Shown here: piece after piece, positions 1 to 64,000 of the stretch
Layout: the number at the start of each line of letters is the position of its first letter
How positions within the stretch are numbered: the stretch's first letter is position 1
Source: Cyanidioschyzon merolae
Taxonomy: Eukaryota
Direction: 5' to 3' (one strand)
NCBI GenBank assembly: GCA_000091205.1
Contig: AP006498.2
DNA length: 64,000 nucleotides
Position numbers and translations under genes: made by a program
The notes under the pieces: model-generated
Databases searched by the model: none
What the model was told of the DNA's origin: nothing
The model's input: the letters and a program-made list of their open reading frames with translations, nothing else

Positions 1-701
1 CGATTACATTCACTTAGTCTCGTGAGCGCTAACTCGCTGGGAACACAAGTCATCTGGGGGCATTCATTCGACATGGAATTCGAAACGGACAGCGCTTGCA
101 CTATACGCATCCCGTTGCGAGAAGCCCCATCGGCTTTCGAGCAGGCGCTCGGGTCTCGCCCTCGGAGACGCGACAAACTTGACGCCGGTCTCAAAGGCAA
201 AACCCGTACCCCAACGAACACCGGGGTGTTGCGATTCCCAAATGCACGATGCCGCCGCCACATGCCTACGTTGATTATGCGGATGACTCTGAGTTCGGGG
301 AACATTTTCTTGGCGACGCAAGCTCGCAGCCTGGGTCCGACGCGAATCCTGCTACCGCGTTGGTTTATACGCCGGTTCATTGTGCTCAGCGGAGTGCGTG
401 GGATTCTACTGTACCAGTTCTTTGCTTTACAAACGCAACAAATAGCTAAACCCCGTTGATCTTATGATGCTGATGATCGCATCCGTGCCTACCAGGACGG
501 CAGTGCGAGCGTTACCCTTGCAAGCGCTGACACGAAACGTTGCTCCGAGCTCCAGCAGAGACATCCATCCTTGTGATTCGTCTCGCGGTTTGGGAGCCAG
601 CGTAGGTACGGAGGCCACGCTATCTCGATTCGCCCAGATTTCACGGCAAGTCTGAGAATCAAGTGACGGTCGAGCACGAACATCATTTGACGTGCGACAA
701 G

Positions 702-1391
702 CTAGTCGCGTAAGAGCACGAAAACATTCGCTAGATTGCCTCGAGAGATGCGCATATCCTCATCCAAATAGGTGATGTCGAGCCATCCCCGCGCCCTCGC
801 CGGCGCTGGAACCCGAAGCAGGCCAAACTGGAACTGTTTGAACTGAACACGAACCCGACGGGGCGGCTCCGGCGTGAATACTGCCTGGACCCGGTTCGTG
901 AGAAGACCGAACAGCACGCGCTCTTCGTTCACAACTTGGCCGCGTTCCACGTATATGGTTTGATAGATGCTGTTTCGTAGAGGGCGTGCGATATTCGGTC
1001 GATCCAGCCCCAACACGTTCTTCGAGTTGGTGTAGATGAGGCGCCAGCGACCGTCCAGAAGCGGTGACTCCACAGGCGTTCGCGTCGGGTTCATCGCCTC
1101 TAACGGTTTGATGTACTTTTCATCCAGCTCTTTCGCGAACGCATCCGAATACCCTATACGTCCCATATCAAGATCCTTCACGCGTTCAATTAGATCCGCT
1201 TTCGCCTGCTCCAGGGTGGGTGTGTTCAGGAAAACTCCCATGATGAGCGAGCAGCCCGGCTGCGTCCACAGCCGTAAACGAGCTCCACGCGCCCGAACAC
1301 TGAGAGCCTCTCGCTGACGCGTGAGCGCGCATAGTGAAGTCTTCGGAAGGTGTGCGTTTCCAGCGAAAGCATGGCTAGCAAACGCAAACAT
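702..1391 (-). CDS. Plastid lipid-associated protein / fibrillin (PAP_fibrillin family), with N-terminal transit-peptide-like extension
   Basis: 229-aa ORF; C-terminal hallmark ...GWLDITYLDEDMRISRGNLANVFVLL matches the fibrillin C-terminal consensus (YLDEDLRIxRG...FVL); internal GRWRLIYTNS also fibrillin-like. Confidence 0.7.
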   Translation of the reverse strand: MFAFASHAFAGNAHLPKTSLCALTRQREALSVRARGARLRLWTQPGCSLIMGVFLNTPTLEQAKADLIERVKDLDMGRIGYSDAFAKELDEKYIKPLEAMNPTRTPVESPLLDGRWRLIYTNSKNVLGLDRPNIARPLRNSIYQTIYVERGQVVNEERVLFGLLTNRVQAVFTPEPPRRVRVQFKQFQFGLLRVPAPARARGWLDITYLDEDMRISRGNLANVFVLLRD

Positions 1392-1638
1392 TCTGCAGCT
1401 GTTTGTATATCACGAAAAGTGAACGAACCGCAGGTTGATGGGGTGCAACGAGCCTTCGTGAACCCGCGCTCGAGATGCTGCAGTTGACGCAGGCCGCTGG
1501 TGCATCGGGCCTCAGGCGTGGACACAGAGAATGGTGTACAGTTTGGGATTTTAATGGACACAAGTATACCACCCGGATAGCGATTCTCATCTGCGACATT
1601 CATTAACATATGGGTTTCCATGCTACTGCACGCTCTGA

Positions 1639-2229
1639 ATGCGCCCTTTTTACCGTCGTTTCCTACGCACTTGTTCGCTAAGGGTCCTTTTTTGCGTGGT
1701 TCGTGGCGTTCACTCGGACGGACACTCGTCCGCCGCTCGACGCCCTACTCCTTTCCGTATGAGAAACACGCCTGCAGAGCTAGCAGAGGCCGTCAGCACA
1801 GCCTGTGCAGCGCTAGAGAGGGAGTTTCTAGCACTCTCGGCGCTTCTCAGTCGTAATAGCGACCCGTTCGCAGAAGAGGTTCCGTATGAGCTCTTACACG
1901 AACAATACAACACGTGCAAAGAAATTTTGCGAAGGCTTCGAAGCATGTTGTTCGAGCAGATCTCCGAATCAGGAACACTTTACCAGCACATGCAGTACTT
2001 GTGGCTCGCGGAACAGCAACCAGAGGCAACCGGCAGCGCAGCGCTCGTCGCGCAGCGCTCGCGTCTGGAGCAGGTGCTTCGTGGGTTTCGATACGTAACT
2101 GGGGGCGCCAAACCACTAGCCTCTCATAATGTTCAGGAAGGATGGGATGCTTCTGGTACAGTCGAAGTGCACAGTAGTCGTCTCAGTGCCGCAGTGGCCG
2201 GTTCGCGTGCTGCAAACGCCCAGGGTTAG
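1639..2229 (+). CDS. Hypothetical protein (no recognisable domain); alternative start at Met 1759
   Basis: 196-aa uninterrupted ORF in GC-rich DNA; no motif recognised; could be spurious. Confidence 0.2.
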   Translation: MRPFYRRFLRTCSLRVLFCVVRGVHSDGHSSAARRPTPFRMRNTPAELAEAVSTACAALEREFLALSALLSRNSDPFAEEVPYELLHEQYNTCKEILRRLRSMLFEQISESGTLYQHMQYLWLAEQQPEATGSAALVAQRSRLEQVLRGFRYVTGGAKPLASHNVQEGWDASGTVEVHSSRLSAAVAGSRAANAQG

Positions 2230-3122
2230 CGTCTCGCCAAACGCCCTCCCGCGTGTACCGAACAAGGCTCCTGTTCATGTCTGGCTGCCTTTCCGGATAA
2301 TGCTGTCGTGCAGTGTGTTTTCATAGCGAACGCACAACGAGATAGGAACATGCCAGAGAATCGTCTAGTCGTAGTCGTACCTGATGGCCTGCCCCAGTGG
2401 ACCCACCAGAGAGGATACGGTGCGCACAGACAACAGACGATTCAGGGCTACCACGTAAACAGTAGGTGCAGGTTGCCCTTGTGCTGCACATTCCGTCACC
2501 CGTGTGCGTGGAGTCTATTTATCCCTGATTCTCGAAGCGTCCCGGACGCGTCAGCGTATTCTATTCCCCATACGCGGGACCTCACACAAGGCTTTATCAC
2601 GCGTCCGCAGAAAAAAGCTTTCACTAACTGCGACTGCAGAATGCATTGACGCTTTCATGATCGTAACAATAGCGCCGGAAGAAGTACACTCCAGAAACAG
2701 CACAGATACGAAAGCGAATCCCGTTTCAGGCCACAGTTGTCGCTGACGAGTGGCAATGTCAACACCTGGCTGCTCTCTGCCCGTTGCGCCGCGCCTATGC
2801 CGTTCTGCACGAAACTGAAACCGAGTCAAAGCAAGCCAGGCCCTGTGCACGGTGTACAGCGCTGCGACATGAAGGCACTTGCCCACAAAGCGCCTTGGGT
2901 CGGAGCCAGCGTTCTCGAGCTGCGCGCGCTCCTCGGTGCATTCAAGCTCTAGAAAAGCCCCTGCTTGGATCATATGGCAAGCCCGCACATGTCGTTGTCA
3001 TCAAGGTCATGCCTGTGTCAGTTTTGAGCTGTATGGAGAGCGCGCTTGCGAAACCGCTCAATTCATAGGGGATCGTTCTATTCCAGACGCGAACACGCCA
3101 TCTAGGTACCCGTCCCAGGATC

Positions 3123-5072
3123 CTACGCATTTCTGTAAACCAAGACATACGCGGCACGCGATAGAACGGTGCTTGCGGACACCATTTGCACATCCTGGTC
3201 ATCACACTGCCACCAGATCGCGTCGGCATCAACCGAACGAGTCAATCCCCGAGGGGCGTTTCGTGACTTGGACAACGACCATGTCGAGTTTGTACCGCTC
3301 GCCAGCACGTCTGCAATGTAGTGCCCGTTCGCCAAGTCCGTGCCCAGGTGTGTGATGACCGCCACCAAACGATACCGACGGGAACACGCCTCGCCGAGTT
3401 GCGCTTTTGGTACGGCCGCACTGAACCAGGATGCATTCAGAACGAACTGTGGCGGGAATGATAGCTCCTTGTGCAGCTTCTTTCCCTGACCTGTTCCGTC
3501 TGACGCCACGGAAAACCGTTTCAAGTGAATGATAAGCGCTTGCGGCAGGGGCGTATCCAGCGTGACGTGCTTCCGCAGCGGGTCAAGGTTGGCGGCTACG
3601 CGCGTTCTGGTCCGTGCACTGCTGTCGCGCTCATCGGGTGCTTCAAGGAACTCCGGTTCCATAAAGTAGCGGAAGGCGTCGTCCAATGTCCGAATCCGTT
3701 GGTCTTCGATATCCAAAGATAGCATGAGGAAAGGTTCACGAACCGCAGAGCGCTTAGCACCTGCTTTGCGCACCTCGCTCCGAAGCGCACCACCGAAAAT
3801 GGAAGTGATAAACGTCTTTCGCACTTGGTGCGTTCGAACAATAGCGCTACGTCCTCGTCGATCCACGGTTTCCCACTCGGTATCGCTGGTGGCATCCGAG
3901 TCGGTGAGCGAAGGCGAAGCGGCGCGCTCCAGCGAGGCCAGCTTGCTCTTTTCGCCGAGCAGGGATCGCAGTTCCAGCAACTCACTGTGCAATCCGTCCA
4001 ACATGATCATCAGTAGCTCCTGAGCGTCTTCCTGGTGACCCGAACCCACGGTAGAAGCTAATCGCTCGTTCTCCCAGAAATACGTTGGCCGTAGCATAGG
4101 TGCTGCGGCTCCGAAACGTCCTCGCTGGAGGCGCGTCTGCTGACATAACGCTTGCCACTCGTCGATGAGCCGAAGCCATCCAGCAACCAAATGGCAGTTG
4201 CACTTCTCCAAGAGATCCCGCTGAGTCGGGAGAAGCGCTCCAAGCGCAGTCCATGTTAAGCGGAATTCATCGATGGCCAGAAGCGCTTGCAGCACCGCAT
4301 TCAGGTAACACGAATTCCCGGTGTTCACAAAACCGGGTCGTCTCCAGTGAGGATCTATGGCAATCGATGATGCGGCTACACTCGGTGACGGCGTTCTGTC
4401 GTTGGACACAGGGCACCCGTATTCCAGCAGCTGCAAGAGTCGTTCGCTCATCTGAGCTGGAAGCCCCGTGAACAGCCTTCCTCGACGATCCGACCCGGTG
4501 GCCTGATCGGCCTCGTCTATTCGCTTTAGCAACTTGCTCTCAGTCGTCACACTTGACTGGTTACTTTCATGGGAAGCGCCAGGTGCATCGGCACGAGCTT
4601 CGCCGCTCACGACGGAAGCCCAACGTAGTCGCGGTGTGCCTGCTGACACCGGCTCCGGTGCCGCTCGTGGGGTGCTTTTCGGGCTCTCACTTGAACGCAG
4701 CGGTACCACGGGGCTATTGGAGTTCGAGCTGTGGACCACTTCCGCAGGTGCATCCTTCTTCAAAGGCGACAACGAAGGTGTTTCCGTTTGCGGCAAAGCG
4801 ACAGCTACTTGGCTCGGCGAAACGGCAAGCGTCGGCGTAGAAGAAGCGCTCCCCGAGCGCACCTTTACGGTGCCCGGGGCTTGATTCAGCTCTGGCTCCT
4901 GCTCACTCGTTGACTGTGATAAAACGGCTTCCGAACGTATGATGAGACTCGACCATTCACGCGCAGTTAGCTGGCCTAGGTACACGTGTGAAAACTGTGT
5001 CCAGTTTACACCTTTTCGCTCCATTCCGTCACCATGTAGGAAGGTCTCACACCTTGCCCGCACCCACGACAA
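3123..5072 (-). CDS. Ubiquitin carboxyl-terminal hydrolase (USP/UBP family, peptidase C19)
   Basis: 649-aa ORF; Cys-box GFVNTGNSCYLNAVLQALL and His-box GHYIADV; long Ser/Pro-rich low-complexity C-terminal half. Confidence 0.8.
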   Translation of the reverse strand: MSWVRARCETFLHGDGMERKGVNWTQFSHVYLGQLTAREWSSLIIRSEAVLSQSTSEQEPELNQAPGTVKVRSGSASSTPTLAVSPSQVAVALPQTETPSLSPLKKDAPAEVVHSSNSNSPVVPLRSSESPKSTPRAAPEPVSAGTPRLRWASVVSGEARADAPGASHESNQSSVTTESKLLKRIDEADQATGSDRRGRLFTGLPAQMSERLLQLLEYGCPVSNDRTPSPSVAASSIAIDPHWRRPGFVNTGNSCYLNAVLQALLAIDEFRLTWTALGALLPTQRDLLEKCNCHLVAGWLRLIDEWQALCQQTRLQRGRFGAAAPMLRPTYFWENERLASTVGSGHQEDAQELLMIMLDGLHSELLELRSLLGEKSKLASLERAASPSLTDSDATSDTEWETVDRRGRSAIVRTHQVRKTFITSIFGGALRSEVRKAGAKRSAVREPFLMLSLDIEDQRIRTLDDAFRYFMEPEFLEAPDERDSSARTRTRVAANLDPLRKHVTLDTPLPQALIIHLKRFSVASDGTGQGKKLHKELSFPPQFVLNASWFSAAVPKAQLGEACSRRYRLVAVITHLGTDLANGHYIADVLASGTNSTWSLSKSRNAPRGLTRSVDADAIWWQCDDQDVQMVSASTVLSRAAYVLVYRNA

Positions 5073-5298
5073 AGTGGATCACAAGCTTTATATGCAATCG
5101 TTAGCGCTAAACTGTTACCGCTCCCAGGGCTGAGGTCCAGAGACCACACTCGAGTTCACGTTCTTTCGTCGACGTGTCCGAAGCGTCAGCGCTGAACAGT
5201 CTGAGCCCTAGCGGGCCGCGGCTCGTTTCGCACCGACTCCCGCAGCGCGTCCGTCTCGTTTCTCCGCCTAACGTCAAGAGGGTGCTTCGGAGCCGGCA

Positions 5299-5640
5299 AT
5301 GGCGACACCGCTTTTAGCTGGTATTGCGGTTGCTGGCGCAGCTCTAGCTGGAAGAGCGGCTATACGGGCGTGGCAAGTACTGAAGACGGCGCCGGCTCGG
5401 CCAAAGTTTCCGCGTTCCTTTTTGCAGGGCGGCTTCGAGCCCACTATGAGTCGCACGGAGGCGCTTCACATTCTGGGGCTCAGGGAGGGTGTTCCCCGAG
5501 AAAAAGTACGCGAGGCGCACCGTCGACTGATGCGAATAAATCATCCCGACACGGGCGGAAGCGCATACCTCGCAGCAAAAGTCAACGAGGCGAAAGAGGT
5601 GCTGCTAGGGACGGGGCGCCGACCCACAGCCGGTGTGTAG
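5299..5640 (+). CDS. PAM18: Mitochondrial import inner membrane translocase subunit TIM14/PAM18 (J-domain protein)
   Basis: 113 aa; N-terminal hydrophobic TM segment (LLAGIAVAGAALAGRA), J-domain with ...EAHRRLMRINHPDTGGSAYLAAKVNEAKEVL (HPD motif followed by GGS, typical of TIM14/DNAJC19). Confidence 0.8.
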   Translation: MATPLLAGIAVAGAALAGRAAIRAWQVLKTAPARPKFPRSFLQGGFEPTMSRTEALHILGLREGVPREKVREAHRRLMRINHPDTGGSAYLAAKVNEAKEVLLGTGRRPTAGV

Positions 5641-6547
5641 AGTTTGGCGGTTCTGTTCGCTGCAACAGTACAAGATACGAACTTGTAGTCTGCTCGAGTT
5701 GGCAAGCATTGAACAAGTTTTGCTCGTTGGCGCTGTGCCGGGTCGATAGCGCTCGTCTGGGACACCGAGCACTCTGGCGTGCTTCTGGAGGTCGCGAGCG
5801 ACCTCCAGGCACCTCTGGGGCGTGGAGCCAGCCACCTCGGTTGCTGCGCGGTAACTGCTGTTCGAAGTCTTTAAAGTACGCTCCGAGAGAGTTTTGCCTT
5901 TTTTTTCTGGATGCGGAACGATGATCTCGTGTTATGCAGTGCTTGCGCAGTGACAGTAGCCATGCATCATCCCGGGCCGAGATGTGCACTGCCGCGAACG
6001 ACACTGAGCAGAGGTCCAGCCAATGAATTGCAATGCTGGAGATGGACTAGAATTTCATGAGAAAGGAACCTGCAGTTTACCCAACGGTACTGGATGTAAA
6101 TTTCTGACATGGGGTTTATGTGCGATGAATGAATGATACCAGGGTCCGGCGTTGACATTCCCGGAGAGGTGCGGATCTCAGGCCCCTGAATCAGCCACGA
6201 GTGCTAGCTTTGTCTGCATCCGCAGCGCTCTCGCTGCGCTGTAATGTACCGTTCCTCGATGGATGTCAAAACGTGTAGCCGAATGGGCGTTGGTAGAGGC
6301 GTCTAGGGCGCGATGCGGCGCGCTTCAAGCGTTCGAGCAAGGCACGGCACCCTGGGTCGATGCTCCGTTAAAACAGGCTTGAGTGATGGCGTTCAAAGTC
6401 CAAGCCATTTCCGTGACGGCAGATGCCTTGCCTGTGAAAACTTGAGGAAACAGCGTCGGCGACGATGCGACTTACATGAGCAGGCCGCTGCCGTCTGAAC
6501 CGCGCCGTCTCCTTCTCCGGTAAGCTTGCGCACGTTTTCGCCTGCTT

Positions 6548-6946
6548 TCAGAGCAGAAGCTGTTCGATCTTTGTTCGAAGCGCGGTGATCTGGTTCCGCA
6601 GTTGACTCATATCCGCCCGTAGAACCGCACAGGCGATCACTGGACGGGAAACGCCGCATGCACGTCCCAGCGCGGCTTTCGAGGGAACGAATACATACGG
6701 TACCGCTTTATCCTCTGCAACGAGCGGCGCTGAGAGCAGTATCTCCAAAGGTTGCGTATCAGCCGCGAGAACAACAAACTCTGCCAGACCGCGATTCATC
6801 GACTTGAGCACCTCGTTCAGACCCTTTTTGATCTGCTTATAATGGCTCGCTTGCTGGACAAGATCGAGTATTTCAACGACTAAGTCAGCAGGAGCGAACG
6901 GGTACGCTCTCGGATCCGCCTGATTCGGCGCGGTGACGACGTCCAT
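6548..6946 (-). CDS. SNU13: Snu13 / NHP2-like protein 1 (15.5K; L7Ae family snRNP/snoRNP protein)
   Basis: About 132 aa from Met MDVV...; near-identical core to NHP2L1: [36 protein letters not shown]...[32 protein letters not shown]. Six-frame ORF extends to 7006 but the conserved N-terminus begins at 6946. Confidence 0.85.
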
Positions 6947-8130
6947 GGGCCTGCTTGGCGCTTCAGTGGAGCTCAAAGGTTCCATGTGTTGCCACACAAA
7001 CTTCACTAGCAGTGGAAGCCAGTGCGATGTTCAAAACTAAAGATTGTTCGAAAACCAGCGCAATCGCACCGTTGCTTGTCCAACAAGCGTCCTCGTTCAC
7101 GAGTACTTGTGCCGAAAGAAACTTGGCTGCGGCCTTATCGGATACGGGACTCGCACCCGTCGCAAACACTCTAAGAGGGAGCAAGCCCTCGGTCGCGTAT
7201 GATCCCAGTTGGCTCTCACACCCGTGACCCTTTCTTGGTTCGAAGAGCGCCTCTCAGTCCCAAGAAAAACTCGATCGCCCGCGAAGCAGAACAAAAGCGC
7301 CTTGAAGCACTCTCCGAAGAACAAGGAGAGCGTCTCCTGAAACGTTTGCCGCAGGATTGATGCGCCGACGGGTGTAGGGTCGGCTAGAGGCCCCGGTTTG
7401 CACACGATCCCCAATGAGATAGGGACAGTTTGGTAAATCAGTGACTTTTGTTGTAGATTATATGACAAGAGCTTCGCACTGCGTACGCTGCGCACTGGAG
7501 CAGCAAGCGAACGCTGTCCATGGACCTCCAAGGTACACGTTTGGACGCAACGCGTTCGCCGGGTGTCGGCTTACCTGCTGGTTGGTGTGGTGCAGCAATG
7601 CCTAAGGAATTTGACAAGTACCGAGATATCGTTTCAAAAAAGATGGATCGGGTGAATTTCCGTGCCCATGCACTGCGCTGAGCTTCATGCCGTAGGACGG
7701 CTCCTGATCTGACGGTAAACGCATTCACGTGGCATGCGCTGAACGCCCATCGCGGTATTTATCTACTTTGACAAGGGTTTGCACAGGAATACACGAACCA
7801 ATAGCTGTGCAGGTGCAGATAATCATTTAGATATTAAACTTGATCCACTGTTTCACCCTTACTATTCATGGGTAGAGGTATCGGCAACTGCGAAAGCAAA
7901 AATAATCTTTTGCAAACAAGGTTTTGTCCTCTATATCATTCACACAGTCAGGGATAGCTGCTTTGCAGGCTGCAAGAGCAGCCTCAGGCTGACGGTCCTC
8001 CCTAGACTCTGCAGATATATACTCGCCAGGGTTGCTTAAGGCAGTTGTGGCAACCGCGCTTCCCCGTGAAGGCAGCACGTCCGTCCGATACAGGCGATAC
8101 ACCCAAGTCAGTGTAGGATACAACCGGTCC

Positions 8131-9672
8131 TCTGATGTGGGCGTACATTCTAAAGTTTCGCTCTCTGTAAACCATCATCCACAATAGCATTTGCAGGGTT
8201 TTTTCTAACTCGTTTCCCACGTAGAATCCACTGGTCTCGCCTGCTCCTCCAGCTTCGTTACCATCACTCGACGGATGTTGATGGCACCAAGATCGTGCCT
8301 GCTACGCTGGCTCAGGTTTCGTCAACGCTTTCCATGCAAAAGGCGCAGGGTATCATCTAAGCTCCGCTTACCATTCGGATCTCCTTCGCGCGCAACCTCG
8401 GTACACTCTTTACGGCGGTGGCACATCACTTCGGTCATGTTTTCAAGCACGTGCATCAACTCGCCGCCGCGGAAGGCTGCTCTATGGCGCGTTGACGCCT
8501 GCTTCATCGCTTGGTTCATGCTCTGGACGAGTGCAGAAGGCATCGCTTGATGCGCGCCCCCGTCTTGGTGCTCGGTGCAGTACCATACGAGCATCCGCCT
8601 CTTCTGGGCGATGCGCTCGGCGAGTACATTGTCCGTTGCACGCCCAAACGCAGGCGGCTCTATTGGATCGAGGATCTGTGAAACGTCAGCTTTTCCTTGA
8701 TGAACCTATTACCTTGCAGAGAATCGAGGCTCAAACACACGCCGAGAAATTTCGTTGCGTCTACACTCTCATCGGGCAAAACGGTGATACACGCCCCGCA
8801 GGAAGCGATCGCTGCGATGGCTCAAGTCCGAGTCCAAGAACCTGCTCGATCCCCAGAGAAGAGACGTGAGCCTCTGGGAGCAAATCCCATGTGAGAAATC
8901 ATGCTGCTGCCGAATGCCATTCCATTTATATCCATACAGATATCATGACAGATAATCCAACGACTAGGTGTGAATCCGTAAGCCGTTGTTGCCGCTGCAC
9001 TTCGAATGTCAAGGCTCTAGACCTGAAATAAGGTTTGGAAAATCTCCATGCAGGAACAGAGCCAGCATCCCAGTGTTCCCTGTTTCGAGCACATTCTATC
9101 GTCGCCTTTGGAGTATTCCGCTCGACAAGTGCTGGTGCCTTGTGAGCGGGCGCTGCTCGCCGCATTGGACACAGACACGCCTAGCGTTGCTTGCTGACGT
9201 CACTGCTTCTGCTGCTGCAACTTGCGAACCGGGCAGCTGGAAGTACGCAAACTCGCCAACGACGAGAGGCGCTCTAGTGTTGGAAGCTCCGTGCACTGCA
9301 GAGCGCGATTGTCGCTTGCTACCCAGAACGCTTTTTCGGTAGCTGCGACGGCAGTAGCAGCAGCTGCTACTTCTGCCAAAAACCGCCGCCGGTTCGCAGC
9401 CACGCCATCGTTGCTGTGAACGGGTGTCGCTTTCGAGGTTGCTCGTGAAACTTGGGTACCGTTGGAAGGCGCGGGGTCTTTGGCATTGGACCTCACTGGA
9501 AGTGAAACGCGTTCTGGGTGTCGATTACCTAAAAACAAGAGGCCCGGAACCAGAGGCGTCCCTGCGTATCGGCTGTACGCGACGGACGTCCGATACCAGG
9601 TTTCAGCGCTTATACGTAGCGGACGGAGGGGACGCGTCTCAAAAGTCTTCAACTCGAAAGGAGCATAGTTTC
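8131..9672 (+). repeat. Dispersed repeat family copy A (about 1.55 kb, unclassified; possibly a non-autonomous TE or fragment of a larger element)
   Basis: Near-identical (inverted) to 44615-46185 and partially to 31530-32340; duplicated six-frame ORFs (e.g. MTPASSLGSCSGRVQKASL..., MLVWYCTEHQDGGAHQA...) appear in all copies; no TIRs or LTR ends found. Confidence 0.7.
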
Positions 9673-9789
9673 GTTTCAAACAGAATTGGAAGAACAGCGC
9701 GCACATATTCTATCAGGTGTTAGGTTCTGTAGGTAGGTCTTGTCTGGCTGTTCCAGCAACAGACGATCGCTGGCATTCCGCTCGCGGAT

Positions 9790-12700
9790 ATGTACGCGGC
9801 GCTGCATCGAGTCACAGCAACGATTGAAGCTGTTGATCTTAGCCCGCTACACTTCGAAGCTCATGTGTCTAGCCCAGCTTCTATGAGTCGTAGAATGACT
9901 GCGTTGCTTCACTGGGGACCTTCTCCAGTGCTCTTTGCCTCTCCTTTTTACCAGGCTGGGGCTCGAAATCAGCGAGCAAACGCCACGAAAATCACTCGCT
10001 GGAGTATACGCTGTCGAAAATACGCTCGCTCTGAGGGCCTCGGTTTTCTAGCAATCACGCAACCAAAGACCAGCCTGGTACGAACGGCATCACACGCGGC
10101 TTACAACGCAAATCTATGGGCAGCAAGGAGATCCGGGCGAGTTTCTCCTCGAATGACGACAGGTTCTTCACCAGTGCTGTCGACTCGTCGTGCGGAACTT
10201 GTCTGCTCGCGCTACGTAGTCTTCTCTGATCTTCATGTCGATGCGAATCGGCTGGAGACGTGCTTGCAAGTTCTTGAGCGAGTTCATGAATTGGCCACTG
10301 CCAGAGATGCGGGCATCATATTTCTTGGCGATTTCTGGCATCTACGAGGAAGCATCCCAGTCATATGCCTCAATCGGGTCCTGGAGACGGTTCAGCAATT
10401 CACTGTACCATGCCTGATGCTTCCAGGTAATCACGACCAGGTAAGCATCTGCGGACGGGAACACGCGCTGGTCCCAGTGGCGGCAGCGATGCAGCCTGGT
10501 CTCGCGCTCGTGTTTGACGAACCTGTAGTGATGTTTGATGCGCTCTGGCTGCCGTATCGCAAGCGTCCGCTGCAACTAGTGGAAGCGCTGCGAGAACACG
10601 GACCCCATGTGAAAGCTGTCTTCTGTCATGCGGAGATTCAGGGCGCGTGGCTCAATAACCAGATGCGCTATGGAGGGCCCGGTGGTATCGCACCGGAGCT
10701 CTTCCCGCCTTCGCCAGTACCAACCTATGCGGGTCACTTTCATCGGCCCCATACGGTGACGGGCTATCCGCATATCCAGTATGTAGGCTCGCCCTATCAG
10801 GTCACGCGAGCTGAGGAAGGACAAGAGAAACATCTCCTTGTCGTGCGATCAACGGACTGGCTCACAGAGGAAATCGTGCCGCTAGCCATTGGACCTCGTT
10901 TCTTTCGCGTTTCATTGAAACAGGCTCGGCAACAACTAAGCGCTAGCATCCCTGCATCGGCGGCAGAAGCAACAACATCAGCGACAACGGGCTTTCGACC
11001 CGGTGATCGTGTTACGCTGCTCTGCACCGCATCCGAGCTGCAGCAACAGCGCACCGCCGGTGCCAAAGACATGGACCACGATTTGGAGTATGTCTATAAC
11101 GAACTACGTCGCAGAGGCATTCACGCAAGTATGCGCCTATGGGATGCACCAGCAGAAAATGAGAAAGTTTCATCGAGCAGCGCGCAACGCACCTTTGTTG
11201 AACCTCAGTTGCGAATGCCGAATGCGGAGCGCCTCGACGCTGCCGATGTGCTGCGCCTGTTTGCGCGCCAGCACCCGCAGCAGTTGGACGGAACGACGCT
11301 GGCGCTCGGACTTTCGATTTTAGAACAAATTCAAAAATCGAACGCAAAAATTGCTCGCGGGGAATCTTTTTCGCGCTTGCGTGCTGTGCATGTCCTCTTC
11401 GATTCTGTGCGACTCCATAATTTCGGCTGTTTCCATACTGAACCGGATAGCAACCAAGTAGATCAGCTGTCAATGGACGTAGCAGGGAGCACAAGGCATC
11501 AGATGAGCGTCACGAGTGCTTCGGAAGAATCGCACCAGGACCTCGAATCCAACGGTGGTGTCGTGAAGCGCGGGCGAGTGGCGGCGGCTACTGCTACGGC
11601 GGATGGAGCATGGCGTACGATCCCCGCGAAACCTGGTATCTGGTATCCGCTGCGCAATCGAGGGATCGTCCAAGTATCTGGACGCAATCTCGATGAAGAC
11701 GGTTGCAATTCGAATGGTACGGGAAAAACGACTTTGGCGATGGCAGCGCTATGGGCTCTAACAGGGAGCCTGGAACCGCGGCCTCATCTGCGACGTAACG
11801 TGTCGCAGTTGCGGATTCTGCACGAGGACGCTACGGAAGGTTTTGTTGAATTGCGAGCTAGCGTGAATGGAAAACCGCTTTTGGTGCGGAGGAAAGTTCG
11901 CCGCAGTGGGAAACAGCGGGAAAGATATAACCAGGAGCTTTTCGTGGAGTACGACTCCCGGGATCTCACACGCCTCAGCATCGAGGAAACACAACAGCGA
12001 CTGAATGAGATCATTGATCTCTCACTGTTGCCACATGTAGTCTTTTTTGGCCAGAATTATCTGCATGGCTTGCTCTCCACAACCGACAAGGAGTTTAAGG
12101 AGATTCTGGAGAGCGCCTTGCCGCTGCAAGTCTGGAACGAGGCCTATGCGCATGTCACTGCACGACAGCGAGCACTGCGTGAAGAACGCCAGCAACTTGC
12201 TCAAAAAATCCAGAGCTGTTCACAGGCGTTAGAGCGCGAGCGGGAACGAATCGAAGAGCTCGCTCGAACAGAGCGAGAAACAAGACTGCAACTCGATCTT
12301 CAAGAGCAGGAACTGAAGCAGAGTCTCGAGCAGTGGCAGCAAGGCGCAGCGGAAGCATCGGCCTCGGATACTATCGACAGCGGCAGCGACAACACGTCTC
12401 TCGAGGCGCTCCGCGAACGCATTCGTCACCTGAAAGCGAGCATCGATGCCGACGTGACCACTCTGGCGGAGCTGCAACGCAAGGAGGCGAAACTTCATGC
12501 GGAGCTTGCCCAGGCGCAGAGACTCTGGGATCAGTGGGCTGCGCTCCATGCGCAGCTCCAAGGCGATGCGGGAATAACCGTGTGCCAGGGCAGCCTCGAG
12601 CAACGCCGCACGGCTCTGCACGAACAAGTGAAAGACCTCAAACGAGTGTTGCAAGAGCTTCAGCTCCAGGAGCAGAGCACAGTTGCCAGCATACGCCACT

Positions 12701-14013
12701 TGGACCGGATGCTGCATTCGGAGCAACCTCCGGTGGCATCCAGCGCAGCAGATTGCGATGGAGCAGCAAAGCCGCAGCAAACACATTCGAAGACTTTCTG
12801 CGCCCTGTGTCTCCAACCAGTAGATGCTGCGTCGTATGCTGATCGTTTACAGGCCCTACAGACGGACCGCCAGCGTCTGGCAAGTGCGCTGGATGACCTC
12901 CGCGCACAGCGGCACGACAAGGACGCGGAAATCCAGATCATGGAGCGCGAACTCAGAGACACAGAAGCGGCATTCATGGAGCGGCATGCATTGGAGCAAC
13001 GCCTCGATGCAGTGGTGGCGTTGCGCCCCACACCCGAGCATTTGCATGAGCTTTCGCAAGCGAGCGATCGTTGCAGCATGGAGGCCGCACTTGTTATGCG
13101 CACGCTCGATACGAATCGCCAGCTTCTAGCCGAATATGAACAGCATCTGCTGCAGCAGCAAGAGCTGCGTTTGCACCAGGAACAACAGCGCGCGCGTTAC
13201 GACCGAGCCCTTCGAGCGTTGGACTGGACTCAACAGCAGCGACAGCGTCTACTCCAACCGATAGCTGCTGCGATCCTAGAGGCAACTGCGCACGTCGCGT
13301 CGCTACAGTCCACGTTAAACGAAGCGGTAGCGCATGAACGCACGCTTGTGGATACTGCGGATCGTCTGGAATTCCTTGCGCGCGCATTTCATCGCGGTGG
13401 CATACCGAGCCAGTTACTGGATCAGAGCCTGCAAGTCATCGAGACGCTTTGTGGTCATTACCTACGACATCTGAGCGATGATACGCTTTTACTGCGAATA
13501 CGTCGTCGCCGACAAGCGCAGCGTCCTCGGGAGCGGGAGCTTACCAAGGCTACCACGCGCGCAGAGAACGCACTCGAAGTACTTGTCTGGCAAGTCTACT
13601 GTCGAGACGCGCGCACAGGCACGTTCCGGGAACGAGAACTAGGCCTGCTCAGCGGCGGTCAGTTGCGACGAGTCAGTATTGCACTTTCCTTGGCCTTTGC
13701 CGAGTACATCTGTCATCAGCTGGGATATCGTAGTAATCTGCTGGTCTTGGACGAGGCTCTTCAACAGCTTGATCAAGAGGGTGCCCGTCGCTTAGCGTCA
13801 CTACTGCCGCAGCTGCAACGTGAGACGGTGCTGGTTATTGCCCACGAGAATGCCAGCTTTCTCGTGGACATCGCGGATGCGCATGATGTTGTGGAGCGTG
13901 CATCAGGGCGCAGCACGGTGCACTGTGATACCGGGTTTTTAGAGACAGAGCTCGCAGGCGACTCGTTTTCAGGGCGTTCAGAGCTCGTCCCGCAAGCGCA
14001 GGTCCGACGCTGA
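9790..14013 (+). CDS. SbcD/Mre11-like metallophosphoesterase fused to SbcC/Rad50-like SMC-type ABC ATPase (single 1407-aa polypeptide) with about 140-aa N-terminal extension (possible organellar targeting)
   Basis: Calcineurin-like phosphoesterase motifs in order: VVFSDLHVD, GDFWHLRG, LPGNHD, FCHAEIQG, GHFHRP. Then Walker A NSNGTGKTT, about 600 aa of heptad/coiled-coil sequence with a central CALC (CxxC zinc-hook-like) motif, ABC signature LSGGQLRRV, Walker B LLVLDEA, H-loop VIAHENAS. Confidence 0.7.
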   Translation: MYAALHRVTATIEAVDLSPLHFEAHVSSPASMSRRMTALLHWGPSPVLFASPFYQAGARNQRANATKITRWSIRCRKYARSEGLGFLAITQPKTSLVRTASHAAYNANLWAARRSGRVSPRMTTGSSPVLSTRRAELVCSRYVVFSDLHVDANRLETCLQVLERVHELATARDAGIIFLGDFWHLRGSIPVICLNRVLETVQQFTVPCLMLPGNHDQVSICGREHALVPVAAAMQPGLALVFDEPVVMFDALWLPYRKRPLQLVEALREHGPHVKAVFCHAEIQGAWLNNQMRYGGPGGIAPELFPPSPVPTYAGHFHRPHTVTGYPHIQYVGSPYQVTRAEEGQEKHLLVVRSTDWLTEEIVPLAIGPRFFRVSLKQARQQLSASIPASAAEATTSATTGFRPGDRVTLLCTASELQQQRTAGAKDMDHDLEYVYNELRRRGIHASMRLWDAPAENEKVSSSSAQRTFVEPQLRMPNAERLDAADVLRLFARQHPQQLDGTTLALGLSILEQIQKSNAKIARGESFSRLRAVHVLFDSVRLHNFGCFHTEPDSNQVDQLSMDVAGSTRHQMSVTSASEESHQDLESNGGVVKRGRVAAATATADGAWRTIPAKPGIWYPLRNRGIVQVSGRNLDEDGCNSNGTGKTTLAMAALWALTGSLEPRPHLRRNVSQLRILHEDATEGFVELRASVNGKPLLVRRKVRRSGKQRERYNQELFVEYDSRDLTRLSIEETQQRLNEIIDLSLLPHVVFFGQNYLHGLLSTTDKEFKEILESALPLQVWNEAYAHVTARQRALREERQQLAQKIQSCSQALERERERIEELARTERETRLQLDLQEQELKQSLEQWQQGAAEASASDTIDSGSDNTSLEALRERIRHLKASIDADVTTLAELQRKEAKLHAELAQAQRLWDQWAALHAQLQGDAGITVCQGSLEQRRTALHEQVKDLKRVLQELQLQEQSTVASIRHLDRMLHSEQPPVASSAADCDGAAKPQQTHSKTFCALCLQPVDAASYADRLQALQTDRQRLASALDDLRAQRHDKDAEIQIMERELRDTEAAFMERHALEQRLDAVVALRPTPEHLHELSQASDRCSMEAALVMRTLDTNRQLLAEYEQHLLQQQELRLHQEQQRARYDRALRALDWTQQQRQRLLQPIAAAILEATAHVASLQSTLNEAVAHERTLVDTADRLEFLARAFHRGGIPSQLLDQSLQVIETLCGHYLRHLSDDTLLLRIRRRRQAQRPRERELTKATTRAENALEVLVWQVYCRDARTGTFRERELGLLSGGQLRRVSIALSLAFAEYICHQLGYRSNLLVLDEALQQLDQEGARRLASLLPQLQRETVLVIAHENASFLVDIADAHDVVERASGRSTVHCDTGFLETELAGDSFSGRSELVPQAQVRR

Positions 14014-16565
14014 GGTGCTCGCAGTCGTGCGCGTTTGACTTTTGTACCGCTGTATTCAGTGCAGTGGACTCTGGAAGTTATACATGATCACACCCATTGT
14101 GTTTTTATTTGTTTTGCTCGGTAGGTATTCAAGAAAACCGACGTATGCTTTCATGATGGAGAAAGGTTGCAGAATGACTTGATGCCGACTCTGTTAGTTT
14201 AGCGAAGAACGACGGTATCTGTACGAGCCGGCCACTTACGTGCCAGCCGGCGGATCATCCACACTGCTTCTTGGCGCCATCAAAAGTGCCTTGCACCCAG
14301 AACGGCGCTTTGTTTCTGCGAGAATGCCTTTTCATCAGTCCAACGCATTCTATTTGGCCCTTAAGGAATCCGACCAAAGAAACCGTATAGTATGTGCGGT
14401 TTCCATACCATCGATACGAACAGCGATCAGCAGACACTGATGGACAAGGAGAAACACAAGCTTCTAGGCGAGACCGTCGCGCAGGGACCCATGCACTGTT
14501 GTTTTGTGCGAAAACGCGACCGATAATGACAGGAGCGACGGACGCTCGTCTCACTCGATGAGCGTACGTTCGGGAGAACTGGCAGATCTGTGTGTGAGTG
14601 CTCAAAGGGCTATAGTGCGCTGTTCGGGGCTCATGCCGCGTTAGCCGCTAGCTCTCCGAAAAATCAGACGTACTGGTCACCTAGAGACGTTTCGGATCGC
14701 GAACCTCTCATATCCCTATTATTCTTGTTCTCTGCTCTGGATGGAATATGGAGTTCCAGTTCGTCTTTACGTACGAATTTCGAATCGAAAAATGCGTGTC
14801 TTCGTGAATTCCGCCGGAGGCGGCGGGGAGAAGCGCCCTCCTTCTTCTCCATTTGGAAAGCGAATATTTTCACAAATTGCCCCATAAGCGTGCCCTGCTT
14901 TGCAGTGCGTCTCAATTCGAGCTCCAAACTCTCCTAAGTGCAAGTTTTGCTGCGCGCGCGACATCGAACTCGTTGCTTACGGTAATAAAAGTATACATAC
15001 GCATGCCTGCTTGTCGAAAGCAAACCCGCATCCCGGAGTGGCCTCTTCGATGCATCAACCTCGCGTCATCCATCAAGAACGCTTACACTTGTCTGCCGCG
15101 GGATACCGGCATACGTTTGCGTACGCGCATCCGCGATACCAGCTTCGCGGTTTTAGAGAGCTCTATTGTCGCATCCGTCGTTTCTCAGTGTAGCATCTCT
15201 CCCAGTACAAAGACGATGCGCTGCAGCCTACCATATCATTGTCCGTTAGGGCGTTGTGCAAGAGCACAGCGGAGCTAAGCGGAGTTTCCGGGTAGAGTCG
15301 CGGGCACGCAGCGCGATGCAATGCAAACATATGCACTGGCAAACGCTGTCGTTAGCGACATCGCAGCCGTCGCAGGAGCCACCGTATTCATCAGCGGTGC
15401 TGCAAAACCCGGGTCATGAAGCATGTACTGAGTCTGTAGCCGGCGTCGAGCGCCGCTCTCGCTGAGACGCGAGCTACGGCAGGGAAACCTTCCGGCAATG
15501 TATCGAATACGGTTCTGAAACGGAGTTGCATGAAACCGAAACATCTTGTCCCAGTAAACCTCCACTGCAGCGCGTGCAAGAACGAATAGCGGGCTCTATT
15601 TAGGGCTTTCCGCCGGACAACTGGTGCTGCAGCTTGTCCAAGAAAACTGCTGCTCCGGTTGTATCAGGTCGCCACGGCTGGCGGCAAAGCGTTCGTGCTG
15701 AGTGCCACCCTCTGAGCCGGTGCTGCCCATGCGAAAACCCTCGAAGACACTGTTCAGCGTTCTTGAGACCCTTGGAAACAGCCTCATCTAACTGGCACGA
15801 GCGCAGAGAAGCATCGTCGCGCCGCAGCACTTCTACGTGCTGTGCAGGCTGGCTTGAACGCCAAAACCACAGCACGACCCTATTTCCAATATTCCAGCAG
15901 ACATACATAAAACAGACCAAAAATTCCAATGCTCTTCGAATACGTACACCACGCTATGTGAATTTCGCGACTACTCATCATCCAGTAAAACAACAAGCAT
16001 AAGCTGTACGTTCTCGCCCTGTCAATAGAGCTGGCGTCTGCAGCTGCTGGTGTGTCCCCAGATACCACGCCTGTCCCAGTGCGCTTGCATTTGCCCTCGA
16101 CACCCTTCACTGCCACTCTAAGATCCAACCCGAAACAAATAATATCCTTTCTACAACGTTTGTTCAACCTCTTATCGAGAAAACGGCTCAAATACTCGAC
16201 AAACAACGTTTACGCACGCGACTAAACTGACTTTCCTTAACGGTTACCGCAAGGCGCCTGCACCAACACCCGTCGACGCCTGTCTCTTGTCATTCTATAT
16301 TCGGTTCTTGTGGCAAGCGAGCACCAAACGCGTTCCTCGAGCGCACTGAAGCGAGTACGATTGCTTTCCCGAGGCAACCAGAGCCTCAGTTAATAACCAC
16401 AAGCACACTCCAGACTCGAAGCGCTTTTCAGTACCCGAGTTGCGTGGCGAGCGACCGGCTTCGAGCGCTGTGCAGGCGCTTTTTCGAGCGGAACGCAGAG
16501 CACTGCTGCCGTGAATGCACCGAGCATCGAGGCCGTTGTCTGAATCGCGCTGTCCTTCACCGGCA

Positions 16566-17009
16566 ATGGCACGAAGTACTTCGGACCGTTCCGCACACAC
16601 AGCGGGAAGTGCAGCCTTCCCCAGCACGGTAACGTCGACACCCGCGTCCACCTCGACGTCGATGTCGTGGAGCGGGCACAGCAGCCAGGTCGCGAACCGA
16701 GCGGACCTGTCGGGTGTAGCGTATGCGGACTTGCTGGAGCAACAGAATCAGGATCGAATTCAGGCGCTTTCCGGCAAAGTGGGAGCTATGAAAGAGTTGG
16801 CTATCCAAATCAACGAGGAGGTTATCACCCAAAACCGTTTTCTGGACCAGGATCTCAGCGACTCGATGGGACGTACTGTGGAGCAACTGCGCAACTCAAT
16901 GCGAAAACTAGAACAACTGGTACGGTCTGGTAGTTCTTACGCACTCTGTTACGGGGTTCTGGGTATTGTTGGGGTTCTTTTTCTGTTACACTGGTTGTTT
17001 CCGCGCTGA
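16566..17009 (+). CDS. Bet1/Sft1-like Qc-SNARE (t-SNARE coiled-coil homology domain plus C-terminal TM anchor)
   Basis: SNARE heptad region IQALSGKVGAMKELAIQINEEVITQNRFLDQDLSDSMGRTVEQLRNSMRKL followed by a tail-anchor YALCYGVLGIVGVLFLLHWLF. ORF begins at 16515; Met at 16566 chosen. Confidence 0.5.
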   Translation: MARSTSDRSAHTAGSAAFPSTVTSTPASTSTSMSWSGHSSQVANRADLSGVAYADLLEQQNQDRIQALSGKVGAMKELAIQINEEVITQNRFLDQDLSDSMGRTVEQLRNSMRKLEQLVRSGSSYALCYGVLGIVGVLFLLHWLFPR

Positions 17010-17240
17010 TTCCAAACGCATACTTGTGCACAGTCCAGGTGTTGCACTCAAGTCGTCAATGAAGCCGAGCATACGAGTCGTACAGCGCGCGAAGACACCT
17101 TGCCGCTGTCTACATGGCAGCTCGGGGTTCGCGGTCGCGAGCGGAAAAACAACAACAACAACAACATCGATCACGATGACGTCGAGAGGGTGTACCCCAG
17201 GTACGTGCTGCCGATGCCGGCAATGCGACCATTCGCCGCT

Positions 17241-20057
17241 CTACAAGGCTTTTTGCGCTGAGCCCGTTACGCGATCGCGGCGGTGCACAAGAACGAGACC
17301 CTCGAGCACTGGCGCATAACAGGCCCACTCGTCGCTGGCGAGTTCAGCGCGCTCACCGACTCCGATGAGGACCGGTGTGGTGTGCGTCTGGAAGCCCGTG
17401 ATGCCTCGCGGACGACCCGCCTGACCGACAGTATCTACCGCCTGGCCAACACGAACGAGAACAGGCACTGGTTGTTGCGTGTCAGCGTCCAGAGTAACGA
17501 GAAATCGTGGACGAGCAGCTAGTGCTAATGCGTAGAGGAACCAGTGATGGCGGCCAAGAAGCGTTTCCCGCAGGGACCCGGCACCAAGGCAGAGCACCAG
17601 TACGGTCAACAGACCTGCAGCTGCAACCGCATCCACGACAGTGGCATCCGCGGAGAACGGCGCAAAGGTCAAGAGTCCGCGTCCCGCGTGCGTTAACCCC
17701 TGAGCGAGGCGCACCATGAACAGCATACTCGGATCCTCGGCGTAAAAAGCAGACAGCTCCCGCAGCAGACCAGCTACTCGAGCTTGGTTGGTGCCGGCCG
17801 CTGTGAAGCCCATGGCTAAAATAGCACCAGCGGCTATTTCCGAGTCCCCGTCGTGACTCAATTTGCTGAGTATGTCGACCACTTCAAGGCGCGGATCAGA
17901 AACGAACGCAAGCCCCAGTGCGAGCGGCACCACCCGTCGTTGAGTATCGGAGCCGAGCTGCAACATTCGATCAAAAAGACGGAGCAGCATTTGCTGCATG
18001 AGACGTTCACCAGAAGCGTTTGCTGCTGCGGCTAGCGGCATCAACTCATTTTCCCAACTGAGGAAACGCTGTAAGGCTAGCACGTCGCCGGTGCCGTAGA
18101 AAGCGCAACATTCTAGCAATTGACTAACAAATGGGGCCTGCACACCCATGGCATGCAGCGCATCCAGTACAGGTTGCATAGCGAGGCCGCGACGGTGCAG
18201 GTAGAGCAGCCCCAGTGCAAGAGGGAATAAGCGGTTCAGGGAATGGCGAAAGATAGCTTCATTCTGGGCGTCGTTACCGGTTCCACCCGATGACGGTGCG
18301 CTCGCTGCGGGCCCGCCATTTGTCGCGTTCGATGGCGCCTCTGCCTCTTGGTTGGTGCTCGTGCTTGTTGCAGTTTCTTGACTTGCCTCTGGGTTGGATG
18401 CGGAGTGCTCTGCGGCTGCGCCCGGAACGGTATCGTTGTTCGGATCAGACACCGGACCTACCAACTCCATTCGTTCAGGGGCATCGAGCTCGGTCGTTCT
18501 CGGCTCGGGGCCAGCGGCGTCAGTAGTGTTTGATTCCCTGGGCACATCTACGCAACGATCCTGTATTGCCTGAATAAGCGTAGACGCCAAGTCCGCGTTC
18601 GCTGACGACACAAATATTAGCCCGACGGCGAGCGCTGTAACCGCCGCGACATCAACAGGGCTGCTAACATCCACCAATATGGGGGCCAGCAGCTCCATCA
18701 AATCCACGCGCTGTGTACCTGCGTACGCGAAGCCGAGTCCCAGGATCGCCGCCAACCGTTCGTTGTTGTTCTCGGACTCGATATGCTCTGCGAGCAGCGC
18801 TAGAGCAGCGTCGCACTCGTCTGGGACGCGACCACCGCTGAGGAGTCCAATCGCGAGGAGTGCTCCGGCCCGAACGAATTCTTCTGGTGAATACAGGTAT
18901 TTGTCAATTTCAGCGAGGCCTCCGTCGACGTCGTAGAGGAATATCATTCCCAGGGAGGCAGTTGCTGAGAGCATACCCTGGGCTCGGTTCCGAAAAATCC
19001 AATTACGACGCTCGTCATCGGAGGGATTGGTGAGAAACTTGTCCGATCCAAAGCCCGCGTTCACGAAACCGTTCACAAAAGCAGCAGCGAGATTTTCTCG
19101 TGCAGAATCGACATGAACAGTGCCGATCAAAGTGCTCAGCCGCCTCCCTGATTCCACCAGATGCGACTTGTAAATATCCTCCGGGGTTTTCGCCTCGAGG
19201 ATTTCGAGATCTTGCGCCACTGCCCGATAGTGTTTCGACCAGTCTCTTGGTGTTTGCATGAGCTCTATCTGAGTTCGCATTGGGCCGGGTGGGACTCGGT
19301 CCACAGGTACCAGCGAGGGATCGCCAAGCATCTTCGCTACCCGGTACGCGTTCGAGAAGCGATTGGCTCGAAGATAGAGGTTCAGTGCCCATCGCAGAGC
19401 GTTCTCATTCTCGGGTTCTGGTAGGTAGACTGCACACGAGGTCAGGTACTGGCACACCCGGTCTTCGCTGAGTCGATCGTTCAGCGTGAGTTGCCCAAGT
19501 CGATCGAGTTCACCGATCTCGAGGCAAAAGTCGCATGCGTCGACTTCTGCGCGTTTCTCCACGAGGTAGGTTAGAATTTCACTGATCAAAGGATTCAGTT
19601 CCTTTCGCTCCACTTTCCCGGCTTCGAGTGCCTCCCCAATTTCCCCAACGAGAGAGCGCACGTATTCTTGCCCCCAGTAGCCCACAGGCAGACTCGAGTC
19701 GCCACGTAGTCGGAATAGCAAGCACTCGAAGGTGCCGGCCTCCGCCATGGTCATTGCCAACACTGAGAGCAAGTTATAGAAAAACGAACCATTTGGTTCA
19801 TCTTGAGCCTGTTTTTTCAAGCGACCATAGTGAGGCCGCAGAAACTTCAGCGGCTTTGGTACAGAAGTCAGCGACGACGTGGCAGTGCGAATGATGTCAC
19901 CGAGAGCACTGAGCGCAGCCGGACGCGTCGTTGTATCAAGCACCCGATCCACCAGAAGATCCAATCGGTCTTTTAGTTCTGCGTCTTCGGGAGACAGGTC
20001 TAGCGTTTCATCCGTAGTTCCGTTCATCGGACCTTGTGTACTGAGAAACCAAAGCAC
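17241..20057 (-). CDS. RPN1: 26S proteasome non-ATPase regulatory subunit RPN1 / PSMD2
   Basis: 938 aa. N-terminal [19 protein letters not shown] and C-terminal [55 protein letters not shown] are near-identical to PSMD2; PC repeats ([21 protein letters not shown]); one low-complexity insertion. Confidence 0.85.
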   Translation of the reverse strand: [938 protein letters not shown]

Positions 20058-20139
20058 GTTCTATAAACAGAGAATGTGTAGCAGTGTTTCGGCCGGTTCA
20101 GCGGAACGGACGCTCATCGCGCTGTCGCCGCTGTCGATT

Positions 20140-20215
20140 TCGCGGCGATGATGAAGATGGCAATGATGTTGATGATGATGGCAGTGATGATGGCAATGAT
20201 GATGTTAATGAACGA
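20140..20215. repeat. Imperfect (GAT/ATG)n microsatellite
   Basis: gatgatgaagatggcaatgatgttgatgatgatggcagtgatgatggcaatgatgatg. Confidence 0.6.
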
Positions 20216-22168
20216 TGTCGCGCATGTGGATGCTGTGGATACTGTGGACGGATGCTCTGATTTACGCATATTCGAGCAAAATAGCTTTGGTTTGCTTTCG
20301 TAGCTCGGATGTACACGCGAAAGTTTGGGATGCCTCCAAGTACGATCAACATTACCATTTTTCGGGCATTTTCAAGGACGGATTCCCTCGCCTCTCATCT
20401 ATGTTTGACTTAAAAAACGCTCGTCTGATCTCTGCCTCTAGTTCCGTAATTAGCATTAGAAAGGTGCTGATGCCAGCGTCCTAGTCAAGAGTTTTGCGTA
20501 AGTTCGTTGACAACGCATTGGATGCACAAGCAGATGTTGCTACCTGCGCCTCGCTTGCTATTTTCATCTGGTTCGTGTAGAGCCTCGGTGCGTGAGTCGC
20601 AGGGGCGACACTTGCTTGCGCACTGGCGTTCCCCCATGCCTACCACAACTCATCCGTCTTCGAGAGCCGCACTGTGGAGCGAAAAAGGCTCGCTTCTTCG
20701 TTTGGTACATTCCCTTGATGGATGCAGAAGGCGCCGCTCCATACCTACTCTGTTTCCGCACCCGATGCTGTAGCGTACGATCACAAGCTTCGCGTGGGTG
20801 ATCCCATCTGCTAATACGTTATTCAATGCGTACGTAAGCGAACGCTGCTCCATTCGATAAAGGATTCGTGGAACGTGACCTTGCGCGTCATGGAACAATT
20901 ACAGAAGTACAATTCACCTTGCAGAACAAGTCAAGACGTTTCGACTGCCTGAGGCCCCCATCATGGAAAGCGGTAGTGAATTCTCAAACAGAACGGTTGA
21001 GTCGATGACTGAAGCTCGAGTCCGAAACGCCTTTTCCGTGCCAACAGAAAAGGCGGGAGCTTCTTGGTGCGCATCCCATTACCGGTTTCATGCTGCATTC
21101 GATTGTCGTATCGTCGTTAGCAACGAATCGAGGAAAATTCTGGTTCCGAACGGAATCCGTCATTGCTGAGCGTGAGAGGTTGGACGAACATGCGTGACAA
21201 GTGTAAGCGCAGGTTGGCAAGAAAAGATGTCGAGTATTTATTCTCATCAATCCATCGGCTGGACTTGTTGCGCCTATGATTTGCCTTGAAACAGAGAGAT
21301 CAAAAATCTAAAGAAAGCATCTTTTCAGGATGCTGCCCACAAGGAAACGAGAAGAAGGGACGCTCTTGCGCATAAATTGAATATTTATGTCGGTTAGAAC
21401 ACGGACCCTGGTTCGATGGCTTCGTGAATCACTGTGAATCTCGTGACGAAACGATCTCCAGCGGTAAAAAGTCGAAAAAGCCATCCCGAAAGGACTGCCC
21501 AGAATCTTTAATCTACGCTTGAATCCCTAAGCTGTCGTTGCTGCACCAGAAATGCCGACACTGCGCATCTACAAACAAGTTAGGCAATGTTCGAAAGGTA
21601 GGAACGTGTCCAGTATTTCAGGTGTCCGGTTTCAGTCATGCACAGGTGTGGCGCGTGCGCAAACGGTACCGAAATTGCGGGAAACCGCTCTCGAGCGTAT
21701 GAATGCGATCCAGTCATTTTCTGGTTGGCGTTCTACAGCACCAGATGAGCGGGTTCGGTGCATCATATTCTGCCTCTGCAAGACAGAGCGCACCTCTTCT
21801 TCAGCTCCCGTGACGTTGCAAAATCAACAGGTTCTGGAAGGTTTCAGAGCATAAAGTTTGAATCGGAAGCTCGTCGATCACGCCCTGGGGCACTTACGTG
21901 TAGGTATCCCATGGAATGGCCGTTCAAGGTTTCTTCGAAGCGTCAGCCGCGATCAGTGTGTGCAGAACGCGTTTACAAGGCAACGCAGGTGATTGATGGG
22001 AGCAGCACCTATTCATCTCCGCGCATACTCATTGGAAGAAGTGCATGGATGTGTACCCCAATGGCTCCATCTCGAGGCTATGTCTAACATGCCAAAACTG
22101 CTCATCCAACCGCCAGAATAAACTTGGGCATGATGGTGCGCCCTGGCACTGCATGCTGGAAGATAGAT

Positions 22169-23788
22169 TTATTCGAATAGTCTTTGGAGATATCGAGCAT
22201 GGAGTGTTGCCGGCATTTCGCCGAGCGCTGTCAATAATGCGCTGGTTATCACGGCCGGTACACCGATGCCCGGAAACGAATTCTCACCTGCCAGTGCAAG
22301 TCCAGCAGGTAAATCATGGCGAATCCAGGGAAGTAGCGGCTTGGCACCATAGGTGCCGCGGTAGCGCCGTAAATACTGCTCATGGGTCAACGGTGTCCCG
22401 ATGAGTTTCATTCGGATCGAGTCAGGGTCTGCACAGCCCGGCACTGCCCGAGCAATTGCATCCAGCAACACCTGACCTCTGGCAAGTTTCTGTGCTCGAT
22501 AGCGCTCGCGATCAAGGTTCTCCCAGAGCTCGTACGGCTCCGTTGCTGGCGTATACGCGTGGAGTGTATGCTCACCAGATCGCGAAAGCGACGGATCCAG
22601 CACTGATGGAATCGAAATGGCGACGACATTCTGAGGCTCCGTCAGCCTCTCCCAGTTATCCACAACAATATAGTGACAATTGTAGCCGTCGTGCTCTGGC
22701 GGCTGGCTGCCCCGAATGTAGTCGGTGAAATGTGTGGATGCGCTTTCCGGGTCCAGCGCCTTGAAGACCAAGTGCGCGTGTAGGAAGCTTGGAAGAGGCT
22801 CGGCATTGGCCTGGAAAGATCCATCCTGCAGCAAGCGCGCTGTGTCCCAGAGACTTATGCAGCTGACCACTCGACGCGATGCCTTGATTCGGCGACCGTC
22901 GACTAGCGTCACTCCGACGACTCGCTGTGAGGCGTTCTCTGTCCAAAATGACTGCACTGGCGAGCTCGTGTACACTTTGCCGCCGCGTTTCTCCAGAGCA
23001 TCCTTCAAGGCCTGCGCTAGCGCCGCAACACCTCCAAGGGGATACTCTAGGTAAGCATCCTCTCCGTAGAAGGAACGGAACATGAAGGCCATTTCGGCAG
23101 TCGGCGTTCCATCAGAGGGTAATCCACTCAACAAAAAACACAGCAGGTCCATCCAGCCGCGCAGAAATGCGTCCCGAACACCAACTTGATCCAGCACTCG
23201 TGAAAATGGTGCAGACATGAGCCGGAAATGTGCTGCATGACGCAAGGCGCGCGGCAGATGAGGTGTCACCGTTCGCCAGATACCCAGGTCTCGTCGAAGT
23301 GCAACAGGTGGGATACTTACAGCCGCCTCCGCGAGCGGTTTCATAAAACGCTGTAGTTCAGCAAACTGTGCGGCGGCGTCTCGACCGCGAAGCTCTCGTA
23401 GCGTATGGCTGAAGTCTTTCGCACCGACTGCTGAGTTGAAGCGACCCTCGGGGACTAGGACGCCCCAGGTGTTGTAGCGCGCCACCGGGAGCTTGATCCC
23501 CAAGAGGCGCAGCAACTGAGCTAGTGGATCGGAGGAGTCTCGCCCGCTTAAAGATCCTCCAGCAAAGAGCGATGGCCCCGTATCGAAGTAATAGGGACCT
23601 TTCGAGAAACCGTGTGCAGCGCCGCCAACGCGCTCATGGGCCTCTAAGAGACACACTGAGTGACCCTGGTCCGCGAGTAGCGCACCCGTTGCAAGTCCCG
23701 CCAGGCCACCGCCTACGATGACATAGTCAGCCCATTGAAACGCCCAGACACCACCATTTCGACGTCGTACCCGTTGTGCGCGTTGCAT
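22169..23788 (-). CDS. FAD-dependent oxidoreductase of the phytoene desaturase / carotenoid isomerase (CRTISO)-like family
   Basis: 539 aa. Rossmann dinucleotide fold VIVGGGLAGLATGALLADQGHSVCLLEAHERVGG. CRTISO-like blocks YPLGGVAALAQAL, SIPSVLDPSLSRSGEHTLH, GTYGAKP, GLALAGENSFPGIGV. Confidence 0.65.
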   Translation of the reverse strand: MQRAQRVRRRNGGVWAFQWADYVIVGGGLAGLATGALLADQGHSVCLLEAHERVGGAAHGFSKGPYYFDTGPSLFAGGSLSGRDSSDPLAQLLRLLGIKLPVARYNTWGVLVPEGRFNSAVGAKDFSHTLRELRGRDAAAQFAELQRFMKPLAEAAVSIPPVALRRDLGIWRTVTPHLPRALRHAAHFRLMSAPFSRVLDQVGVRDAFLRGWMDLLCFLLSGLPSDGTPTAEMAFMFRSFYGEDAYLEYPLGGVAALAQALKDALEKRGGKVYTSSPVQSFWTENASQRVVGVTLVDGRRIKASRRVVSCISLWDTARLLQDGSFQANAEPLPSFLHAHLVFKALDPESASTHFTDYIRGSQPPEHDGYNCHYIVVDNWERLTEPQNVVAISIPSVLDPSLSRSGEHTLHAYTPATEPYELWENLDRERYRAQKLARGQVLLDAIARAVPGCADPDSIRMKLIGTPLTHEQYLRRYRGTYGAKPLLPWIRHDLPAGLALAGENSFPGIGVPAVITSALLTALGEMPATLHARYLQRLFE

Positions 23789-24989
23789 GGAGTCCGTTCA
23801 CACCCAGCGCTGGGTAGCTTAAGTCAACGAAGATTTGAATCACCTTTGCTGCGTGTATTCGAATGCTTATTCACAATGTACAGCTGGACGTTGAGATCAT
23901 GATGGTATGCACTGTATCGATCATCGACGAATTGCCGCTAGGATGTATTCTCTGGTAAATAGTGAAAGGAGGTCTACATTCTGCTTCGGGTCAGGCATAC
24001 AATAGTACTCAGATGGTTGAGTAACACAGAAAGAATCACGTAGATACGCTCCGTGCCGAAAACCGATTTGCTCGAAGCGCGCCTGCGGTTAATGGTATAA
24101 AAATGATCCGTTCATCATATTACGGAAAGCAAAAGCAACGATCCTAGCAACTACCAGTGTCTCTATTTCTCAATAGCTTGTTCGCGTTGTCCTGAAAACA
24201 CTGGTATACAATCGCATAAAAAGTCCTGGTTCACAAACGGCAATCTTCCGCCGAAATCTCAACGACAGCGTCCTTGGAAAGTCAATATCGATATGAAGCA
24301 CAGAGACGACGATTTGTTTTTTCAGTTAATGAGAGCTTCTTCAGACGAAACGGCCGGAGTGCGGATGGGTAGTCGCGGAGCGTGGCGTCCGTTGTATGCG
24401 CTATCGAACTCTTAGAGAACGAGTATATCATCATCGGTCTAGCTGTAGTGGAATCATTTAGCGGCCTCCAATTCGCGTATACAGAAGGCTCATACAACAG
24501 CGTTGACTTCGTCGAATCAATAAAGGTGTTGTCTCTGACGTCTGGCCACGACCTTCTACTAGACAACGTGGTAGTTCACATTTCCCCTTGCGTCGAGCTT
24601 TTGACGATTCTAATTAGGTAGAGCTGCTTTTGACTCCTCCGTTCTCTCCGCGTTTCAACTGCATCGCAGGAATGTCTTCTATCGTGAAACGAAATGATCG
24701 CTCTAGTGGGCCAATCGATGATGCGTTCAGCACACAGTGAAACACCCGGGCACATGACGTTGTTCTTCCGCCAGTCCTTCATCCTCCGGGAAGGTCCTCG
24801 CTTAAGGGTATCAAGCAGCGCGTTCATTTTTTGAAGAAACTAAAAATCCCAGGGATGAGCTGGGGTTTACTCATCAGAAGATCGAGATGGAGAAAAGCCA
24901 GCGAAGCGCTCCGGCGATAGAAGAGCACGGGGAGCTGATCGAGCAGCAAATGGCACAGACGGCACAAGTTCGAGGACTACTTGCATTGG

Positions 24990-25312
24990 TGGGTTCAACA
25001 ACGGCAAGAAACGCATGGAGTTTGTGAACCGAGACTTTAACGCCGCTATCGATATCAGGAGATGTGCGGTGCTGGAGACGAGACCTCCAGAATAGACAAG
25101 AGTGAACTTTGTTGGACAGCCTCCAAAAATTGAACTATATGAGAAATAATTGGAACCAGTAGCTCGTGGCCGGTCGAAAATGGCTGGGAGGCGTCTGCAC
25201 ATCAGCTGGAGACGCTGTGTCTAGGGCGCGGTTTCTCGCCAATACTGTGCACGGCCAACGGCGACGTTCGACTTCTGAGGCGAGTTTGGTAGTGGTGGTA
25301 TTATGTGGTGTT
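24990..25312 (+). mobile_element. Solo 3'-terminal fragment of the Fanzor/TnpB-type element (last about 30 codons plus conserved non-coding right end)
   Basis: Encodes ...[29 protein letters not shown]; the following about 220 bp align with 40650-40872 (gtggccggtc.aaaa..gctgggaggcgtctgcac...ggagacg.c.tgtctagggcg...gttcgactt...). Confidence 0.6.
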
Positions 25313-27099
25313 TCGTGACTGGACGGTGTGCTCCACTTTGGGGGGTTAACACAAACAGCACTTCGGTGACAGCTCGGTCTCGATGGAGGACGGCTGTCTG
25401 CGGCGGCCAGCAGCAGAGGTGCACAAGACGCACAAAGCTGGCATCGAGGCGTCCCTGCCGGGCTAGCGCTAGTGACCCGAACTTCTGGCGAGACGTGGCG
25501 CGCTCAGTGTCCGAGCAGGGCGAGCTGGCGACTTCGCGAGCTCCTGTGCGTCGAGAGCGACCTCCTCCGCAATGGGTGGCGCCGCCGCCCGGCTTTGAAC
25601 TCGATACGAGCGGCGAAAGCAGTTCGACTTGGGCTTCATGGCGCGCGGCGGCAGAGGCAGCGCAAGCCGAGCAAGAGGCGGTGCAAGAGCGGCTTGAGCG
25701 TGGCGAACCTGTGCGTGATATGACCGCTGAACGAAACTTCTGGCGGAGCGCAGCGGCTGAACTAGGCGCACCGTTGGACCCCGGCAGAACGGCAGCCGAG
25801 CTACGCACTGCAGCAGGCGGGTTGGCGGAGCGTCCTTCGGAGCATAATCGCAGCGAAGAGATTGGGAGCATCGATTCGAACATTCCTGAATCGGATGAGG
25901 AGTGGGACCCCGACACCTCCTGGATGCAAATGTATGCGTCAGACGCTGTTGAATTCGTTTCGGGAACCGAATCTGCTGATGATAATCTTCAAGGGACACT
26001 TTGGGGCGCCGCTCTGGGATCCGAGCAAGCAGCACGCGAACGTTCATCCACATCCTTGCAGTCGTTATCCGCAGAATGGGACACGAAGGAGCGCATTCCT
26101 GATTCCGGGGCAGAAGCTGCAGACGAGGAGGAAACCTTGGAGCCGCGCGATCCGAAGAAGGAGACAGCATTCTGGCGGGGTGCGGCCCAGGAGCTGCTTG
26201 GGGCATCCACGGGAGCTACGTCGGATGCGTTCGCGACTCGCTCGACCACGTCGCACAGCGCAGACGGGAGTGCCACGCAGGACTCCGAAGAGGAAACCTG
26301 GGAGCCGCGCGATCCGAAGAAGGAGACAGCATTCTGGCGGGGTGCGGCCCAGGAGCTGCTTGGGGCATCCACGGGAGCTACGTCGGATGCGTTCGCGACT
26401 CGCTCGACCACGTCGCACAGCGCAGACGGGAGTGCCACGCAGGACTCCGAAGAGGAAACCTGGGAGCCGCGCGATCCGAAGAAGGAGACAGCATTCTGGC
26501 GGGGTGCGGCCCAGGAGCTGCTTGGGGCATCCACGGGAGCTACGTCGGATGCGTTCGCGACTCGCTCGACCACGTCGCACAGCGCAGACGGGAGTGCCAC
26601 GCAGGACTCCGAAGAGGAAACCTGGGAGCCGCGCGATCCGAAGAAGGAGACAGCATTCTGGCGGGGTGCGGCTCAAGACATCATCGAGAGCCTTCCGACA
26701 CAAATCGAACTCGGTGTGGATGCACAGTCAAGCGCCAGCACTCCCGCCGTTCCCGATGCGCATGCCGGAACTGGTGATCCCGACGTTACAGCCGAAGAGC
26801 CCGTAGGCCCAGCTGAAGCCTGGGCTGCCTGGCGTGCCGCCCGAGCTTCTTCTAAGAACGTGTCCGCTTTACCCGCTCCTGTGGCTGAGACGCACCCAGA
26901 ACCTCTTTCTGAAACAGAGATCTGGATTCAGTGGCGAGAACAGCAAAGAAAAACCTGGGCAGGAGCCCTCAACGACCTGAACCGTAACCGTCCGCGAGAA
27001 CAGCAAGTTGCGCGACCCGAGAAAAGCACCGTTGATCGCTGGCGCCATGTTGCCGCAGAACTATCACAAGACAGCCCACAAAGCGAGGAGAACTCATAA
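25303..27099 (+). CDS. Repeat-containing acidic protein with reiterated FWR motifs; true start uncertain (first codons overlap the TE fragment end)
   Basis: 598-aa ORF; motifs NFWRDVA, NFWRSAAAELGAP, AFWRGAAQELLGAS x4, EAWAAWRAA, DRWRHVAAEL; contains 3.35 tandem copies of a 54-aa (162-bp) unit. Confidence 0.45.
   Translation: MWCFVTGRCAPLWGVNTNSTSVTARSRWRTAVCGGQQQRCTRRTKLASRRPCRASASDPNFWRDVARSVSEQGELATSRAPVRRERPPPQWVAPPPGFELDTSGESSSTWASWRAAAEAAQAEQEAVQERLERGEPVRDMTAERNFWRSAAAELGAPLDPGRTAAELRTAAGGLAERPSEHNRSEEIGSIDSNIPESDEEWDPDTSWMQMYASDAVEFVSGTESADDNLQGTLWGAALGSEQAARERSSTSLQSLSAEWDTKERIPDSGAEAADEEETLEPRDPKKETAFWRGAAQELLGASTGATSDAFATRSTTSHSADGSATQDSEEETWEPRDPKKETAFWRGAAQELLGASTGATSDAFATRSTTSHSADGSATQDSEEETWEPRDPKKETAFWRGAAQELLGASTGATSDAFATRSTTSHSADGSATQDSEEETWEPRDPKKETAFWRGAAQDIIESLPTQIELGVDAQSSASTPAVPDAHAGTGDPDVTAEEPVGPAEAWAAWRAARASSKNVSALPAPVAETHPEPLSETEIWIQWREQQRKTWAGALNDLNRNRPREQQVARPEKSTVDRWRHVAAELSQDSPQSEENS
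26125..26670 (+). repeat. 162-bp tandem repeat x3.35 (in-frame, inside CDS); copies 2-4 identical
   Basis: Unit starts at 26125, 26287, 26449 and 26611 (gaagaggaaacctgggagccgcgcgatccgaagaaggagacagcattctggcgg...). Confidence 0.85.
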
Positions 27100-27417
27100 G
27101 CAACTTGCAACTGGGAATCTTTACGTATCGAGGCCGCTGAACAAGTCCTACCGAGGGCATCCATCCCTCACGAGCAGCGCTGTGCGGATCACGCACTCCC
27201 CGCGATCACGCATGGCACGCATCGAGGGCTGCCCGCATCGCCACTGCCGCGCGTGCTGCGTGTTGCACCGAACGCGCATGGCACGTCGTTTCCGTGCGTA
27301 GCCGGGCGCTGTGAACTCCAATGTCCATGATTGCCTCTGATGATTACGATCTTCAGATAAGGATGCGTGTTGGCCGCCATCGGAGGCATTCGACTCCCGT
27401 GGAAAGACCAGAATTTT

Positions 27418-30400
27418 TTAGCTCCACTGTGAGAAACGTTCCAGCGCTTCGGTTAACTGCGCGATTTCCTGCTCATAGCGATTCAGGTTTTGCACGGTGC
27501 GCTCTCGAACGGATTCCGGTACGCGTTCATCATAGTTTTGAAGTTGTTCCCTAAAACGCTGTGCGCTTCGCTCAGCTTCAGCGAGCTTCGCCTGCGCTTT
27601 CGCCTTTTCGACTTGCACATCAACAAGACCGGCAAGATGCAGGTAAATACAGATCTGGGGAGTGACCAACTGCACACCGCATTGTTTCACTTCGGACGGC
27701 GGGTCTGCTTGCACGTTAACAGTGCCACAGAGCGCCAGCGTCCGTACAAGTGGAGCGCAGACCGCATCACCGCCGACAATCCATACCTGCGGGCGAGCAG
27801 TCTTCTTCACTTGGTACAGAGTCCGAAGCGAACGGATGCCGCGAACAATGAGCATCGCCTGCTGGACGAGCTCCTCAGCGGCCTCGTCGCGGGAGCCGCC
27901 TTCCGGATACGACGCAGTCATGATCGAGGGCGCTCTTTTCGGTAAAGGCAGACGCTGGTACAGTTCCTCGGTAACGAATGGCATCATGGGGTGCAGGAGG
28001 CGAAGGCCCTGGTCGAGACACTCCAGCAGTACTCGGCGCGCCACCGAGGCGTCACTGGTTGCCGTCGCATCCGCGGGCGCATCCTCGGCGCCGTACACTC
28101 GCGGCTTGATTGCTTCTAGATACACGTCACACAGTTCGTAGAGCCAGAAATGATGCAGTGCCTGAACTGCTTCAGCAAACTCGTAGCTGGAGAGCGCTTG
28201 ATGGCATTGCATTGCACAGTGCGCAAGACGCGAGAGAATCCATCGATCCTCGAGTGCTAGCGCGGCATCCTTGTAGACAAGTGCTTCCGCTCCGCTGTCA
28301 TCGGAGGCATTCGGCAGTTGTCGATGCGCAGGCTGGCCGGCCATGTCCTTGTCCGCGACATGTAACAGGCCGAGGGCAAATCGCACGGCATTCCATAGCT
28401 TGTTGCAGAAATGACGATACGCAACAACTCGTGCAACATCAAGGTTGATATCGCGGCCTTGCAACGTATACGCAAGCAGTCCAAATCGAAGCGCGTCCGT
28501 TCCACACTCGGGTATTCCCTGTTCACCGTACTCAAGCCGCTGCATCTTGCGCGCCTTCTCGACCTCGCGTGGATCCAGATTTCCACTGAGTAACTTTGCG
28601 TGCAGCTGCTCCAGCGTAGCGCCCTCGATGACCTCAAGCGGGTCGATAACATTTCCCAACGATTTCGACATTTTGCGGCCGTACTTGTCCCGTACAAGGG
28701 CGTGCAGGTAAACTGTAGAAAAGGGTAGCTTACCAGTGAGCTCTAAGCCCAGCATCACCATTCGCGCCACCCAGAAAAACAGGATATCGTGACCGGTCTC
28801 CAGAAGCGTCGTCGGGTAAAACGCGTGCATTTCCCTGTTGACAGGTGAGGTATCCGGCCAACCGAATACCGAGAACGGAAACAATCCCGATGAGAACCAG
28901 GTATCGAGGACGTCCTCGTCCTGCTCTAGCGACTCCCGATAGGCAGGTGGAGCTCTCTGACGAGCCTCTTCGACGTTACGCGCAACAATCCACTCCTCGG
29001 CACCAGTGTCAACGTTTGTATACCGCCAAGCGGGAATACGATGGCCCCACCATAGTTGGCGCGAAACACACCAGTCATGGATGTTTTCCAACCAGCGATT
29101 CCAAGTAGCGCGGTGGAATTCCGGCAGGATTGTGAGCTGTCCCTCGTCGGCAGCTCGAACCGCTTCGCGTGCCATGTGGTCGCATTTCACCCACCACTGC
29201 GGTTTGAGCATCGGCTCGATAATGTCGTGTGTACGTGAACAGAGCGCGAGTCGCATAGCGTGGCTCTCTTTTCCGCGCAGATACCCTCGTTCAGCGAGCG
29301 CCCGCTCGACCTGAACGCGGGCCTCATAGCGCATCAGGCCAGAAAACGCTCCAGCGTGCTCGTTGAGGTGACCTTCGTCATCAAAAATAACGATGAACGG
29401 TAATCCGTGGCGCAGACCGCACTCGTAATCGTTCGGATCATGCGCTGGAGTGACCTTCACACATCCAGTTCCGAAGCTCATATCCACGAGCTGTGCGTCC
29501 GCAATGACCCGCAGCTCGCGATCGGGAAGAAACGGATGCACCAGCTGGGCGCCAACGAGGTCTCGGTATCGTGGATCCTCCGGATGAACGGCAACGGCAA
29601 CGTCGCCCAACATGGTCTCCAGTCGAGTGGTGGCTACCACCAGCTCATGGATACCGCCCGGTACAGGTTCCTTCAACGGGTACGCAAACCGGGTCAAGAC
29701 CCCTACCTCTACCTCGCCATCATGGCCGGGCACTCGCAGCAGCTCTCGGCCCGGAATATCCACGTATTCTACTTCGATATCACTGAGCGCTGTTCGCAGT
29801 CGGCAGCACCAGTTCACAAGTCGGGTTCCTCGGTAGATGAGACCACGCTCGTACAGACGAACAAACGCCTCCACTACAGCCTTTGACAATTGTTCGTTCA
29901 TGGTGAACTGTTCACGGCTCCAGTCGACTGAGACGCCTAAGCGACGGAGCTGATCGCAGATCCGGCCTCCGTATTCCTCTTTGTAGGCCCAGACGTAGCG
30001 CACAAAGTCGTCGCGCCCCAGATCGTGTCGGGTCAGGTTGCGCTCTCGCATGAGTTTTCTTTCGACAACTGTTTGAGTGGCAATACCAGCATGGTCTGTT
30101 CCCGGAACCCAAAGCGCAACGTGGCCTCTCATTCGATGCCAGCGGGTCAAGCAATCCTGGATCGCACACATCAGGGTGTGCCCCAGGTGCAGTGTTCCAG
30201 TGACATTTGGCGGAGGCATGACCATGACGAAGCGTCTGCTAGGGTCTGGCTCGGAAAGCGCTTGCTCCGTCTGCGCGGTAAAGAATCCTTGTGCTTCCCA
30301 CCAGTCGTACCAGGCGGCCTCTACGGATCGCGGGTAATATGCCGGGGACATGGGTTTCTTGAGAAGCGTTTTGTAGGCGCCCTTTGGTGTATGGTCGATG

Positions 30401-30714
30401 TATTCGGGTGGCAACTGCTTCGATGAAGAGCCAGTATCATCATTGTCGTTGGTGGTACTCGCTGAACTCTTGTTTGCTCGCGCCCCAGTTGCCGCCTGAG
30501 TCGCACTCGCAGCGCCCAGGTTCGCTTCAGCAATCACTGAGCGTGCTTGTGCTTTCAACGCTTTCTGCTCGGCTTTTTCTAACAGTTTCGCCAGCTTCTT
30601 CTGTTTCGCCTTGGGGAGTAGTGCCCGTTCCTCAGCAGTCATCGCTCTATACTGCTCTAGCGTGACATCTTGGCCAGTGGCAGCGGCGCTCTCTCCGGTC
30701 GCGTCGAGCGTCAT
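27418..30714 (-). CDS. VARS: Valine--tRNA ligase (valyl-tRNA synthetase), class I
   Basis: 1098 aa; HIGH region PPPNVTGTLHLGHTL, KMSKS motif KMSKSLGNVIDP; Lys/Ala-rich N-terminal extension; C-terminal coiled coil. Confidence 0.9.
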   Translation of the reverse strand: MTLDATGESAAATGQDVTLEQYRAMTAEERALLPKAKQKKLAKLLEKAEQKALKAQARSVIAEANLGAASATQAATGARANKSSASTTNDNDDTGSSSKQLPPEYIDHTPKGAYKTLLKKPMSPAYYPRSVEAAWYDWWEAQGFFTAQTEQALSEPDPSRRFVMVMPPPNVTGTLHLGHTLMCAIQDCLTRWHRMRGHVALWVPGTDHAGIATQTVVERKLMRERNLTRHDLGRDDFVRYVWAYKEEYGGRICDQLRRLGVSVDWSREQFTMNEQLSKAVVEAFVRLYERGLIYRGTRLVNWCCRLRTALSDIEVEYVDIPGRELLRVPGHDGEVEVGVLTRFAYPLKEPVPGGIHELVVATTRLETMLGDVAVAVHPEDPRYRDLVGAQLVHPFLPDRELRVIADAQLVDMSFGTGCVKVTPAHDPNDYECGLRHGLPFIVIFDDEGHLNEHAGAFSGLMRYEARVQVERALAERGYLRGKESHAMRLALCSRTHDIIEPMLKPQWWVKCDHMAREAVRAADEGQLTILPEFHRATWNRWLENIHDWCVSRQLWWGHRIPAWRYTNVDTGAEEWIVARNVEEARQRAPPAYRESLEQDEDVLDTWFSSGLFPFSVFGWPDTSPVNREMHAFYPTTLLETGHDILFFWVARMVMLGLELTGKLPFSTVYLHALVRDKYGRKMSKSLGNVIDPLEVIEGATLEQLHAKLLSGNLDPREVEKARKMQRLEYGEQGIPECGTDALRFGLLAYTLQGRDINLDVARVVAYRHFCNKLWNAVRFALGLLHVADKDMAGQPAHRQLPNASDDSGAEALVYKDAALALEDRWILSRLAHCAMQCHQALSSYEFAEAVQALHHFWLYELCDVYLEAIKPRVYGAEDAPADATATSDASVARRVLLECLDQGLRLLHPMMPFVTEELYQRLPLPKRAPSIMTASYPEGGSRDEAAEELVQQAMLIVRGIRSLRTLYQVKKTARPQVWIVGGDAVCAPLVRTLALCGTVNVQADPPSEVKQCGVQLVTPQICIYLHLAGLVDVQVEKAKAQAKLAEAERSAQRFREQLQNYDERVPESVRERTVQNLNRYEQEIAQLTEALERFSQWS

Positions 30715-31529
30715 GCGCAGTTTTCCGCTATTGAAACCCCGGAGTACGCTTTAGACGAAACAGGCTTGAGAAATTGAGTTTCCACTCGCAATGCGTACAG
30801 CGCAGTCCAGATCAGGCTTTCCTACTGGGCAGCTGCCTGGCACTATACATGCAGCAGGAAGCTATGCCAAAAACGTTCTATGAGGCTACTTTCCGCGCTG
30901 GCGCGGTGTCGAGGCGGTGTCCAGCTGTCCGTAATATTCCTAGTTGTACTGTTTTCATCGGAGCCGCTGCTTGGCCTGAGCCACGCTAATGTCAGAAAAA
31001 TCGTACACCGACTATTCACTATGTTCCTAACTTTCATATTTTCCAGCTTTTTCGGAGTTGAAGACTATCAACATTCCAAGTGCAGCATCCAAGACTTGCC
31101 CACTCAAGCGTCGTTTCGGGTTTTCGGTCGTCTTTTCCGAGTGGTTGCCTCGAAGCTTCGCCGCTAGTATTCAAGACAACACCGGAATCAAGTTGATCCG
31201 CCATGCCCACGGTCAAGGTTTCTTAGAATTACAGGACCCATAACCCAATATATACATGCATGCTTCCAATTCTCTCCTTTTCTAACGTGCAGCATGCTCA
31301 AAGCACGCGTTCTCCGAGTTTTCGATCTTTCTTTCTCAAGTTGAACGGTGAAGACACCAACTCGTGTCGCTTGATGTATAAGCGAAATGAATCGACATTG
31401 TCCCTTGACGCTCTGTTCACAAGCACATCCAAAAAGTTAATTCAAATTATTTTCTCAAACAATCAATTCCGTTCGAAAGAAACATCCTTCTTCCGACGTG
31501 GGTATCGACGTAATCGCATTCCACAAAAG

Positions 31530-32340
31530 TATGATTTCTCACATGGGATTTGCTCCCAGAGGCTCACGTCTCTTCTCTGGGGATCGAGCAGGTTCTTGGA
31601 CTCGGACTTGAGCCATCGCAGCGATCGCTTCCTGCGGGGCGTGTATCACCGTTTTGCCCGATGAGAGTGTAGACGCAACGAAATTTCTCGGCGTGTGTTT
31701 GAGCCTCGATTCTCTGCAAGGTAATAGGTTCATCAAGGAAAAGCTGACGTTTCACATATCCTCGATCCAATAGAGCCGCCTGCGTTTGGGCGTGCAACGG
31801 ACAATGTACTCGCCGAGCGCATCGCCCAGAAGAGGCGGATGCTCGTATGGTACTGCACCGAGCACCAAGACGGGGGCGCGCATCAAGCGATGCCTTCTGC
31901 ACTCGTCCAGAGCATGAACCAAGCGATGAAGCAGGCGTCAACGCGCCATAGAGCAGCCTTCCGCGGCGGCGAGTTGATGCACGTGCTTGAAAACATGACC
32001 GAAGTGATGTGCCACCGCCGTAAAGGGTGTACCGAGGTTGCGCGCGAAGGAGATCCGAATGGTAAGCGGAGCTTAGATGATACCCTGCGCCTTTTGCATG
32101 GAAAGCGTTGACGAAGCCTGAACCAGCGTAGCAGGCACGATCTTGGTGCCATCAACATCTGTCGAGTGATGGTGACGAAGCTGGAGGAGCAGGCGAGACC
32201 AGTGGATTCTACGTGGGAAACGAGTTAGAAAAAACCCTGCAAATGCTATTGTGGATAATGGGTTACAGAGAGCGAAACTTTAGAATGTACGCCCTTGCTG
32301 GATGGCCCGTTCCATTTGATGCTGACATAGGTGTAAGCTG
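31530..32340 (-). repeat. Dispersed repeat family copy B (truncated, about 0.8 kb)
   Basis: Aligns to 8131-8900 of copy A in inverted orientation; shares the 30-bp terminal extension (ttgctggatggcccgt.ccatttgatgc) with copy C. Confidence 0.7.
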
Positions 32341-34780
32341 GGGCGCGCGCTCCATCACGCCTCGCGTGCTTCCCGCTCGACGTGACGGCATCGTTAGTGC
32401 TGGACTTGTTCTTCAAGTCTTGAGTACCGTATGCGCTTCAGTCGCTGCATTAGTGGAACAGTGCGGTTCTTTCCGCTAATCTGAAACTGCTACGTATGCG
32501 GTCCCAGTTTGACGACTTGTTCCCGAGGTATGAGCGGAACCCTCGTCATGCACGTAACTCGATTCGAATTATCAAAAGTTTTGGAATTTCTTTTCGACAA
32601 ATCCGAAAAGGGTCATCGTATTGACACCATATAAAATGCTACGTGTTTCCATTGTGAAAGCGGCGGTCTGGGCTCCATCTTGTTCGTATCCTTTCACACT
32701 GTCACCGGCAGCTGCTGCCGATTGGCGCTCTCTAGAAAAGGCGGCCGTCGTGGCAGCAGGGTAGAGCACACTTGTGTCGTCGGCAAGGCTGGTTGCACCG
32801 GTTCCCGATTATGAGGAATTTGGCGCCGTCCATCATCCGTAGGTAATCTCCTGAATGCGTCCCAGGAAATCCGCGGGAGCGGCACCCGCGGGAACGCATT
32901 CGGTTCTCGCACCAGAATCCCGAGGTCATCGCTGCATACAAGGATCGCACAAAATGGTAATGACGCACTGATTTTTCGGTCTTCACCTGCTGCTTTTCTG
33001 TGGACCGGCTCTTAAGCGCGCCGTGGAGATTTTTCACGAGAAAAGAGGGCAACCCTGCGTCGTGCATGGCATCCGGGGCTGACTTTTGTCCTTGGTGGAA
33101 GGCATTTTTAAACATTCTCGCTATCGCTACTCGCAGGGTGTAACGATAGAAGGCTTGCGTGTTGCAGCTTTACTGTCGGACTCGATTTCTCCCAGAGCCT
33201 CGTTCGAAACGAGATATTGTGCTCGGTGCCCGCAGGCGATGCGGAAAAAGGGCCTCACTGGGCACTTGCACTGGCACGCTTCCCAGCAGGGCGCAACGCT
33301 CGGCATTGTACGAGCACCGGTATTTAGGATCGGTCACAACAGAGGTTGCTGCGATGTCTCGCAAGTGACCTGAACACCATAGTGCCTCGCCTTTTCTCTA
33401 GGTTGGCTACAGAAGAAGAATGACTCGCTAAGATCATCGAGCAGCTGCCAGCCCAAAGGTTACCCTACGATCTGTTGCCTGCTTACATTGCCTATGATCA
33501 GCGAATACGAAGAATTGAGTTTTCGGGGCTCGTCGCAGCTCTCGGTCCCGCATTCTCATGCATGGGCCTGGATCAGCAGCTCTTCAGATGAATGGATCGC
33601 GACGCGGTCGCGTCCTCTACCAGAAATCAGGCAATACTGATCGATCAGCGGACCCCAGCGAGCGCTCTGTGGATCGGTTAGTCAGACAGACTCACTGGTC
33701 GATTGTGTCGCGCGATGCTGCTCGCGATTCGTGCGGGTCATCACGCATCGCGAGTGCGTGCAGCTCCATGAAAGGCGAACTCTCCGCCAGGCTTCTAGAA
33801 TGTATATAGAAACAGAACGCCCGTCTAACCGCTATCGTGACCAGGGTGTATTCCAGATCTCACCACGTAGAGGTGCTCTGACATTTGGTACGCCATGTAC
33901 ATGACATGCATTGAAAACTACCGTATTGCAACTTGCCAGCTACCTGTGCAAAGCTGTATGTGTATCCGTTGATCGCACTGGCACGAGGTATCCGACCTCG
34001 TCCGTATCGACGACACGCCAATGCTGCCGATCTTCAGCAAAGGGACGACAGCTCCTCCATAGACGCTTCCGGGTCTCATGGTACCTATCACCTCAAACTT
34101 GCACGCAGCAGACACCATATCTAGCGGTACGTCGCGCCCTGAGTCTATAACGGGTCCCAGTGCTTTTGTCATGCTGTGTCGATGAGTTTATCCAATGCCC
34201 CCAGACGCGCGAATATGATTACAGAACATAATATAGCGCACAGTCTCTCCAAACACGATTACGTACGCGGACACACACACACATAGAAGATTCACCAACT
34301 CCTGCGCATCGTGCCTGTCGTGAATATAGAGCCTACACAAATCCAGAGTGGCTGCATCCCTCGTGGGCGATGGAGACGCCTGCAGCGTCGCCTGCCTATG
34401 CTTCTACAGAAAAACGAGACAATCCTGTCCCAGGTGCGGCACGCGCGATCCCGACGGGATCGCAGCGCTCCGTGCCTCGCGAACCCTTGACTGCAGCAGC
34501 AGCAGCAGCAGGTGGCTGGCAGAGCGGGACATGCGCACGGACGCCGTCCATGCGTGAGCTCCCGACGGCGCGCGCTCCTCGGATCGCTCGGATCCGCAAG
34601 CGGCATGTGTGCTGCACCTGAGGCAGGCACGCAGATTGCCTGCCGTTTTGGGATTGCAGCTCGAGGTTTGTCGCTTAGCAGCACGACGAACCGCAAGTCT
34701 TATCGTTGTGCACTATAGTACACAGCTAGAAACTTTAGCTTCAGGAGTAGTACTGGTGTTGAGTAGTTAAGGCACTGGCA

Positions 34781-35602
34781 ATGGTTTTTGTGAACGTCAA
34801 CGCCGCGTCACTGCAAACAGGTCGCTTTCTGGGTCGCGCCCTGCATCGTCGCCGCTTTTGCGAAGCGCGATCGCGCTCACCGCTCGGAACGCTTATGGTA
34901 ATGCCGCCTGTTTCGAGGCGGGCGTTTTTAGCTGCTTTTGCTGCTGGCGTTACTGGGATTGTCTTGGCACGGGCTTCACCGAGCTGGGCTGACGGTGCTG
35001 TCTCGCGGGCAACTCGAGAACGCGCCCGTGGCCAGTACGGTCCACGGGTGCTTGCGACGCAGGCTATTATAGACAGGATAGAGCAGGCGGCGAACGCTGG
35101 GAACCTGGAACTCGTCGCGGCTCTGACTGCAAACCCGAAGAAAATATCAAAAAAGGAACGGAAAGAACTGGAGTCTCTGGACGGTTTTGGGGCGCTCTAC
35201 GCGGAGCGGAACGCGTTCTTGCTTCTGAAAGGTGCAGTTCGGGGCGACCGAGTACGAGAGCCTGAGATGGATCGTGTTGTTGATCGGCTTTTCGCCACTG
35301 CAGACGAGATCTACCAGGCAGCGCGGATTGGAAACCGGGATAAGGTGATCCGAAGCGCGAGGAACTTGCCGCTCTACTTGAACTCTGTGATAACGGTTGC
35401 AGAAGTGAACCCTCGCGGCCCGGACGCTGCTCCAGGACAGGCATTCAGCAGCGATTTCGACTGGAGACGTGGTCGGGTTGCGATGCACTTAGAGGAGTCC
35501 GCCGCCAAGGGCTCGTCTGAGATGGCAGCGCAACCGGTGGTGTCGAAACCGTCTGCGCCTGCGCCTGCGCCTGCGCCAGAAGTATCCGCCGTCGGATCAT
35601 GA
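34781..35602 (+). CDS. Putative thylakoid-lumen protein with bipartite presequence (transit peptide plus twin-arginine Tat signal)
   Basis: 273 aa; SRRAFLAAFAAGVTGIVLARASPSWA = Tat consensus S-R-R-x-F-L followed by h-region and AxA-like site; Ala/Pro-rich C-terminal tail; mature domain not identified. Confidence 0.4.
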   Translation: MVFVNVNAASLQTGRFLGRALHRRRFCEARSRSPLGTLMVMPPVSRRAFLAAFAAGVTGIVLARASPSWADGAVSRATRERARGQYGPRVLATQAIIDRIEQAANAGNLELVAALTANPKKISKKERKELESLDGFGALYAERNAFLLLKGAVRGDRVREPEMDRVVDRLFATADEIYQAARIGNRDKVIRSARNLPLYLNSVITVAEVNPRGPDAAPGQAFSSDFDWRRGRVAMHLEESAAKGSSEMAAQPVVSKPSAPAPAPAPEVSAVGS

Positions 35603-36256
35603 GCACCAGGGGTAGCGCATACACAACAGAAGAGCGCGTTTGACAGGTTCGCGGTTTCAACTGGAGTGAAACGTTAGCATAAATAATTCATCGCTGTTGG
35701 AAAGCTCTCTGTGTTGGGGTTTATATATCCCATCAGTTTCAGGACGAATCGCGCTCTAAAGCGAATGATTCCAGACGTTGCATGCTCCTCAAGTGAACTT
35801 GTCATCAAAACTCGAGGCTTGCATCGAGCACAATGCTTGTCTCTTTTGTAGAAACACACACTGAAGCGTCGAAGAGCGCACGCTTCATCGTCACCAGAAA
35901 AACCGGTACTATCAGGCGTCGCGAACGCAAACTTCCCGTCCGTTCCAAACTGGTCTGCACCACCGTTCGAGGATTCCAGAGCATCGCGCCTTCAGCCCTG
36001 CGAAGAGTTCATGACTTGCGACCCGCATCACATCCTGGACGGGTACAATGGGCCTCCATTCGAGAAACCCTCCACATCGATTCGAAACATCAGGGCTTGT
36101 GTGTGCGCCATATTACAACCTGTTCCTTCTCTTGATCTGCATGTCCATGCTTTTGGGTGTCCGTGCAACGCTCGCCGGCTGCCGCCGTAATGCTATCCAG
36201 ATTCACAAACAAAACTATGTAAATCAAACCAAAATCTCCAACCAAAGCGCGGATGC

Positions 36257-37222
36257 TCATCTCACGTATGCCAGGGCCTCAGTCGCACTGTGCGCGCCTG
36301 AATGCTGCAGCAGCGGCAGCAGCCGTTGCCCGGCAAAGTCGGAAACGAGACACTCCACGAAGAGTGGCCGGTTCGTCGGAGGCATCTGTTGTGCATCCTG
36401 ATCAGAAGAAACCCTAGTAGACTGTGGACGCAACTGCTTCAAATACTGGACCGTGCGCGCAAAGTCCGCTGCGCCCCCATCCGGTAAATCATCACGATCG
36501 ACGCTTGTGAGAACAACGTCGTCAATATCCCAACTCGCAACCTCTGCAGCCACATTCATGGGCTCCTCAGGATCTGGTGGTCCTGGTCGAGCTGCAGTTT
36601 TCACAGCACAGAATCGGCATCCTCGAGTGCAAGTATCTCCGAGCAGCACGATGGTAGCGGCGGCGTGCTCCCCGTTCCAACATTCCCCAATATTGGGGCA
36701 TTGGGCCTCCTCGCAAACTGTGGACAGTTTTCTCGCTCGGAGACTCTCCCGCAGACGAAGAAAGCGTGAGTCCGGACGGAGTGCTGCAACAGCAGGCACT
36801 CGAAACCATTCTGGGCGATTCGCTGGTTGTGGCGCTCCCACCCGAGGGTACGCGGTACCACCACTGTCCGCGTGTGCAGGAGAGCGCTCGCATGGCGTGG
36901 CACGCGCTACTGGCACAGTACGCCGCTTCAAGCCCCGATTTGGTGCAGTCCGGCTTGGCTGTGGCAGGGCATTACGAAAGCGGGAAGACACGAACCATGT
37001 GGATTTCGAAGCTGTCGCTGTGCGATATCGCCAGGTTTGGGCGAGAAAGCCGAGGCACGCCTCTCGAGGCTCTGCGTTCAACGTTCCGCTCAGCGCTACC
37101 TGGGCAGACTGACGGTCGGGGTCGACTCGAACCACGTTCGATGGTGCTTCTATCTGCAAACGTGCCGCTTCGACGCAACCAGACCTAAGCGGTAGCGGCT
37201 CGTCGGGCGAGGTGCCCACCAC
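36257..37222 (-). CDS. LIAS: Lipoyl synthase (radical-SAM LipA/LIAS), N-terminal about two-thirds only; ORF terminates prematurely after the [11 protein letters not shown] block
   Basis: [13 protein letters not shown] (auxiliary cluster), [20 protein letters not shown] (CxxxCxxC), [29 protein letters not shown]. Expected C-terminal about 150 aa (AHNxETV ... SSY) not found in any listed ORF downstream. About 100-aa N-terminal presequence. Confidence 0.7.
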
Positions 37223-37499
37223 GACACCCCCAAGTCTTTGACCTCGCTGGTACGAGCGGCTCGAGCCGGTTCAACTGTTCGCCCCCTAGAGCCCAGACGC
37301 CACTAACAGTTCGGCTCCTGGTGGTAAAAGATTGCTTGACTTTGCTGAGCCCCGAACAGCACTGTATCTCCCAACAGCGCAGTAGATAGCTCGCATAAGA
37401 ACGGGTATGTGTCGTTGGAGCGCAAGTGCGTCCAAGGTTTCATTTGGTGTCCGGTTCGCCATCGTCGCACCTGCGCTGCAGTACTCTGGCGCTTGCAGT

Positions 37500-37731
37500 G
37501 CATTTGAAAACGGTACATTGAGCATTGGAGTTGCCCTAGATCAGTGCACTCTTGGGCACAGAGCAGGGACACGCTTCGACTGCGGCTCGTGTTCCATGTG
37601 GATGCAGCGCATTTGAAAACGGTACATTGAACACTGGAGTTGCCCTAGATCAGTGCACTCTTGGGCACAGAGCAGGGACACGCTTCGACTGCGGCTCGTG
37701 TTCCATGTGGATGCAGTGCATTTGAAAACGT
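37500..37731. repeat. 109-bp tandem duplication (2 copies plus 13-bp partial), non-coding, about 97% identical
   Basis: Unit gcatttgaaaacggtacattga.ca.tggagttgccctagatcagtgcactcttgggcacagagcagggacacgcttcgactgcggctcgtgttccatgtggatgcag starts at 37500, 37609 and 37718. Confidence 0.85.
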
Positions 37732-38586
37732 TTCCAATGTATTCTCGAGCGGCGGAGCTCGTCGTGTTGGGATCGTTCCCAACGGCTCGGGGCTCGATGC
37801 AGTCGTTGGAAAGCGTGACGTTCGTGCACGCGTCCGCACCGAAACTGAAAATAGGGATGACCTAAACGAAAATTGACGCTCTCTCATGTAATCCAAATTC
37901 GGAGCTGAATTCAAAGACCAGAACCGAATGCTTCTGAACCAGCAGCTACAGGGCATTGGAGGAAACGCACATTCGAGCGACGCACAAGAACCCCGGACAC
38001 AACCCCGTTCGCCGCGATCCACGTATGATCCGTACCCCAGTTCGAACGGATGCCCTATGTGGTACGGCAACGCCGTTCTGTCTCCGTGACGCAACTGTAC
38101 CGAAGGTAAAGACGCTATTGCGGATGACTAGGGCAGGCATTAGGTGTGCGATAGAACGCATGAAACGACCAGAAAATCCGAGAAGAAGTTTCGGTAATGT
38201 GACTTGGGAGTAGGGTGTTTGATGGATACTTCAAAGCGCACTGAAAAACAAATAAAAAAGAAAGAAAAGAAAAAGCGCACAGTCGGAGAACGCTGGCCTA
38301 AGTAAACGTCTTGTCAATGAAAAAAGAATCCCGCTCGGTGAGCGCATCAGGGAGATCGGGCAGTCAACTGACAAGACGCGCATGTCGCCGTTGAAGAGAA
38401 AAGCGATCCTGATCAGGTGCGTGTTCTACCGGAACAAGTTGGATTTCCGTTGGAGTTTTACAAAAAAGCAGTTTTTCATTTCATTTGTGCTTCAAACCTC
38501 AAACAAGTCTAGTCCAGAGTTTTTTCGCAGTATATAACAAAAGCGTTCGAAGAGCGTTCTTTTTCGAAAAAATAAAAAGGAAAGCT

Positions 38587-40649
38587 ATGAAAAGCAAGTC
38601 GACGATCCTGGAAGCCCAGTTTCGCCGGCTGCCAGAAAAAAAACAGAAAAACAGTGCCAAGTCCAGAAGAAAAGGAAGAGAAGAAGAACCGAAAGGGGGA
38701 TACCCTACGTCGAAGGCCGCAAGAAAGGCAACTGCACGACGAGAAGGCGGTGAAAGCCTTTCTTCTTGGACATATCAAGGATCCCTGCAGGGAAAAGTTG
38801 CGAGACGCTATCGGAAAACTTGTCGACTCGTACTCCAAGAGTATTGTCAAGGCGTCGTCAGGACCGATGCATTTGGCCAGGGAGACGTATCGCGACGTGA
38901 CGCACATGGAAACAGTCGAGATGCCGGACGAGTCGTTCGACATGACCCTTATTCGATACCTGATGCTTGGTACAGAAAAAGCGCAGAAGGAAAATGAGCT
39001 TGTGCATGCCCTCAACGAAAACTTCGCGGAATTCTGCTTCGAGGGTACCAGAGACGGGGGTGACTCGGATATTTACGACTATGGGGCGATGAAGTACCTC
39101 ACGAATCTGAAGAACCGTTTGACAACGAACCTCGAACGTTTCATGACACGCGCAGTGTTTGCACTCTACCCGGGCCAATCTCGCAATGGAAAATGGACGA
39201 TTATCAGTGGCATCACGAGAGATCGCAAGCGTGAAGATGAGGTCGAATTTGTCGATAAGAAGGCATCTAATGAGAGCACAAATGAAGCTTCTGTAATCCG
39301 TGCGGTTATACAAGAGCACCGCGCAGTTTTGGGCTGGCGAATCCAGCAGACAAGCTATCAGAGTTGAAAAAAGATACGGAGACATACTATCGCCTCATCC
39401 TGCGCGATTTCGTGTTTTTGGATCGAGAATTCGAACGCAAGGCGGAGATGAAGCTGAGCGAGGAAAAAATGAAGAGTGGGAGAGACGGAAGGCTTTCCTA
39501 ATGGGGAAGCGCTTCAACATGGTTCCAGTGTGCAACATCAAGTCACATTTTGTGACTATCGACTCCAGCGTCCTTCATGGCATCATGAGGGAGATCAGTC
39601 CGGAGTTCAATGTTAGCAGGGAGGACTTCAACGGTGAAAACCGGGAGACGTACTGGAAGAATATCTTCGACTTCAAGCGTCTCAAAGCCAGCAAGCAAAA
39701 GGTATTCACTGAGATGATCGAAACCAATGGAGTAGACATGTGTATACACTATCGGCGGTTGAAGAGAGATCGTCCAGTCCTGCCCTCAGCGAAGCATGAA
39801 GATGAGAAGGGGGCGGATCCTGCGACGCAGGAAGTGCAGGATAACGACTTCGTCGCTGGCGCGGACTCCGGAAACACAAATATCATAACCATCGCAGCAC
39901 CGAAGCTTGCGGAAGATGGTGCTGACGGCAACTTACGTCAGAAAGACATGCGTCCTTTAAGGTTCTCGAGAGCGAGATACTATTGAGAATCTGGAATCAT
40001 GAATGCGAGGAAGAAAACTGAGAAGTGGAATTCAGGAATGAAGGATCACCTGGAAGCTTTGAGCGAGGTGACGAGCCGAGGAGCAGACTTTGAAGCTTTT
40101 CGGGAGTTCATGGATGTTCGCGTTGCTCATTGGGATGCGCTGTAGGAGGAGTATACAAAGCCCCGGTCGCCTCGTTTGCGAATGAATTCGTATTGTGGGA
40201 AGCAGCGGGCGTTCGCGAATTTTTCAATGAGTTGAGTGCCCTGAAGGAGGATGAAAATCAGAGGCTCGTAGTAGCGTACGGAGCAGGGCACTGGAAGACC
40301 CAAAAAGGGTGTACACCAGCTCCAACGACGAGAGCGTACAAGGAGTGCGCAAGGCGTCTCGTTACGATACCTGTAGATGAGTTCCGGACATCGTATACAC
40401 ACCATGAACTGGGTTGTACACTTCAGAGGGTGGAGATGGAAAAGTGCCAGCGGAGCCCCGAGGCTATAAAAAAGTACGGACCGCTCACAGAAGAGCAAAT
40501 GGAAAGGAGAGCGAATGTTCGAGGGCCTGCTTGCATCAGTAAGTACAACCAGTGATGGTAAGAACCGGAAAGAGTTTGTGAACCGAGACTTTAACGCCGC
40601 TATGAATATAAGGAGATGTGCGGTGCTGGAGAACAGACCTCCAGAGTAG
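38587..40649 (+). CDS. Fanzor1 / TnpB-like RNA-guided endonuclease (RuvC-like), reading frame interrupted at least 3 times (short introns or frameshifts; possibly a pseudogene)
   Basis: Segments: 38587/38654-39367 (Lys/Arg-rich NLS-like N-terminus), 39300-39986 (contains RuvC-I ...[17 protein letters not shown] at about 39858), 40130-40555 (contains VVAYGAGHW and a Cys/His-rich segment [13 protein letters not shown]...EKCQRS...PACIS), 40560-40649 (Ruv[28 protein letters not shown], the NRDxNAAxNI hallmark of TnpB/Fanzor/Cas12). Summed about 640 aa. Confidence 0.6.
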
Positions 40650-40872
40650 ACAAGAGGGTATCTTGTTGGACAATCACTCAAGGTGGAACCATATGAGAAA
40701 AAGATGGAAGCAGTAGTAGGTGGCCGGTCCAAAAAGACTGGGAGGCGTCTGCACCTCGGTTGGAGACGTCTTGTCTAGGGCGGCTCGGTCGCCACTACTG
40801 TACACCGCTGCCGTCGTTCGACTTAGAACGGCGTTTGTTGTTGGTGTGTGTGTAATCGGTTGTTTGAAAGGC
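40560..40872 (+). ncRNA. Candidate omega-RNA (guide RNA scaffold) region at the 3' end of the Fanzor ORF and right end of the element
   Basis: By analogy with TnpB/Fanzor loci, where the omega-RNA overlaps the ORF 3' end and runs to the right end. This segment is the part conserved in the otherwise non-coding solo fragment at 25.0-25.3k. Confidence 0.3.
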
Positions 40873-40902
40873 ACAGCAGTCGCTGAGCACTGCTGGAATC
40901 CG

Positions 40903-42783
40903 ATGGGGTTTGCTGCAACGCCAGTTGCACGAGTGCTTTCTGTAAAAAAGCCGAGCTCGACGACGGCGAGACCGCGAAGCGTTTGGACGCCGTCGTTTAG
41001 GACACGGAAGAAAAGACTCGCGCCTCTTGTGGCAACGAACTCGCGCAAGACCAGCGCGGGGACGGGTATTCCGCCAGCATCGGGTCCACGGCCGAGGCAA
41101 GTATGGGAAGCACTATCGGCACGGGAGGCTGCGTTCTTGGCGGTCGAGTGTTCTCTGACTCAGGGTCATGATGTCGCCGAAGACGTGGACGGCAGTGATG
41201 CGCTCGACGGGAGGCCAAGCCAAGGGAGCGGCGGCGTTGGAGGCGCTCTCAGTAACAGGTACCTTCTGACGCAGCTAGCGCTTTGGAGCGAAAAGCACAA
41301 GCCCAGTCGCGTAGAATACGCACTGGCGAAGATTATCGCTTTTAATGCAGTTCGACAACGGGCGCTCTTTGACTATGTGCTGCAGACCAACATCGTTCGC
41401 GATCGGAGCGCCATCGACCAAGAGCCGCACCGCATCAAGTCGGAGGGCATGCACCTATCAATAGCGCAACGTGCACTACTGCACACGGCCCTGGCACAGT
41501 ACGCTTTCATGGAACGTGTTCCCGTCTACACGATTGTTTTTAGTACAGTGGAGATAGCGAAGACTTATTTTGGGCAACGCTTCGCTGCATTCGCCAATGC
41601 AATTTTGCGCAATCTAGTTCGGTACGGAGAGAAGTACGCTGCCGACTTGGAAAGCCGCCGTCCAGCATCCTACATCGTGCGGCCGCTTCCGTTTCCCGCC
41701 GACGCCCTCGATGTGCGCTACTCCTATCCCGCAGTGTTTGCGAGCCGAGTTTTTGGCCAGCTTTTGAATCGGAAACGCCTGGTGGCCTTCCTGGAGGCCG
41801 GAAACATGACCCCGCAAACTTTTCTGCGCGTTCCCCGCCAGCATGCCCAGCATGAAGATTTGAAAATGGCCATTGAAAGGCGCTTATTGGTCCCTTGGTC
41901 GGACCAAGATTCAACGGAAACAGTGAGTAGACCGTGGATCATTTACCGCGTCGACTTGCAGTGCGCTGGAGAAGATCCAGGTGCGGCCTTACCGCTCACA
42001 TTGCCGAGCGCAAATGGTACGGGCTGGGCAGATGATCCGGCCAATGTCCTCACGAGAAGCCTTTTTCAAAGACTGCTGCAGCACTTTATAGCTCAAAACG
42101 TAACACAAGCAGAGCATACGTTTCTTCTCTGCGAACAGTTACGCCAACGCTGGGACAAGGAAAGACGGATCGCGCGGGTCCTGGACCTCTGCACCGCACC
42201 TGGAGGCAAGCTTACAGCAGTTTTTGAGTACCTGCAGTATAGCGACCTCGGCGACGCGCAGACTGAATACATAGGCATTGATCTGAGCGATCAACGCATT
42301 CATATGGTCCACGAGAATGTCGACAAGACGCCGGGTATGCGCGAAAGTCGCGTTTTTGTCGGCGTTGCCCGTGGCGAGTCCTTTGTTGATTGCAGAGCGG
42401 GCAACATCTTGCGCAGTGAAGACGAGCGCGCTGTCAGTCCGTGTTTCGACCTTGTGATCGCGGACGTACCGTGTACGAATTCGGGGGTCTTGAATCGGCG
42501 ACCTGAAGCCCGTTGGAGACTCGACGAGCAGCATTTTGCGTCTTCGGTACCACGCTTGGTTTCGCTCCAGGCGAGTCTTTTGAATCGGGCGTGCCTTCTA
42601 TCTCGCTCTGCGGTGTTCTACATGACTTGCTCAGTTTTGCATGCGGAAGGACGCGATCTTGTGCGGTCAGTTCTCGAAAATCACCGTGACTTTGAACTTG
42701 TTTGGGATCACCTGACCTACACGGATGCCGCTGGACGGGATGGAGGCTATGCAGCCATGCTTTGGCGACGCCCGTCTCATTGA
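40903..42783 (+). CDS. RsmB/Sun-family rRNA (cytosine-C5) methyltransferase with N-terminal NusB-like domain (bacterial-type; likely organelle-targeted)
   Basis: Six-frame ORF starts at 40720 inside the TE right end; Met 40903 starts an S/T/R-rich transit-like peptide. NusB-like IIAFNAVRQRALFDYVLQ; MTase motifs LDLCTAPGGKL, LVIADVPCTNSGVLNRRPEARW, FYMTCSVLHAEG. Confidence 0.75.
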   Translation: MGFAATPVARVLSVKKPSSTTARPRSVWTPSFRTRKKRLAPLVATNSRKTSAGTGIPPASGPRPRQVWEALSAREAAFLAVECSLTQGHDVAEDVDGSDALDGRPSQGSGGVGGALSNRYLLTQLALWSEKHKPSRVEYALAKIIAFNAVRQRALFDYVLQTNIVRDRSAIDQEPHRIKSEGMHLSIAQRALLHTALAQYAFMERVPVYTIVFSTVEIAKTYFGQRFAAFANAILRNLVRYGEKYAADLESRRPASYIVRPLPFPADALDVRYSYPAVFASRVFGQLLNRKRLVAFLEAGNMTPQTFLRVPRQHAQHEDLKMAIERRLLVPWSDQDSTETVSRPWIIYRVDLQCAGEDPGAALPLTLPSANGTGWADDPANVLTRSLFQRLLQHFIAQNVTQAEHTFLLCEQLRQRWDKERRIARVLDLCTAPGGKLTAVFEYLQYSDLGDAQTEYIGIDLSDQRIHMVHENVDKTPGMRESRVFVGVARGESFVDCRAGNILRSEDERAVSPCFDLVIADVPCTNSGVLNRRPEARWRLDEQHFASSVPRLVSLQASLLNRACLLSRSAVFYMTCSVLHAEGRDLVRSVLENHRDFELVWDHLTYTDAAGRDGGYAAMLWRRPSH

Positions 42784-43838
42784 AATCGCTGCTGGCGCGT
42801 TATTCAGCGAGCGGCGCTTTGGGGGTTGAGATGTTTAGGGCTTTGCTTTCACCGCAAACTTAGGTGTTAGGATTTCCTTTAGGAACATTTCGTGCGTGAT
42901 GCTTTAGAGTATGAGTTCTAAAACGTCTCTGTGTTCCTCTCTGGATGCAGTTGGTTTGGGCTTTTTCCGAACTGCGCGACTTCCATGGCGTCGTATCTGG
43001 AAATGGAGCTCCAGCGCTTCATTCCGGAAATCATTCTGGTTTACTCGAGCGCAGCGAAAGCTTACGTCAGAGTTAAGCCTTTCGAGCTACACCGTGCACC
43101 AAGGCCCGCTACTTATCGCATTCGGAAGGTATTCACGTCGTCGCCGCGTGGTATGCCTCTGAATACAAAAAAGAAGCATGGCTTCCTTGGCGAACTCGGT
43201 ATATCGTTTCAGTAAATGCTCGTTTTGCGTCCAGAGCACTGTATCGAGTTAATAAAAACAGCCTGGAGGTTTCGGTGCTGCACGAGTTGCCGACTGGTGA
43301 GGATCGTATTGGCGTATCGCCACCTGCTCGAAAAAGATTGACTTTATTCATCGATCATATATGCCTCTTAGGCGATATCTACCAAGCACCCGATGCAGGA
43401 CAGTTGCCACGCCATATTGTCTCCATTCGTGGCATGCTTTTTTCGTTCCAGGTAAATCAGCAAACGTGATGGGTCGCAATATTTCTTATGAGCGTCCCTG
43501 TAACATTTGGAGCAGCGCATGTTTCCGAGGTGCTATGGCGAGGCGTTCTGCGCCTTGTGCTTTGCTTCCTGCGCGTCACGTGTTGGAAAGCGCGGGCTCC
43601 GCATTAAGACCTGTGGCGCCCATCGTGAACGCTGCAGGCTGCGTACGATCACGGCATTTTCCCTGGCCGCTCGCCATGGAATGCGTGCCTAAAAAGCGAA
43701 CGAATAACGTCCAGAAATATCCAGAAATCTCTATGAATGAGCACACTGCATTCTTTTCTTACACAGATTCGCATACTGCACGCATGGCGATACGATTTAG
43801 GGCATAACTAGCTCCGGCACGCTGTCTAAGCAACTGTT

Positions 43839-44528
43839 TTATAAACTGAAGAAACCCATGCCGTTACATTCGCGGCAAGGCCGCCCAAGCCCAGTGCCTT
43901 GGCACGGATAGCACGGTACCTCGTCGCCCAGGAAACCTTTCATTTTGCAGGAGCCGTTGCACATGAGACAAACGCTCCGGCGCTTACCGTGGCAGGCACC
44001 ACACTGGATCACTGGCCCGTACTGTTTCCGAAGCTGGCGACGCAATCTTTGTCGAAGAGTCGCTGCCGCTGGATCCGCGGCCGAATTCACTAGAAACCGA
44101 ATTGCTTCGCGAACTTCCTCTGGTGACAGGTACCCAGGTTCTTTGGATGCATCTCGACCGAAACCTTTTGCGGCCTGCATCCGCAACAGCGGCCTCGCGC
44201 GGCTGAAGCGCACGCCACAGGCTCCTTGTAGTCTGCTCCGTTGCATGCGCCCAGCGGTGCTGCAGTATCTGCTTTGTAGACATGTGCATACGGGCTCCAT
44301 GAACTGAAGAACAACCGAACAGCGGAATGTGGAGCCCAGCCTCGGAGAAGGTTCCATGTTTGGATGATAAACAAAAAGCTCCTGTGTTGACATTTTGGCG
44401 CACGAGTGATACCTGGGAATGAATCGACCCAGGTGGCTTCGAACGAGTTTCCTCTGGTCCGAAGAACCGTTCTCTAGTTTCTCACGTGCCACAGTATCAG
44501 TCTTCAAGGAAAGTTTCGATTCAATCAA
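43839..44528 (-). CDS. DnaJ-like zinc-finger protein (four CxxCxGxG repeats; BSD2/PSA2/LQY1-like plastid assembly-factor type); start uncertain
   Basis: C-terminus CGACHGKR...CLMCNGSC...CYPCQGTG...CRECNGMG; upstream part basic, with no other domain. Confidence 0.5.
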   Translation of the reverse strand: MIESKLSLKTDTVAREKLENGSSDQRKLVRSHLGRFIPRYHSCAKMSTQELFVYHPNMEPSPRLGSTFRCSVVLQFMEPVCTCLQSRYCSTAGRMQRSRLQGACGVRFSRARPLLRMQAAKGFGRDASKEPGYLSPEEVREAIRFLVNSAADPAAATLRQRLRRQLRKQYGPVIQCGACHGKRRSVCLMCNGSCKMKGFLGDEVPCYPCQGTGLGRPCRECNGMGFFSL

Positions 44529-44614
44529 GGGGGCAAAGCGGCCTGGGATGCGTACTCCCGTAAAACGAGAAAAACAAGGTAGTCGCTCAGTTCTGTCTAG
44601 CAGGGAACGGAACG

Positions 44615-46185
44615 TTAAATCTATGCTCCTTTCGAGTAGAAGACTTTTGAGACGCGTCCCCTCCGTCCGCTACGTATAAGCGCTGAAAACTGGTATCGGA
44701 CGTCCGTCGCGTACAGCCGATACGCAGGGACGCCTCTGGTTCCGGGCCTCTTGTTTTTAGGTAATCGACACCCAGAACGCGTTTCACTTCCAGTGAGGTC
44801 CAATGCCAAAGACCCCGCGCCTTCCAACGGTACCCAAGTTTCACGAGCAACCTCGAAAGCGACACCCGTTCACAGCAACGATGGCGTGGCTGCGAACCGG
44901 CGGCGGTTTTTGGCAGAAGTAGCAGCTGCTGCTACTGCCGTCGCAGCTACCGAAAAAGCGTTCTGGGTGGCAAGCGACAATCGCGCTCTGCAGTGCACGG
45001 AGCTTCCAACACTAGAGCGCCTCTCGTCGTTGGCGAGTTTGCGTACTTCCAGCTGCCCGGTTCGCAAGTTGCAGCAGCAGAAGCAGTGACGTCAGCAAGC
45101 AACGCTAGGCGTGTCTGTGTCCAATGCGGCGAGCAGCGCCTGCTCGCAAGGCACCAGCACTTGTCGAGCGGAATACTCCAAAGGCGACGATAGAATGTGC
45201 TCGAAACAGGGAACACTGGGATGCTGGTTCTGTTCCTGCATGGAGATTTTCCAAACCTTATTTCAGGTCTAGAGCCTTGACATTCGAAGTGCAGCAGCAA
45301 CAACGGCTTACGGATTCACACCTAGTCGTTGGATTATCTGTCATGATATCTGTATGGATATAAATGGAATGGCATTCGGCAGCAGCATGATTTCTCACAT
45401 GGGATTTGCTCCCAGAGGCTCACGTCTCTTCTCTGGGGATCGAGCAGGTTCTTGGACTCGGACTTGAGCCATCGCAGCGATCGTTTCCTGCGGGGGCGTG
45501 TATCACCGTTTTGCCCGATGAGAGTGTAGACGCAACGAAATTTCTCGGCGTGTGTTTGAGCCTCGATTCTCTGCAAGGTAATAGGTTCATCAAGGAAAAG
45601 CTGACGTTTCACAGATCCTCGATCCAATAGAGCCGCCTGCGTTTGGGCGTGCAACGGACAATGTACTCGCCGAGCGTATCGCCCAGAAGAGGCGGATGCT
45701 CGTATGGTACTGCACCGAGCACCAAGACGGGGGCGCGCATCAAGCGATGCCTTCTGCACTCGTCCAGAGCATGAACCAAGCGATGAAGCAGGCGTCAACG
45801 CGCCATAGAGCAGCCTTCCGCGGCGGCGAGTTGATGCACGTGCTTGAAAACATGACCGAAGTGATGTGCCACCGCCGTAGAGGGTGTACCGAGGTTGCGC
45901 GCGAAGGAGATCCGAATGGTAAGCGGAGCTTAGATGATACCCTGCGCCTTTTGCATGGAAAGCGTTGACGAAACCTGAGCCAGCGTAGCAGGCACGATCT
46001 TGGTGCCATCAACATCTGTCGAGTGATGGTGACGAAGCTGGAGGAGCAGGCGAGACCAGTGGATTCTACGTGGGAAACGAGTTAGAAAAAACCCTGCAAA
46101 TGCTATTGTGGATAATGGGTTACAGAGAGCGAAACTTTAGAATGTACGCCCTTGCTGGATGGCCCGTACCATTTGATGCCGTCTT
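44615..46185 (-). repeat. Dispersed repeat family copy C (full length, inverted relative to copy A)
   Basis: Reverse-complement alignment with 8131-9672 over about 1.55 kb at high identity; same duplicated ORFs (44587..45303, 45334..45798, 45696..45968, 45740..46015). Confidence 0.75.
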
Positions 46186-46357
46186 CGATGTATGATCAGC
46201 ACAAGGATTCGCAGCGTTTGCAAAATCGAATTCGATTCAATAAAGTCTTTTCTTTATCCGTCTCGATTACGGGCTCTTCACCAGTCGACCGGAACAAGTC
46301 GAGAACCTCAGTTTTCAAGAAAGTTGCCCTCACTTGCGCCCACGAATGCTGATTTAA

Positions 46358-47455
46358 ATGAGTTTCATTCGACTGACCACACGAGGGTCAGGCGCACAGC
46401 CTGCTGAACGCCTCGGTGCTGGGGTCACCATGGCTGCTACGGTTCACTGGCCCGTCACTCGTCTTGGCCTGCACCGGTGCCAAAGAGACAACCACGCTGT
46501 CTACGATGTGGCGCTGCCGCTGGGAACGGTTACCGCGCTCGTCGAAGATGAACCTGGCCTACACGCTCGGACGTTCCTAAGTGTTTTTATCGCAGAGGGA
46601 CTAGCGCACGAACACAGCCTGGGTTTGGTGCCGGGTGCACTCGTTGAAGGGGTGCCAGCGAGCCCGGTGGCGGGCCCTTCATCCAGCGCAGCAGCGAGCG
46701 CTTCCTCTGCGGCACCTGAAGCGGACTTGCGAATAGCCTGGCGGTACGCGAATAAAGTCGGGTCCGCTAGCAAGAGAAGAGCAGAGCGTGCCCGCCTCGA
46801 TCTGTCGCTCCAAGTTAACCCGCGAGAGCTTTTGCGAAGTTCGGCTGCGCTTCGATTGTACCAATCGCTGGAAGGGGCCCTGGAGTTCGCTGCAGCCCCT
46901 GCATCACAGCAGTGCCGACGACTGGCGCTACAGTCACCGCACCACTGGGTTTGCTCGCAAATGATAGGGGGTCTCAGTGAAGAGACGGCGTTGAGTCGCC
47001 TTTGGCGGTTCCTATATATCCTCCGACAGCGATGCCGCAAGTCTATGACGGTTGCGGTTATGACGCTGTCCCGTCAGTGGGCCTTGAATCCATCGTTGCT
47101 CCACCTGCTAGACGCTGTGATCGATGTCAATACGTTCGGAGGCAAGGGAGTTGCTGAGCTCGGGCTTGGCGCTTTCGATGGCCTCATTCATCCGTTGAAA
47201 ATGGCTGTGGTGCCGTCGTCGTTGAAACCGATGACTCCGTTCATTGTCGATGACCAGGAGAAATCACCGCTTGAAGTTGATTTGCTCGTGTTCAGGCGAA
47301 CACGGCGCGAACTAGTGGTCGAGCCTGCTCACGAGGCACCTGACTTGTCGATTCCGGGCACACGACCATCACATTCCAAAGCGAAGCAGATAGATGGAGT
47401 CGCTGATACATTGAAACAAATGCAGGATGCTGACGCTTTCGCAACGGATTGGTAA
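46358..47455 (+). CDS. Hypothetical protein (365-aa ORF, no recognised domain)
   Basis: Long uninterrupted ORF; Ala/Ser-rich stretch; could be genuine or GC-driven. Confidence 0.25.
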   Translation: MSFIRLTTRGSGAQPAERLGAGVTMAATVHWPVTRLGLHRCQRDNHAVYDVALPLGTVTALVEDEPGLHARTFLSVFIAEGLAHEHSLGLVPGALVEGVPASPVAGPSSSAAASASSAAPEADLRIAWRYANKVGSASKRRAERARLDLSLQVNPRELLRSSAALRLYQSLEGALEFAAAPASQQCRRLALQSPHHWVCSQMIGGLSEETALSRLWRFLYILRQRCRKSMTVAVMTLSRQWALNPSLLHLLDAVIDVNTFGGKGVAELGLGAFDGLIHPLKMAVVPSSLKPMTPFIVDDQEKSPLEVDLLVFRRTRRELVVEPAHEAPDLSIPGTRPSHSKAKQIDGVADTLKQMQDADAFATDW

Positions 47456-47814
47456 TCTCAAGATCCTGTAGAACGCTGGCGTTTCTCCAGCGCTGAGCCG
47501 AGCATTCCCAGATGCAAAACCGCGATACCTCGATCGGTAAAGGTGGCGCGCGTGGCCAGGCATCAGCGTTGGGCCAGATGGACGGCGGAAGCGTTCGTAC
47601 ATCTGTCCTCATCGGCTAGGCTGTGAGCGCATTTGAGCGAATCATGGAGGTTGTTTCCAGTGTCAGTATCTAGCGTACGCGAGCGCCGAGAGAACCGATG
47701 CTTCGTTCACTGTCTGGTGCTGAAAACTGTCGTGAACGCTTTTCGCTGCGTTGTGGTTCTTCATGCTTGTTGCTCATGTCATGGTTTTGACCAGATAAAA
47801 GGTCGGTATAGCGG

Positions 47815-47840
47815 TCGCCGCCGCCGCCGCCGCCGCCTCT
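47815..47840. repeat. (GCC)n microsatellite
   Basis: gtcgccgccgccgccgccgccgcctct. Confidence 0.7.
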
Positions 47841-48707
47841 GCAGCTGCTCGCGCCGCACTGGGGCTCTGTTCAGTGACACCGGCCCCGAGTAATTTACAG
47901 ACGACGCAGCCGGCTTGCTGGATATCACCGAGCATATGAAATTCGGCGTCGTTCGTGCCTCTGTAGCCGTACTGGGATACCCTGATCGTCGCTGGCCATA
48001 ACATCATGCTATCCGTCGATGCACTCAGCCAGTGAGTGAACCTGGCATGTGCATATCCCGCACCAGCGTCTCCGAAGAGACTTTCTTGAATCTCGAACGG
48101 AGGAACTCTAAATCATGGCACGTGCGCATGGACACGTCACAGCTCGAGACGCATTTGGATGCATGTGCGTGCGTCCGTGCATGCGTGCGTGTATCGACAG
48201 ATGGGTGCGAGTGCGCTTCTCGGATCTGATGCATGCACGCTGTGGGGCAGAGGATAGCGCGCCCGGGGGCACTTGTTTCATAGTACGATCCCACAGTCTA
48301 AAACATCCGTGCTGGGATGCAAATTGGCAACTGTCTGGCGTAGTGCGCGGTACTGGCAGTTTGCGGAATGTCTTGCTCGCGGCACCTGTCGCTGGATGCT
48401 GCATTAGCGGTCGGGTTGGGTAACAAGACACATACAGTGTACCGAGAGAGCTGTCCTGATCTCGATGAGATGGATGCTCCTCTGAGAACAAGGTGCAGGC
48501 CAGATATTCCACTTGAGAGTCATACCCGACAAGTTTGCTGCGCTCCACTGTCCTCGATTCATCTTCGTCCGGAAACCGGATTCATGTCAGATATTCCAAT
48601 AGCAAAGCATATCGAACGAGTTTACTGCTCATTTACGCATAGCTGATTTTATGATAGGGCCATTCCGCGTTGCTTTTCCGGACCAACCATGGGTGGAGCT
48701 GCCAAGC

Positions 48708-51536
48708 TTACTGTGGGCGCTGTCGATTGCTTTCCGTCACCATGGAGGCTATTTTTTGCAACCATTTTTGACTTTGTGCCAACTTCCCGGTAGATAAATG
48801 GAGGCGGAAGCGCCAGTAATGATTCGGATTCGCGGGCACGTTAATCTGTTCCTCTGAAGCGACTGGTCGACGCAACTTAGCGTCCATACCCAGCAAGTCT
48901 TGAAGCGGAAAAATCGCCAGAATGCTCGGTGCGTGCAAATGATCGCGGATCATCCATTCCACGGTTTCTGGGGTACACTCTGAGGGCGCTTCGTCTTCTC
49001 GCTTCATAACATTCTTCCAAAAGCGTTGACGCTTCTCCGAGGGGATCTCCTCCCACCAACCGCGCAGCGTGCTTGTATCATGTGAGCCTGGGGTCGCCAC
49101 GGTCAAATACGGGTACTTTGAGCAGTCTCCAAACTCAGCGTTTTCTGGCATTCGCTGCACCCGTAATCCGATGATACAGAGGCTTCCGAGCACTTCGAAA
49201 ACGCAGGATGGGAGCATTCCAAGGTCTTCGCCGCATACCAGCATATCGCTGGCCGCTTTCAACATCGGAAGTTTCTCCATGGCCTTGTCACGCCACAGCA
49301 CCTCCTGTCGCCGGAAAAAGTAGTCATCATAGAGTTGTCGCAGTTTGTGTTGCCAATCGCCGTTCAATTCCCAGTACGTGGGCGCACGCCAAAACTCTAT
49401 ACGCGGATGGAAGGCATCGTCGGGCTCGTCTAAGTCTCGGAGCAGAATTACATTGTTCACAAACCGGAAAAGCTCCAGTTTCAAGTATTCCGCGTCGATT
49501 CCTGACTGAGCGCAGAACTTGCTCACTTCCTCCTCTTTCGCGAAAAATGCTTCCAATCTGGCCTCGGTGCTGTATTTCGGTCGGAAACGATAGCGATTGT
49601 ACCACGGTTCAAAGAAGAAGTCACGAACAAAGCTCCACTTCTGATCTCCGAATACACGACGAAGTTGCGTCTCGCTAATATACGGTTCGCAGAGGCGTTC
49701 GATATCCCAGATACCGCGACTCTCTAGTTCACTACGCCGGATAGGATTTACCGGTCGAAAACGGCCACTAAGACCCGACATTGCCTCGCCAGGAATTTCC
49801 CAGATGCGAAAGAAACCGAGAATGTGGTCGATGCGATAGGCGTGGAAGACTTTTTCCATGGATCTCAAGCGGCCTCGCCACCAACGGTATCCATCAAGGG
49901 CCATACGCTCCCAGTTGTAGGTGGGAAATCCCCAGTTCTGGCCAAACTCGGCAAACTGATCCGGAGGTGCCCCAGTCTGGCGATCCAAGTAGAACTGATC
50001 TTGATTCATCCAAGCATCAACGCTGAAGCGATGCACGCCGATTGGGAGGTCGCCTTTCAGGATTACCCGATGCTTGGCGGCGTAGGCGCCCACACGGGCT
50101 AGTTGTCGATACAGATGGAACTGGATGTAGTAATGCAGCGCAAGCTCGTCGAAGAAGAACGTATCTGGTGACGCGAGTCCCTCAAGATCTGCCACCGTAA
50201 CTCGGCGACGAGCGCCCCACTGATCAAAATTTGCGGTTCCGTTCACTTTGGCCAGAAATCGGCTCGCTGCGTATGGCACTAACCATTCTTGATTTTCGTT
50301 GAAGAATTTCAGGAAAGCAGGGTCTCGAAGAATGCGCTGCTTATCATTGGCATACATACGTCGCAAAATCGCCATCTTTGTATTCATGACGGCCTCGTAG
50401 TCGATGGCCTCAAGCTGGTTCAATCGAGTGCGCGCCTCCTTAATTTCCCTACTGATTTCACTGGGTGGGTTGAGCTCGTCTAAATTCAGGTATAACGGGT
50501 GCAAAGCGTGCACCGAGAGGCAAGAGTAGGGATAGCTATCTCTCCAAGTGCCTGTCACTGATGTATCGTTGAGCGGGAGCAGCTGAATCAGTGACATCTT
50601 CATTTGCACAGCGAGATCGATCATTTGTTCAAGGTCCAGCAGCTCGCCTACTCCGCATGAGTTTTCGCTTAGGATCGAAAACACTGGGATTGCGAAACCT
50701 GCGAATCGAGCGCTCTTCTCGGGGTCATCTATCGCTCTATAGTCCGTGTAATGCACGGATACATCTTTCGGTGGTATCCTTAGATGCCGCTGATCATCTT
50801 TAGAGCTCGCAGTGGTGGAGCCATTCGCGCTGTTGCGAACGAAGAGCTCGTACTTAAGCATCTGTTCCTGGTTGCGATCCGGAAGAAGCTCATCTAACGG
50901 CATGACCAAGCTCCACAATGGAAAGCGATCCGCCGATAGGCGCTGTTCGATGCTTTTTTCGGTCCCGTCTTCAACAATCTTGCGAATGTTTGATGCGGCG
51001 GCGGTGGCGGCGTCAGACCTGTCAACAAAGAAACGAATGTAGACCTCTTCCGAAGGGCAAACCCGAACCTGCAGTGTCTGAAAAAGGAGCAAGTCGCGCC
51101 CGCTCCCTGGTGCGGGGCCTCTCTTCGATTTTCCATCCGTCGCGTCGTTCTGCGACGCTGCGGCAACATGGCGACCGTAGATCACGTCACGAAACGCAGT
51201 GGTATGGAACACCTCCTCCTCAACGTTCGGCTCCTGTCGAAACGGGCCATCATCACATACGAGTACCTGCACATCTTTAGGCAAGATCAACGTTCTTGGC
51301 TTTCCACGTTCCCATGAGATCTTCCCTGTTGTACCGTCTTTCACGAAGTAGCGGTATTGCAGCGTTGTTCCCATAGCGAAGTCGTCAAGCTCGATCTCCC
51401 ACGCTGTCGGGGTGTACCGCAACTTTTTCGAACCATCTGCCCTATGATTTCCAAGCTGATCTCCAGATCCACTAATAAAGACATCTTGGCCCGGCACAGA
51501 AGCGAACTGAACTCGAAAAATAAGCTTCATATTCAA
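48708..51536 (-). CDS. DPE2: 4-alpha-glucanotransferase DPE2-type (GH77 amylomaltase) with N-terminal CBM20 starch-binding module(s)
   Basis: 942 aa. CBM20: LIFRVQFASVPGQDVFISGSGDQLGNH...TLQYRYFVKDG...ISWERG. GH77: FAIPVFSILSENSCGVGEL, AYRIDHILGFFRIWEIP, GVHRFSVDAWMNQDQFY, GQNWGFPTYNW, LVCGEDLGMLP. Confidence 0.85.
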   Translation of the reverse strand: MNMKLIFRVQFASVPGQDVFISGSGDQLGNHRADGSKKLRYTPTAWEIELDDFAMGTTLQYRYFVKDGTTGKISWERGKPRTLILPKDVQVLVCDDGPFRQEPNVEEEVFHTTAFRDVIYGRHVAAASQNDATDGKSKRGPAPGSGRDLLLFQTLQVRVCPSEEVYIRFFVDRSDAATAAASNIRKIVEDGTEKSIEQRLSADRFPLWSLVMPLDELLPDRNQEQMLKYELFVRNSANGSTTASSKDDQRHLRIPPKDVSVHYTDYRAIDDPEKSARFAGFAIPVFSILSENSCGVGELLDLEQMIDLAVQMKMSLIQLLPLNDTSVTGTWRDSYPYSCLSVHALHPLYLNLDELNPPSEISREIKEARTRLNQLEAIDYEAVMNTKMAILRRMYANDKQRILRDPAFLKFFNENQEWLVPYAASRFLAKVNGTANFDQWGARRRVTVADLEGLASPDTFFFDELALHYYIQFHLYRQLARVGAYAAKHRVILKGDLPIGVHRFSVDAWMNQDQFYLDRQTGAPPDQFAEFGQNWGFPTYNWERMALDGYRWWRGRLRSMEKVFHAYRIDHILGFFRIWEIPGEAMSGLSGRFRPVNPIRRSELESRGIWDIERLCEPYISETQLRRVFGDQKWSFVRDFFFEPWYNRYRFRPKYSTEARLEAFFAKEEEVSKFCAQSGIDAEYLKLELFRFVNNVILLRDLDEPDDAFHPRIEFWRAPTYWELNGDWQHKLRQLYDDYFFRRQEVLWRDKAMEKLPMLKAASDMLVCGEDLGMLPSCVFEVLGSLCIIGLRVQRMPENAEFGDCSKYPYLTVATPGSHDTSTLRGWWEEIPSEKRQRFWKNVMKREDEAPSECTPETVEWMIRDHLHAPSILAIFPLQDLLGMDAKLRRPVASEEQINVPANPNHYWRFRLHLSTGKLAQSQKWLQKIASMVTESNRQRPQ

Positions 51537-52620
51537 GGTGTCTGAGTCTGAGTTGGCTAATAGCGCACACCTGCATATGCACCTGTTGCACGATGCGCCA
51601 TCGCGCTCGCCATCGCGCTCGCCATCGCCATTTGATCTAATCTCGCCGTTTCACTGGTGCCGGAATCGATCGGATCCACACAGCGTCTTGCCAGGTGATG
51701 CGTGCGCAGGCGGACACCTGGCAGACGCTTGATGAACGGCACTGCGTTTACGGCCTGACGAACGCTTTTGTTGCGGATCCCGTCGATGGATGCTGAGTCC
51801 TGGGCTGGCGGAATCAGCGTGTACCTCAAGGAAGCTGTTTCGTCCATATAAACGAGCGACTGCGTTCGCTGGTGCCACATCTCGTTCAGCTGCTTGATCA
51901 AGGCGGTCGAAGGTTATAGAGGCAAACCAGACGACGGTACTCAAGTATCAGGCATACGCCGCCTCTTGCAAAGCGTTGCCCGTTCTATACATGGAGCTGA
52001 TGATGCTTCAACACCCAGTACCCCCTGTTTCGTGAATGAGGCCTTTCGTACGGCCTAAAATGCTCTACTGGGTTACATCAATGGCGAAGGGTTTGGTGCA
52101 AGAAGTCTATTGTGCCAATAGTGCAGGGCGGAGTTGCAACAATATGCGGACTCGTTGGCGCACTAAATTGTGGCATCTCATGCAATATGCTGCTGCCTCA
52201 ATTCCGGACAGCGACGGCCGCGCGGACTCTTTGGATTTTCTTAAAACCCATCGCAAAAGTACCATGTATGTGAGACATGAGAATCGTTAAGTCATGTCCA
52301 AAACAGGGCCTACGGAGCGATTTCGCGCGCTATCGGCATTGTGAACCATGAAGCGACACTCGGCATTCGATGGTGTTTTTACGGTTTCAAATCGATGCTT
52401 CGAACTGTCTCCAAGCAGCGGAAGCTTGCTTGTTGTAGAAAATCGACGCACATAGCTGGACTCTCGTCCAAACCATTTGTCTGCAGTACTGAATCCTTGC
52501 TCCATACCAGATTCACGTTTCGAACGAACGCATCAACCAACATCGATGCATCAAACCGAGTTTGCAAAGCGAGCACAGAAGCACTGGGACAAAAGCGCAG
52601 TGCGCCGCTATCGAAAAAAG

Positions 52621-52651
<31 letters not shown>

Positions 52652-52652
52652 G
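52621..52652. repeat. (GCC)n microsatellite
   Basis: gccgccgccgccgccgccgccgccgcg. Confidence 0.7.
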
Positions 52653-54996
52653 ACCGCTGCAGCAGAAGATGGGATAGACGTGCAAGCGTCTTTCGGGACG
52701 TTGCCCTTTGTTCCTCGTGGCGAAGAGCGGTACAGTGCTGGCGAAGCGTGGAAGTGTCTGCTTGAGTAACGAGGTCTCTCTTCTGTAATGAGAAGCCCTT
52801 GAGCACCTAGGGAAAACTGTTTGGTCCCACGGTTCTTATACCAAAACGCCGACGAGGTTTCCCGTCTACCATGGAGCGCCTTGTAGCCTCAGAGCAAGCA
52901 CCGTTATGTGCACGGGATCAGGCACCGGATCCGTGCAGCGAAGACTTGATCTGGCTAGGATAACTGTACCGCATCGTTGCGTCTCCAATTGCCACGGAAT
53001 CGGTTTCAGAATAGGGGAACTAGTTTCACTGGGCTCTGCACACGGTGCCCTGTGCTGCTTCGGTCGAGTGAGGTCACGGGTAGACTCAGAACGGCGCACC
53101 GGAAGTGATGAGCTACGAGTTATTGGTAAAGGCGGTTAGCTCCGTCCCTTTGTCTGGAATGAACCCTCCAGAGTCAGGATGTTGTAGCCATGCCGCAAAC
53201 CTCTGTTGGAGCTGGGCTGATCCGTGCGTCTTCTTTGGCTCTGATCGGCGCACTCGTAAGTCTATCTCAGGAATAGCGCACGAAGCATACGAGCAGCAAA
53301 CTCTGCGAAGCGTCAGCGACGATATACGCAGTTGGCAGTGGGACCGTGTCTCCGTGGGAGTGCAACCATGCAGCGCGAGTGCAGACAATCACTGTTTCGA
53401 TTCATCTTTTGTGGTATCAGGTCAAGGAATCTAAGCTGAATCCTGCCGGACGTGCGATTCCTGGCGGCAACCAGCAGAGAATTCACTGTTCCTCAACGGG
53501 CGCTTCTACGTTTCACCTGCATTAAACCAGTCTCGCTGTCAGGCCTAGTTGTTCAATCAGCCCAGCGTCGTTTAAATGTGTCGAGCTTATCTCAGACGCA
53601 TGCAGCGTCGCTGGACGCGCCGGCGCTACCGTTGCCGCGGTCATGATATCGAGTCAGAAGGTATCTGCAGTGACTTGATGGGCCACGGCTCGAGGCGTTG
53701 ATTGTCGAACTCGAAGATAGGACGCTTACTGCGCCTGGGCCCCGGCGCCTCGTACAGGTAAAACTTTAGGTAGACCTGCATGCTTGAAATAACCTCTTGG
53801 GAACCTACAACCTGCAGGGCGAATTCTGAGCGCTATCCGCGCTTCTGAACCGTCTTTGAAGAGCTGTGCGTCACGCGAGCTGTGCGGGCATCGCCTCGAC
53901 CTCCATCGACATGGGCATGTGGAGCACTGGCCCGTGGAGCACGTTCGATTCGCACACCTTTGCGCTTAGAAAGTAAGCTAGTCTCTCGCATGTAAAAGTC
54001 TTCGTCAATTCCGCTTACTGTAGTAGCATGGAAAAGAGCCTCTTCATTGCTCTTCCTGTGCACATCTGTTGTTTGAGTTCCAGCGACGACTTTCTCAAAT
54101 GCCCTCACTCCTCCTCAGAGGAGACAACGATGCAAAGATGGAGTTTCGGACAAGAACGTTCTCCGCTGTGGCCAGCACCCTACCTGCGCTGAGAATAACT
54201 TCATCTGCATTGTAATTCTCTACTTGGTGATACGTCTTCCTCGCATGATCACGCCATGCGCTCGCTGATTAGGTGATTTTCCGGGACCATCGTGCGTCAA
54301 CTTCCGAGCATCCGAAAGGTTCTGCGGAGGTCCGTCGACCCTCAAGCTTCGCAAAACGCAGTTGCCTGCCAGCATTCACGTTGTCAGATGTGTACGGCAC
54401 GTGCCGGGCATCTACGCAGTCCCACTTTGATTACATGAATCGCTCGGGTGCAGCGCTGCTTCTCTTTGGTTTGTGGCGAAATCTGTGCTCTCATTTTTAG
54501 CAACAAAAGGATTCCAAGCCAAGTACCTGTCCGGTGCTATGGCAGAGGCGGCCATACTCGCGAGTGCACAGCTCGGGACATCGCAGCGGCGTTATCGTCG
54601 CTACTACAGCTATTTATCGCGTCAGGTCAATCATGCTGCTAATGATCATGTTGGTCAGCGGCATCGCCAATAGCGCATGAGTATGGGCGAATGAAAGATC
54701 GTCCAACGTTCGTAGCGCGTTTGCCGTACACGCCAGAGCATCGCACATGGGACCTCAGGAGACGTAAAACCCGAGAGGTAACCCAGAGCCGAGCGGGCTC
54801 GATTGTGCAGGCACATCGGACACATTGTAGATCACTTGTCCAACAAGGGAATCATCCTGAGCGCTGCTGACAGAGCCTGCCGGTATCCACGCCATCTCGT
54901 GCTCCAGGTGGAGCACACGACGCCGCTCGCGTGCTCGCGCTTCCTTCCGACCAGCGATCTTGGTCGAATCTCGGAAGATGCTCCTCTTGGGATTCA

Positions 54997-56805
54997 CTAA
55001 AATACACGCTCGCCAGTCCCAAACGCGTTGTACACCACTGTGCCAAGCAGATAGAAGAAAATTGCCGTGTAAAATACAATGGACCAGGTTCCAGCCGTCA
55101 CGTCGAGGATCCATCCGGTGAGCGCCACACCTACGATCCCAGGTACAGTGGCCAGCGTATTGCTCATGCCGAGCAGGATCCCCGCATACTGCGGCCCAAT
55201 ATCGCCATGGTTACTGTAGATTCCCGACTGCGAGAACGATGCCAGTCCAAGCGCAGCAGCCATGTAGATGACAGCGCTGTACGGATCCTGAGTCGATGAC
55301 ACGAGCGCTAGGAACGAGGCTGGTCCCAAGAAACCGATCGTCTGCATCATTTTGCGCACGGCGGTTGTTGTGAATTTCCTCGTGCTCAGCAGATAGTCAG
55401 CAATCCACCCGCTTACGTTGGCTCCGACAAACATCGTCAGCCATGGCAGAATACTGAAGAACGCTGATGCATTCAGGTCAAAACCAAGTGCCTGATTAAA
55501 GTAGGTAGGAAGCCACGCCAAAAGCAAAAAATATCCCCAGGTACAGCAAAAGTGGCCGATCATAATTGCCCAGGTAGCCGGATGACTCAACAATAACTTC
55601 CAAGGAACGCGAGCCCGAGCGGGTACAGTTGTTGGAACCGTCTCTTTGTTTCGGCGACGTCCGAGCTGTTTCCGAAGATACTCTAACTCCTGTGGATCGA
55701 TGATCTTACTTTCCTTCGGTGATGATCCACTGGTAAAGCGTTCCCACAAAAAATACCAGACAAATCCGAGTGCCCCGAACACGTAGAAGACACTCTGCCA
55801 ACCAAGGTTTCGCATCAACAGCGGGCAGAGCAGCAGCCCGATCACACTTCCCATGTACATGCCGCTGTAAATGAGACTGAGCGCTCGAGAGCGCTCCTGA
55901 TTCGGAACCCAGCGCGATACGAGGTTATTCATCGCCGGCATGGCGACACCCTCACCGACGCCGAGCAGCGCTCTGGCGCCCAGCAGGATCGGTAAGCTGG
56001 ACCTTGCCGCCATGGGCGTCACAAAGGTCATGAGACTCCAAGAGACGACCCCAAATGCAAGCACACTGCGCCCGCCGTAGCGATCGGCGAGGTATCCTCC
56101 TGGCAACTGAGTCAGTAGATAGCCCCAGAAAAAGGCCGACTGGATAATGCCAACAGTGGTTGATGACCAACCGAACTCGTGTCGCATAGGCAGGATCGCG
56201 ACAGATAGGTTGATTCGATCGATGTTGTTGATCAGAAACGCAAGAAAGCAGAGCACAACAATGCGCAGGCGCTCAGGAAAGCGCCTTTTCTGTACAAACT
56301 GGAGCCAAGAGGCCATCGAGTTTGCGGACGCTTCCTGCTCCGGGGCGTGTTGTCCCACATGGTTGTTCCCAGCGTTGTCGCCAGAGGCACTGTCTATCTC
56401 CACAGAAATGTCCTGATCAGACTCTGCCTCGCGATGCATAGAAACACGACTGCGGAACCTACGGAAACCAGATGCTCGCCAGTAGCGTGAACTAGGTGCG
56501 TACGAAGGTGATCGCTGTCTCCTGTCAATCAAGTGCGTTCCTCCTGGATGCCCGCCACTCTTATCCCAGAAACGTAACCTCGCATCCCCAAAGAAACCCG
56601 ATCGACGACAATGCAGGCCAGAACCCTGGAGAAGCCTAGCACTACTCTGCAAATGTTGCGTTTGCGAACGAAACAGCGCAGTGCACTTTGCCAAAGGCAC
56701 CAGCTTTTGTCCACGCCAGCAGTATGATTTTCCAGGGAAAGTAGCTCTTCCAGAAACTGTAGTGCTAGAAGCAAAGCCTGCTTCTAGTCGTGATTGTCGT
56801 AGCAT
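54997..56805 (-). CDS. PHT4: MFS anion/phosphate transporter of the SLC17 / PHT4;1 (ANTR1)-type, with long N-terminal presequence
   Basis: 602 aa; near-collinear match to plant PHT4;1: RLRIVVLCFLAFLINNIDRINLSVAILPM, FFWGYLLTQLPGGYLADRYGGRSVLAFGVV, LGVGEGVAMPAMNNLVSRWVPNQERSRALSLIYSGMYMGSV, QTIGFLGPA, SQSGIYSNHGDIGPQYAGILLGMSNT. Confidence 0.85.
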   Translation of the reverse strand: MLRQSRLEAGFASSTTVSGRATFPGKSYCWRGQKLVPLAKCTALFRSQTQHLQSSARLLQGSGLHCRRSGFFGDARLRFWDKSGGHPGGTHLIDRRQRSPSYAPSSRYWRASGFRRFRSRVSMHREAESDQDISVEIDSASGDNAGNNHVGQHAPEQEASANSMASWLQFVQKRRFPERLRIVVLCFLAFLINNIDRINLSVAILPMRHEFGWSSTTVGIIQSAFFWGYLLTQLPGGYLADRYGGRSVLAFGVVSWSLMTFVTPMAARSSLPILLGARALLGVGEGVAMPAMNNLVSRWVPNQERSRALSLIYSGMYMGSVIGLLLCPLLMRNLGWQSVFYVFGALGFVWYFLWERFTSGSSPKESKIIDPQELEYLRKQLGRRRNKETVPTTVPARARVPWKLLLSHPATWAIMIGHFCCTWGYFLLLAWLPTYFNQALGFDLNASAFFSILPWLTMFVGANVSGWIADYLLSTRKFTTTAVRKMMQTIGFLGPASFLALVSSTQDPYSAVIYMAAALGLASFSQSGIYSNHGDIGPQYAGILLGMSNTLATVPGIVGVALTGWILDVTAGTWSIVFYTAIFFYLLGTVVYNAFGTGERVF

Positions 56806-58161
56806 TCACTGGTCGTACGAGGAGTCGAACAGAACACCCGGAAGCTTTTGCACCCAGACGGTGACGCCGCTCTAGCGGCATCCGTGAATCGGCGCTAGCG
56901 CTACCGACGATTCTCTATCACTGACTTGTGGATGAGCAAGCCGCCTCCCTAGCTTGGCCACAGTGCTTTGAAGAGGGGTTAACCGTCGCTCCGACACCAG
57001 AGGATTAACAGAGTAACCGTCCAGTTTCCAGCGTTCGTCAGATAGGTAGATACTGAGTTTGGCAGTCTGCACGCTTCCCGTTGCGAGCGTTTTCGCTCCC
57101 TTGCAGAACTCGGCAAGAGGAAGTTGCGGAGCGCTTTTTACTGCGAGCTTTTGCGGTAGCTGCACGACGTTTACCTCTGGGAGGGTTGCAAGTACAGGAA
57201 CAGCCTCCTATATTTGGGCAAGGTTCCCGAGCGGCGTTGCGAACGGCTCGCGGTTACGGGCCAGTTTGCAGATAGTAGAACGAGGCGCGCTGCGGTGACC
57301 AAGCGCAACCGCGTTTAGTAGCCCGTGTTTGCCTGTCCAGGAGAAGGTGGCGTGCGTTTCACTTCGCGAGAGGACCAACGCAACTTGGTACGAAGGATCT
57401 AGTCAGGAACCTTGTAAAAGTTCAGGGGCGTCAATCAGGTGCGCTCTGTATCAAGGTGTATGCATTCCTGTATACAGCGCATGATGCCGCGATACGATTT
57501 CACGGAAGCGGCAGCGGGGCTCCCGCGCTGGCTGCTCCTGCCTCACAGGGCAAGGCGCAGTGCAGGTAAGGCCCTTGGTGCGCGAACTAGCAAGTATGCC
57601 TGCACTAGGAGAAGCCTGGAGAGCGTTTTTGATAGTGCGCACGCTCCTGACGCTGCAATGGGCGACGCTGGTGGCGACAGCGCCACCAGCGCTAGTAACT
57701 GCTACGCTTCGGCGCCAGGAATGCGCCGCGTTCGCGCCAGCTGTTTCGTGCTGGACAAGATCGACACGCTACGGCCTCGAAGTGCTGTGGCTATTGCCGC
57801 ACTGCTTTGCCCTATGAGAATGTTTGCCGGGGCGGTTTCAAGGAATGCAGGACGTATCGCGGGCGGGAATGGCTGTACGCCCGCCAGAGGTTTGGAGTCT
57901 GCAGCCTTCGAAGGCTTGCCCCAGGAAGGGTCGAATGCGGCGCACGACGTTTCTCTTGACGGGCACACCTGCTCCTCCCAGATCAGTGGTAGAAATGCGA
58001 ATGGGCGTGCTAGACTCGAGCGTGTTGGTCGAACGCCGCGCGGTGGCATCCTGGATTTGTTGCGATCTGAGACAGTTCGTCTACATGACTGGAAAGCATG
58101 GACTCTGCCTTGCAAGCAGCGACAATATGGACCGCGCCCGTTGTCGAGACTAGCCCGAGCG

Positions 58162-58899
58162 ATGACTTCACATGGCGGGTCATCGCAACCGGAAATTCGA
58201 ACAGGTGCTGTTGAGGCGAACACCTGCTGGAGCTGCAACGCACCTCGCACGTTACCTGGTGAATCCGATCCAGCATCTGTTCCCATGAAAGCGTTTTTTT
58301 GTGAGCATTGCGGTCGGATCCAACCGAAACCACCAGTTGATGTGGATTTCTTTACTCTATTCGGTCTTCCGAGACGCTTTTTTCTCGACGAACAGCTTCT
58401 AGAGTCCCGTTTCCGTGAATGGCAGCGGCGCTTGCATCCCGACAGATTCAACGCGGAGCTTCGCAGGCAACAGGGATTTCATTCGAGCGCCGCCGACCCT
58501 CAGGCACACTATGCTGAACAGGCGTCGGCGCTCGTGAACGCCGCACACGACACGCTCAAGTCGCCACCGGCGCGCGCGCTGTACTTGCTCGCAGAGCACG
58601 GAATAAACTTTGAGTCTGATAGCGAGGACGCTTCCGATCAACGGGACATGGATCCGGAATTCCTGGAGGAGATGCTTGCCCTTCGTGAAGAGCTTGACAG
58701 GGCCGAGCAGGGGCACTACGATTTCGAAGCGCTTCGTGCACGTATTGAGGGTTCGCAAACTCGACTCTGTCAGGAGCTGGATGAAGCTTTTGCCAGTAGT
58801 GCGCGGAACGAGGAGGGTGCGCTCCGGCGTTGCCGGGACCTTACGGCTCGCCTGCAATTTTATCATCGTATAGCGAGGGCATTGCAGGAACGTCTGTGA
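58162..58899 (+). CDS. HSCB: Fe-S cluster co-chaperone HscB/Jac1 (HSC20-type) with N-terminal tetracysteine zinc finger
   Basis: CWSC...FFCEHCG zinc finger, J-domain DFFTLFGLPRRFFLDEQLLESRFREWQRRLHPDRF, C-terminal helical domain. The open frame extends upstream to 57439 (486 aa) but the conserved protein starts near Met 58162. Confidence 0.65.
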   Translation: MTSHGGSSQPEIRTGAVEANTCWSCNAPRTLPGESDPASVPMKAFFCEHCGRIQPKPPVDVDFFTLFGLPRRFFLDEQLLESRFREWQRRLHPDRFNAELRRQQGFHSSAADPQAHYAEQASALVNAAHDTLKSPPARALYLLAEHGINFESDSEDASDQRDMDPEFLEEMLALREELDRAEQGHYDFEALRARIEGSQTRLCQELDEAFASSARNEEGALRRCRDLTARLQFYHRIARALQERL

Positions 58900-60699
58900 T
58901 ACTTCTCGAACAGAGCTTGGTTGTGTCACCTTCGATTTTGCAGTGAACACTGCGAGAAATCTGCACAATTGATGTGACTTTTCAGCATTGTCTTGAGAGA
59001 TGGTGATGCTCCTGTGACTTTGGAGCGTACGAGCAACCCGGGAGGAACGGTGCGCACCGGATTATTCGCGATGCCGAGCAAAGTTTTCTTGGATGGCTGA
59101 ACGGAGAGAACGTTGGGAATCGCAGATCATTTCACGATTTTCCAGACGGCAGCGTCCATCGCTCTCCGAAACGTGCAGCAACTCACGACAAGTTGTCCTC
59201 GGAGTAACGCATTCCTGGGTGGTGCTGTCGAGTACAGAGTCGGTGGACACTGCCCGCAGCTGTTATGTTGGCGGGGGCGCTGCATGGTTTGGCATATAGT
59301 AACGCATACGACTGGATCGGTTTCGCAGGATGCCTGGGACCACGAATTCCTTCCTTCAGAGTGAACGTCGCACGAAAATGAACATACGCTATCAAGCCGG
59401 TGCCGCTTGTGCACGGATTGGCATATTTGGATTGCGAGTTCCTGGTCTAAGCAGCCTGCGGACAGGCAGCTTAGGCGATGCTAGGTGGCATTCAGTCCTT
59501 GAGGGAGCTCGCTGCAGTCTCAGCAGGGATTGCTCTGGAAGGGAAACACGTTTCCGTCTTCCGATACTGACGACAGTAGCTGCCATCCCTGCATGCTGTA
59601 TCGTTGCTCCTGGGAGCATGGATATTGTATTCGATTTTTATGGACAGTTTCGTGTCTTCGGCTCCTTGTCCAAGTGCGCGTTCGCTTTGTACGGCATGTG
59701 TATTTTCAGAAGCATTTCACATGGATCAGGCCTCGTCTCAGCACATAGCAGTCGTATCCGAGCTGACTCGATTAGTAGGGTGCAAAGACTGGGCCATGCA
59801 TAGATGCCATCCAAGAAACAGCCACCACTTTCGTAACTAAAGACATCATCCGAGGACAAAACGAATGACCAACACGACGTGGAGCTCGTTTTCGCGCTTG
59901 ATCCAGGTCTTGACCATGTCGCACGATGTGCACGACTCTCGCAATCTGACGAGTACTCGACGTTGTTTCTGAAACTCGCTATTCATAGACACCATTTCAT
60001 TTCCCACGGGCGCAGTCGAGAATCGAGCGCCATTGTCGGCCTACAAGCAGATCGAGATGAAAGGAACCATGGCCGGGCAGCTGCGACGCGGGAAAGTATC
60101 CTGTCGCAGAGCAGTCGCGACATCGGACGAGGCAATACGAGGACTGCGTATACGCTCTCAATAGTCGTCGCCGTAACCTGCGCCCTGGTGCGTCAGAAGC
60201 GGCAATAAATGGTTGCGTCGCTCACGGAGCCCCAGTAATAGACAACGTTTTGGAGGGAAGTCCTGTTGTCGAACCAGCTGCGGCGGCCGCAGAGGAACTG
60301 CAGCACCCTTTGGGGGTTCGTTGCGTTTCTTTGACCAGAGGTTGAAACCTCGTTGTCCTTCCTTGGAGTGCTTCTGGCCCATACCGGAGTCCAGAAATTT
60401 TTAGATTTTTTTACGACACACAGCGTCGAAAGCGTGAAACTGAACAAAGAACGCAGTGGAAGCGAACGCTGCCGCAAAGCCCTGTGCACAACGCATCCGC
60501 GCAACAGAAAATCGTTGCATCGAACGGCTGCAAATGTTCGCCGCGCACGCACCGGCGAGATTGCGCACGTGCGCGCAAAAGCAGCTGTAAGAACCTAGAC
60601 ATAACGTACATGGTATCCGACGCCGCATGCAGTGCTGCACGCTTCGCGTGCGAGCACCGCGGAAGCGTGCGCAGCGATACGGCGCGATGGATCCCATGT

Positions 60700-60975
60700 G
60701 CATTATGTCAGTGGCACAAAAAAGTCCTACGCCCAAGGGGCTATAGACGTGCCCGCACTCGCTGACGCCTCCACACCTTTTTTCACCGGCCGACTGCTAT
60801 CGGTCCCAGCTTCTCCTTGTGGACGTCGAGCGTCAGAGGCTGCCCAACAACGTTGAATCGCGTCAACTCTTTGGGTCTCGTGTTCAGCACTGCACATCTC
60901 TTGATGTTGGTGGCAGCCCTCAAGTCTGGATTCACAAACTCCATGCGTTTCTTGCTGCTGCTTGTCATCACCAAT
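60700..60975 (-). mobile_element. Diverged 3'-end fragment of the Fanzor/TnpB-type element (minus strand)
   Basis: ORF 60783..60974 encodes ...KKRMEFVNPDLRAATNIKRCAVLNTRPKELTRFNVVGQP, a degenerate version of [37 protein letters not shown]. Confidence 0.5.
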
Positions 60976-62149
60976 GCAAGGAGTCTGTAAACTCACGGCC
61001 TCTAGGCATGTACGGTCCCGTCATCTTCCGGTGGGGTAAACAATTTTTCTCGTCTGTCTCCCCTCCTGTTATTTTTCGTAACCTGCTGCCCTTCGCTCCT
61101 TGGTTGGCGAGAAGAGGAGATTTTCTTTTTTCCTGCCAGCCAGCGACACCGGGCCTCCAGGATCCTCGATTTGCATATCGATCACTCTGCCCTGGAATGT
61201 ATATTTTTGTACGAACATACTTTGAATGCATCTGCTATAGGCCGCGAAAAAGCATTTGATGACACGCATCCAGAAATGGAACACAATTGACATTAAAGCC
61301 TACAGGTAACCCACAGCCATCTAACACTGACATAGCAACAACAGACCAACTGGAACGCCGCGATCGATATGAACCACAGGCACGAGGTTTTGTATACCAA
61401 TCGGTGTATCTTCCTGAAGACGAAATATTCGGCGCGTGTAGGGATGTTCGCAGTAAGGGCCTCGCTGTATGTACGATTGAACCTGAGGCGAGCGGGAATG
61501 TCATAATCTGTTTCAGCTGCCGTCGAAGCCTTTGGCTGCCTCAGTTTCGCTCGTAGAGAAGACTTGCAAAAAAGCACCCACTTTGTCGAATCATTGAAGA
61601 TATTTCCCCTGGCATCTGGCGGTGACTTTCTTCATGACAACATGGAATTTCACCGTTCACCTTGCCTTCGAGGTTCTGTTGATTCTGTCGAGCTGTAGAA
61701 CTGTTTCTTATTCCTTCGTAGTCTGTGTCGTTGAACCGCATCGAGGAAATTTTTTATCGCTACAAGTAATCATTGGTCCACTGGATGAATTGTTGAAGCT
61801 TTCACCATGGAGACAACGGAACGAATATTGTTTTTTCTTCCGCAAGTCCTGCTTTCTTCGGGGAGGTCCTTACGTAATGGAATCTTGAGATGTGGTCATT
61901 TTCGAAAATACGATGCCCTAGGGAAAGTTTTGGGAAAACAAGTCGGGTATCCTGCAGGGCCGTTCATAGCCGGGTTCAATAAATAAAACGAAAAATACTC
62001 TTCCCGCCGACCATCGAGGGAAGAAGAGCACAAAACGAAGAAGATGAAGAAGAGAGAGACAGCCAGGACAAGGTGTCTGCCCGGCTGGACGATGACGAAA
62101 CTTTAGTGTCACAGAGGGCAAGAGTTTGAGGACGCCTAGCATTTCTATG

Positions 62150-62260
62150 TTCGAGAAGCGGCGAGAGTCGCATGGAGTTTGCGGTCCGAACTTCAACGAC
62201 CTCGTGGATATCAGACGACGCATGGTGCAGAAGAGGATACCCGACGAGCTGAGGTGATCT
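62150..62260 (+). mobile_element. Decayed fragment of the same element 3' end
   Basis: catggagtttgcggtccgaacttcaacgacctcgtggatatcagacgacgcatggtgcag aligns at nucleotide level with catggagtttgtgaaccgagactttaacgccgctatcgatatcaggagatgtgcggtgctggag; motif no longer encoded. Confidence 0.4.
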
Positions 62261-64000
62261 AACATTGTGGCGCAGCCTCTCAAGCCCGATTTCTGGTGGG
62301 ATAATCAGAACCGAGACCAGACAGATGGTCAGGAAAGGCAGAGAGGCGTCCATGAGTGGATGTATGTAAATACTCTATGTTCTTAGAGGATTTGTTTAGG
62401 AGATCATATGGACTAGAAAAATAGAACACTCGCCTTGATCCCGTGTTGATTTTGTACGGAATTTTTGGTAAAAGTGCAGCCTCTCTTCAGGCCTCCTGCA
62501 GGAACAGATCCTGTACAGGGTGACCTGAAACCACGTGTGGTGGAGGTCAGGAACCGTCAAGCTGTCAATGTACAGAACTGGAAGCAATCCGGGCGCACTA
62601 TGAACTTGTTTGGCAAGAATAAGCGCTGCTGCCTGGGCTGAGGATATATATGAGAAGGAAAAATTTTGCAGTCGAAACTGAGAATTTATAGAACTTTCGT
62701 CAGTTCGGAAGCAACAGCTGTAAACGTACCCACCATAAAATGCACTTTTCCTCAATGATGCTTCGTTTCAAGTAGCCACATACGCTGACTTCTTCATCCA
62801 TACGAAGGATACACATAGGCACCAGAAAGAACGCTTCAGAATACGCGGATCCGCAAGGTCGTGCCTATGATTCGTAGATCATATTGTGCACGCTTGCGGA
62901 TTTCGAACTATTTTGACAGCAATCTTGGCTCATGCAGTATGGCCATGTTAAGAAAGTATTCACGGTATACTCTCATGGAAGACGCTCATTTTTACATATA
63001 GACAGGCTACTCGGTCTCCTGTATCTGCATCTGGTCGGTAAGCAGGTCACGGCTTCTAGGGTTCATCGTAAAGAGAACCTGCGGACATCAGGAACCGCCC
63101 TGTCAAAGCAACGCCAGTACCAAAAGAATCTCACAAAGTGCTCAGAGAGGACATGGCAATGGGTTCCTCGCAACATGCAAACACCCTACCGTGTATACTT
63201 GCGATGGCGCGAAGTCGACTTGGGCCCGCAAGCGCTCGATGCTCGCGGTCGCCACGCTGCGCAAGCGCGGATCCGTGAGAACCCTGGCGGGTGGGATAGG
63301 CAAACCGGGTCCTGTGCCAAAATGACCGAATGTGTGTACTTCCAGGAGCAAAACGGGAACGGTACAGTATTTGGTAGAAATGTTCCGTAGCGTCAGCGAG
63401 CATCAACGTGTCTGGTATATTCCATATTGTCCAAAAATGAAAAGAGCAACCGGCAATAGCACGGCGGTACAAGACGCTGGAAGAATCGGTTTTGGCGGGA
63501 AATCAGTAGGTCGTAGCCGAGATCCTTGCGCAGCTGCTGCCGCCAAGGCGCTGTACACCCTCATGTGTGTATACGACTGCTAGGCTCTCGAACGATTTCT
63601 CGAAACGACATGGCACATTCCACGGACAGTTTTGCCTCAAGCAGCCCGCGAGACGACAGGGGTGAGGATCCAGCAGGTGACAACGTGCCGCTCTCGAGTG
63701 TGCCAGCGACCCCTGCGGGAGCAACACCGCGCCCTCCGTTTGCTGAACGTGGTATGTTTTCGCCGCCCTCATCCCGTGGTGCCTTGAGTCCAGACCCGTC
63801 AGAGCAGACAGGCGTCTCTCAGTTTGGCCAGGCGCGATACGGAAGGGCTGTAGGCGGGAGCGCCTCGTTCGCAGCGGAGGGTGAGCCAGGAATCGGAGCG
63901 CGGTCGGGCTCGAGCTGCCCGCCAACCTCACCGCACTTCCAACGGTTCAGCACTGTTGGACGCCGGGAACTGAGCCGTTCCTTTTTGGGGCTTCCACTCA

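What the first reader, a model, noticed from the sequence alone, without database searches (positions are those of the whole stretch)
8131..9672. Unclassified 1.55-kb dispersed repeat present three times in 64 kb
The copies lie at 8131-9672 (+), 44615-46185 (-, plus 30 extra terminal bp) and 31530-32340 (-, a truncated half), and are nearly identical. I found no terminal inverted repeats, no LTR-like TG...CA ends and no recognisable transposase, RT or integrase motifs. All copies are intergenic.

Each copy carries the same pair of overlapping antisense ORFs, about 125 and 90 aa (for example ...ERIAQKRRMLVWYCTEHQDGGAHQAMPSALVQ...HRRKECTEVAREGDPNGKR). The repeat could be a non-autonomous element, part of a larger mobile element, or a local segmental duplication carrying an unknown small gene.
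Basis: seen in the sequence. Interest (0 to 1): 0.5.

Follow-up and report, generated by a model that had tools for sequence, protein, structure and literature searches.

The report
Decayed Fanzor transposon relics, red alga

Summary
The window is Cyanidioschyzon merolae 10D chromosome 16. The repeat is confirmed: A 8098-9671 (-), B 44618-46192 (+) and C 30818-32336 (+, near-identical only from about 31500). I also found a fourth, old copy, D, at about 20302-21694 (-), 62% identical.

- An exhaustive HMMER search found 31 relatives.
- The intact relatives carry the full D...[TS][TS]xxC4...RD motif.
- Their profile matches the published C. merolae Fanzor1 protein CMe-1 (E 1e-16).
- Their predicted fold matches the solved SpuFz Fanzor (E 1e-10).

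The window copies have lost the N-terminal two-thirds and key residues, so they are pseudogene relics.

They do not match the published CMe-1A consensus. That consensus matches a different repeat in the window, at 38354-40813. The finding is therefore a second Fanzor1-derived family, dispersed at least to chromosome 20.

Family copies are usually 62-65% alike. The 97-99% identity of A, B and part of C, with old diverged termini and mosaic structure, points to copy-to-copy recombination rather than clean transposition. This last step is inferred.

Verdict: ordinary in kind, a new member of a known kind, of moderate interest.

The parts
8098..9671 (-). Copy A of the element (AB-type, 1574 bp). 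8139-9671 is 98.9% identical to B. 8098-8138 is an old, diverged 3' terminus.
8211..8741 (-). Copy A: remnant of the C-terminal third of a Fanzor1/TnpB-like gene (RuvC-II region, degenerate zinc finger, RuvC-III 'HDLGAINI' after an in-frame TGA).
   Evidence: Profile of intact relatives, built without window sequences: 8651-8394, E 2e-14. Family profile: 8741-8211, E 4e-58. tblastn with P0324: 39% identity, E 2e-11. Codon-usage rank 8 of 202 ORFs.
9251..9671 (-). 5' segment of 421 bp specific to copies A and B, with no homologue in copies C, D or E. It holds most of the spurious 168-aa ORF.
44618..46192 (+). Copy B (AB-type, 1575 bp). The Fanzor remnant is at 45549-46079. The last 41 bp (46152-46192) are shared with C at 82%.
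30818..32336 (+). Copy C, a mosaic. 30818-31498 is old (about 68% identical to A/B, 60% to D/E) and includes a segment of about 375 bp (31130-31530) that A and B lack. About 31500-32294 is 97% identical to A/B. The terminal 41 bp are 32295-32336. The Fanzor remnant is at 31692-32222.
20302..21694 (-). Copy D, an old full-length family member, 62% identical to C (1341 aligned bp) and to A 8143-8916. The Fanzor remnant is at 20353-20901, with stops in all frames.

Best explanation
The repeat is a set of decayed, non-autonomous copies of a Fanzor1-type transposable element family in the nuclear genome of Cyanidioschyzon merolae.

**Anatomy (shown)**
- Each copy keeps about 320-740 bp of non-coding 5' sequence.
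- It then keeps the last roughly 180 codons of a Fanzor gene, the eukaryotic TnpB homologue and an omega-RNA-guided RuvC nuclease.
- It ends with about 135-180 bp of 3' sequence at a common terminus.
- The N-terminal two-thirds of the gene, including the RuvC-I aspartate, are absent.
- The retained part has an in-frame stop and has lost zinc ligands and the RD motif. No copy can make a nuclease.
- No copy encodes a transposase.

**Family (shown)**
- The family is old: independent copies are 60-65% identical.
- It is dispersed: four copies on chromosome 16 in this window, one on chromosome 20, and many more implied.
- It lacks TIRs and TSDs, as does the known C. merolae Fanzor1 element CMe-1A.
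- It is a different family from CMe-1A.

**Origin of the near-identity (inferred)**
- The 97-99% identity of A, B and the 3' half of C most likely comes from recent copy-to-copy transfer of sequence between linked copies lying within 38 kb. The process would be ectopic gene conversion or recombinational repair.
- I put this at about 55%, against about 25% for a young subfamily that transposed recently.

**Present state (inferred)**
- The copies now behave as inert intergenic DNA.
For: **Organism**
- Exact protein matches to C. merolae 10D chromosome 16 genes.

**Homology to Fanzor**
- Exhaustive phmmer of the 127-aa frame against 1.84 billion proteins gave 31 hits, the best at E 4e-9 and 30-40% identity over nearly the whole query.
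- Intact relatives (692-863 aa) have invariant D433, T611-T612-x-x-C615-x-x-C618, C688-x-x-C691 and R703-D704. This is the Bao & Jurka motif D-X(125,275)-[TS][TS]-X-X-C4-X(5,50)-RD (PMC3627910).
- Weak or precomputed Pfam PF07282 Cas12f1-like_TNB matches.
- The profile of intact relatives matches the published CMe-1 Fanzor1 protein at E 1e-16, collinear through IETDG, DPG, YGxGR and NRDFNAAINI.
- The AF2 model of P0322 (pLDDT 72.7) matches SpuFz Fanzor 9cez/8gkh at E 1.5e-10 to 7.6e-10, then PpFz and GtFz, then Cas12f.
- The same profile hits A, C and B at E about 1e-12 to 1e-14 and D at 6e-5. It gives no N-terminal hits.

**Old family and dispersal**
- D versus C: 62% identity, z = 102.
- Chromosome 20 copy E: 63-65% identity, with the same 3' end.

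**Not CMe-1A**
- The published 3169-bp consensus matches 38354-40813 (86%) and other fragments, but none of A to D.

**Recombination**
- C is collinear with D and E along its whole length but 97% identical to A/B only in one block.
- A keeps an old terminus: 23/45 matches to C and 17/34 to E, the same level as B against E.
- The homogenised tract stops at the same base in A, B and C.
- There is no TSD.
- Variants do not cluster by locus across strains.
Against: **Against gene conversion**
- Gene conversion between sequences only 60-68% identical outside the tract is mechanistically awkward.
- A and B share an identical 5' boundary and a 421-bp segment with no homologue in C, D or E.
- A further near-identical AB-type copy with a different 3' junction exists in a metagenome (L001).
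- These three points fit a young mobile subfamily at least as well.

**Limits of the evidence**
- The cross-strain haplotype sharing comes from short-read metagenome assemblies, which can mix repeat copies.
- I could not search the whole C. merolae genome, so copy number and ends genome-wide are not measured.
- I found no evidence for a surviving omega-RNA: fold z = +0.72 and the covariation term was unfavourable.
- The family may already have a Repbase or Dfam entry under another name. I could not check this.
Confidence: 0.72

Rival explanations
1. A young, still-mobile non-autonomous subfamily (AB-type: 421-bp 5' module, the 375-bp deletion, and the 3' block) transposed recently to loci A, B and at least one more. 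It would have been mobilised in trans by an unidentified transposase or autonomous partner. Copy C and A's odd terminus would be secondary recombinants.
For: - A and B have the same 5' end and 98.9% identity over 1534 bp with unrelated flanks.
- A further near-identical copy with another junction exists in L001.
- The AB-specific 5' module is absent from old copies.
- Bao & Jurka note that some C. merolae Fanzor1 elements stay intact for a long time.
Against: - There is no TSD and there are no defined terminal repeats.
- A lacks the young version of the last 41 bp and instead has an old family terminus.
- C shows in-place replacement of a homologous block, not insertion.
- All three copies are fixed at the same loci in every strain sampled.
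- No intact gene of this lineage was found among annotated C. merolae proteins.
Confidence: 0.23
2. The repeat carries a functional small gene, a protein of 90-127 aa kept alike in its copies by concerted evolution.
For: - The 127-codon frame has gene-like codon usage: LLR 0.12-0.14, ranks 8-13 of 202 ORFs of 100 codons or more.
- The frame is open in A, B and C.
Against: - The codon bias is explained by descent from a Fanzor gene.
- The frame covers only an internal fragment of the RuvC domain.
- Homology continues through the TGA stop.
- At least three of the six variable sites within the frame are non-synonymous (Q/H, K/R, E/G) and one is synonymous.
- D has stops in this frame, and D versus C shows no coding constraint in any frame.
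- It is not annotated in 10D.
Confidence: 0.03
3. Assembly artefact, or a simple local segmental duplication.
For: Three copies lie within 38 kb.
Against: - The flanks are unrelated.
- The copies lie in both orientations.
- Independent assemblies from several metagenomes reproduce each copy at its locus, including contigs that span B and C completely.
- Family members occur on another chromosome.
Confidence: 0.02

Closest known systems
CMe-1A, the Fanzor1-bearing element of C. merolae (Bao & Jurka 2013, Mob DNA 4:12; PMC3627910). [quoted passage not shown] 2007 (PMC1955436).
   Same: - Same host.
- Both carry a Fanzor1-type gene or its remains.
- Both lack TIRs and recognisable TSDs.
- Both are old and diverged: CMe-1A copies are about 80% identical to their consensus, which implies about 64% pairwise; this family shows 60-65%.
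- Both are intergenic and of unknown transposon class.
   Different: - There is no DNA similarity to the 3169-bp CMe-1A consensus, nor to its 5' 635 bp, which corresponds to TE-N2_CMe.
- Intact relatives of this family are only about 24-27% identical to the CMe-1 protein.
- The copies here keep only the C-terminal third of the gene.
- Bao & Jurka list a single Fanzor1 family for C. merolae.
Spizellomyces punctatus Fanzor1 (SpuFz1; PDB 8GKH, 9CEZ), an omega-RNA-guided DNA endonuclease
   Same: - The predicted fold of intact relatives matches over about 720 columns (E 1e-10, TM 0.56-0.58 normalised to the target).
- Same RuvC D-E-D plus zinc-finger layout.
   Different: - About 15% sequence identity.
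- The window copies are fragments without RuvC-I and with damaged zinc-finger and RuvC-III motifs.
- No omega-RNA could be shown.
Bacterial IS200/IS605 and IS607 TnpB, and their non-autonomous derivatives that keep only the 3' end
   Same: - TnpB-type nuclease gene at the 3' side of the element.
- Derivatives retain the 3' end of the gene and the right end of the element.
   Different: - No TnpA (Y1 or serine recombinase) is found here.
- No subterminal hairpins or TAM-linked insertion site could be shown.
- The host is eukaryotic.

Membership tests
Fanzor/TnpB protein family (motif of Bao & Jurka 2013) | Statistically supported sequence homology to accepted Fanzor1 proteins | tested here: met
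   - The window frame matches the family of 31 relatives.
- A profile of intact relatives, built without window sequences, hits A, C and B at E 1e-12 to 1e-14 and D at 6e-5.
- The same profile matches the published CMe-1 protein at E 1e-16.
Fanzor/TnpB protein family (motif of Bao & Jurka 2013) | RuvC-I aspartate 125-275 residues upstream of the [TS][TS] motif | tested here: not met
   It is present in intact relatives (D433 in GLDPGR). No N-terminal part of the gene (profile positions 1-538) is detectable in any window copy.
Fanzor/TnpB protein family (motif of Bao & Jurka 2013) | [TS][TS]-x-x-C4 zinc finger | tested here: not met
   - Relatives have TTQKCHRC...CEHC.
- The window copies read MTEVMCHRRKEC...LRLLHGKR*. 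The second [TS] and at least three of the four cysteines are lost.
Fanzor/TnpB protein family (motif of Bao & Jurka 2013) | RD of RuvC-III (RDxNAAxNI) | tested here: not met
   The window reads RSRHDLGAINI after an in-frame TGA. R is replaced by H, and NAA by GA. It is recognisable only as a relic, with a weak profile hit at 8309-8229.
Fanzor/TnpB protein family (motif of Bao & Jurka 2013) | Fanzor/TnpB fold (WED-REC-RuvC-TNB) | tested here: met
   This was tested on an intact relative, not on the window fragment. P0322 model against PDB: SpuFz E 1.5e-10, PpFz 1e-8, GtFz 4.5e-5, then Cas12f.
Fanzor/TnpB systems | Omega-RNA encoded at the 3' end of the gene and the right end of the element | tested here: inconclusive
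   - A conserved common 3' terminus exists in A, B, C, D and E.
- There is no excess folding stability (z = +0.72).
- The RNAalifold covariation term is unfavourable, with only three independent lineages.
- There is no Rfam match.
CMe-1A / TE-N2_CMe (Repbase families of C. merolae) | DNA similarity to the published consensus | tested here: not met
   blastn with word size 7 and tblastx of the 3169-bp consensus (taken from the paper's supplement) against the window gave hits at 38354-40813, 38042-38214, 24855-25268 and 60761-61995. There were none in A, B, C or D.
Interspersed repetitive element of Nozaki et al. 2007 (253 copies, average 3.2 kb, WSV486-like ORF) | Truncated ORF weakly similar to WSSV wsv486; size about 3.2 kb | not testable with these tools
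- By inference that element is CMe-1A: a 3169-bp consensus, and WSSV carries the Fanzor1 SWv-1.
- It is unknown whether the 253 copies also counted this family.
Helitron | 5'-TC, 3'-CTRR with a subterminal hairpin, insertion between A and T | tested here: not met
   The ends read CTATGCTCC... and ...CCATTTGATGC(C/T)G(T/A)C. There is no GC-rich subterminal hairpin.
TIR DNA transposons (MULE, Mariner, hAT and others) and LTR elements | Terminal inverted or long terminal repeats plus target-site duplication | tested here: not met
   No terminal inverted or direct repeats were found. The only flanking 15-mer pair lies 39-103 bp outside the shared boundaries.
Non-LTR retrotransposons | RT or endonuclease ORF, poly(A) or simple-repeat 3' end, 5' truncation series | tested here: not met
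   There is no Pfam hit in six frames at E of 1 or less. There is no poly(A) at either end.

The most novel reading that the evidence does not exclude
The sharp-edged, near-identical tracts shared by otherwise 60-68% identical copies, all stopping at the same base 41 bp from the element's 3' terminus, might be footprints of nuclease-stimulated homing or gene conversion. In this reading a still-active Fanzor of this lineage in C. merolae, or brought in by a virus, cuts near the element's right end. The break is then repaired from another copy. This would be a eukaryotic counterpart of TnpB-driven transposon retention. A weaker form of the reading is that an intact, thermo-acidophile-adapted autonomous partner of this second Fanzor1 lineage still exists in Cyanidiales or in their large DNA viruses.
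Probability: 0.07. Interest if true: 0.8.

Novelty: new member of a known kind. Interest (0 to 1): 0.35.

Why it matters
**Annotation**
- The result turns an 'unclassified repeat with an unknown ORF' into an annotated relic of a Fanzor1 element.
- It shows that the very small, repeat-poor C. merolae genome holds at least two unrelated Fanzor1-derived repeat families, where the literature lists one.

**Practical use**
- These relics explain why assemblies of C. merolae-type genomes break here.
- Their ORFs should not be annotated as genes.
- The intact relatives recovered from hot-spring metagenomes are candidate thermo-acidophile Fanzor nucleases.

**Biology**
- The mosaic copies offer a small natural case for studying recombination between dispersed repeats in a genome that lacks DNA methylation and H3K9-type silencing.

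Tried and rejected
- **Known RNA genes.** rRNA, tRNA and other known RNA were rejected. There are no Rfam hits at gathering threshold or at E of 1 or less, and no tRNAs.
- **Spliced gene.** A multi-exon gene with a GT-AG intron at 8669-8706 was rejected. The upstream exon frame has a stop six codons before the donor and no ATG. C_10D has lost the AG. C. merolae has almost no introns.
- **Pfam.** Pfam on single ORFs and on all six full-frame translations gave nothing.
- **First word-indexed protein search.** It found only one near-identical metagenome ORF. The exhaustive search was needed.
- **PDB sequence searches.** Searches with P0252 and with the family profile gave nothing. Fold comparison was needed.
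- **Viral contigs.** The scan gave no relatives.
- **Presence/absence polymorphism.** None was found among strains. All carry A, B and C.
- **Cyanidiococcus yangmingshanensis.** The syntenic region shows no detectable element, and the intergenic region at the D site is much shorter (918 versus 2112 bp). At this divergence the absence of similarity is not decisive.
- **Chromosome position.** The 10D chromosome record itself could not be fetched. Gene numbering (CMP346C-CMP351C here, CMP358C known) only suggests a position towards one chromosome end.
- **15-bp direct repeat.** The pair flanking B (44515-44529 and 46231-46245) was rejected as a TSD. It lies outside the boundaries shared with A and C.
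- **Omega-RNA.** No support was found.

Full report
**Where we are**

Ten ORFs of the window were looked up by exact sequence. Six match annotated proteins of Cyanidioschyzon merolae 10D on the 908,485-bp record, which is chromosome 16 (genes near CMP346C-CMP351C). Examples are valyl-tRNA ligase BAM81928 and the phytoene-dehydrogenase-like BAM81926. Pfam confirms ordinary eukaryotic housekeeping neighbours. The genome is intron-poor and about 55% GC.

**The observation**

The repeat is real.
- A 8139-9671 and B 44618-46151 are 98.9% identical over 1534 bp, in opposite orientation.
- C 31499-32335 is about 97% identical to the corresponding part of A and B.
- The flanks are unrelated.
- B and C share 41 more bp at one end. 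A has a diverged in-register version of these 41 bp: 23/45 matches to C, p = 3e-4.
- There are no rRNA, tRNA or Rfam matches.
- There are no TIRs, LTRs or TSDs.
- Metagenome contigs from strains about 99% identical to 10D carry A, B and C at the same loci. Some contigs end inside the repeat and others span B and C completely. This rules out an assembly artefact. It also shows no presence/absence polymorphism.

**More copies and a mosaic**

Translated and sensitive nucleotide comparison revealed a fourth, old copy, D, at about 20302-21694.
- D is 62% identical to C over 1341 aligned bases (z = 102 against shuffles) and to A 8143-8916.
- The D alignment runs on into what looked like C's unique flank, down to 30909. 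A's other half (8947-9250) is 68% identical to C 31129-30818.
- C is therefore a complete old copy in which one block, about 31500-32294, has become 97% identical to A and B.
- C, D and a fifth copy E share a segment of about 375 bp that A and B lack.
- A and B carry a 421-bp 5' segment (A 9251-9671) with no counterpart in C, D or E.

**What the ORF is**

- D versus C shows no coding constraint in any frame.
- The 168-aa ORF is spurious.
It ranks 8 of 202 ORFs of 100 codons or more.
- A word-indexed search found only a near-identical metagenome ORF.
- An exhaustive phmmer against 1.84 billion representatives found 31 relatives. The best has E 4e-9, with 30-40% identity over almost the whole frame.
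- Most relatives are short, decayed ORFs from hot-spring metagenomes. A few are long.
- The long ones read GLDPGR ... GYGTGRGNGGGHKGE ... TTQKCHRC ... CEHC ... RNRDFNAAINIL.
- A profile search returned 680-860-aa intact members. In their alignment D433, T611, T612, C615, C618, C688, C691, R703 and D704 are invariant or nearly so.
- This is the TnpB/Fanzor signature D-X(125,275)-[TS][TS]-X-X-C4-X(5,50)-RD of Bao & Jurka 2013.
- Pfam gives sub-threshold or precomputed PF07282 Cas12f1-like_TNB.
- An AlphaFold model of P0322 (pLDDT 72.7) matches the solved Spizellomyces Fanzor at E 1.5e-10. It then matches Parasitella and Guillardia Fanzors, and then Cas12f.

**Anatomy of the window copies**

- A profile built only from intact relatives hits A 8651-8394, C 31782-32033 and B 45639-45887 (E 1e-12 to 1e-14), and D 20862-20581 (6e-5).
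- There is a faint RuvC-III match, in the same frame, beyond the TGA stop.
- Nothing corresponds to the N-terminal roughly 540 residues.
- The retained segment reads MTEVMCHRRKEC ... HGKR* ... RHDLGAINI. Zinc ligands and the RD are gone.
- The copies are therefore pseudogene relics: a 5' non-coding part, then the last third of a Fanzor gene, then about 135-180 bp to a common 3' terminus.
- I found no support for a surviving omega-RNA.

**Relation to what is published**

- Nozaki et al. [quoted passage not shown]
- Bao & Jurka 2013 list one Fanzor1 family for C. merolae, CMe-1A. It has a 3169-bp consensus and about 150 copies roughly 80% identical to the consensus. It has no TIRs, its TSDs are undetermined and its class is unknown. 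They also list TE-N2_CMe, and a Fanzor1 in WSSV.
- I took the CMe-1A consensus from their supplement and compared it with the window. It matches 38354-40813 (86% over 2479 bp), 38042-38214, 24855-25268 and pieces at 60761-61995. This is the other diverged repeat family I had noticed.
- The consensus does not match A, B, C or D.
- The CMe-1 protein aligns with the profile of our family's intact relatives at E 1e-16, but only about 24-27% identity.
- The finding therefore belongs to a second Fanzor1-derived family.
- Whether Repbase or Dfam already names it could not be checked.

**Dispersal**

- One decayed relative (P0214) lies on contigs from the same C. merolae-type metagenomes, between orthologues of BAM83182 and BAM83184. 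These are on the 1,621,617-bp chromosome 20.
- That copy, E, is 63-65% identical to B, C and D and ends at the same 3' position.
- About 29 further representatives, each under 50% identical to the others, imply dozens of old copies.

**Why A, B and part of C are nearly identical**

Family copies normally differ by 35-40%.

Evidence for recombination rather than clean transposition:
- C shows in-place replacement of one homologous block.
- A keeps an old terminus. It matches E at 17/34 positions, against 19/34 for B versus E.
- The homogenised tract stops at ...GAATGTACGCCC in all three copies.
- There is no TSD.
- Variants do not sort by locus across strains. Metagenome assembly may blur this last point.

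Evidence against:
- Conversion between such diverged partners is awkward.
- A and B share an exact 5' boundary and a private 5' module.
- L001 shows another near-identical copy with a different junction.

I put recombination at about 0.55 and a young mobile subfamily at about 0.25. A whole-genome search would decide between them.

**Verdict**

The object is an ordinary kind of thing, a dead transposon relic. It is a previously unlisted Fanzor1-derived family in this genome, with an unexplained pattern of homogenisation.

Noticed in passing
window 38354-40813 (+), with 38042-38214 (-); fragments 24855-25268, 60747-60985, 61121-61290, 61922-61995: A nearly full-length but frame-shifted copy of the published Fanzor1 element CMe-1A. 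It is 86% identical to the consensus, and CMe-1 protein residues 2-734 are recovered at 70-89% identity over several frames. Several 3' and 5' fragments are also present. The window therefore holds two unrelated Fanzor1-derived repeat families.
   Followed up: yes
L001 (JGI 3300050390, Ga0506603_040748), positions 1219-1285: A further AB-type copy, 98.5% identical to A and B. It diverges at the position equivalent to A 8226 into sequence not present in the window. It is either another genomic copy or a chimeric contig. Its ORF reads through the TGA as TGG.
   Followed up: partly
L032 (JGI 3300028372, Ga0306901_1000170), gene 8001-10139: An intact 712-aa Fanzor relative sits in a compact 32.7-kb contig (GC 56%). 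Its neighbours are a 2625-aa Peptidase_S74 protein, a 2OG-Fe(II) oxygenase, an ATG8 homologue and a UvrD-type helicase. Whether the source is a Cyanidiales nucleus or a large DNA virus is unresolved.
   Followed up: partly
L027 (Cyanidiococcus yangmingshanensis JANCYV010000003.1, 27170-49941): The syntenic gene order (ValRS, phytoene-DH-like, RPN1, SbcCD-like) is conserved. The intergenic regions are much shorter, for example 918 versus 2112 bp at the site of copy D. No element is detectable.
   Followed up: partly
window 26124-26672: A 162-bp tandem repeat of 3.4 copies, 99% identical, inside the 598-aa ORF 25303-27099. That ORF starts directly after a CMe-1A 3' fragment.
   Followed up: no
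window 37494-37730: A 109-bp tandem repeat of 2.2 copies, 96% identical, in an intergenic region upstream of the CMe-1A copy.
   Followed up: no
window 9790-14013 (+): A 1407-aa gene annotated 'similar to desmoplakin' combines an N-terminal calcineurin-like phosphoesterase (Metallophos) with SMC_N, AAA_23 and SbcC Walker B domains. This is an SbcD-SbcC (Mre11-Rad50-like) fusion. JGI calls its orthologues the SbcCD nuclease and ATPase subunits.
   Followed up: no
window copies A, B, C versus loci L003-L013, L021-L022: Short-read metagenome contigs of C. merolae-type strains end systematically inside these repeats. One 23-kb contig ends in A at one end and in C at the other.
   Followed up: yes
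window 20144-20248: A short ATG/GAT-rich microsatellite-like array lies between the RPN1 start and the end of copy D.
   Followed up: no

Follow-up and report, generated by a model that had tools for sequence, protein, structure and literature searches.

The stretch of DNA analysed here, a window of 64,000 nucleotides from Cyanidioschyzon merolae, carries a complete, intronless open reading frame (ORF) at 9790..14013 (+), which opens with an ATG and encodes a protein of 1407 amino acids (aa) followed by a stop codon, the closest upstream in-frame stop being at position 9730. The product is 100% identical to the C. merolae 10D protein BAM81923.1 / XP_005537959.1, mis-annotated as "similar to desmoplakin", the gene of which is carried on a 908-kb chromosome. 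Together with this chromosome, the neighbouring ORFs (ubiquitin hydrolase, proteasome RPN1, class-I tRNA synthetase, Elongator PAXNEB, 4-alpha-glucanotransferase with CBM20, and HscB) show that the ORF sits in a nuclear context, as the original prediction had stated. Every nuclease, ATPase and hook motif that it had listed was also found in its place, and the covalent SbcD-SbcC (Mre11-Rad50) fusion it described is borne out by Pfam, by predicted folds and by full-length orthologues.

The single-chain Mre11-Rad50 (SbcDC-like) protein, recognised by its ORF, Pfam matches and identity to BAM81923.1, begins with an N-terminal extension (aa 1-139; 9790..10206, +), a putative organelle (plastid) transit peptide by its composition and the lack of alignment among orthologues. 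An Mre11/SbcD-type phosphodiesterase domain with its capping domain follows (aa 140-454; 10207..11151, +), where the metal ligands lie in motifs I (D147/H149; DLHVD, aa 147-151), II (D181/H184; GDFWH, aa 180-184), III (N214/H215; GNHD, aa 213-216), IV (H280; HAEIQG, aa 280-285) and V (H316/H318; GHFHRP, aa 315-320). All ligands are present, and the di-metal nuclease site is intact as far as its residues tell. Just N-terminal of the ATPase, the AF2 secondary structure predicts two helices (aa 484-494 and 501-522; 11239..11355, +), which at moderate model confidence would occupy the place expected for the helix-loop-helix Rad50-binding domain of Mre11. A linker of about 10 aa separates them from the first ATPase strand (aa 533), and both helix position and linker length are consistent with the argument made in PMC3175470.

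The N-lobe of the Rad50/SbcC ABC-ATPase (aa 533-778; 11386..12123, +), delimited by Pfam, the alignment and AF2, contains the Walker A motif (S641-T648, with GTGKTT at aa 643-648; 11710-11733, +) and the Q-loop FFGQ (aa 752-755; 12043-12054, +). It also holds a low-complexity insertion (aa 558-609; 11461..11616, +; alignment columns 840-910, pLDDT <50), which C. merolae and Cyanidiococcus alone have at full length; it is shorter in Cyanidium and absent from the remaining aligned orthologues. AF2 helices delineate an ascending coiled-coil arm (aa 779-977; 12124..12720, +) with a low-confidence break around aa 854-870, and a descending arm (aa 1013-1200; 12826..13389, +) with a break around aa 1118-1129. 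Between them, the motif, the alignment and AF2 place a zinc-hook-like apex, CALCLQP (aa 1004-1010, CALC at aa 1004-1007; 12799..12819, +), in which C1004 and C1007 are invariant and Q1009 almost so among the aligned orthologues. In the AF2 model, the coiled coil measures about 2 x 195 aa and about 420 aa separate the ATPase lobes, which replaces the earlier estimate of a coiled coil of roughly 600 aa. The C-lobe (aa 1201-1378; 13390..13923, +), supported by Pfam, the alignment, AF2 and profile/fold matches, carries the motifs of the signature LSGGQ (aa 1287-1291; 13648-13662, +), Walker B LLVLDE (aa 1317-1322; 13738-13755, +), the D-loop (D1328; 13768-13782, +) and the H-loop (H1352 in VIAHE, aa 1349-1353; 13834-13848, +).

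In agreement with these assignments, four Pfam families match the protein, three of them above the Pfam gathering score: Metallophos (aa 141-222; 26.1 bits, cut-off 21.5), AAA_23 (aa 642-846; 40.7 bits, cut-off 27) and SbcC_Walker_B (aa 1278-1339; 29.1 bits, cut-off 27), while SMC_N (aa 641-1357; 37.3 bits) stays slightly under its cut-off of 40. The AF2 model of aa 525-1407 is an antiparallel coiled coil with the CxxC at its tip and a head in two lobes, and its top Foldseek match is Rad50 of C. thermophilum (E = 1e-19). Searched against PDB, the family profile matched Rad50 of M. jannaschii (1e-17) and of T. maritima (2e-13), E. coli SbcC (1e-6) and S. aureus SbcD (4e-6). Compared with archaeal and eukaryotic Mre11-Rad50 (M. 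jannaschii 3av0, C. thermophilum 7zr1, human MRN), the ATPase half matches Rad50 best, and an Mre11-like His in motif II, the capping domain, the coiled coil and the Zn hook are held in common. However, the coiled coil falls far short of the length seen in eukaryotic Rad50, nuclease and ATPase form one chain, and nothing points to an Nbs1/Xrs2 partner.

Orthologous fusions, which the original prediction had suggested looking for in related algae, are present in Cyanidiococcus (56% identity) and Cyanidium (38%), and the same architecture was found in more than 200 full-length orthologues from independent assemblies; the best matches of the C. merolae fusion are in mosses, liverworts, green algae and diatoms. 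Across 12 diverse orthologues no nuclease or ATPase motif residue varies (H-loop His aside), nor does either hook cysteine, and in 53-54 orthologues the hook cysteines and the majority of the ATPase motif residues show no variation, with the others at least 90% conserved. Only the rarity of the architecture would speak for an artefact, be it a chimeric assembly, a wrongly joined gene model or a viral insertion in decay. This reading, to which we give practically no credence, is refuted by the uninterrupted ORF with its exact match to the reference protein, at least eight full-length copies found independently in assemblies from JGI, ENA and Logan, the orthologues, a GC content of 55-57% equal to that of the flanks, and the invariant catalytic residues. 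The chimera considered in the original prediction is excluded because the architecture recurs in those independent assemblies and in four environmental C. merolae variants, which keep the 1407-aa frame with 6-13 substitutions only. On these comparisons, the ORF is evidently a real gene under selection.

All named orthologues belong to photosynthetic, plastid-bearing eukaryotes, comprising red, green, streptophyte and bryophyte/lycophyte lineages as well as diatoms, brown algae, xanthophytes, bolidophytes, a cryptophyte and Chromera. No fern, seed-plant, apicomplexan, ciliate or oomycete appeared among the named matches; since the homology searches scored only 8000 candidates, those sharing words with the query, it is soft evidence that seed plants, apicomplexans and non-photosynthetic eukaryotes yielded none. 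In a neighbour-joining distance tree of 575 columns at 20-33% identity, Cyanidiales (97% bootstrap), embryophytes (100%) and stramenopiles with Chromera (80%) were monophyletic, and long vertical inheritance is therefore favoured over repeated recent capture. Within Archaeplastida the gene seems to have come down by vertical descent, to have moved on with secondary plastids, and to have disappeared from seed plants.

Mre11/Rad50 fusions were first described by Yoshida, Claverie & Ogata (2011, Virol J 8:427; PMC3175470), who placed them outside the canonical clades of bacteria, archaea and eukaryotes and proposed lateral transfer from viruses, treating their distribution as sporadic. Their "moss-diatom-prasinophyte" group comprised sequences from Physcomitrella (A9RK34), Phaeodactylum (B7FXD6) and Micromonas (C1N0B1/C1FJU6); no red alga was listed, and N-terminal extensions or organelles were not discussed. 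The fusion is unusual, as had been claimed, but it is not new, and the C. merolae protein belongs to this published clade, to which it adds red algae. It shares with the described fusions the N-terminal Mre11-like nuclease, the short linker, the C-terminal Rad50-like ATPase, a His replacing the third Asp in motif II, the position outside the canonical clades, and the additional presence of a canonical nuclear MRE11, in C. merolae the separate gene CMB035C (PMC6606799). What differs from 2011 is that the clade now spans red, green and secondary-plastid lineages, with presequences.

By sequence similarity, the closest relatives outside the eukaryotes are two fusions from giant viruses and phage gene pairs in which the nuclease gene precedes that of the ATPase. 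With viral sequences gathered by eukaryotic-family motifs, and hence with a sampling bias, the HMM of the eukaryotic family gave 472 and 445 bits for the giant-virus fusions (L007, L008) and 394 and 327 bits for the phage pairs (L009, L010), against 138 and 125 bits for Spirulina SbcDC and 29 bits for E. coli SbcDC. On the C. merolae fusion itself, phrog_77 reached 175 bits and phrog_100 75 bits, while NCBIfam bacterial and archaeal models gave at most 66 bits, those for SbcD (31.9 bits, cut-off 450) and Rad50 included, far under their cut-offs. Giant-virus fusions, of which Mimivirus R555 is one, were compared through L007 and L008: these are likewise single chains of nuclease and ATPase with a CxxC hook, but they start at the nuclease domain, are shorter (~1030-1050 aa) and have GDFFD(H/T) as motif II. 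T4 gp47/gp46 and the SbcD-like/SbcC-like proteins of SPO1 and Twort (PHROG 100, 77) share the nuclease-then-ATPase order, the motifs FSDLH, GDFWH/GDFYH and GNHDQ, and the CxxC hook. Phage versions neighbour UvsX/RecA, SSB and RuvC genes, L009 and L010 being SSB-UvsX-nuclease-ATPase-RuvC modules, and a role that they probably share with the C. merolae fusion is making recombinogenic ends for recombination-dependent replication. They differ in that nuclease and ATPase are nearly always encoded by separate genes, which often overlap, and that the coiled coils are shorter (ATPase 570-670 aa); a fused phage example of 938 aa (P0095) exists.

The original prediction had called the protein bacterial-type; if canonical or cyanobacterial SbcCD is meant, this does not hold. 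An origin in which cyanobacterial sbcC and sbcD left the plastid ancestor for the nucleus and were joined there, giving a canonical SbcCD retargeted to the plastid, would agree with that view and with a distribution that follows plastids, and adjacent sbcC and sbcD do occur in cyanobacteria (L005, L006). We nevertheless regard it as improbable. The cyanobacterial order is sbcC then sbcD, opposite to the fusion, and a family-motif scan of 185,579 prokaryotic species returned three weak loci only. Cyanobacterial and E. coli SbcCD (PDB 6s6v) have separate subunits, GDxFD or GDAFPD as motif II, and profile scores of 29-138 bits only, whereas motifs I and II of the fusion are phage-type, with the motif II form FLGDFWHxR common to L009 and L010 and not to Spirulina or E. 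coli. In the same distance tree, canonical bacterial sequences split from eukaryotes and viruses in 98.5% of bootstraps, in line with the earlier placement of fusions outside canonical clades (PMC3175470). Eukaryotes and giant viruses grouped with 80% bootstrap, and since giant-virus sequences were nested in the eukaryotic clade or loosely placed there, the tree is compatible with transfer in either direction. Ultimately, the gene seems to go back to a phage-type recombination module and not to cyanobacterial sbcCD.

As for location, the extension of about 140 aa had rightly been described as rich in Ser, Arg and Ala (16, 16 and 21 residues in aa 1-139); it is Ser/Thr/Ala-rich with a net charge of +14, and Asp and Glu make up 4% against 13% in the remainder of the protein. 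Most orthologues with a complete 5' end have extensions of 40-420 aa, unconserved and unalignable in sequence, and the giant-virus and phage versions have none. Red-algal N-termini start with MTAF, MAF, MAKF or MY. In most stramenopile orthologues examined, a hydrophobic signal-peptide-like stretch precedes an "ASSF"-type motif (ASSF|QP, ASSF|QL, SNSF|H, MLSF|V, MLAF|V), and no obvious signal peptide was seen at the N-termini of Hanusia and Chromera, whose gene models may be incomplete. In heterokonts, an ER-type signal peptide with an ASAFAP-like motif directs proteins into the complex plastid and not into mitochondria. From this by-eye reading of N-termini and from taxonomy, plastid targeting seems likely because of the extensions, the photosynthetic-only named distribution and the bipartite plastid-type presequences of stramenopiles, three lines that favour the plastid over the mitochondrion. 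Import into the plastid, possibly into the mitochondrion too, is thus the somewhat more probable fate of the protein, and a probably chloroplast-targeted C. merolae member is a new lead relative to the 2011 fusions. Mainly or exclusively mitochondrial targeting is hardly likely: a basic Arg/Ser/Ala-rich presequence is indistinguishable by eye from a mitochondrial one, and in plants and algae the proteins that maintain organelle DNA often go to both organelles, but among the candidates scored no orthologue was seen in plastid-lacking eukaryotes, all of which have mitochondria, and diatom and brown-alga copies open with the ER-type signal and an ASAFAP-like motif. Rather doubtful, too, is a nuclear or cytosolic virus-derived second Mre11-Rad50 paralogue, serving specialised repair or defence against foreign or viral DNA, the extension then being a tail that is disordered or regulatory. 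Proteins of the SMC/Rad50 type have roles in immunity, weak PADLOC matches to LmuB, PbeC and mad3 were obtained, algal giant viruses carry the same fusion, which would fit a virus-host arms race, and virus-derived lateral transfer has been proposed (PMC3175470). Against it stand the transit-peptide-like composition of the unconserved extensions, the stramenopile stretch with its Phe motif, typical of complex-plastid import, the exclusively photosynthetic named members, and the vertical inheritance indicated by the tree.

Overall, the locus quite probably encodes a functional single-chain Mre11-Rad50 of a non-canonical, virus-related type, orthologous to the moss-diatom-prasinophyte clade. If the protein works like E. 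coli SbcCD, T4 gp46/47 and archaeal/eukaryotic Mre11-Rad50, two chains would pair via their nuclease domains, ATP-engaged heads and a Zn2+ shared at the hooks, giving the equivalent of M2R2. ATP binding and hydrolysis in the head would gate the Mn2+-dependent nuclease on DNA ends, hairpins and protein-blocked termini, and the processed ends could be passed to RecA-type recombination. The protein probably processes DNA ends or hairpins in an ATP-dependent manner for recombination in the organelle, where it may serve double-strand-break repair and recombination-dependent replication, and may rid the multicopy genome of hairpins or cruciforms. In the alignment, Gln takes the place of the H-loop His in most orthologues from outside the Cyanidiales, and the mechanism of the ATPase may therefore differ in its details.

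The open reading frame at positions 9790-14013 (+) of the window encodes a single chain of 1407 aa, in which an Mre11/SbcD-type nuclease is followed by a Rad50/SbcC-type ATPase. Translation confirmed the frame as originally predicted, with an ATG start and an in-frame stop 60 nt upstream. The product is 100% identical to the C. merolae 10D protein BAM81923.1/XP_005537959.1 (UniProt M1VKC3), which is encoded on a 908-kb chromosome and carries the GenBank name "similar to desmoplakin", a label that can now be corrected. The DNA of the window is nuclear DNA of Cyanidioschyzon merolae, and the ORFs around the gene encode housekeeping proteins usual for a eukaryote (ubiquitin hydrolase, RPN1, a class-I tRNA synthetase, PAXNEB, a glucanotransferase and HscB). 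Fused orthologues, sought in related algae at the suggestion of the original prediction, proved plentiful, as three homology searches recovered more than 200 proteins of 1000-1700 aa with the same nuclease-ATPase architecture. Furthermore, the full 1407-aa frame is preserved, with 6-13 substitutions, in four environmental C. merolae variants from independent assemblies. An assembly chimera of the two halves, which the original prediction had named as one finding that would refute it, and likewise a pseudogene, are ruled out by these full-frame variants, by the exact match to the reference and by the hundreds of fused orthologues. The gene is real and intact, and the fusion is a true one. Upstream of it, approximately 4.7 kb (window 5073-9789) hold no ORF of at least 250 aa on either strand, which is a long gap for the compact and almost intron-free genome of C. 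merolae.

In regard to the nuclease half, all five calcineurin-like phosphoesterase motifs (DxH, GDxxH/D, GNHD/E, H and GHxH) were found by sequence inspection on the + strand, as DLHVD (aa 147-151), GDFWH (aa 180-184), GNHD (aa 213-216), HAEIQG (aa 280-285) and GHFHRP (aa 315-320). They supply the di-metal ligands of Mre11/SbcD (D147/H149, D181/H184, N214/H215/D216, H280 and H316/H318), and none of these nuclease metal ligands varies among 12 aligned, distant orthologues. The phosphodiesterase fold is followed by the Mre11-specific capping domain, the combination by which the Mre11/SbcD family is recognized, and S. aureus SbcD is among the solved structures matched by the family profile. At the expected site of the Mre11 helix-loop-helix, the element that in this family binds to the Rad50 coiled coil at its base, two helices are predicted (aa 484-494 and 501-522, pLDDT ~82-93), separated by a linker of about 10 residues from the first strand of the ATPase, and this layout of helices and linker agrees with a published geometric argument (PMC3175470).

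The ATPase half holds a complete split ABC-ATPase head. Sequence inspection located SNGTGKTT at aa 641-648 (Walker A 643-648), the Q-loop residue Q755, the LSGGQ signature at aa 1287-1291 and Walker B at aa 1317-1322 with D1321/E1322, followed by D1328 of the D-loop and H1352 of the H-loop, all on the + strand. All motifs of the original prediction, those of the nuclease included, lie at the positions it had assigned to them, and profile searches uphold the domain assignments, with Pfam Metallophos (26.1 bits against a cut-off of 21.5), AAA_23 and SbcC_Walker_B all above their gathering scores. Walker A, Q-loop, LSGG, Walker B, D-loop and both hook cysteines are invariant in the 12 distant orthologues. 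The AF2 model of aa 525-1407 presents two ATPase lobes and antiparallel coiled-coil arms, ascending at aa 779-977 and descending at aa 1013-1200, with the putative zinc-hook CALC (aa 1004-1007) between them at the tip, which is a CxxC apex and not an SMC hinge. The hook cysteines, C1004/C1007, are also invariant in 53 orthologues. The helices of the model amount to about 2 x 195 residues, shorter than the coiled coil of roughly 600 aa that had been predicted. In a Foldseek search the best match of this model was C. thermophilum Rad50 (E = 1e-19), ahead of MukB, Smc5/6 and JetC. Likewise, the family profile placed Rad50 first in the PDB (1e-17 to 1e-9), matching archaeal, bacterial and eukaryotic Rad50 and E. 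coli SbcC, so the closest solved relatives of the ATPase half are Rad50/SbcC and not other SMC or ABC proteins. As to a place among anti-phage defence systems, PADLOC gave weak generic SMC-type matches only, to LmuB, PbeC and mad3.

Several details of this half vary among the orthologues. The histidine of the H-loop (VIAHE, aa 1349-1353, window 13834-13848) is kept in three Cyanidiales sequences only; the position is Gln in green, bryophyte, diatom and most other aligned orthologues, and neither His nor Gln in Chromera. Between the first strands of the N-lobe and the Walker A region lies a disordered low-complexity insertion (aa 558-609, window 11461-11616), which among the aligned orthologues reaches its full length in C. 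merolae and Cyanidiococcus only; Cyanidium has a shorter version and the others have none. The AF2 model also shows low-confidence breaks at aa ~854-870 and ~1118-1129 (window 12349-12399 and 13141-13176), at roughly matching heights in both arms, which may represent a joint or elbow of the coiled coil.

The original prediction considered a covalent fusion of this kind unusual. It is real, but as a class it was published in 2011, when Yoshida, Claverie and Ogata (Virol J 2011, PMC3175470) described Mimivirus R555 as an Mre11/Rad50 fusion and found twelve more. Among these, Physcomitrella, Phaeodactylum and Micromonas formed a well-supported "moss-diatom-prasinophyte group"; the fusions belonged to none of the canonical clades of bacteria, archaea and eukaryotes, and the same genomes also had normal Mre11/Rad50 genes. 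That study listed no red alga, attributed the distribution to sporadic lateral transfer and left organelles out of consideration (PMC3175470). By its sequence, the C. merolae protein is an orthologue of that moss-diatom-prasinophyte group, as well as the red-algal member of the published class. It shares with these fusions the one-chain order of N-terminal nuclease and C-terminal ATPase, and the proteins matching it best are fused too and come from red and green algae, bryophytes and diatoms. It likewise coexists with canonical MRE11, which in C. merolae is a separate gene, CMB035C, whose product forms nuclear foci (PMC6606799). Literature searches on SbcCD or Mre11/Rad50 in plastids or nucleoids, on the orthologue identifiers and on the desmoplakin label brought up Yoshida et al. 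2011 as the only paper on this clade. A different protein, without the Mre11 part, is encoded by the Rad50-like gene of Ostreococcus viruses (PMC12906663).

In the three homology searches, every orthologue with a species name was found to come from a photosynthetic lineage. Among red algae they include Cyanidiales, Galdieria and florideophytes, and on the green and streptophyte side chlorophytes, prasinophytes, Mesostigma, Chlorokybus, Spirogloea, Closterium, liverworts, mosses and a lycophyte. The others are from diatoms, brown algae, Tribonema, Triparma, an ochromonad, a cryptophyte and Chromera. In a word-filtered search with Marchantia as query, the best 120 matches included neither ferns nor seed plants, and a word-filtered search with Chromera as query returned no apicomplexans, ciliates or oomycetes. 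The clade is conserved in essentially every sampled group of photosynthetic eukaryotes, with no match from seed plants or plastid-lacking lineages in word-filtered searches. In public records, 'ABC transporter (ISS)' is the name given to the Chlorella and Micractinium orthologues, and some gene models, such as those of Elliptochloris (P0011) and Galdieria (P0029), include additional Pfam domains of no relation and appear to be merged with neighbouring genes.

As to the origin of the clade, the protein had been predicted to be of bacterial type, and descent from cyanobacterial SbcCD would be one form of this idea. The scores speak against it. Curated NCBIfam models gave 32-66 bits on the C. merolae protein against cut-offs of 300-700 (SbcD 31.9 bits, cut-off 450; Rad50 40.3 bits, cut-off 700), whereas the phage families phrog_77 (SbcC-like) and phrog_100 (SbcD-like) reached 175 and 75 bits. 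An HMM built from the eukaryotic fused orthologues scored giant-virus fusions at 472 and 445 bits and the closest phage pairs at 394 and 327, against 138 and 125 bits for Spirulina SbcDC and 29 bits for E. coli SbcDC. By both sets of scores the protein falls outside canonical bacterial, including cyanobacterial, SbcCD. A motif scan of 185,579 prokaryotic species, with one genome per species, returned three weak loci only, namely a phage-like pair in a Clostridiaceae MAG and, in Spirulina, two pairs of the ordinary kind with sbcC before sbcD. Applied to viral contigs, the scan yielded 171 relatives, and nearly all of the best 80 of these, which were inspected, consist of a nuclease gene followed by an adjacent ATPase gene. 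Both of the closest phage loci have the make-up of a recombination module, SSB-UvsX-nuclease-ATPase-RuvC, and the motif II signature FLGDFWHxR is common to the present family and the phage proteins only. A cyanobacterial origin is therefore disfavoured by the weak prokaryotic scan, the sbcC-then-sbcD order, the HMM scores and the motif comparison, and relationship of the clade to phage recombination nucleases, with a phage-type origin, is the likely alternative. The Spirulina sp. CCNP1310 locus L006:2397-6847, with sbcC preceding sbcD, is opposite in order both to the sbcD-sbcC operon of E. coli (L087) and to the domains of the fusion. A 938-aa fused nuclease-ATPase (P0095) is encoded on a phage-like contig (L003:10001-12817, JGI Ga0366832_1007315), with neighbours including an intein-containing DNA polymerase III alpha, RecA, ThyX and dUTPase.

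Two fused genes were present among the best 80 of the 171 viral relatives, both on giant-virus contigs from IMG/VR and both without an N-terminal extension. One (L007:4992-8084, contig of 310 kb) adjoins a mitochondrial-carrier gene and a LicD gene, and the other (L008:4998-8147, contig of 372 kb) adjoins RNA polymerase Rpb2. In a neighbour-joining tree (575 columns, 200 bootstraps), which is crude and has a viral sample biased by the search motifs, eukaryotic and viral sequences were split from canonical bacterial ones with 98.5% support, eukaryotes plus giant viruses were grouped with 80%, again with the bacterial sequences outside, and eukaryotes alone received 3.5%. The phage protein P0095 was left out of the tree due to its poor alignment to the eukaryote HMM (94% gaps). 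The low support for eukaryotes alone means that the giant-virus genes are nested in the eukaryotic clade or not separable from it, and they were probably captured from hosts.

The cellular location of the protein was judged from N-terminal composition and motif inspection. The extension of C. merolae comprises 139 aa with a net charge of +14, 19% Ser+Thr, 15% Ala and 4% acidic residues, a composition that suits a plastid transit peptide. Where the 5' end is complete, most orthologues have an unconserved stretch of 40-420 aa ahead of the nuclease, whereas the viral copies lack one. Diatom and brown-alga copies have a hydrophobic, signal-peptide-like start followed by ASSF|QP, ASSF|QL, SNSF|H, MLSF|V or MLAF|V, and in six stramenopile orthologues an ASAFAP-like motif was recognized after the hydrophobic stretch. 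Such a stretch with an ASAFAP-like Phe motif constitutes the bipartite signal by which proteins enter complex plastids. The first residues of red-algal copies are MTAF, MAF, MAKF or MY, which agrees with the aromatic-residue motif in transit peptides of rhodophytes. The N-termini of Hanusia and Chromera are unconvincing as plastid presequences, and a literature search found no proteomic or microscopy report of plastid location for the protein or its orthologues. Four lines together, i.e., the exclusively photosynthetic named orthologues, the taxon absences in word-filtered searches, the extensions and the stramenopile and red-algal motifs, moderately favour plastid targeting, possibly dual with mitochondria. 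The organelle targeting suggested in the original prediction is a reasonable hypothesis and has a better basis than before. The stramenopile orthologues P0023, P0026 and P0073 (Skeletonema, Cyclostephanos and Tribonema) have an extra conserved module of about 50 aa between presequence and nuclease (QVGDxVxV...GWYT[IL]R...RRGSQ[ML]E), which has no Pfam match and does not occur in red and green orthologues.

The analysis itself establishes the domain structure, catalytic residues, fold and conservation; dimerisation, activity, location and role are inferred. On the model of SbcCD, T4 gp46/47 and Mre11-Rad50, two chains would pair at three places, namely the nuclease domains, the heads engaged by ATP and the CxxC hooks, which would share a zinc ion. 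Under the control of ATP binding and hydrolysis, the head would alternate between a closed form that tethers DNA and a cutting form, in which the Mn2+ nuclease would trim ends, open hairpins or remove blocked termini, and the processed DNA would become a substrate for RecA-type strand invasion. An obvious use for such an activity would be the multicopy plastid genome, with its inverted repeats and recombination-dependent replication. For the end-resection step, reviews of organelle repair propose only hypothetical RecJ/RecQ-type nucleases (PMC8383295). We tentatively suggest, giving it slightly less than even weight, that the clade is the plastid's own machine for double-strand breaks and hairpins. 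A phage-type Mre11-Rad50 module would have become a fusion and been taken into the service of the primary plastid before the split of red and green algae, passed with secondary plastids to diatoms, brown algae, cryptophytes and chromerids, and lost in seed plants. It would supply end resection when plastid DNA is replicated and repaired in a RecA-dependent, recombination-driven manner.

If this is true, the phage-type fusion would join the known phage-derived enzymes of organelle DNA and RNA. Should the protein work in plastids, the enzyme that processes plastid DNA with breaks or hairpins would be identified for algae and bryophytes, and recombination-dependent replication in organelles could be approached through a single, tractable gene. 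C. merolae, Physcomitrium, Marchantia, Chlamydomonas and Phaeodactylum are all routinely amenable to gene targeting. For structural work on the communication between nuclease and ATPase, a natural single-chain Mre11-Rad50 would be a convenient subject too.

Two tandem repeats were also observed in the window. A 162-bp unit, present in 3.4 copies with 99% identity at positions 26124-26672, lies inside the ORF 25303-27099 (+), where it encodes near-identical 54-aa repeats; no credible Pfam family was found for this 598-aa ORF. A 109-bp repeat (37494-37730, 2.2 copies, 96%) adjoins the stretch 38001-40000, which has the lowest GC in the window (0.486) and a strong strand asymmetry, with an AT skew of 0.20 and a GC skew of 0.12.

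Follow-up and report, generated by a model that had tools for sequence, protein, structure and literature searches.

A family of decayed Fanzor1 elements in Cyanidioschyzon merolae and the candidate guide-RNA module at their right end

In IS200/IS605 elements such as ISDra2, the right end encodes the omega-RNA (reRNA) of TnpB, which overlaps the nuclease ORF at its 3′ end. IS200/IS605 elements have single-strand hairpin ends and no inverted repeats, and they include ORF-less derivatives that keep the ends (PATEs). In Fanzor elements the omega-RNA or fRNA lies between the end of the ORF and the right end of the element, and it may overlap the ORF (PMC10432273; PMC10530073). One example is Spu-1 of Spizellomyces punctatus (Saito et al. 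2023), which has a 75-nt scaffold, 30-nt terminal inverted repeats and the sequence CA immediately 5′ of its left end; the same genome contains Spu-1 ‘ghost’ elements that have no ORF and keep the ends, including an omega-RNA-like right end (PMC10432273). Jiang et al. 2023 described the fRNA regions of the mimivirus ApmFNuc and the Chlamydomonas CrFNuc-1, for which the RNA was sequenced from the purified complexes, and there are 20 scattered, stand-alone copies of the fRNA region in the C. reinhardtii genome (PMC10530073).

We analyzed a window of 64,000 nucleotides, the whole stretch of C. merolae contig AP006498.2 presented here, and find in it four copies (A to D; Table 1) of an element that resembles each of these systems in part. 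Like Spu-1, it is a single-ORF Fanzor1 element with a conserved non-coding stretch from the end of the ORF to the right end, it is present in many copies most of which are partial, and copies A, C and D are short derivatives that, like the Spu-1 ghosts, have both ends and an omega-RNA-like right end. It differs from Spu-1 in having a module of ~200 nt rather than a 75-nt scaffold, in having a hairpin in two versions at the right end, and in being far more decayed (~80% nucleotide identity between copies, and an intact ORF in one of 80 related loci), and the RNA is here predicted from sequence. A conserved non-coding region of ~200 nt that leads from the end of the ORF to the element boundary, with conservation that reaches into the coding region, is also seen in ApmFNuc and CrFNuc-1, and the additional right-end copies in the window are reminiscent of the extra fRNA copies in C. 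reinhardtii. However, ApmFNuc belongs to Fanzor2 and resides in an element of the IS607 type that has inverted repeats, and for both ApmFNuc and CrFNuc-1 the RNA is known from purified complexes, whereas the RNA here is predicted from the DNA. The likeness to the TnpB elements of the IS200/IS605 group lies in the candidate guide RNA at the right end and its overlap with the 3′ part of the ORF, the hairpin end in place of inverted repeats and the ORF-less derivatives, although the protein groups with eukaryotic Fanzor1, no TnpA gene was seen and there is no match in Rfam.

Table 1. Features of the Fanzor1-related element copies in the 64,000-nucleotide window.
Feature	Coordinates	Strand	Description
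Copy A	24662-25300	+	~640-nt internal-deletion derivative: 5′ part, last ~80 ORF codons, 3′ module
Copy A ORF remnant	24855-25095	+	HQKIEMEKSQRS...VRGLLALV, frame change, RuvC-III motif, TAG at 25093-25095 (codon x)
Copy A 3′ module	25096-25300	+	Candidate omega-RNA scaffold region, decayed
Copy B	38328-40850	+	Full-length pseudogenised Fanzor1 element
Copy B codon x	40647-40649	+	TAG, hypervariable junction codon
Copy B 3′ module	40650-40850	+	Second TAG at 40776-40778; predicted long-range helix around two hairpins
Copy B terminal hairpin	40802-40843	+	Type I apical stem cgttcga / agaacg
Copy C	60566-61301	-	Old short-form (internally deleted) element, 5′ part and 3′ part
Copy D	61830-62558	+	Second short-form element, head-to-head with copy C

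The four copies are 65-82% alike. Alignment within the window matches 24855-25274 with 40404-40824 at 75.5% identity over 425 nt, and within this segment 25003-25228 and 40557-40782 align without gaps at 82%. The third copy, on the minus strand, spans 60761-60985 in its 3′ portion and aligns both with copy A (24999-25123 vs 60836-60960, 78%) and with copy B (40560-40752 vs 60953-60761, 67%). The fourth is recognizable near 62107-62289 (61985-62289 in the longer alignment); 62107-62241 matches copy A at 24951-25085 (71% over 136 nt), and 61985-62289 matches copy C at 61130-60826 (65% over 308 nt, E 3e-10). A right-end profile made from 40 related 3′ ends has hits at 40630-40849, 25076-25302 and 60761-60881 (E 2e-70 to 5e-10), so chance is excluded as the source of the repeat. 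The first-pass annotation had described a right-end module present as four copies in 64 kb and persisting as solo fragments, and it is correct as to the repeat and the two more diverged copies although not as to their solo status (see below). It had also described about 220 bp after the stop in copy A as aligned to 40650-40872; the block extends ~197 nt past the TAG and ends sharply at ~25300 and ~40845. Finally, copy A was thought to retain the last ~30 codons only, and it has ~80 codons of the ORF, beginning at 24855. In its 3′ module there is a TAA in frame at +18 codons, as well as a conserved block (tcgccaatactgtgcac) at 25236-25252.

A scan of metagenome contigs identified 80 related loci. 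Near-identical sequences represent the same locus from several samples and were removed, and 54 right ends were aligned. Between the RuvC-III motif and a point ~197 nt past the TAG of the window copies, conservation stays at 80-90%; farther on the sequence is random-like, and this drop places the right boundary of the element at ~40845 in copy B and at ~25300 in copy A. The ~197 nt following the TAG are common to 50 or more metagenomic copies. The family is near to a star radiation of decayed copies, and there are just two clusters with at least three members. We also looked for recently transposed pairs that would give the exact right boundary, and all pairs with at least 95% identity share their flanks and are one locus from different samples.

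The left end is less sharply defined. Family homology in copy B reaches its left limit at 38328-38351, although the true terminus may be further left, at ~38042. Directly upstream of copy B is a repeat (repeat X; 38042-38325 and further left) that recurs, in both orientations, at many related loci; it is situated there either ~400 nt ahead of the nuclease element or downstream of it, and it may belong to a larger carrier element or mark a preferred target. Next to repeat X, on its upstream side, is a tandem duplication of 109 nt (37494-37711, 97% identity). At the apparent left end, CGCTCGGTGAGCG is preceded by A (19/24), T (14), C (14) and G (18) in flanks with no other resemblance to one another, a possible TAM-like motif comparable to the CA of Spu-1. 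Farther upstream, the copies form several groups that each have additional sequence in common, and because this sequence differs between groups above the common left boundary, the position of the true left terminus is uncertain. In a comparison of the left-end consensus with the reverse complement of the right end, the best local alignment is of 10-11 nt, and no target-site duplications were identified. The 30-nt terminal inverted repeats of Spu-1 (a feature of that subgroup and not of all Fanzor1 carriers) have no counterpart here, and the missing inverted repeats and target-site duplications also set the element apart from MITE-like elements.

We note several other features of the surrounding sequence. 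The listed 687-aa ORF at 40720-42783 has a GTG start inside the 3′ module of copy B; its real start is probably a later ATG, at ~40903, and a gene caller could wrongly extend such a gene into a transposon remnant. The ORF at 25303-27099 starts with an ATG that directly abuts the right edge of copy A, and it contains a tandem repeat (26124-26678) with a 162-nt period and 231-nt overlapping units in three copies that are 98-99% identical. There is also a much younger repeat of 0.8-1.5 kb, present three times (8098-9671, 31499-32335 and 44618-46151; 96-99% identity, once inverted), and no convincing ORF was found in its copy at 44500-46300.

The protein encoded by these elements can be assigned with the help of its metagenomic relatives. 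The reconstructed protein of copy B is 75-85% identical to metagenomic proteins and has 250 close homologues in JGI metagenomes, and an exhaustive profile search identified 1361 relatives. A profile of 44 diverse full-length relatives (A5), including proteins 75-80% identical to copy B, matches three Fanzor1 proteins of solved structure, from Parasitella (9cf0, E 5.9e-19), Spizellomyces (SpuFz1; 8gkh, E 6.6e-14) and Guillardia (9cer, E 7.8e-9). The catalytic motifs DPGR, DEFRT and NRD..NAA are aligned in the matches to all three, and the RuvC-like triad D318/E490/D559 is invariant across the 44 relatives. The RuvC-III motif NRDFNAA is present in both copy A and copy B, and aligns with NRD..NAA..NI of the solved proteins. 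On the strength of these profile matches we assign the element family to Fanzor1, the eukaryotic TnpB-like RNA-guided nucleases, and the earlier recognition of a Fanzor/TnpB-type element is borne out. The deep profile alone succeeded, and searches of the PDB with a single sequence and with a shallow profile gave no match. Pfam searches gave nothing significant for the ORF pieces in the window, the close homologues or the protein of locus L020; a sub-threshold match to Cas12f1-like_TNB was obtained with a window peptide (E 0.11) and with one of ten distant relatives (E 0.002). An AlphaFold model built from a shallow alignment has a pLDDT of 37.7. Alone among the 80 related loci, L020 contains an intact nuclease ORF (906-3149, 747 aa).

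Two further observations concern the relatives. First, there is a coding tandem repeat of variable number, with a unit of ~75 nt, just upstream of RuvC-I both in the window (~39790-39865) and at related loci (element positions ~1462-1537). Second, a distant relative from a brine metagenome (P0122; L081 541-1449), on a contig that ends 32 nt past the gene, directly follows a DDE_3 transposase gene of the Tc1/mariner type; in the loci that we inspected, the close relatives have no DDE_3 neighbour of this type.

There is no intact nuclease ORF in any of the four window copies. The ORF remnants of copy B (38654-40649) are in three frames, with three frame changes needed to read them and two in-frame stops, and copies C and D are without the middle of the ORF. 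The short copies had been seen as solo 3′ fragments, but all three contain a 5′ part as well as a 3′ part. In copy A, the segment 24662-24855 matches 7941-8131 of locus L012 (76.7% over 197 nt, E 7e-36), which is itself a short element, and it also matches copy D; copy A is thus an internal-deletion derivative. Copies C and D are derivatives of ~730 nt, and in copy C the 5′ part is evident from the alignment of 61174-61126 with copy B 38594-38642 (84%), with a score for the copy C 5′ alignment of 106 against a shuffled maximum of 34. Short-form relatives of C and D are present at L011, L029 and L012, and this recurrence indicates that the short form itself was mobilised. In having 5′ and 3′ parts with the middle of the ORF gone, copies A, C and D are similar to MITE-like internal-deletion derivatives. 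A preferential retention of the RNA-encoding end had been proposed, and internal deletion that spares both ends is a better explanation; truncated copies do mostly retain the 3′ end in our census, in a count that is biased by the choice of loci.

The degree of decay also bears on the suggestion that the family is active or recently active, which we do not support given the 65-82% likeness of the copies, the frameshifts and stops that make copy B a pseudogene, the single intact ORF among 80 loci and the condition of copy A. The predicted fold of the copy A module (-63.4 kcal/mol, z -0.07) is no better than that of shuffled sequence, and a covariance model of the terminal hairpin has no match in copy A at E≤1. 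Copy A has lost both the predicted fold and the terminal hairpin and looks dead, and the family as a whole is old and mostly dead.

What does the 3′ module represent? The stretch at issue forms the element's right end, arranged as in the published Fanzor systems (PMC10432273; PMC10530073), and the proposal that this is where TnpB and Fanzor systems encode the omega-RNA agrees with its position. We think it probable that the module is DNA for the scaffold of a guide RNA (omega/fRNA), of which copy A is a dead relic; the reading draws on its position, its length and its pattern of constraint, and by analogy with the characterised elements the module would be transcribed, would adopt an internal fold and would take part in RNA-guided activity. 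The last part of the nuclease ORF, with the RuvC-III motif NRDFNAA, is followed by the ~200-nt module up to the right boundary. In the mechanism that we envisage for active relatives, transcription of the RNA would occur together with the ORF or from its 3′ end; the RNA would fold into a compact scaffold finishing in the terminal hairpin; it would run a few nucleotides into the flanking DNA, which would be the guide, and the complex of nuclease and RNA would then cut sites that are free of the element.

The constraint is at the level of nucleotides, without codon periodicity. In the ORF the non-consensus fraction is 0.200 at 4-fold sites and 0.076 at codon positions 1+2. For the 126 nt after the junction codon (codon x, the position of the TAG in the window copies) it is 0.135, which is below the 4-fold sites (P<5e-5), and the comparison of conservation upstream and downstream of the stop that was suggested at the outset therefore reveals no simple decay with distance. 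Five conserved blocks have values of 0.06-0.09 (P≤1.3e-3), including GAGGCGTCTGCAC and TCGCCACTACTGTACAC (0.07-0.09), and TCGCCACTACTGTACAC is situated beyond any stop; the last 60 nt of the module average 0.227, like neutral sites. Variants shared by three or more copies fall at the three codon positions in numbers of 100, 95 and 239 in the ORF and of 33, 35 and 37 in the 126 nt after codon x. The corresponding numbers of synonymous and non-synonymous variants are 219/211 and 37/64, and the synonymous share after codon x (35%) is like that of a pseudo-frame past the second stop (34%), compared with 50% in the ORF. Singleton variants are flat over codon positions and are abundant everywhere. 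Pooling all variation gives a tail that is weakly codon-like (0.148/0.110/0.174, P 0.03), and the residues after codon x, TR..F.GQPL, are conserved in distant relatives, with GQPL recurring in P0122, so part of the constraint near codon x may act on protein. Overall the pattern is consistent with a functional non-coding element that overlaps a dispensable C-terminal tail.

The module of copy B (40648-40850) folds with -80.1 kcal/mol (z -3.77) in the sense orientation and -55.6 kcal/mol (z -2.21) in antisense, and the predicted sense fold has a long-range helix of 40711-40723 (cagtagtaggtgg) with 40789-40800 (tcgccactactg) that encloses two hairpins. RNAalifold with 40 cleaned copies predicts a long-range helix of CAGTAGT.GGTGG with TCGCCACTACTG, also with two hairpins inside, and returns an empty structure with all 53 copies. 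Covariation among right ends had been recommended as a check, and for the internal helices it does not exceed that of shuffles (84.6% of cells paired in both; score 0.122 vs 0.123), with a power that is low because the family is a near-star radiation of decayed copies. The terminal hairpin is better supported, and in 44 of 52 copies its sense strand has a more stable fold than the antisense strand (P 1.6e-8). Two apical stems, CGTTCGA-CTT-TCGAACG and CGTTTTTC-TTTT-GAAAGACG, occur at one and the same place, and these alternatives account for the outcome of an arm-swap test in which hairpins with their own arms have -19.7 kcal/mol and those with swapped arms -17.0 kcal/mol (P<2e-4). The compensated switch is confined to the apical stem, and there is no covariation in the outer arms (P 0.09). 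Covariance model R1 matches the terminal hairpin of copy B with 42.8 bits (E 6e-11). A type-I hairpin covariance model shows which copies have the hairpin but is of no use for counting compensated pairs, because type-II stems are placed in the loop as insertions. There is no match to Rfam 15 in the whole window at the gathering score, and none in 40400-40900 at E≤10.

Alternatively, the module could be conserved as the right end at the DNA level, a cis-acting signal with a single-strand terminal hairpin that the mobilising enzyme recognizes, like the ends of IS200/IS605 elements or Helitrons. In favour of this, a strand-specific hairpin is present at the very end of the element, the ends lack a terminal inverted repeat, the truncated copies mostly retain the 3′ end (with the bias in the census noted above), and the internal-deletion derivatives that keep their ends have spread to several loci. 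However, the constrained stretch of ~200 nt beginning at the end of the ORF greatly exceeds the usual length of end-recognition sites, we saw no transposase gene beside the nuclease ORF among the 80 loci (with ORF lists viewed for a few of them), and characterised Fanzor and TnpB elements have their guide-RNA gene in this region. We regard a purely cis-acting role as rather unlikely, and note that a signal of this type is compatible with a guide RNA encoded in the same DNA.

A different question is raised by codon x, which follows RPPE and is TAG in 12 of the 54 non-redundant copies, the other common codons being TTG (11), TGG (9), TCG (7) and CTG (6). In most of the non-TAG copies the frame is open for 43 codons more, to a second widely shared TAG (25222-25224 in copy A, 40776-40778 in copy B), and the description of the 3′ stretch as non-coding accordingly applies to the window copies and not to most of the others. 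No site inside the element varies more than the middle base of codon x (T16 A12 G12 C8 in 48 copies; 1.96 bits), which is as random as the flanking DNA, with neighbouring bases that are 80-95% conserved, and even closely related copies differ between stop, Leu, Trp and Ser. This variability is odd. Nearly all distant relatives and the solved Fanzor1 proteins have Leu or Phe at codon x and then [TS]R, and in L020 the intact ORF continues past both codon x (ATG) and the second stop (CAA) until the element itself ends. Together with the TAG in 12 of 54 copies, these observations show that the border between ORF and non-coding sequence is particular to some of the copies.

One could argue from this that the first ~130 nt past the TAG are a C-terminal coding tail of the nuclease, conserved for the sake of the protein, and that the window copies carry a nonsense mutation. 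A sense codon is present at x in 42 of 54 copies, with most of them in frame for the 43 codons, the one intact ORF reads through, and the recurrence of GQPL and the weak codon-like variability in the tail point in the same direction. Against this, the shared variants are flat over codon positions with a synonymous share no different from that of the pseudo-frame, TAG is found at x in many related copies, and the conserved blocks continue past the second stop. Moreover, the solved Fanzor1 proteins end 2-5 residues past the motif and the distant relatives ~20 residues past it, so a tail of 43 codons is no feature of the family. We consider a coding tail very doubtful as an account of the module. 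It is similarly improbable that the switching at the junction codon reflects a conflict between translation of the C-terminal tail and the folding or processing of an overlapping guide RNA, in a eukaryotic Fanzor1 lineage that would have no inverted repeats and would end, like IS200/IS605, in single-strand ends with a sense hairpin.

Finally, the module could be without function, with the apparent conservation reflecting a common ancestor and a limited time of divergence. The near-star radiation of decayed copies, the flat and abundant singleton variants, the neutral average of the last 60 nt and the absence of covariation are all in keeping with this. However, the 126 nt after codon x are below the 4-fold sites and the five blocks are lower still, and a folding bias towards the sense strand is unexpected from neutral sequence; a lack of function thus seems to us to have little chance of being correct, and we favour the guide-RNA scaffold. 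Two other candidates were considered. Helitrons have a 5′ TC, a 3′ CTRR and a hairpin ~10 nt before the 3′ end, and although a hairpin is present here, the shared 3′ termini (GATGGTGC, GTTGGTGT, TTCCAGGGGT, GCTGGYG etc.) are not CTRR, so a Helitron was rejected. Reassignment of TAG as a sense codon was set aside, with standard-code ORFs of up to 1407 aa being common in the window.

The position of the guide RNA at the right end is already known in Fanzor, and the element described here is a further Fanzor1 family. For annotation of the C. merolae sequence, the segments 24662-25300, 38328-40850, 60566-61301 and 61830-62558 should be regarded as the remains of dead transposons, and neither as genes nor as regulatory elements. 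Should the module prove to be a guide-RNA gene, the family would add a Fanzor1 lineage with an unusually long scaffold (~200 nt) and a hairpin at its right end, and the 747-aa protein of L020, as the sole intact copy, would be a candidate compact RNA-guided nuclease to test.

What the first reader, a model, noticed from the sequence alone, without database searches (positions are those of the whole stretch)
38215..40872. Fanzor1/TnpB-like RNA-guided nuclease element inserted directly upstream of an organellar-type RsmB gene
The element is an A-rich island of about 2.7 kb in otherwise GC-rich DNA. It encodes a roughly 640-aa protein with a Lys/Arg-rich NLS-like N-terminus. It carries a RuvC-I block ([17 protein letters not shown]) and the RuvC-III signature [14 protein letters not shown] (RDxNAAxNI), which is diagnostic of the TnpB/Fanzor/Cas12 lineage. 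A Cys/His-rich segment sits just before RuvC-III, where the zinc finger is expected.

The reading frame changes at least three times, near 38650, 39300-39370 and 40555. An exon boundary candidate caGTAAGT lies at about 40538. So the copy is either intron-containing, as Fanzor1 genes often are, or a recently inactivated copy.

The right end lies about 30 bp before the probable start (Met 40903) of the RsmB/NusB-domain methyltransferase. That gene's six-frame ORF actually opens inside the element's right end.
Basis: partly seen in the sequence, partly recalled or inferred. Interest (0 to 1): 0.8.

Follow-up and report, generated by a model that had tools for sequence, protein, structure and literature searches.

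The report
Dead Fanzor1 transposon copy (CMe-1A)

Summary
The window is nuclear DNA of Cyanidioschyzon merolae 10D. The flagged region is one copy of CMe-1A, the Fanzor1-bearing element described by Bao & Jurka (2013; about 150 copies, 3169-bp consensus, single-exon 734-aa ORF). Window 38354-40813 matches consensus positions 671-3145 at 86% identity, and the consensus end maps to 40833.

Membership in Fanzor1 holds for the family. A profile of 89 relatives hits only Fanzor1 chains in the PDB (E 1e-20 to 3e-8). An AlphaFold model of an intact relative (pLDDT 83) matches SpuFz1, PpFz and GtFz (E about 1e-17, TM 0.72). The rearranged RuvC triad is conserved: Asp, Gly at the canonical RuvC-II site, an alternative Glu, and Asp.

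This copy is a pseudogene. It has five 1-2-bp frameshifts, a 12-bp deletion and three premature stops relative to the consensus. The same defects occur in an independent 99.2%-identical metagenome contig. The proposed GTAAGT "intron" is a Val-Ser codon pair.

The repeat spans about 38042-40835/40843, not 38215-40872. Its 5' 290 bp is an inverted module joined to the core at 38328. The right end lies 60-70 bp before the start codon of the RsmB-like gene. The 3' 137 nt folds unusually stably on the sense strand, which fits an omega-RNA scaffold but does not prove one.

Verdict: already known; low interest.

The parts
38042..38327 (-). About 290-bp 5' module. It is an inverted copy of the first ~255-280 bp of the CMe-1A consensus, the part shared with TE-N2_CMe. 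It also occurs as a solo repeat in both orientations elsewhere. The same inverted-module-plus-core arrangement recurs in other loci, so it defines a subfamily.
   Evidence: blastn of consensus 84-254 against window 38214-38042 on the minus strand gives 76% identity. Many hits start sharply at 38042 and end at 38325-38330. The arrangement is contiguous with the core in L014, L023, L031, L053, L056, L016/17 and L020.
38328..38586 (+). Start of the common CMe-1A core: the untranslated leader upstream of the Fanzor1 ORF (consensus about 648-905).
   Evidence: Conservation among 31 copies begins at 38328-38345. The global alignment to the consensus agrees.
38587..40768 (+). Decayed Fanzor1 (CMe-1) ORF. 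ATG 38587 corresponds to the consensus start and TAG 40766-40768 to the consensus stop. It is broken by frameshifts near 38643, 39328, 39464, 40220 and 40523, by a 12-bp deletion at 39788, and by premature stops at 39984 (CGA>TGA), 40143 (TGG>TAG) and 40647 (TTG>TAG).
   Evidence: Identical ORF fragments (237, 141 and 44 aa) are called on the independent contig L074.
39790..39865 (+). One unit of an acidic repeat of about 25 aa (75 nt) just before RuvC-I. Copy number varies between family members, and the region is predicted disordered.
   Evidence: There is a coverage spike at 39790-39865 in blast against the loci. P0001 has several units. pLDDT is below 50 for P0001 residues 383-469.
39864..39866 (+). 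RuvC-I catalytic Asp codon (GADSG; Asp484 of P0001).
   Evidence: sequence; the column is at least 90% conserved.
40379..40381 (+). Alternative RuvC-II Glu codon (VDEFRTS; Glu656 of P0001). It lies in a different frame from the two Asp codons in this copy. The canonical RuvC-II position is Gly (AYG).
   Evidence: Glu656 is 99% and Gly623 99% conserved in 89 relatives. The rearranged site is described by Jiang et al. 2023 (PMC10530073).
40587..40589 (+). RuvC-III catalytic Asp codon ([10 protein letters not shown]; Asp725 of P0001).
   Evidence: Arg724/Asp725 96-97% conserved. It gives a weak Pfam Cas12f1-like_TNB match (E=0.21).
40700..40836 (+). Highly structured 3' end. It overlaps the last ~22 codons of the consensus ORF and the right end. 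A long stem with nested hairpins is followed by a terminal 8-bp hairpin at 40812-40833. It is a candidate omega-RNA scaffold (inferred).
   Evidence: MFE is -64 kcal/mol against -46 +/- 3.7 for shuffles, z=-4.8, 0/200. Antisense is -46.7, z=-2.6. L001 shows the same asymmetry. Covariation is not significant and there is no Rfam match.
40833..40843 (+). Right end of the element. The published consensus ends at 40833. Weak residual similarity (TT, then a G/T-rich stretch) runs about 2-10 bp further.
24855..25274 (+). Second, 5'-truncated CMe-1A fragment (consensus 2737-3153). It ends about 30 bp before the ATG (25303) of the next gene, in the same orientation.
   Evidence: (82% identity to the consensus)
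60761..61290 (-). Remnants of a third, internally deleted CMe-1A copy. Window 61121-61290 matches consensus 800-968, and 60761-60953 matches the 3' coding part.

Best explanation
The region is a dead copy of the Cyanidioschyzon merolae transposable element CMe-1A. It sits in the 3.7-kb spacer between a radical-SAM (lipoyl-synthase-like) ORF on the minus strand and the RsmB/NusB-domain methyltransferase gene on the plus strand.

Intact family members encode a single-exon Fanzor1 protein of about 734 aa. Fanzor1 is a eukaryotic TnpB relative with a WED/REC/RuvC architecture and a rearranged RuvC active site: Asp, an alternative Glu and Asp, with Gly at the canonical RuvC-II position.

By analogy with the experimentally characterised Fanzor1 proteins, the protein binds an omega-RNA. 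That RNA is transcribed from the 3' end of its own ORF and the right end of the element, and its 3' guide is read from the flanking DNA. The complex then cuts matching double-stranded DNA next to a short motif. This step is inferred here, not shown.

The copy in this window cannot make that protein. Five small frameshifts and three nonsense codons split the three catalytic codons over different frames. It is about 13% diverged from the family consensus, so it is an old, neutrally decaying insertion. At most, its structured 3' end could still be transcribed.
For: Organism: two window proteins are exact matches to C. merolae 10D proteins BAM81931.1 and BAM81923.1 on a 908,485-bp chromosome.

Family identity:
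- The published CMe-1A consensus (Bao & Jurka 2013, PMC3627910, suppl. files 2 and 3) aligns to window 38354-40813 at 86.4% identity over 2.48 kb. Its last base maps to 40833.
- 47 protein relatives have E down to 0, and 71 related loci were found.

Fanzor1 membership of the family:
- A profile of 89 relatives hits only PpFz1 (1e-20), SpuFz1 (4.5e-14) and GtFz1 (2.9e-8) in the PDB.
- The AF2 model of intact relative P0001 has pLDDT 83 and pTM 0.81.
- The top seven Foldseek PDB hits are all Fanzor1 (E 5e-17 to 1e-13, TM up to 0.72). Cas12 and Fanzor2 follow only at E >= 5e-3.
- Asp484, Gly623, Glu656 and Asp725 are conserved at 90-99% or more.

Pseudogene status:
- The same ORF fragments occur on the independently assembled, 99.2%-identical contig L074.

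Structured 3' end.
Against: - Single-sequence searches are weak. Pfam gives only Cas12f1-like_TNB at E=0.21, and phmmer against the PDB finds nothing. Membership therefore rests on profile and fold evidence.
- The canonical CxxC..CxxC zinc ribbon of TnpB/SpuFz1 is not conserved in this clade.
- No omega-RNA is demonstrated. Covariation in the 3' region is no better than shuffled controls, and expression cannot be tested here.
- No nuclease activity has been shown for any CMe-1 protein, as far as the searched literature shows.
- The mode of transposition is unknown. Bao & Jurka found no transposase gene, TIRs or TSDs, and none was seen here.
Confidence: 0.93

Rival explanations
1. This is an active, intron-containing Fanzor1 gene. 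On this reading the frame changes are exon boundaries and GTAAGT at about 40540 is a splice donor.
For: Many Fanzor1 genes in other eukaryotes do carry introns (Jiang et al. 2023).
Against: - Every frame change is a 1-2-bp indel inside sequence that stays colinear with the single-exon consensus. No intervening sequence is present.
- Three stops replace conserved Arg, Trp and Leu codons.
- GTAAGT encodes Val-Ser in intact copies.
- The published family ORF has one exon.
Confidence: 0.02
2. The insertion has been exapted. Either its 3' end now provides the promoter or 5' UTR of the RsmB-like gene, or it yields an omega-RNA used in trans by Fanzor1 from intact copies, with the RsmB upstream sequence as guide.
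For: - The right end lies only 60-70 bp from ATG 40903, in the same orientation.
- A second 3' fragment lies about 30 bp before ATG 25303, also in the same orientation.
- The insertion, with its defects, is retained in a 99.2%-identical wild strain.
- The 3' end folds very stably on the sense strand.
Against: - In a compact genome only intergenic insertions survive, so proximity to a start codon is expected.
- In other loci the next gene is far away or on the other strand.
- 99% identity between strains reflects recent common ancestry, not selection.
- No expression data are available.
Confidence: 0.08
3. The frameshifts and stops are sequencing or assembly errors in an otherwise intact copy.
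For: Homopolymer runs, such as the A-runs near 38640, are error-prone.
Against: An independent metagenome assembly (L074, 52 mismatches in 6.4 kb) carries the same broken ORFs of 237, 141 and 44 aa. There are eight independent lesions plus about 13% substitutions.
Confidence: 0.01

Closest known systems
CMe-1A element / CMe-1 Fanzor1 protein of Cyanidioschyzon merolae (Bao & Jurka 2013, Mobile DNA 4:12; Repbase-type consensus, 3169 bp, about 150 copies)
   Same: Same organism and same family. Identity is 86.4% over consensus 671-3145, and the right end is identical up to the last consensus base. The ORF has the same order of motifs. The divergence matches the published '~80% identical to consensus'.
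   Different: This copy lacks consensus 1-647 in direct orientation. Instead it carries an inverted ~290-bp piece of that 5' region fused to the core at 38328, a subfamily arrangement also seen in several metagenome loci. The ORF is destroyed.
Spizellomyces punctatus Fanzor1 (SpuFz1; PDB 8GKH, 9CEU-9CEZ), with Parasitella parasitica and Guillardia theta Fanzor1
   Same: The overall fold is the same (Foldseek E about 1e-17, TM 0.72 on the target). There is profile-level sequence homology. Both share the DPG...DE[FY][RK]TS...NRDxN[AS] motifs and the rearranged RuvC site.
   Different: Sequence identity is only 12-15%. The CMe-1 clade lacks the CxxC..CxxC zinc ribbon seen in SpuFz1 and carries an acidic disordered repeat insertion before RuvC-I. 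No biochemical data exist for CMe-1.
Prokaryotic TnpB of IS200/IS605 and IS607 (e.g. ISDra2 TnpB)
   Same: Same RuvC-lineage nuclease. The omega-RNA is expected from the 3' end of the ORF and the right end. The RDxNAAxNI RuvC-III signature is shared.
   Different: No Pfam OrfB_IS605/OrfB_Zn_ribbon match reaches threshold. There is no TnpA partner. The protein is longer, has a basic N-terminus and belongs to a eukaryotic nuclear multi-copy element.
Helitron-borne Fanzor1 of Chlamydomonas reinhardtii (CRe-1/2/3)
   Same: An algal Fanzor1 carried by a high-copy element that has a terminal 3' hairpin and many 5'-variable or truncated copies.
   Different: No RepHel gene or Helitron termini were identified for CMe-1A, and its class remains unknown.

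Membership tests
CMe-1A (Fanzor1 element family of C. merolae) | DNA identity to the published consensus over most of its length | tested here: met
   86.4% over 2479 bp, consensus 671-3145 against window 38354-40813. The global alignment is 87.4%.
CMe-1A (Fanzor1 element family of C. merolae) | Both published termini present: consensus position 1 at the left and 3169 at the right | tested here: not met
   The right terminus is present (3169 = 40833). Consensus 1-647 is absent in direct orientation, and only an inverted piece (consensus 84-254) abuts the core. This makes it a subfamily or rearranged 5' end.
Fanzor1 | Sequence homology to bona fide Fanzor1 proteins | tested here: met
   The profile of 89 family members hits only PpFz1 1.1e-20, SpuFz1 4.5e-14 and GtFz1 2.9e-8 in the PDB. 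Single-sequence searches fail.
Fanzor1 | Fanzor1 three-dimensional architecture | tested here: met
   The AF2 model of intact relative P0001 has pLDDT 83 and pTM 0.81. The top seven Foldseek PDB hits are all Fanzor1, with E 5e-17 to 1e-13 and TM up to 0.72. This was tested on a relative, not on the broken window copy.
Fanzor1 | Rearranged RuvC active site: RuvC-I Asp, a non-acidic residue at canonical RuvC-II, an alternative Glu downstream, and RuvC-III Asp | tested here: met
   Asp484 is at least 90% conserved, Gly623 99%, Glu656 99% and Asp725 96% in 89 sequences. The codons are present in the window at 39864, 40379 and 40587, but in different frames.
Fanzor1 | Intact open reading frame, i.e. 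able to make the nuclease | tested here: not met
   Five frameshifts, a 12-bp deletion and three premature stops, confirmed on independent contig L074.
Fanzor1 | Omega-RNA encoded at the 3' end of the ORF and the right end, with the guide taken from the flank | tested here: inconclusive
   The sense-strand fold is unusually stable (z=-4.8 against -2.6 antisense). Covariation does not exceed shuffled controls. RNAalifold gave no consensus. There is no Rfam family. Expression was not testable.
Fanzor1 | RNA-guided, TAM-dependent double-stranded DNA cleavage | not testable with these tools
   Needs biochemistry. No report for CMe-1 was found.
Fanzor1 | Basic N-terminal nuclear localisation signal | not tested
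   The consensus N-terminus carries KKRK and KKQKREARRQR. The window copy keeps K/R-rich stretches, but across a frameshift. No NLS predictor was run.
TnpB / Cas12f-type TNB zinc ribbon | Two CxxC pairs between RuvC-II and RuvC-III | tested here: not met
   Between Glu656 and Asp725 no Cys column pair is conserved. His663/664 are at 30-38% and Cys708 at 70% (Leu in CMe-1). CMe-1's Cys668 and Cys678 are lineage-specific.
Prokaryotic TnpB (IS200/IS605, IS607) | Pfam OrfB_IS605 / OrfB_Zn_ribbon above the gathering score, and an adjacent TnpA | tested here: not met
   There is only a sub-threshold TNB match (12 bits against 26.3). No other ORF of significance lies within the 2.8-kb element.

The most novel reading that the evidence does not exclude
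CMe-1A may spread without any transposase, by a copy mechanism anchored at its structured 3' end. Candidates are Fanzor1/omega-RNA-directed breaks repaired by C. merolae's efficient homologous recombination, or an RNA-mediated route.

Three observations fit this:
- Almost all copies keep the 3' end.
- 5' truncations outnumber 3' truncations 22 to 4.
- At least four unrelated 5' modules are fused to the same core.

On this reading, dead copies such as this one could still supply omega-RNAs whose guides are host promoter sequences, here the sequence upstream of the RsmB-like gene.
Probability: 0.06. Interest if true: 0.6.

Novelty: already known. Interest (0 to 1): 0.13.

Why it matters
It matters little as a discovery. 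The family, its Fanzor1 assignment, its copy number and even its consensus sequence were published in 2013. Fanzor1 function was established in 2023-2024.

The useful outcomes are practical:
- This intergenic block can be annotated confidently as a CMe-1A pseudogene copy, together with two further fragments in the same window.
- Its ends are now defined.
- The six-frame ORF that seems to extend the RsmB-like gene upstream is shown to be an artefact of the transposon's right end.

The family itself remains mildly interesting. No transposase, TIRs or TSDs are known for it. Intact copies persist in wild Cyanidioschyzon populations. Its 3' end has the properties expected of an omega-RNA scaffold.

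Tried and rejected
- Single-sequence Pfam and PDB searches of the frame-corrected translation and of intact relatives found nothing significant. A shallow family profile also found nothing. Only the deep 89-sequence profile worked.
- The precomputed Pfam tag on relatives is just DUF8286 (weak).
- RNAalifold on 58 aligned 3' ends returned no structure.
- A structure derived from the consensus fold showed no covariation above shuffled controls: 82.7% paired against 82.4%. Copies differ mainly by post-insertion decay, so this test has little power.
- Rfam gave no match.
- I looked for an empty orthologous site. The only orthologous contig found (L074) carries the same insertion and starts inside it.
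- I looked for target-site duplications or TIRs at 38042/38328 and 40833-40843 and saw none. This agrees with Bao & Jurka.
- The flank after the right end is only weakly T/G-rich for about 8-10 bp.
- A T-rich run precedes consensus position 1 in consensus-type copies. Whether it is a TAM-like target motif or part of the element was not resolved.
- The intron hypothesis was rejected.
- A bacterial IS605/TnpB or contamination reading was rejected, given the eukaryotic chromosome context, the Fanzor1-only PDB hits and the absence of TnpA.
Full report
**Source of the window.** Two long ORFs of the window are exact matches to proteins of Cyanidioschyzon merolae strain 10D. ORF 40903-42783 is BAM81931.1, 'similar to RNA methyltransferase'. 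ORF 9790-14013 is BAM81923.1. Both lie on a 908,485-bp chromosome. The window is therefore nuclear DNA of this intron-poor, compact red-algal genome. The downstream gene carries NusB and RsmB/F methyltransferase domains.

**Checking the observation.** The region is A- and purine-rich and lower in GC than its surroundings. The quoted peptides are there:
- [17 protein letters not shown] at 39852-39902
- [14 protein letters not shown] at 40569-40610

A coherent protein-like translation can be traced from ATG 38587 only by changing frame repeatedly and reading through stops. The six-frame ORF of the methyltransferase gene does open at GTG 40720, inside the repeat. The annotated protein starts at Met 40903.

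**Identity.** A frame-corrected translation finds 47 close relatives (54-83% identity, E down to 0). All come from JGI/ENA metagenome assemblies, and some have long intact ORFs, such as P0001 at 752 aa. A scan of metagenome contigs returned 71 related loci, so this is a high-copy family in wild Cyanidioschyzon-like populations.

The literature search led directly to Bao & Jurka 2013 (PMC3627910). They list one Fanzor1 family in C. merolae, CMe-1A, with these properties:
- 3169-bp consensus
- about 150 copies, each about 80% identical to the consensus
- both ends defined, no TIRs, TSD undetermined
- a 734-aa protein in a single exon
- the 5' 635 bp shared with a separate repeat, TE-N2_CMe
- TE class unknown

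I took the consensus from their Additional file 2 and aligned it. Consensus 671-3145 matches window 38354-40813 at 86.4% identity. In a global alignment the last consensus base (3169) falls at 40833. The published CMe-1 protein is visibly the same protein as the window's conceptual translation. The finding is therefore a copy of an already published element.

**Is the family really Fanzor1?** Single-sequence tests are uninformative. Pfam gives only a sub-threshold Cas12f1-like_TNB hit on the RDFNAA block, and phmmer against the PDB finds nothing. A shallow family profile also fails.

An exhaustive HMM search with the family profile found 1510 relatives, 294 of them below 1e-30. Many are 600-700-aa proteins. 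An 89-sequence alignment of these (A3) was used as a profile against the PDB. It hits exactly three proteins, all Fanzor1:

| PDB protein | E-value |
|---|---|
| Parasitella parasitica Fz1 | 1.1e-20 |
| Spizellomyces punctatus Fz1 | 4.5e-14 |
| Guillardia theta Fz1 | 2.9e-8 |

AlphaFold2 on P0001 with this alignment gave a confident model, with pLDDT 83 and pTM 0.81. Only the acidic repeat insert, residues 383-469, is disordered. Foldseek against the PDB returns SpuFz, PpFz and GtFz as the top seven hits, with E 5e-17 to 1e-13 and TM up to 0.72. Cas12 and Fanzor2 appear only at E >= 5e-3.

The alignment shows the rearranged RuvC site that Jiang et al. 2023 describe for Fanzors. The conserved residues are as follows:

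| Position in P0001 | Role | Motif | Conservation |
|---|---|---|---|
| Asp484 | RuvC-I | DPG | at least 90% |
| Gly623 | canonical RuvC-II position | AYG | 99% |
| Glu656 | alternative Glu, 33 residues later | DEFRTS | 99% |
| Arg724-Asp725 | RuvC-III | - | 96-97% |

A canonical CxxC..CxxC zinc ribbon is not conserved in this clade.

**State of this copy.** Relative to the single-exon consensus, the ORF has these lesions:
- net frameshifting indels of 1-2 bp near 38643, 39328, 39464, 40220 and 40523
- a 12-bp deletion at 39788
- a premature stop at 39984 (CGA to TGA)
- a premature stop at 40143 (TGG to TAG)
- a premature stop at 40647 (TTG to TAG)

There is no inserted sequence at any frame change. 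The GTAAGT at about 40540 is the Val-Ser pair of 'LVSTTS', in frame in intact copies. The three catalytic codons survive (39864-66, 40379-81, 40587-89) but lie in frames 0, 2 and 0. Substitution divergence from the consensus is about 13%.

An independently assembled metagenome contig (L074) is 99.2% identical to window 38350-44747. It carries the same broken ORFs, so the lesions are real. The copy is an old pseudogene.

**Ends and internal anatomy.** Blast of the region against 73 loci shows repeated DNA only between about 38042 and about 40845.

At the right end, 58 aligned copies stay conserved through a terminal hairpin (CGTCGTTCGA-CTT-TCGAACGGCG) to GGCG(TT). They then diverge, with only weak T/G-richness for 8-10 bp.

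At the left end, the common core starts at 38328-38345. At least four unrelated upstream sequences are fused to it in different copies. In this window the upstream piece, 38042-38327, is an inverted copy of the first ~255-280 bp of the consensus. This is the TE-N2_CMe-like part. It also exists as a solo ~290-bp repeat in both orientations. The same inverted-module-plus-core arrangement recurs in several unrelated loci, so it is a propagated subfamily and not a local accident.

The true distance to Met 40903 is 60-70 bp.

**The 3' end as RNA.** In characterised Fanzor1 systems the omega-RNA overlaps the 3' end of the ORF and the right end, and the guide follows (Saito et al. 2023; Jiang et al. 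2023).

Here, 40700-40836 folds to -64 kcal/mol against -46 +/- 3.7 for shuffles (z=-4.8). The antisense strand is much weaker (-46.7, z=-2.6). The intact copy L001 shows the same asymmetry. This is consistent with a sense-strand structured RNA.

It is not proof:
- RNAalifold found no consensus structure.
- Pair counts on my proposed structure equal shuffled controls. This is expected when differences are mostly post-insertion decay.
- Rfam has nothing.

**How it works.** Shown:
- family membership and fold
- the catalytic motif pattern
- the pseudogene state
- the element boundaries

Inferred from characterised Fanzor1 and TnpB:
- Intact CMe-1 proteins form an RNP with an omega-RNA from the element's 3' end and cut DNA that matches the flanking-derived guide.
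- The N-terminal K/R-rich segment serves nuclear import.

How CMe-1A transposes is unknown. No transposase, TIRs or TSDs are present. Among 117 copy pieces, 77 reach the 3' end, and 5' truncations outnumber 3' truncations 22 to 4. This points to the 3' end as the essential cis element. I could not discriminate between mechanisms.

**Verdict.** The feature is already known as one of about 150 CMe-1A copies, so interest is low.

Noticed in passing
window 24855-25274 (+): A solo 5'-truncated CMe-1A 3' fragment (consensus 2737-3153, 82% identity). It ends about 30 bp before the ATG of the next gene (25303), in the same orientation. This is the same placement as the main copy relative to the RsmB-like gene.
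   Followed up: partly
window 60761-60953 and 61121-61290 (-): Remnants of a third, internally deleted CMe-1A copy (3' coding part and consensus 800-968; 67-75% identity).
   Followed up: partly
window 8139-9671, 44618-46151 (inverted), 31499-32335: A different, young repeat family of about 1.5 kb. Three copies in 64 kb are 97-99% identical. There is no convincing ORF, so it is probably a non-autonomous element.
   Followed up: partly
window 37494-37730: A tandem duplication of a ~109-bp unit (97% identical) in the spacer just left of the element.
   Followed up: no
window 26124-26678: Near-perfect tandem 162-bp (54-aa) coding repeats (98-99%) inside ORF 25303-27099, whose function is unknown.
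   Followed up: no
window 36257-37222 (-): The lipoyl-synthase-like radical-SAM ORF stops shortly after its 'DFAG' motif. I could not find the expected C-terminal ~100 aa in any frame downstream (35500-36330). It may have an intron, be a pseudogene or have an atypical C-terminus.
   Followed up: partly
L043, L044, L045, L057, L059, L061 (e.g. L045 3-656 minus and 653-1801 plus): Several related loci carry two 5'-truncated CMe-1A copies joined head-to-head (palindromic) at consensus ~2093-2140, inside the acidic tandem-repeat region.
   Followed up: no
window 39790-39865; P0001 residues 383-469: The Fanzor1 ORF contains an acidic repeat of about 25 aa (75 nt) before RuvC-I. Its copy number varies between copies, from one here to several in P0001, P0007 and P0012. 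It is predicted disordered.
   Followed up: partly
left flanks of consensus-type copies, e.g. L020 ~3690, L039 ~4020, L055 ~4475: A conserved T-rich run (GATTTTTTTTC-like) lies immediately before consensus position 1. Either the element extends ~10 bp beyond the published left end, or this is a target/TAM-like motif.
   Followed up: no
loci L001-L073 plus window: Truncation is strongly asymmetric. 22 copies are 5'-truncated away from contig edges against 4 that are 3'-truncated, and 77 of 117 pieces reach the 3' end. At least four unrelated 5' modules are fused to the core at the same point (window 38328).
   Followed up: partly
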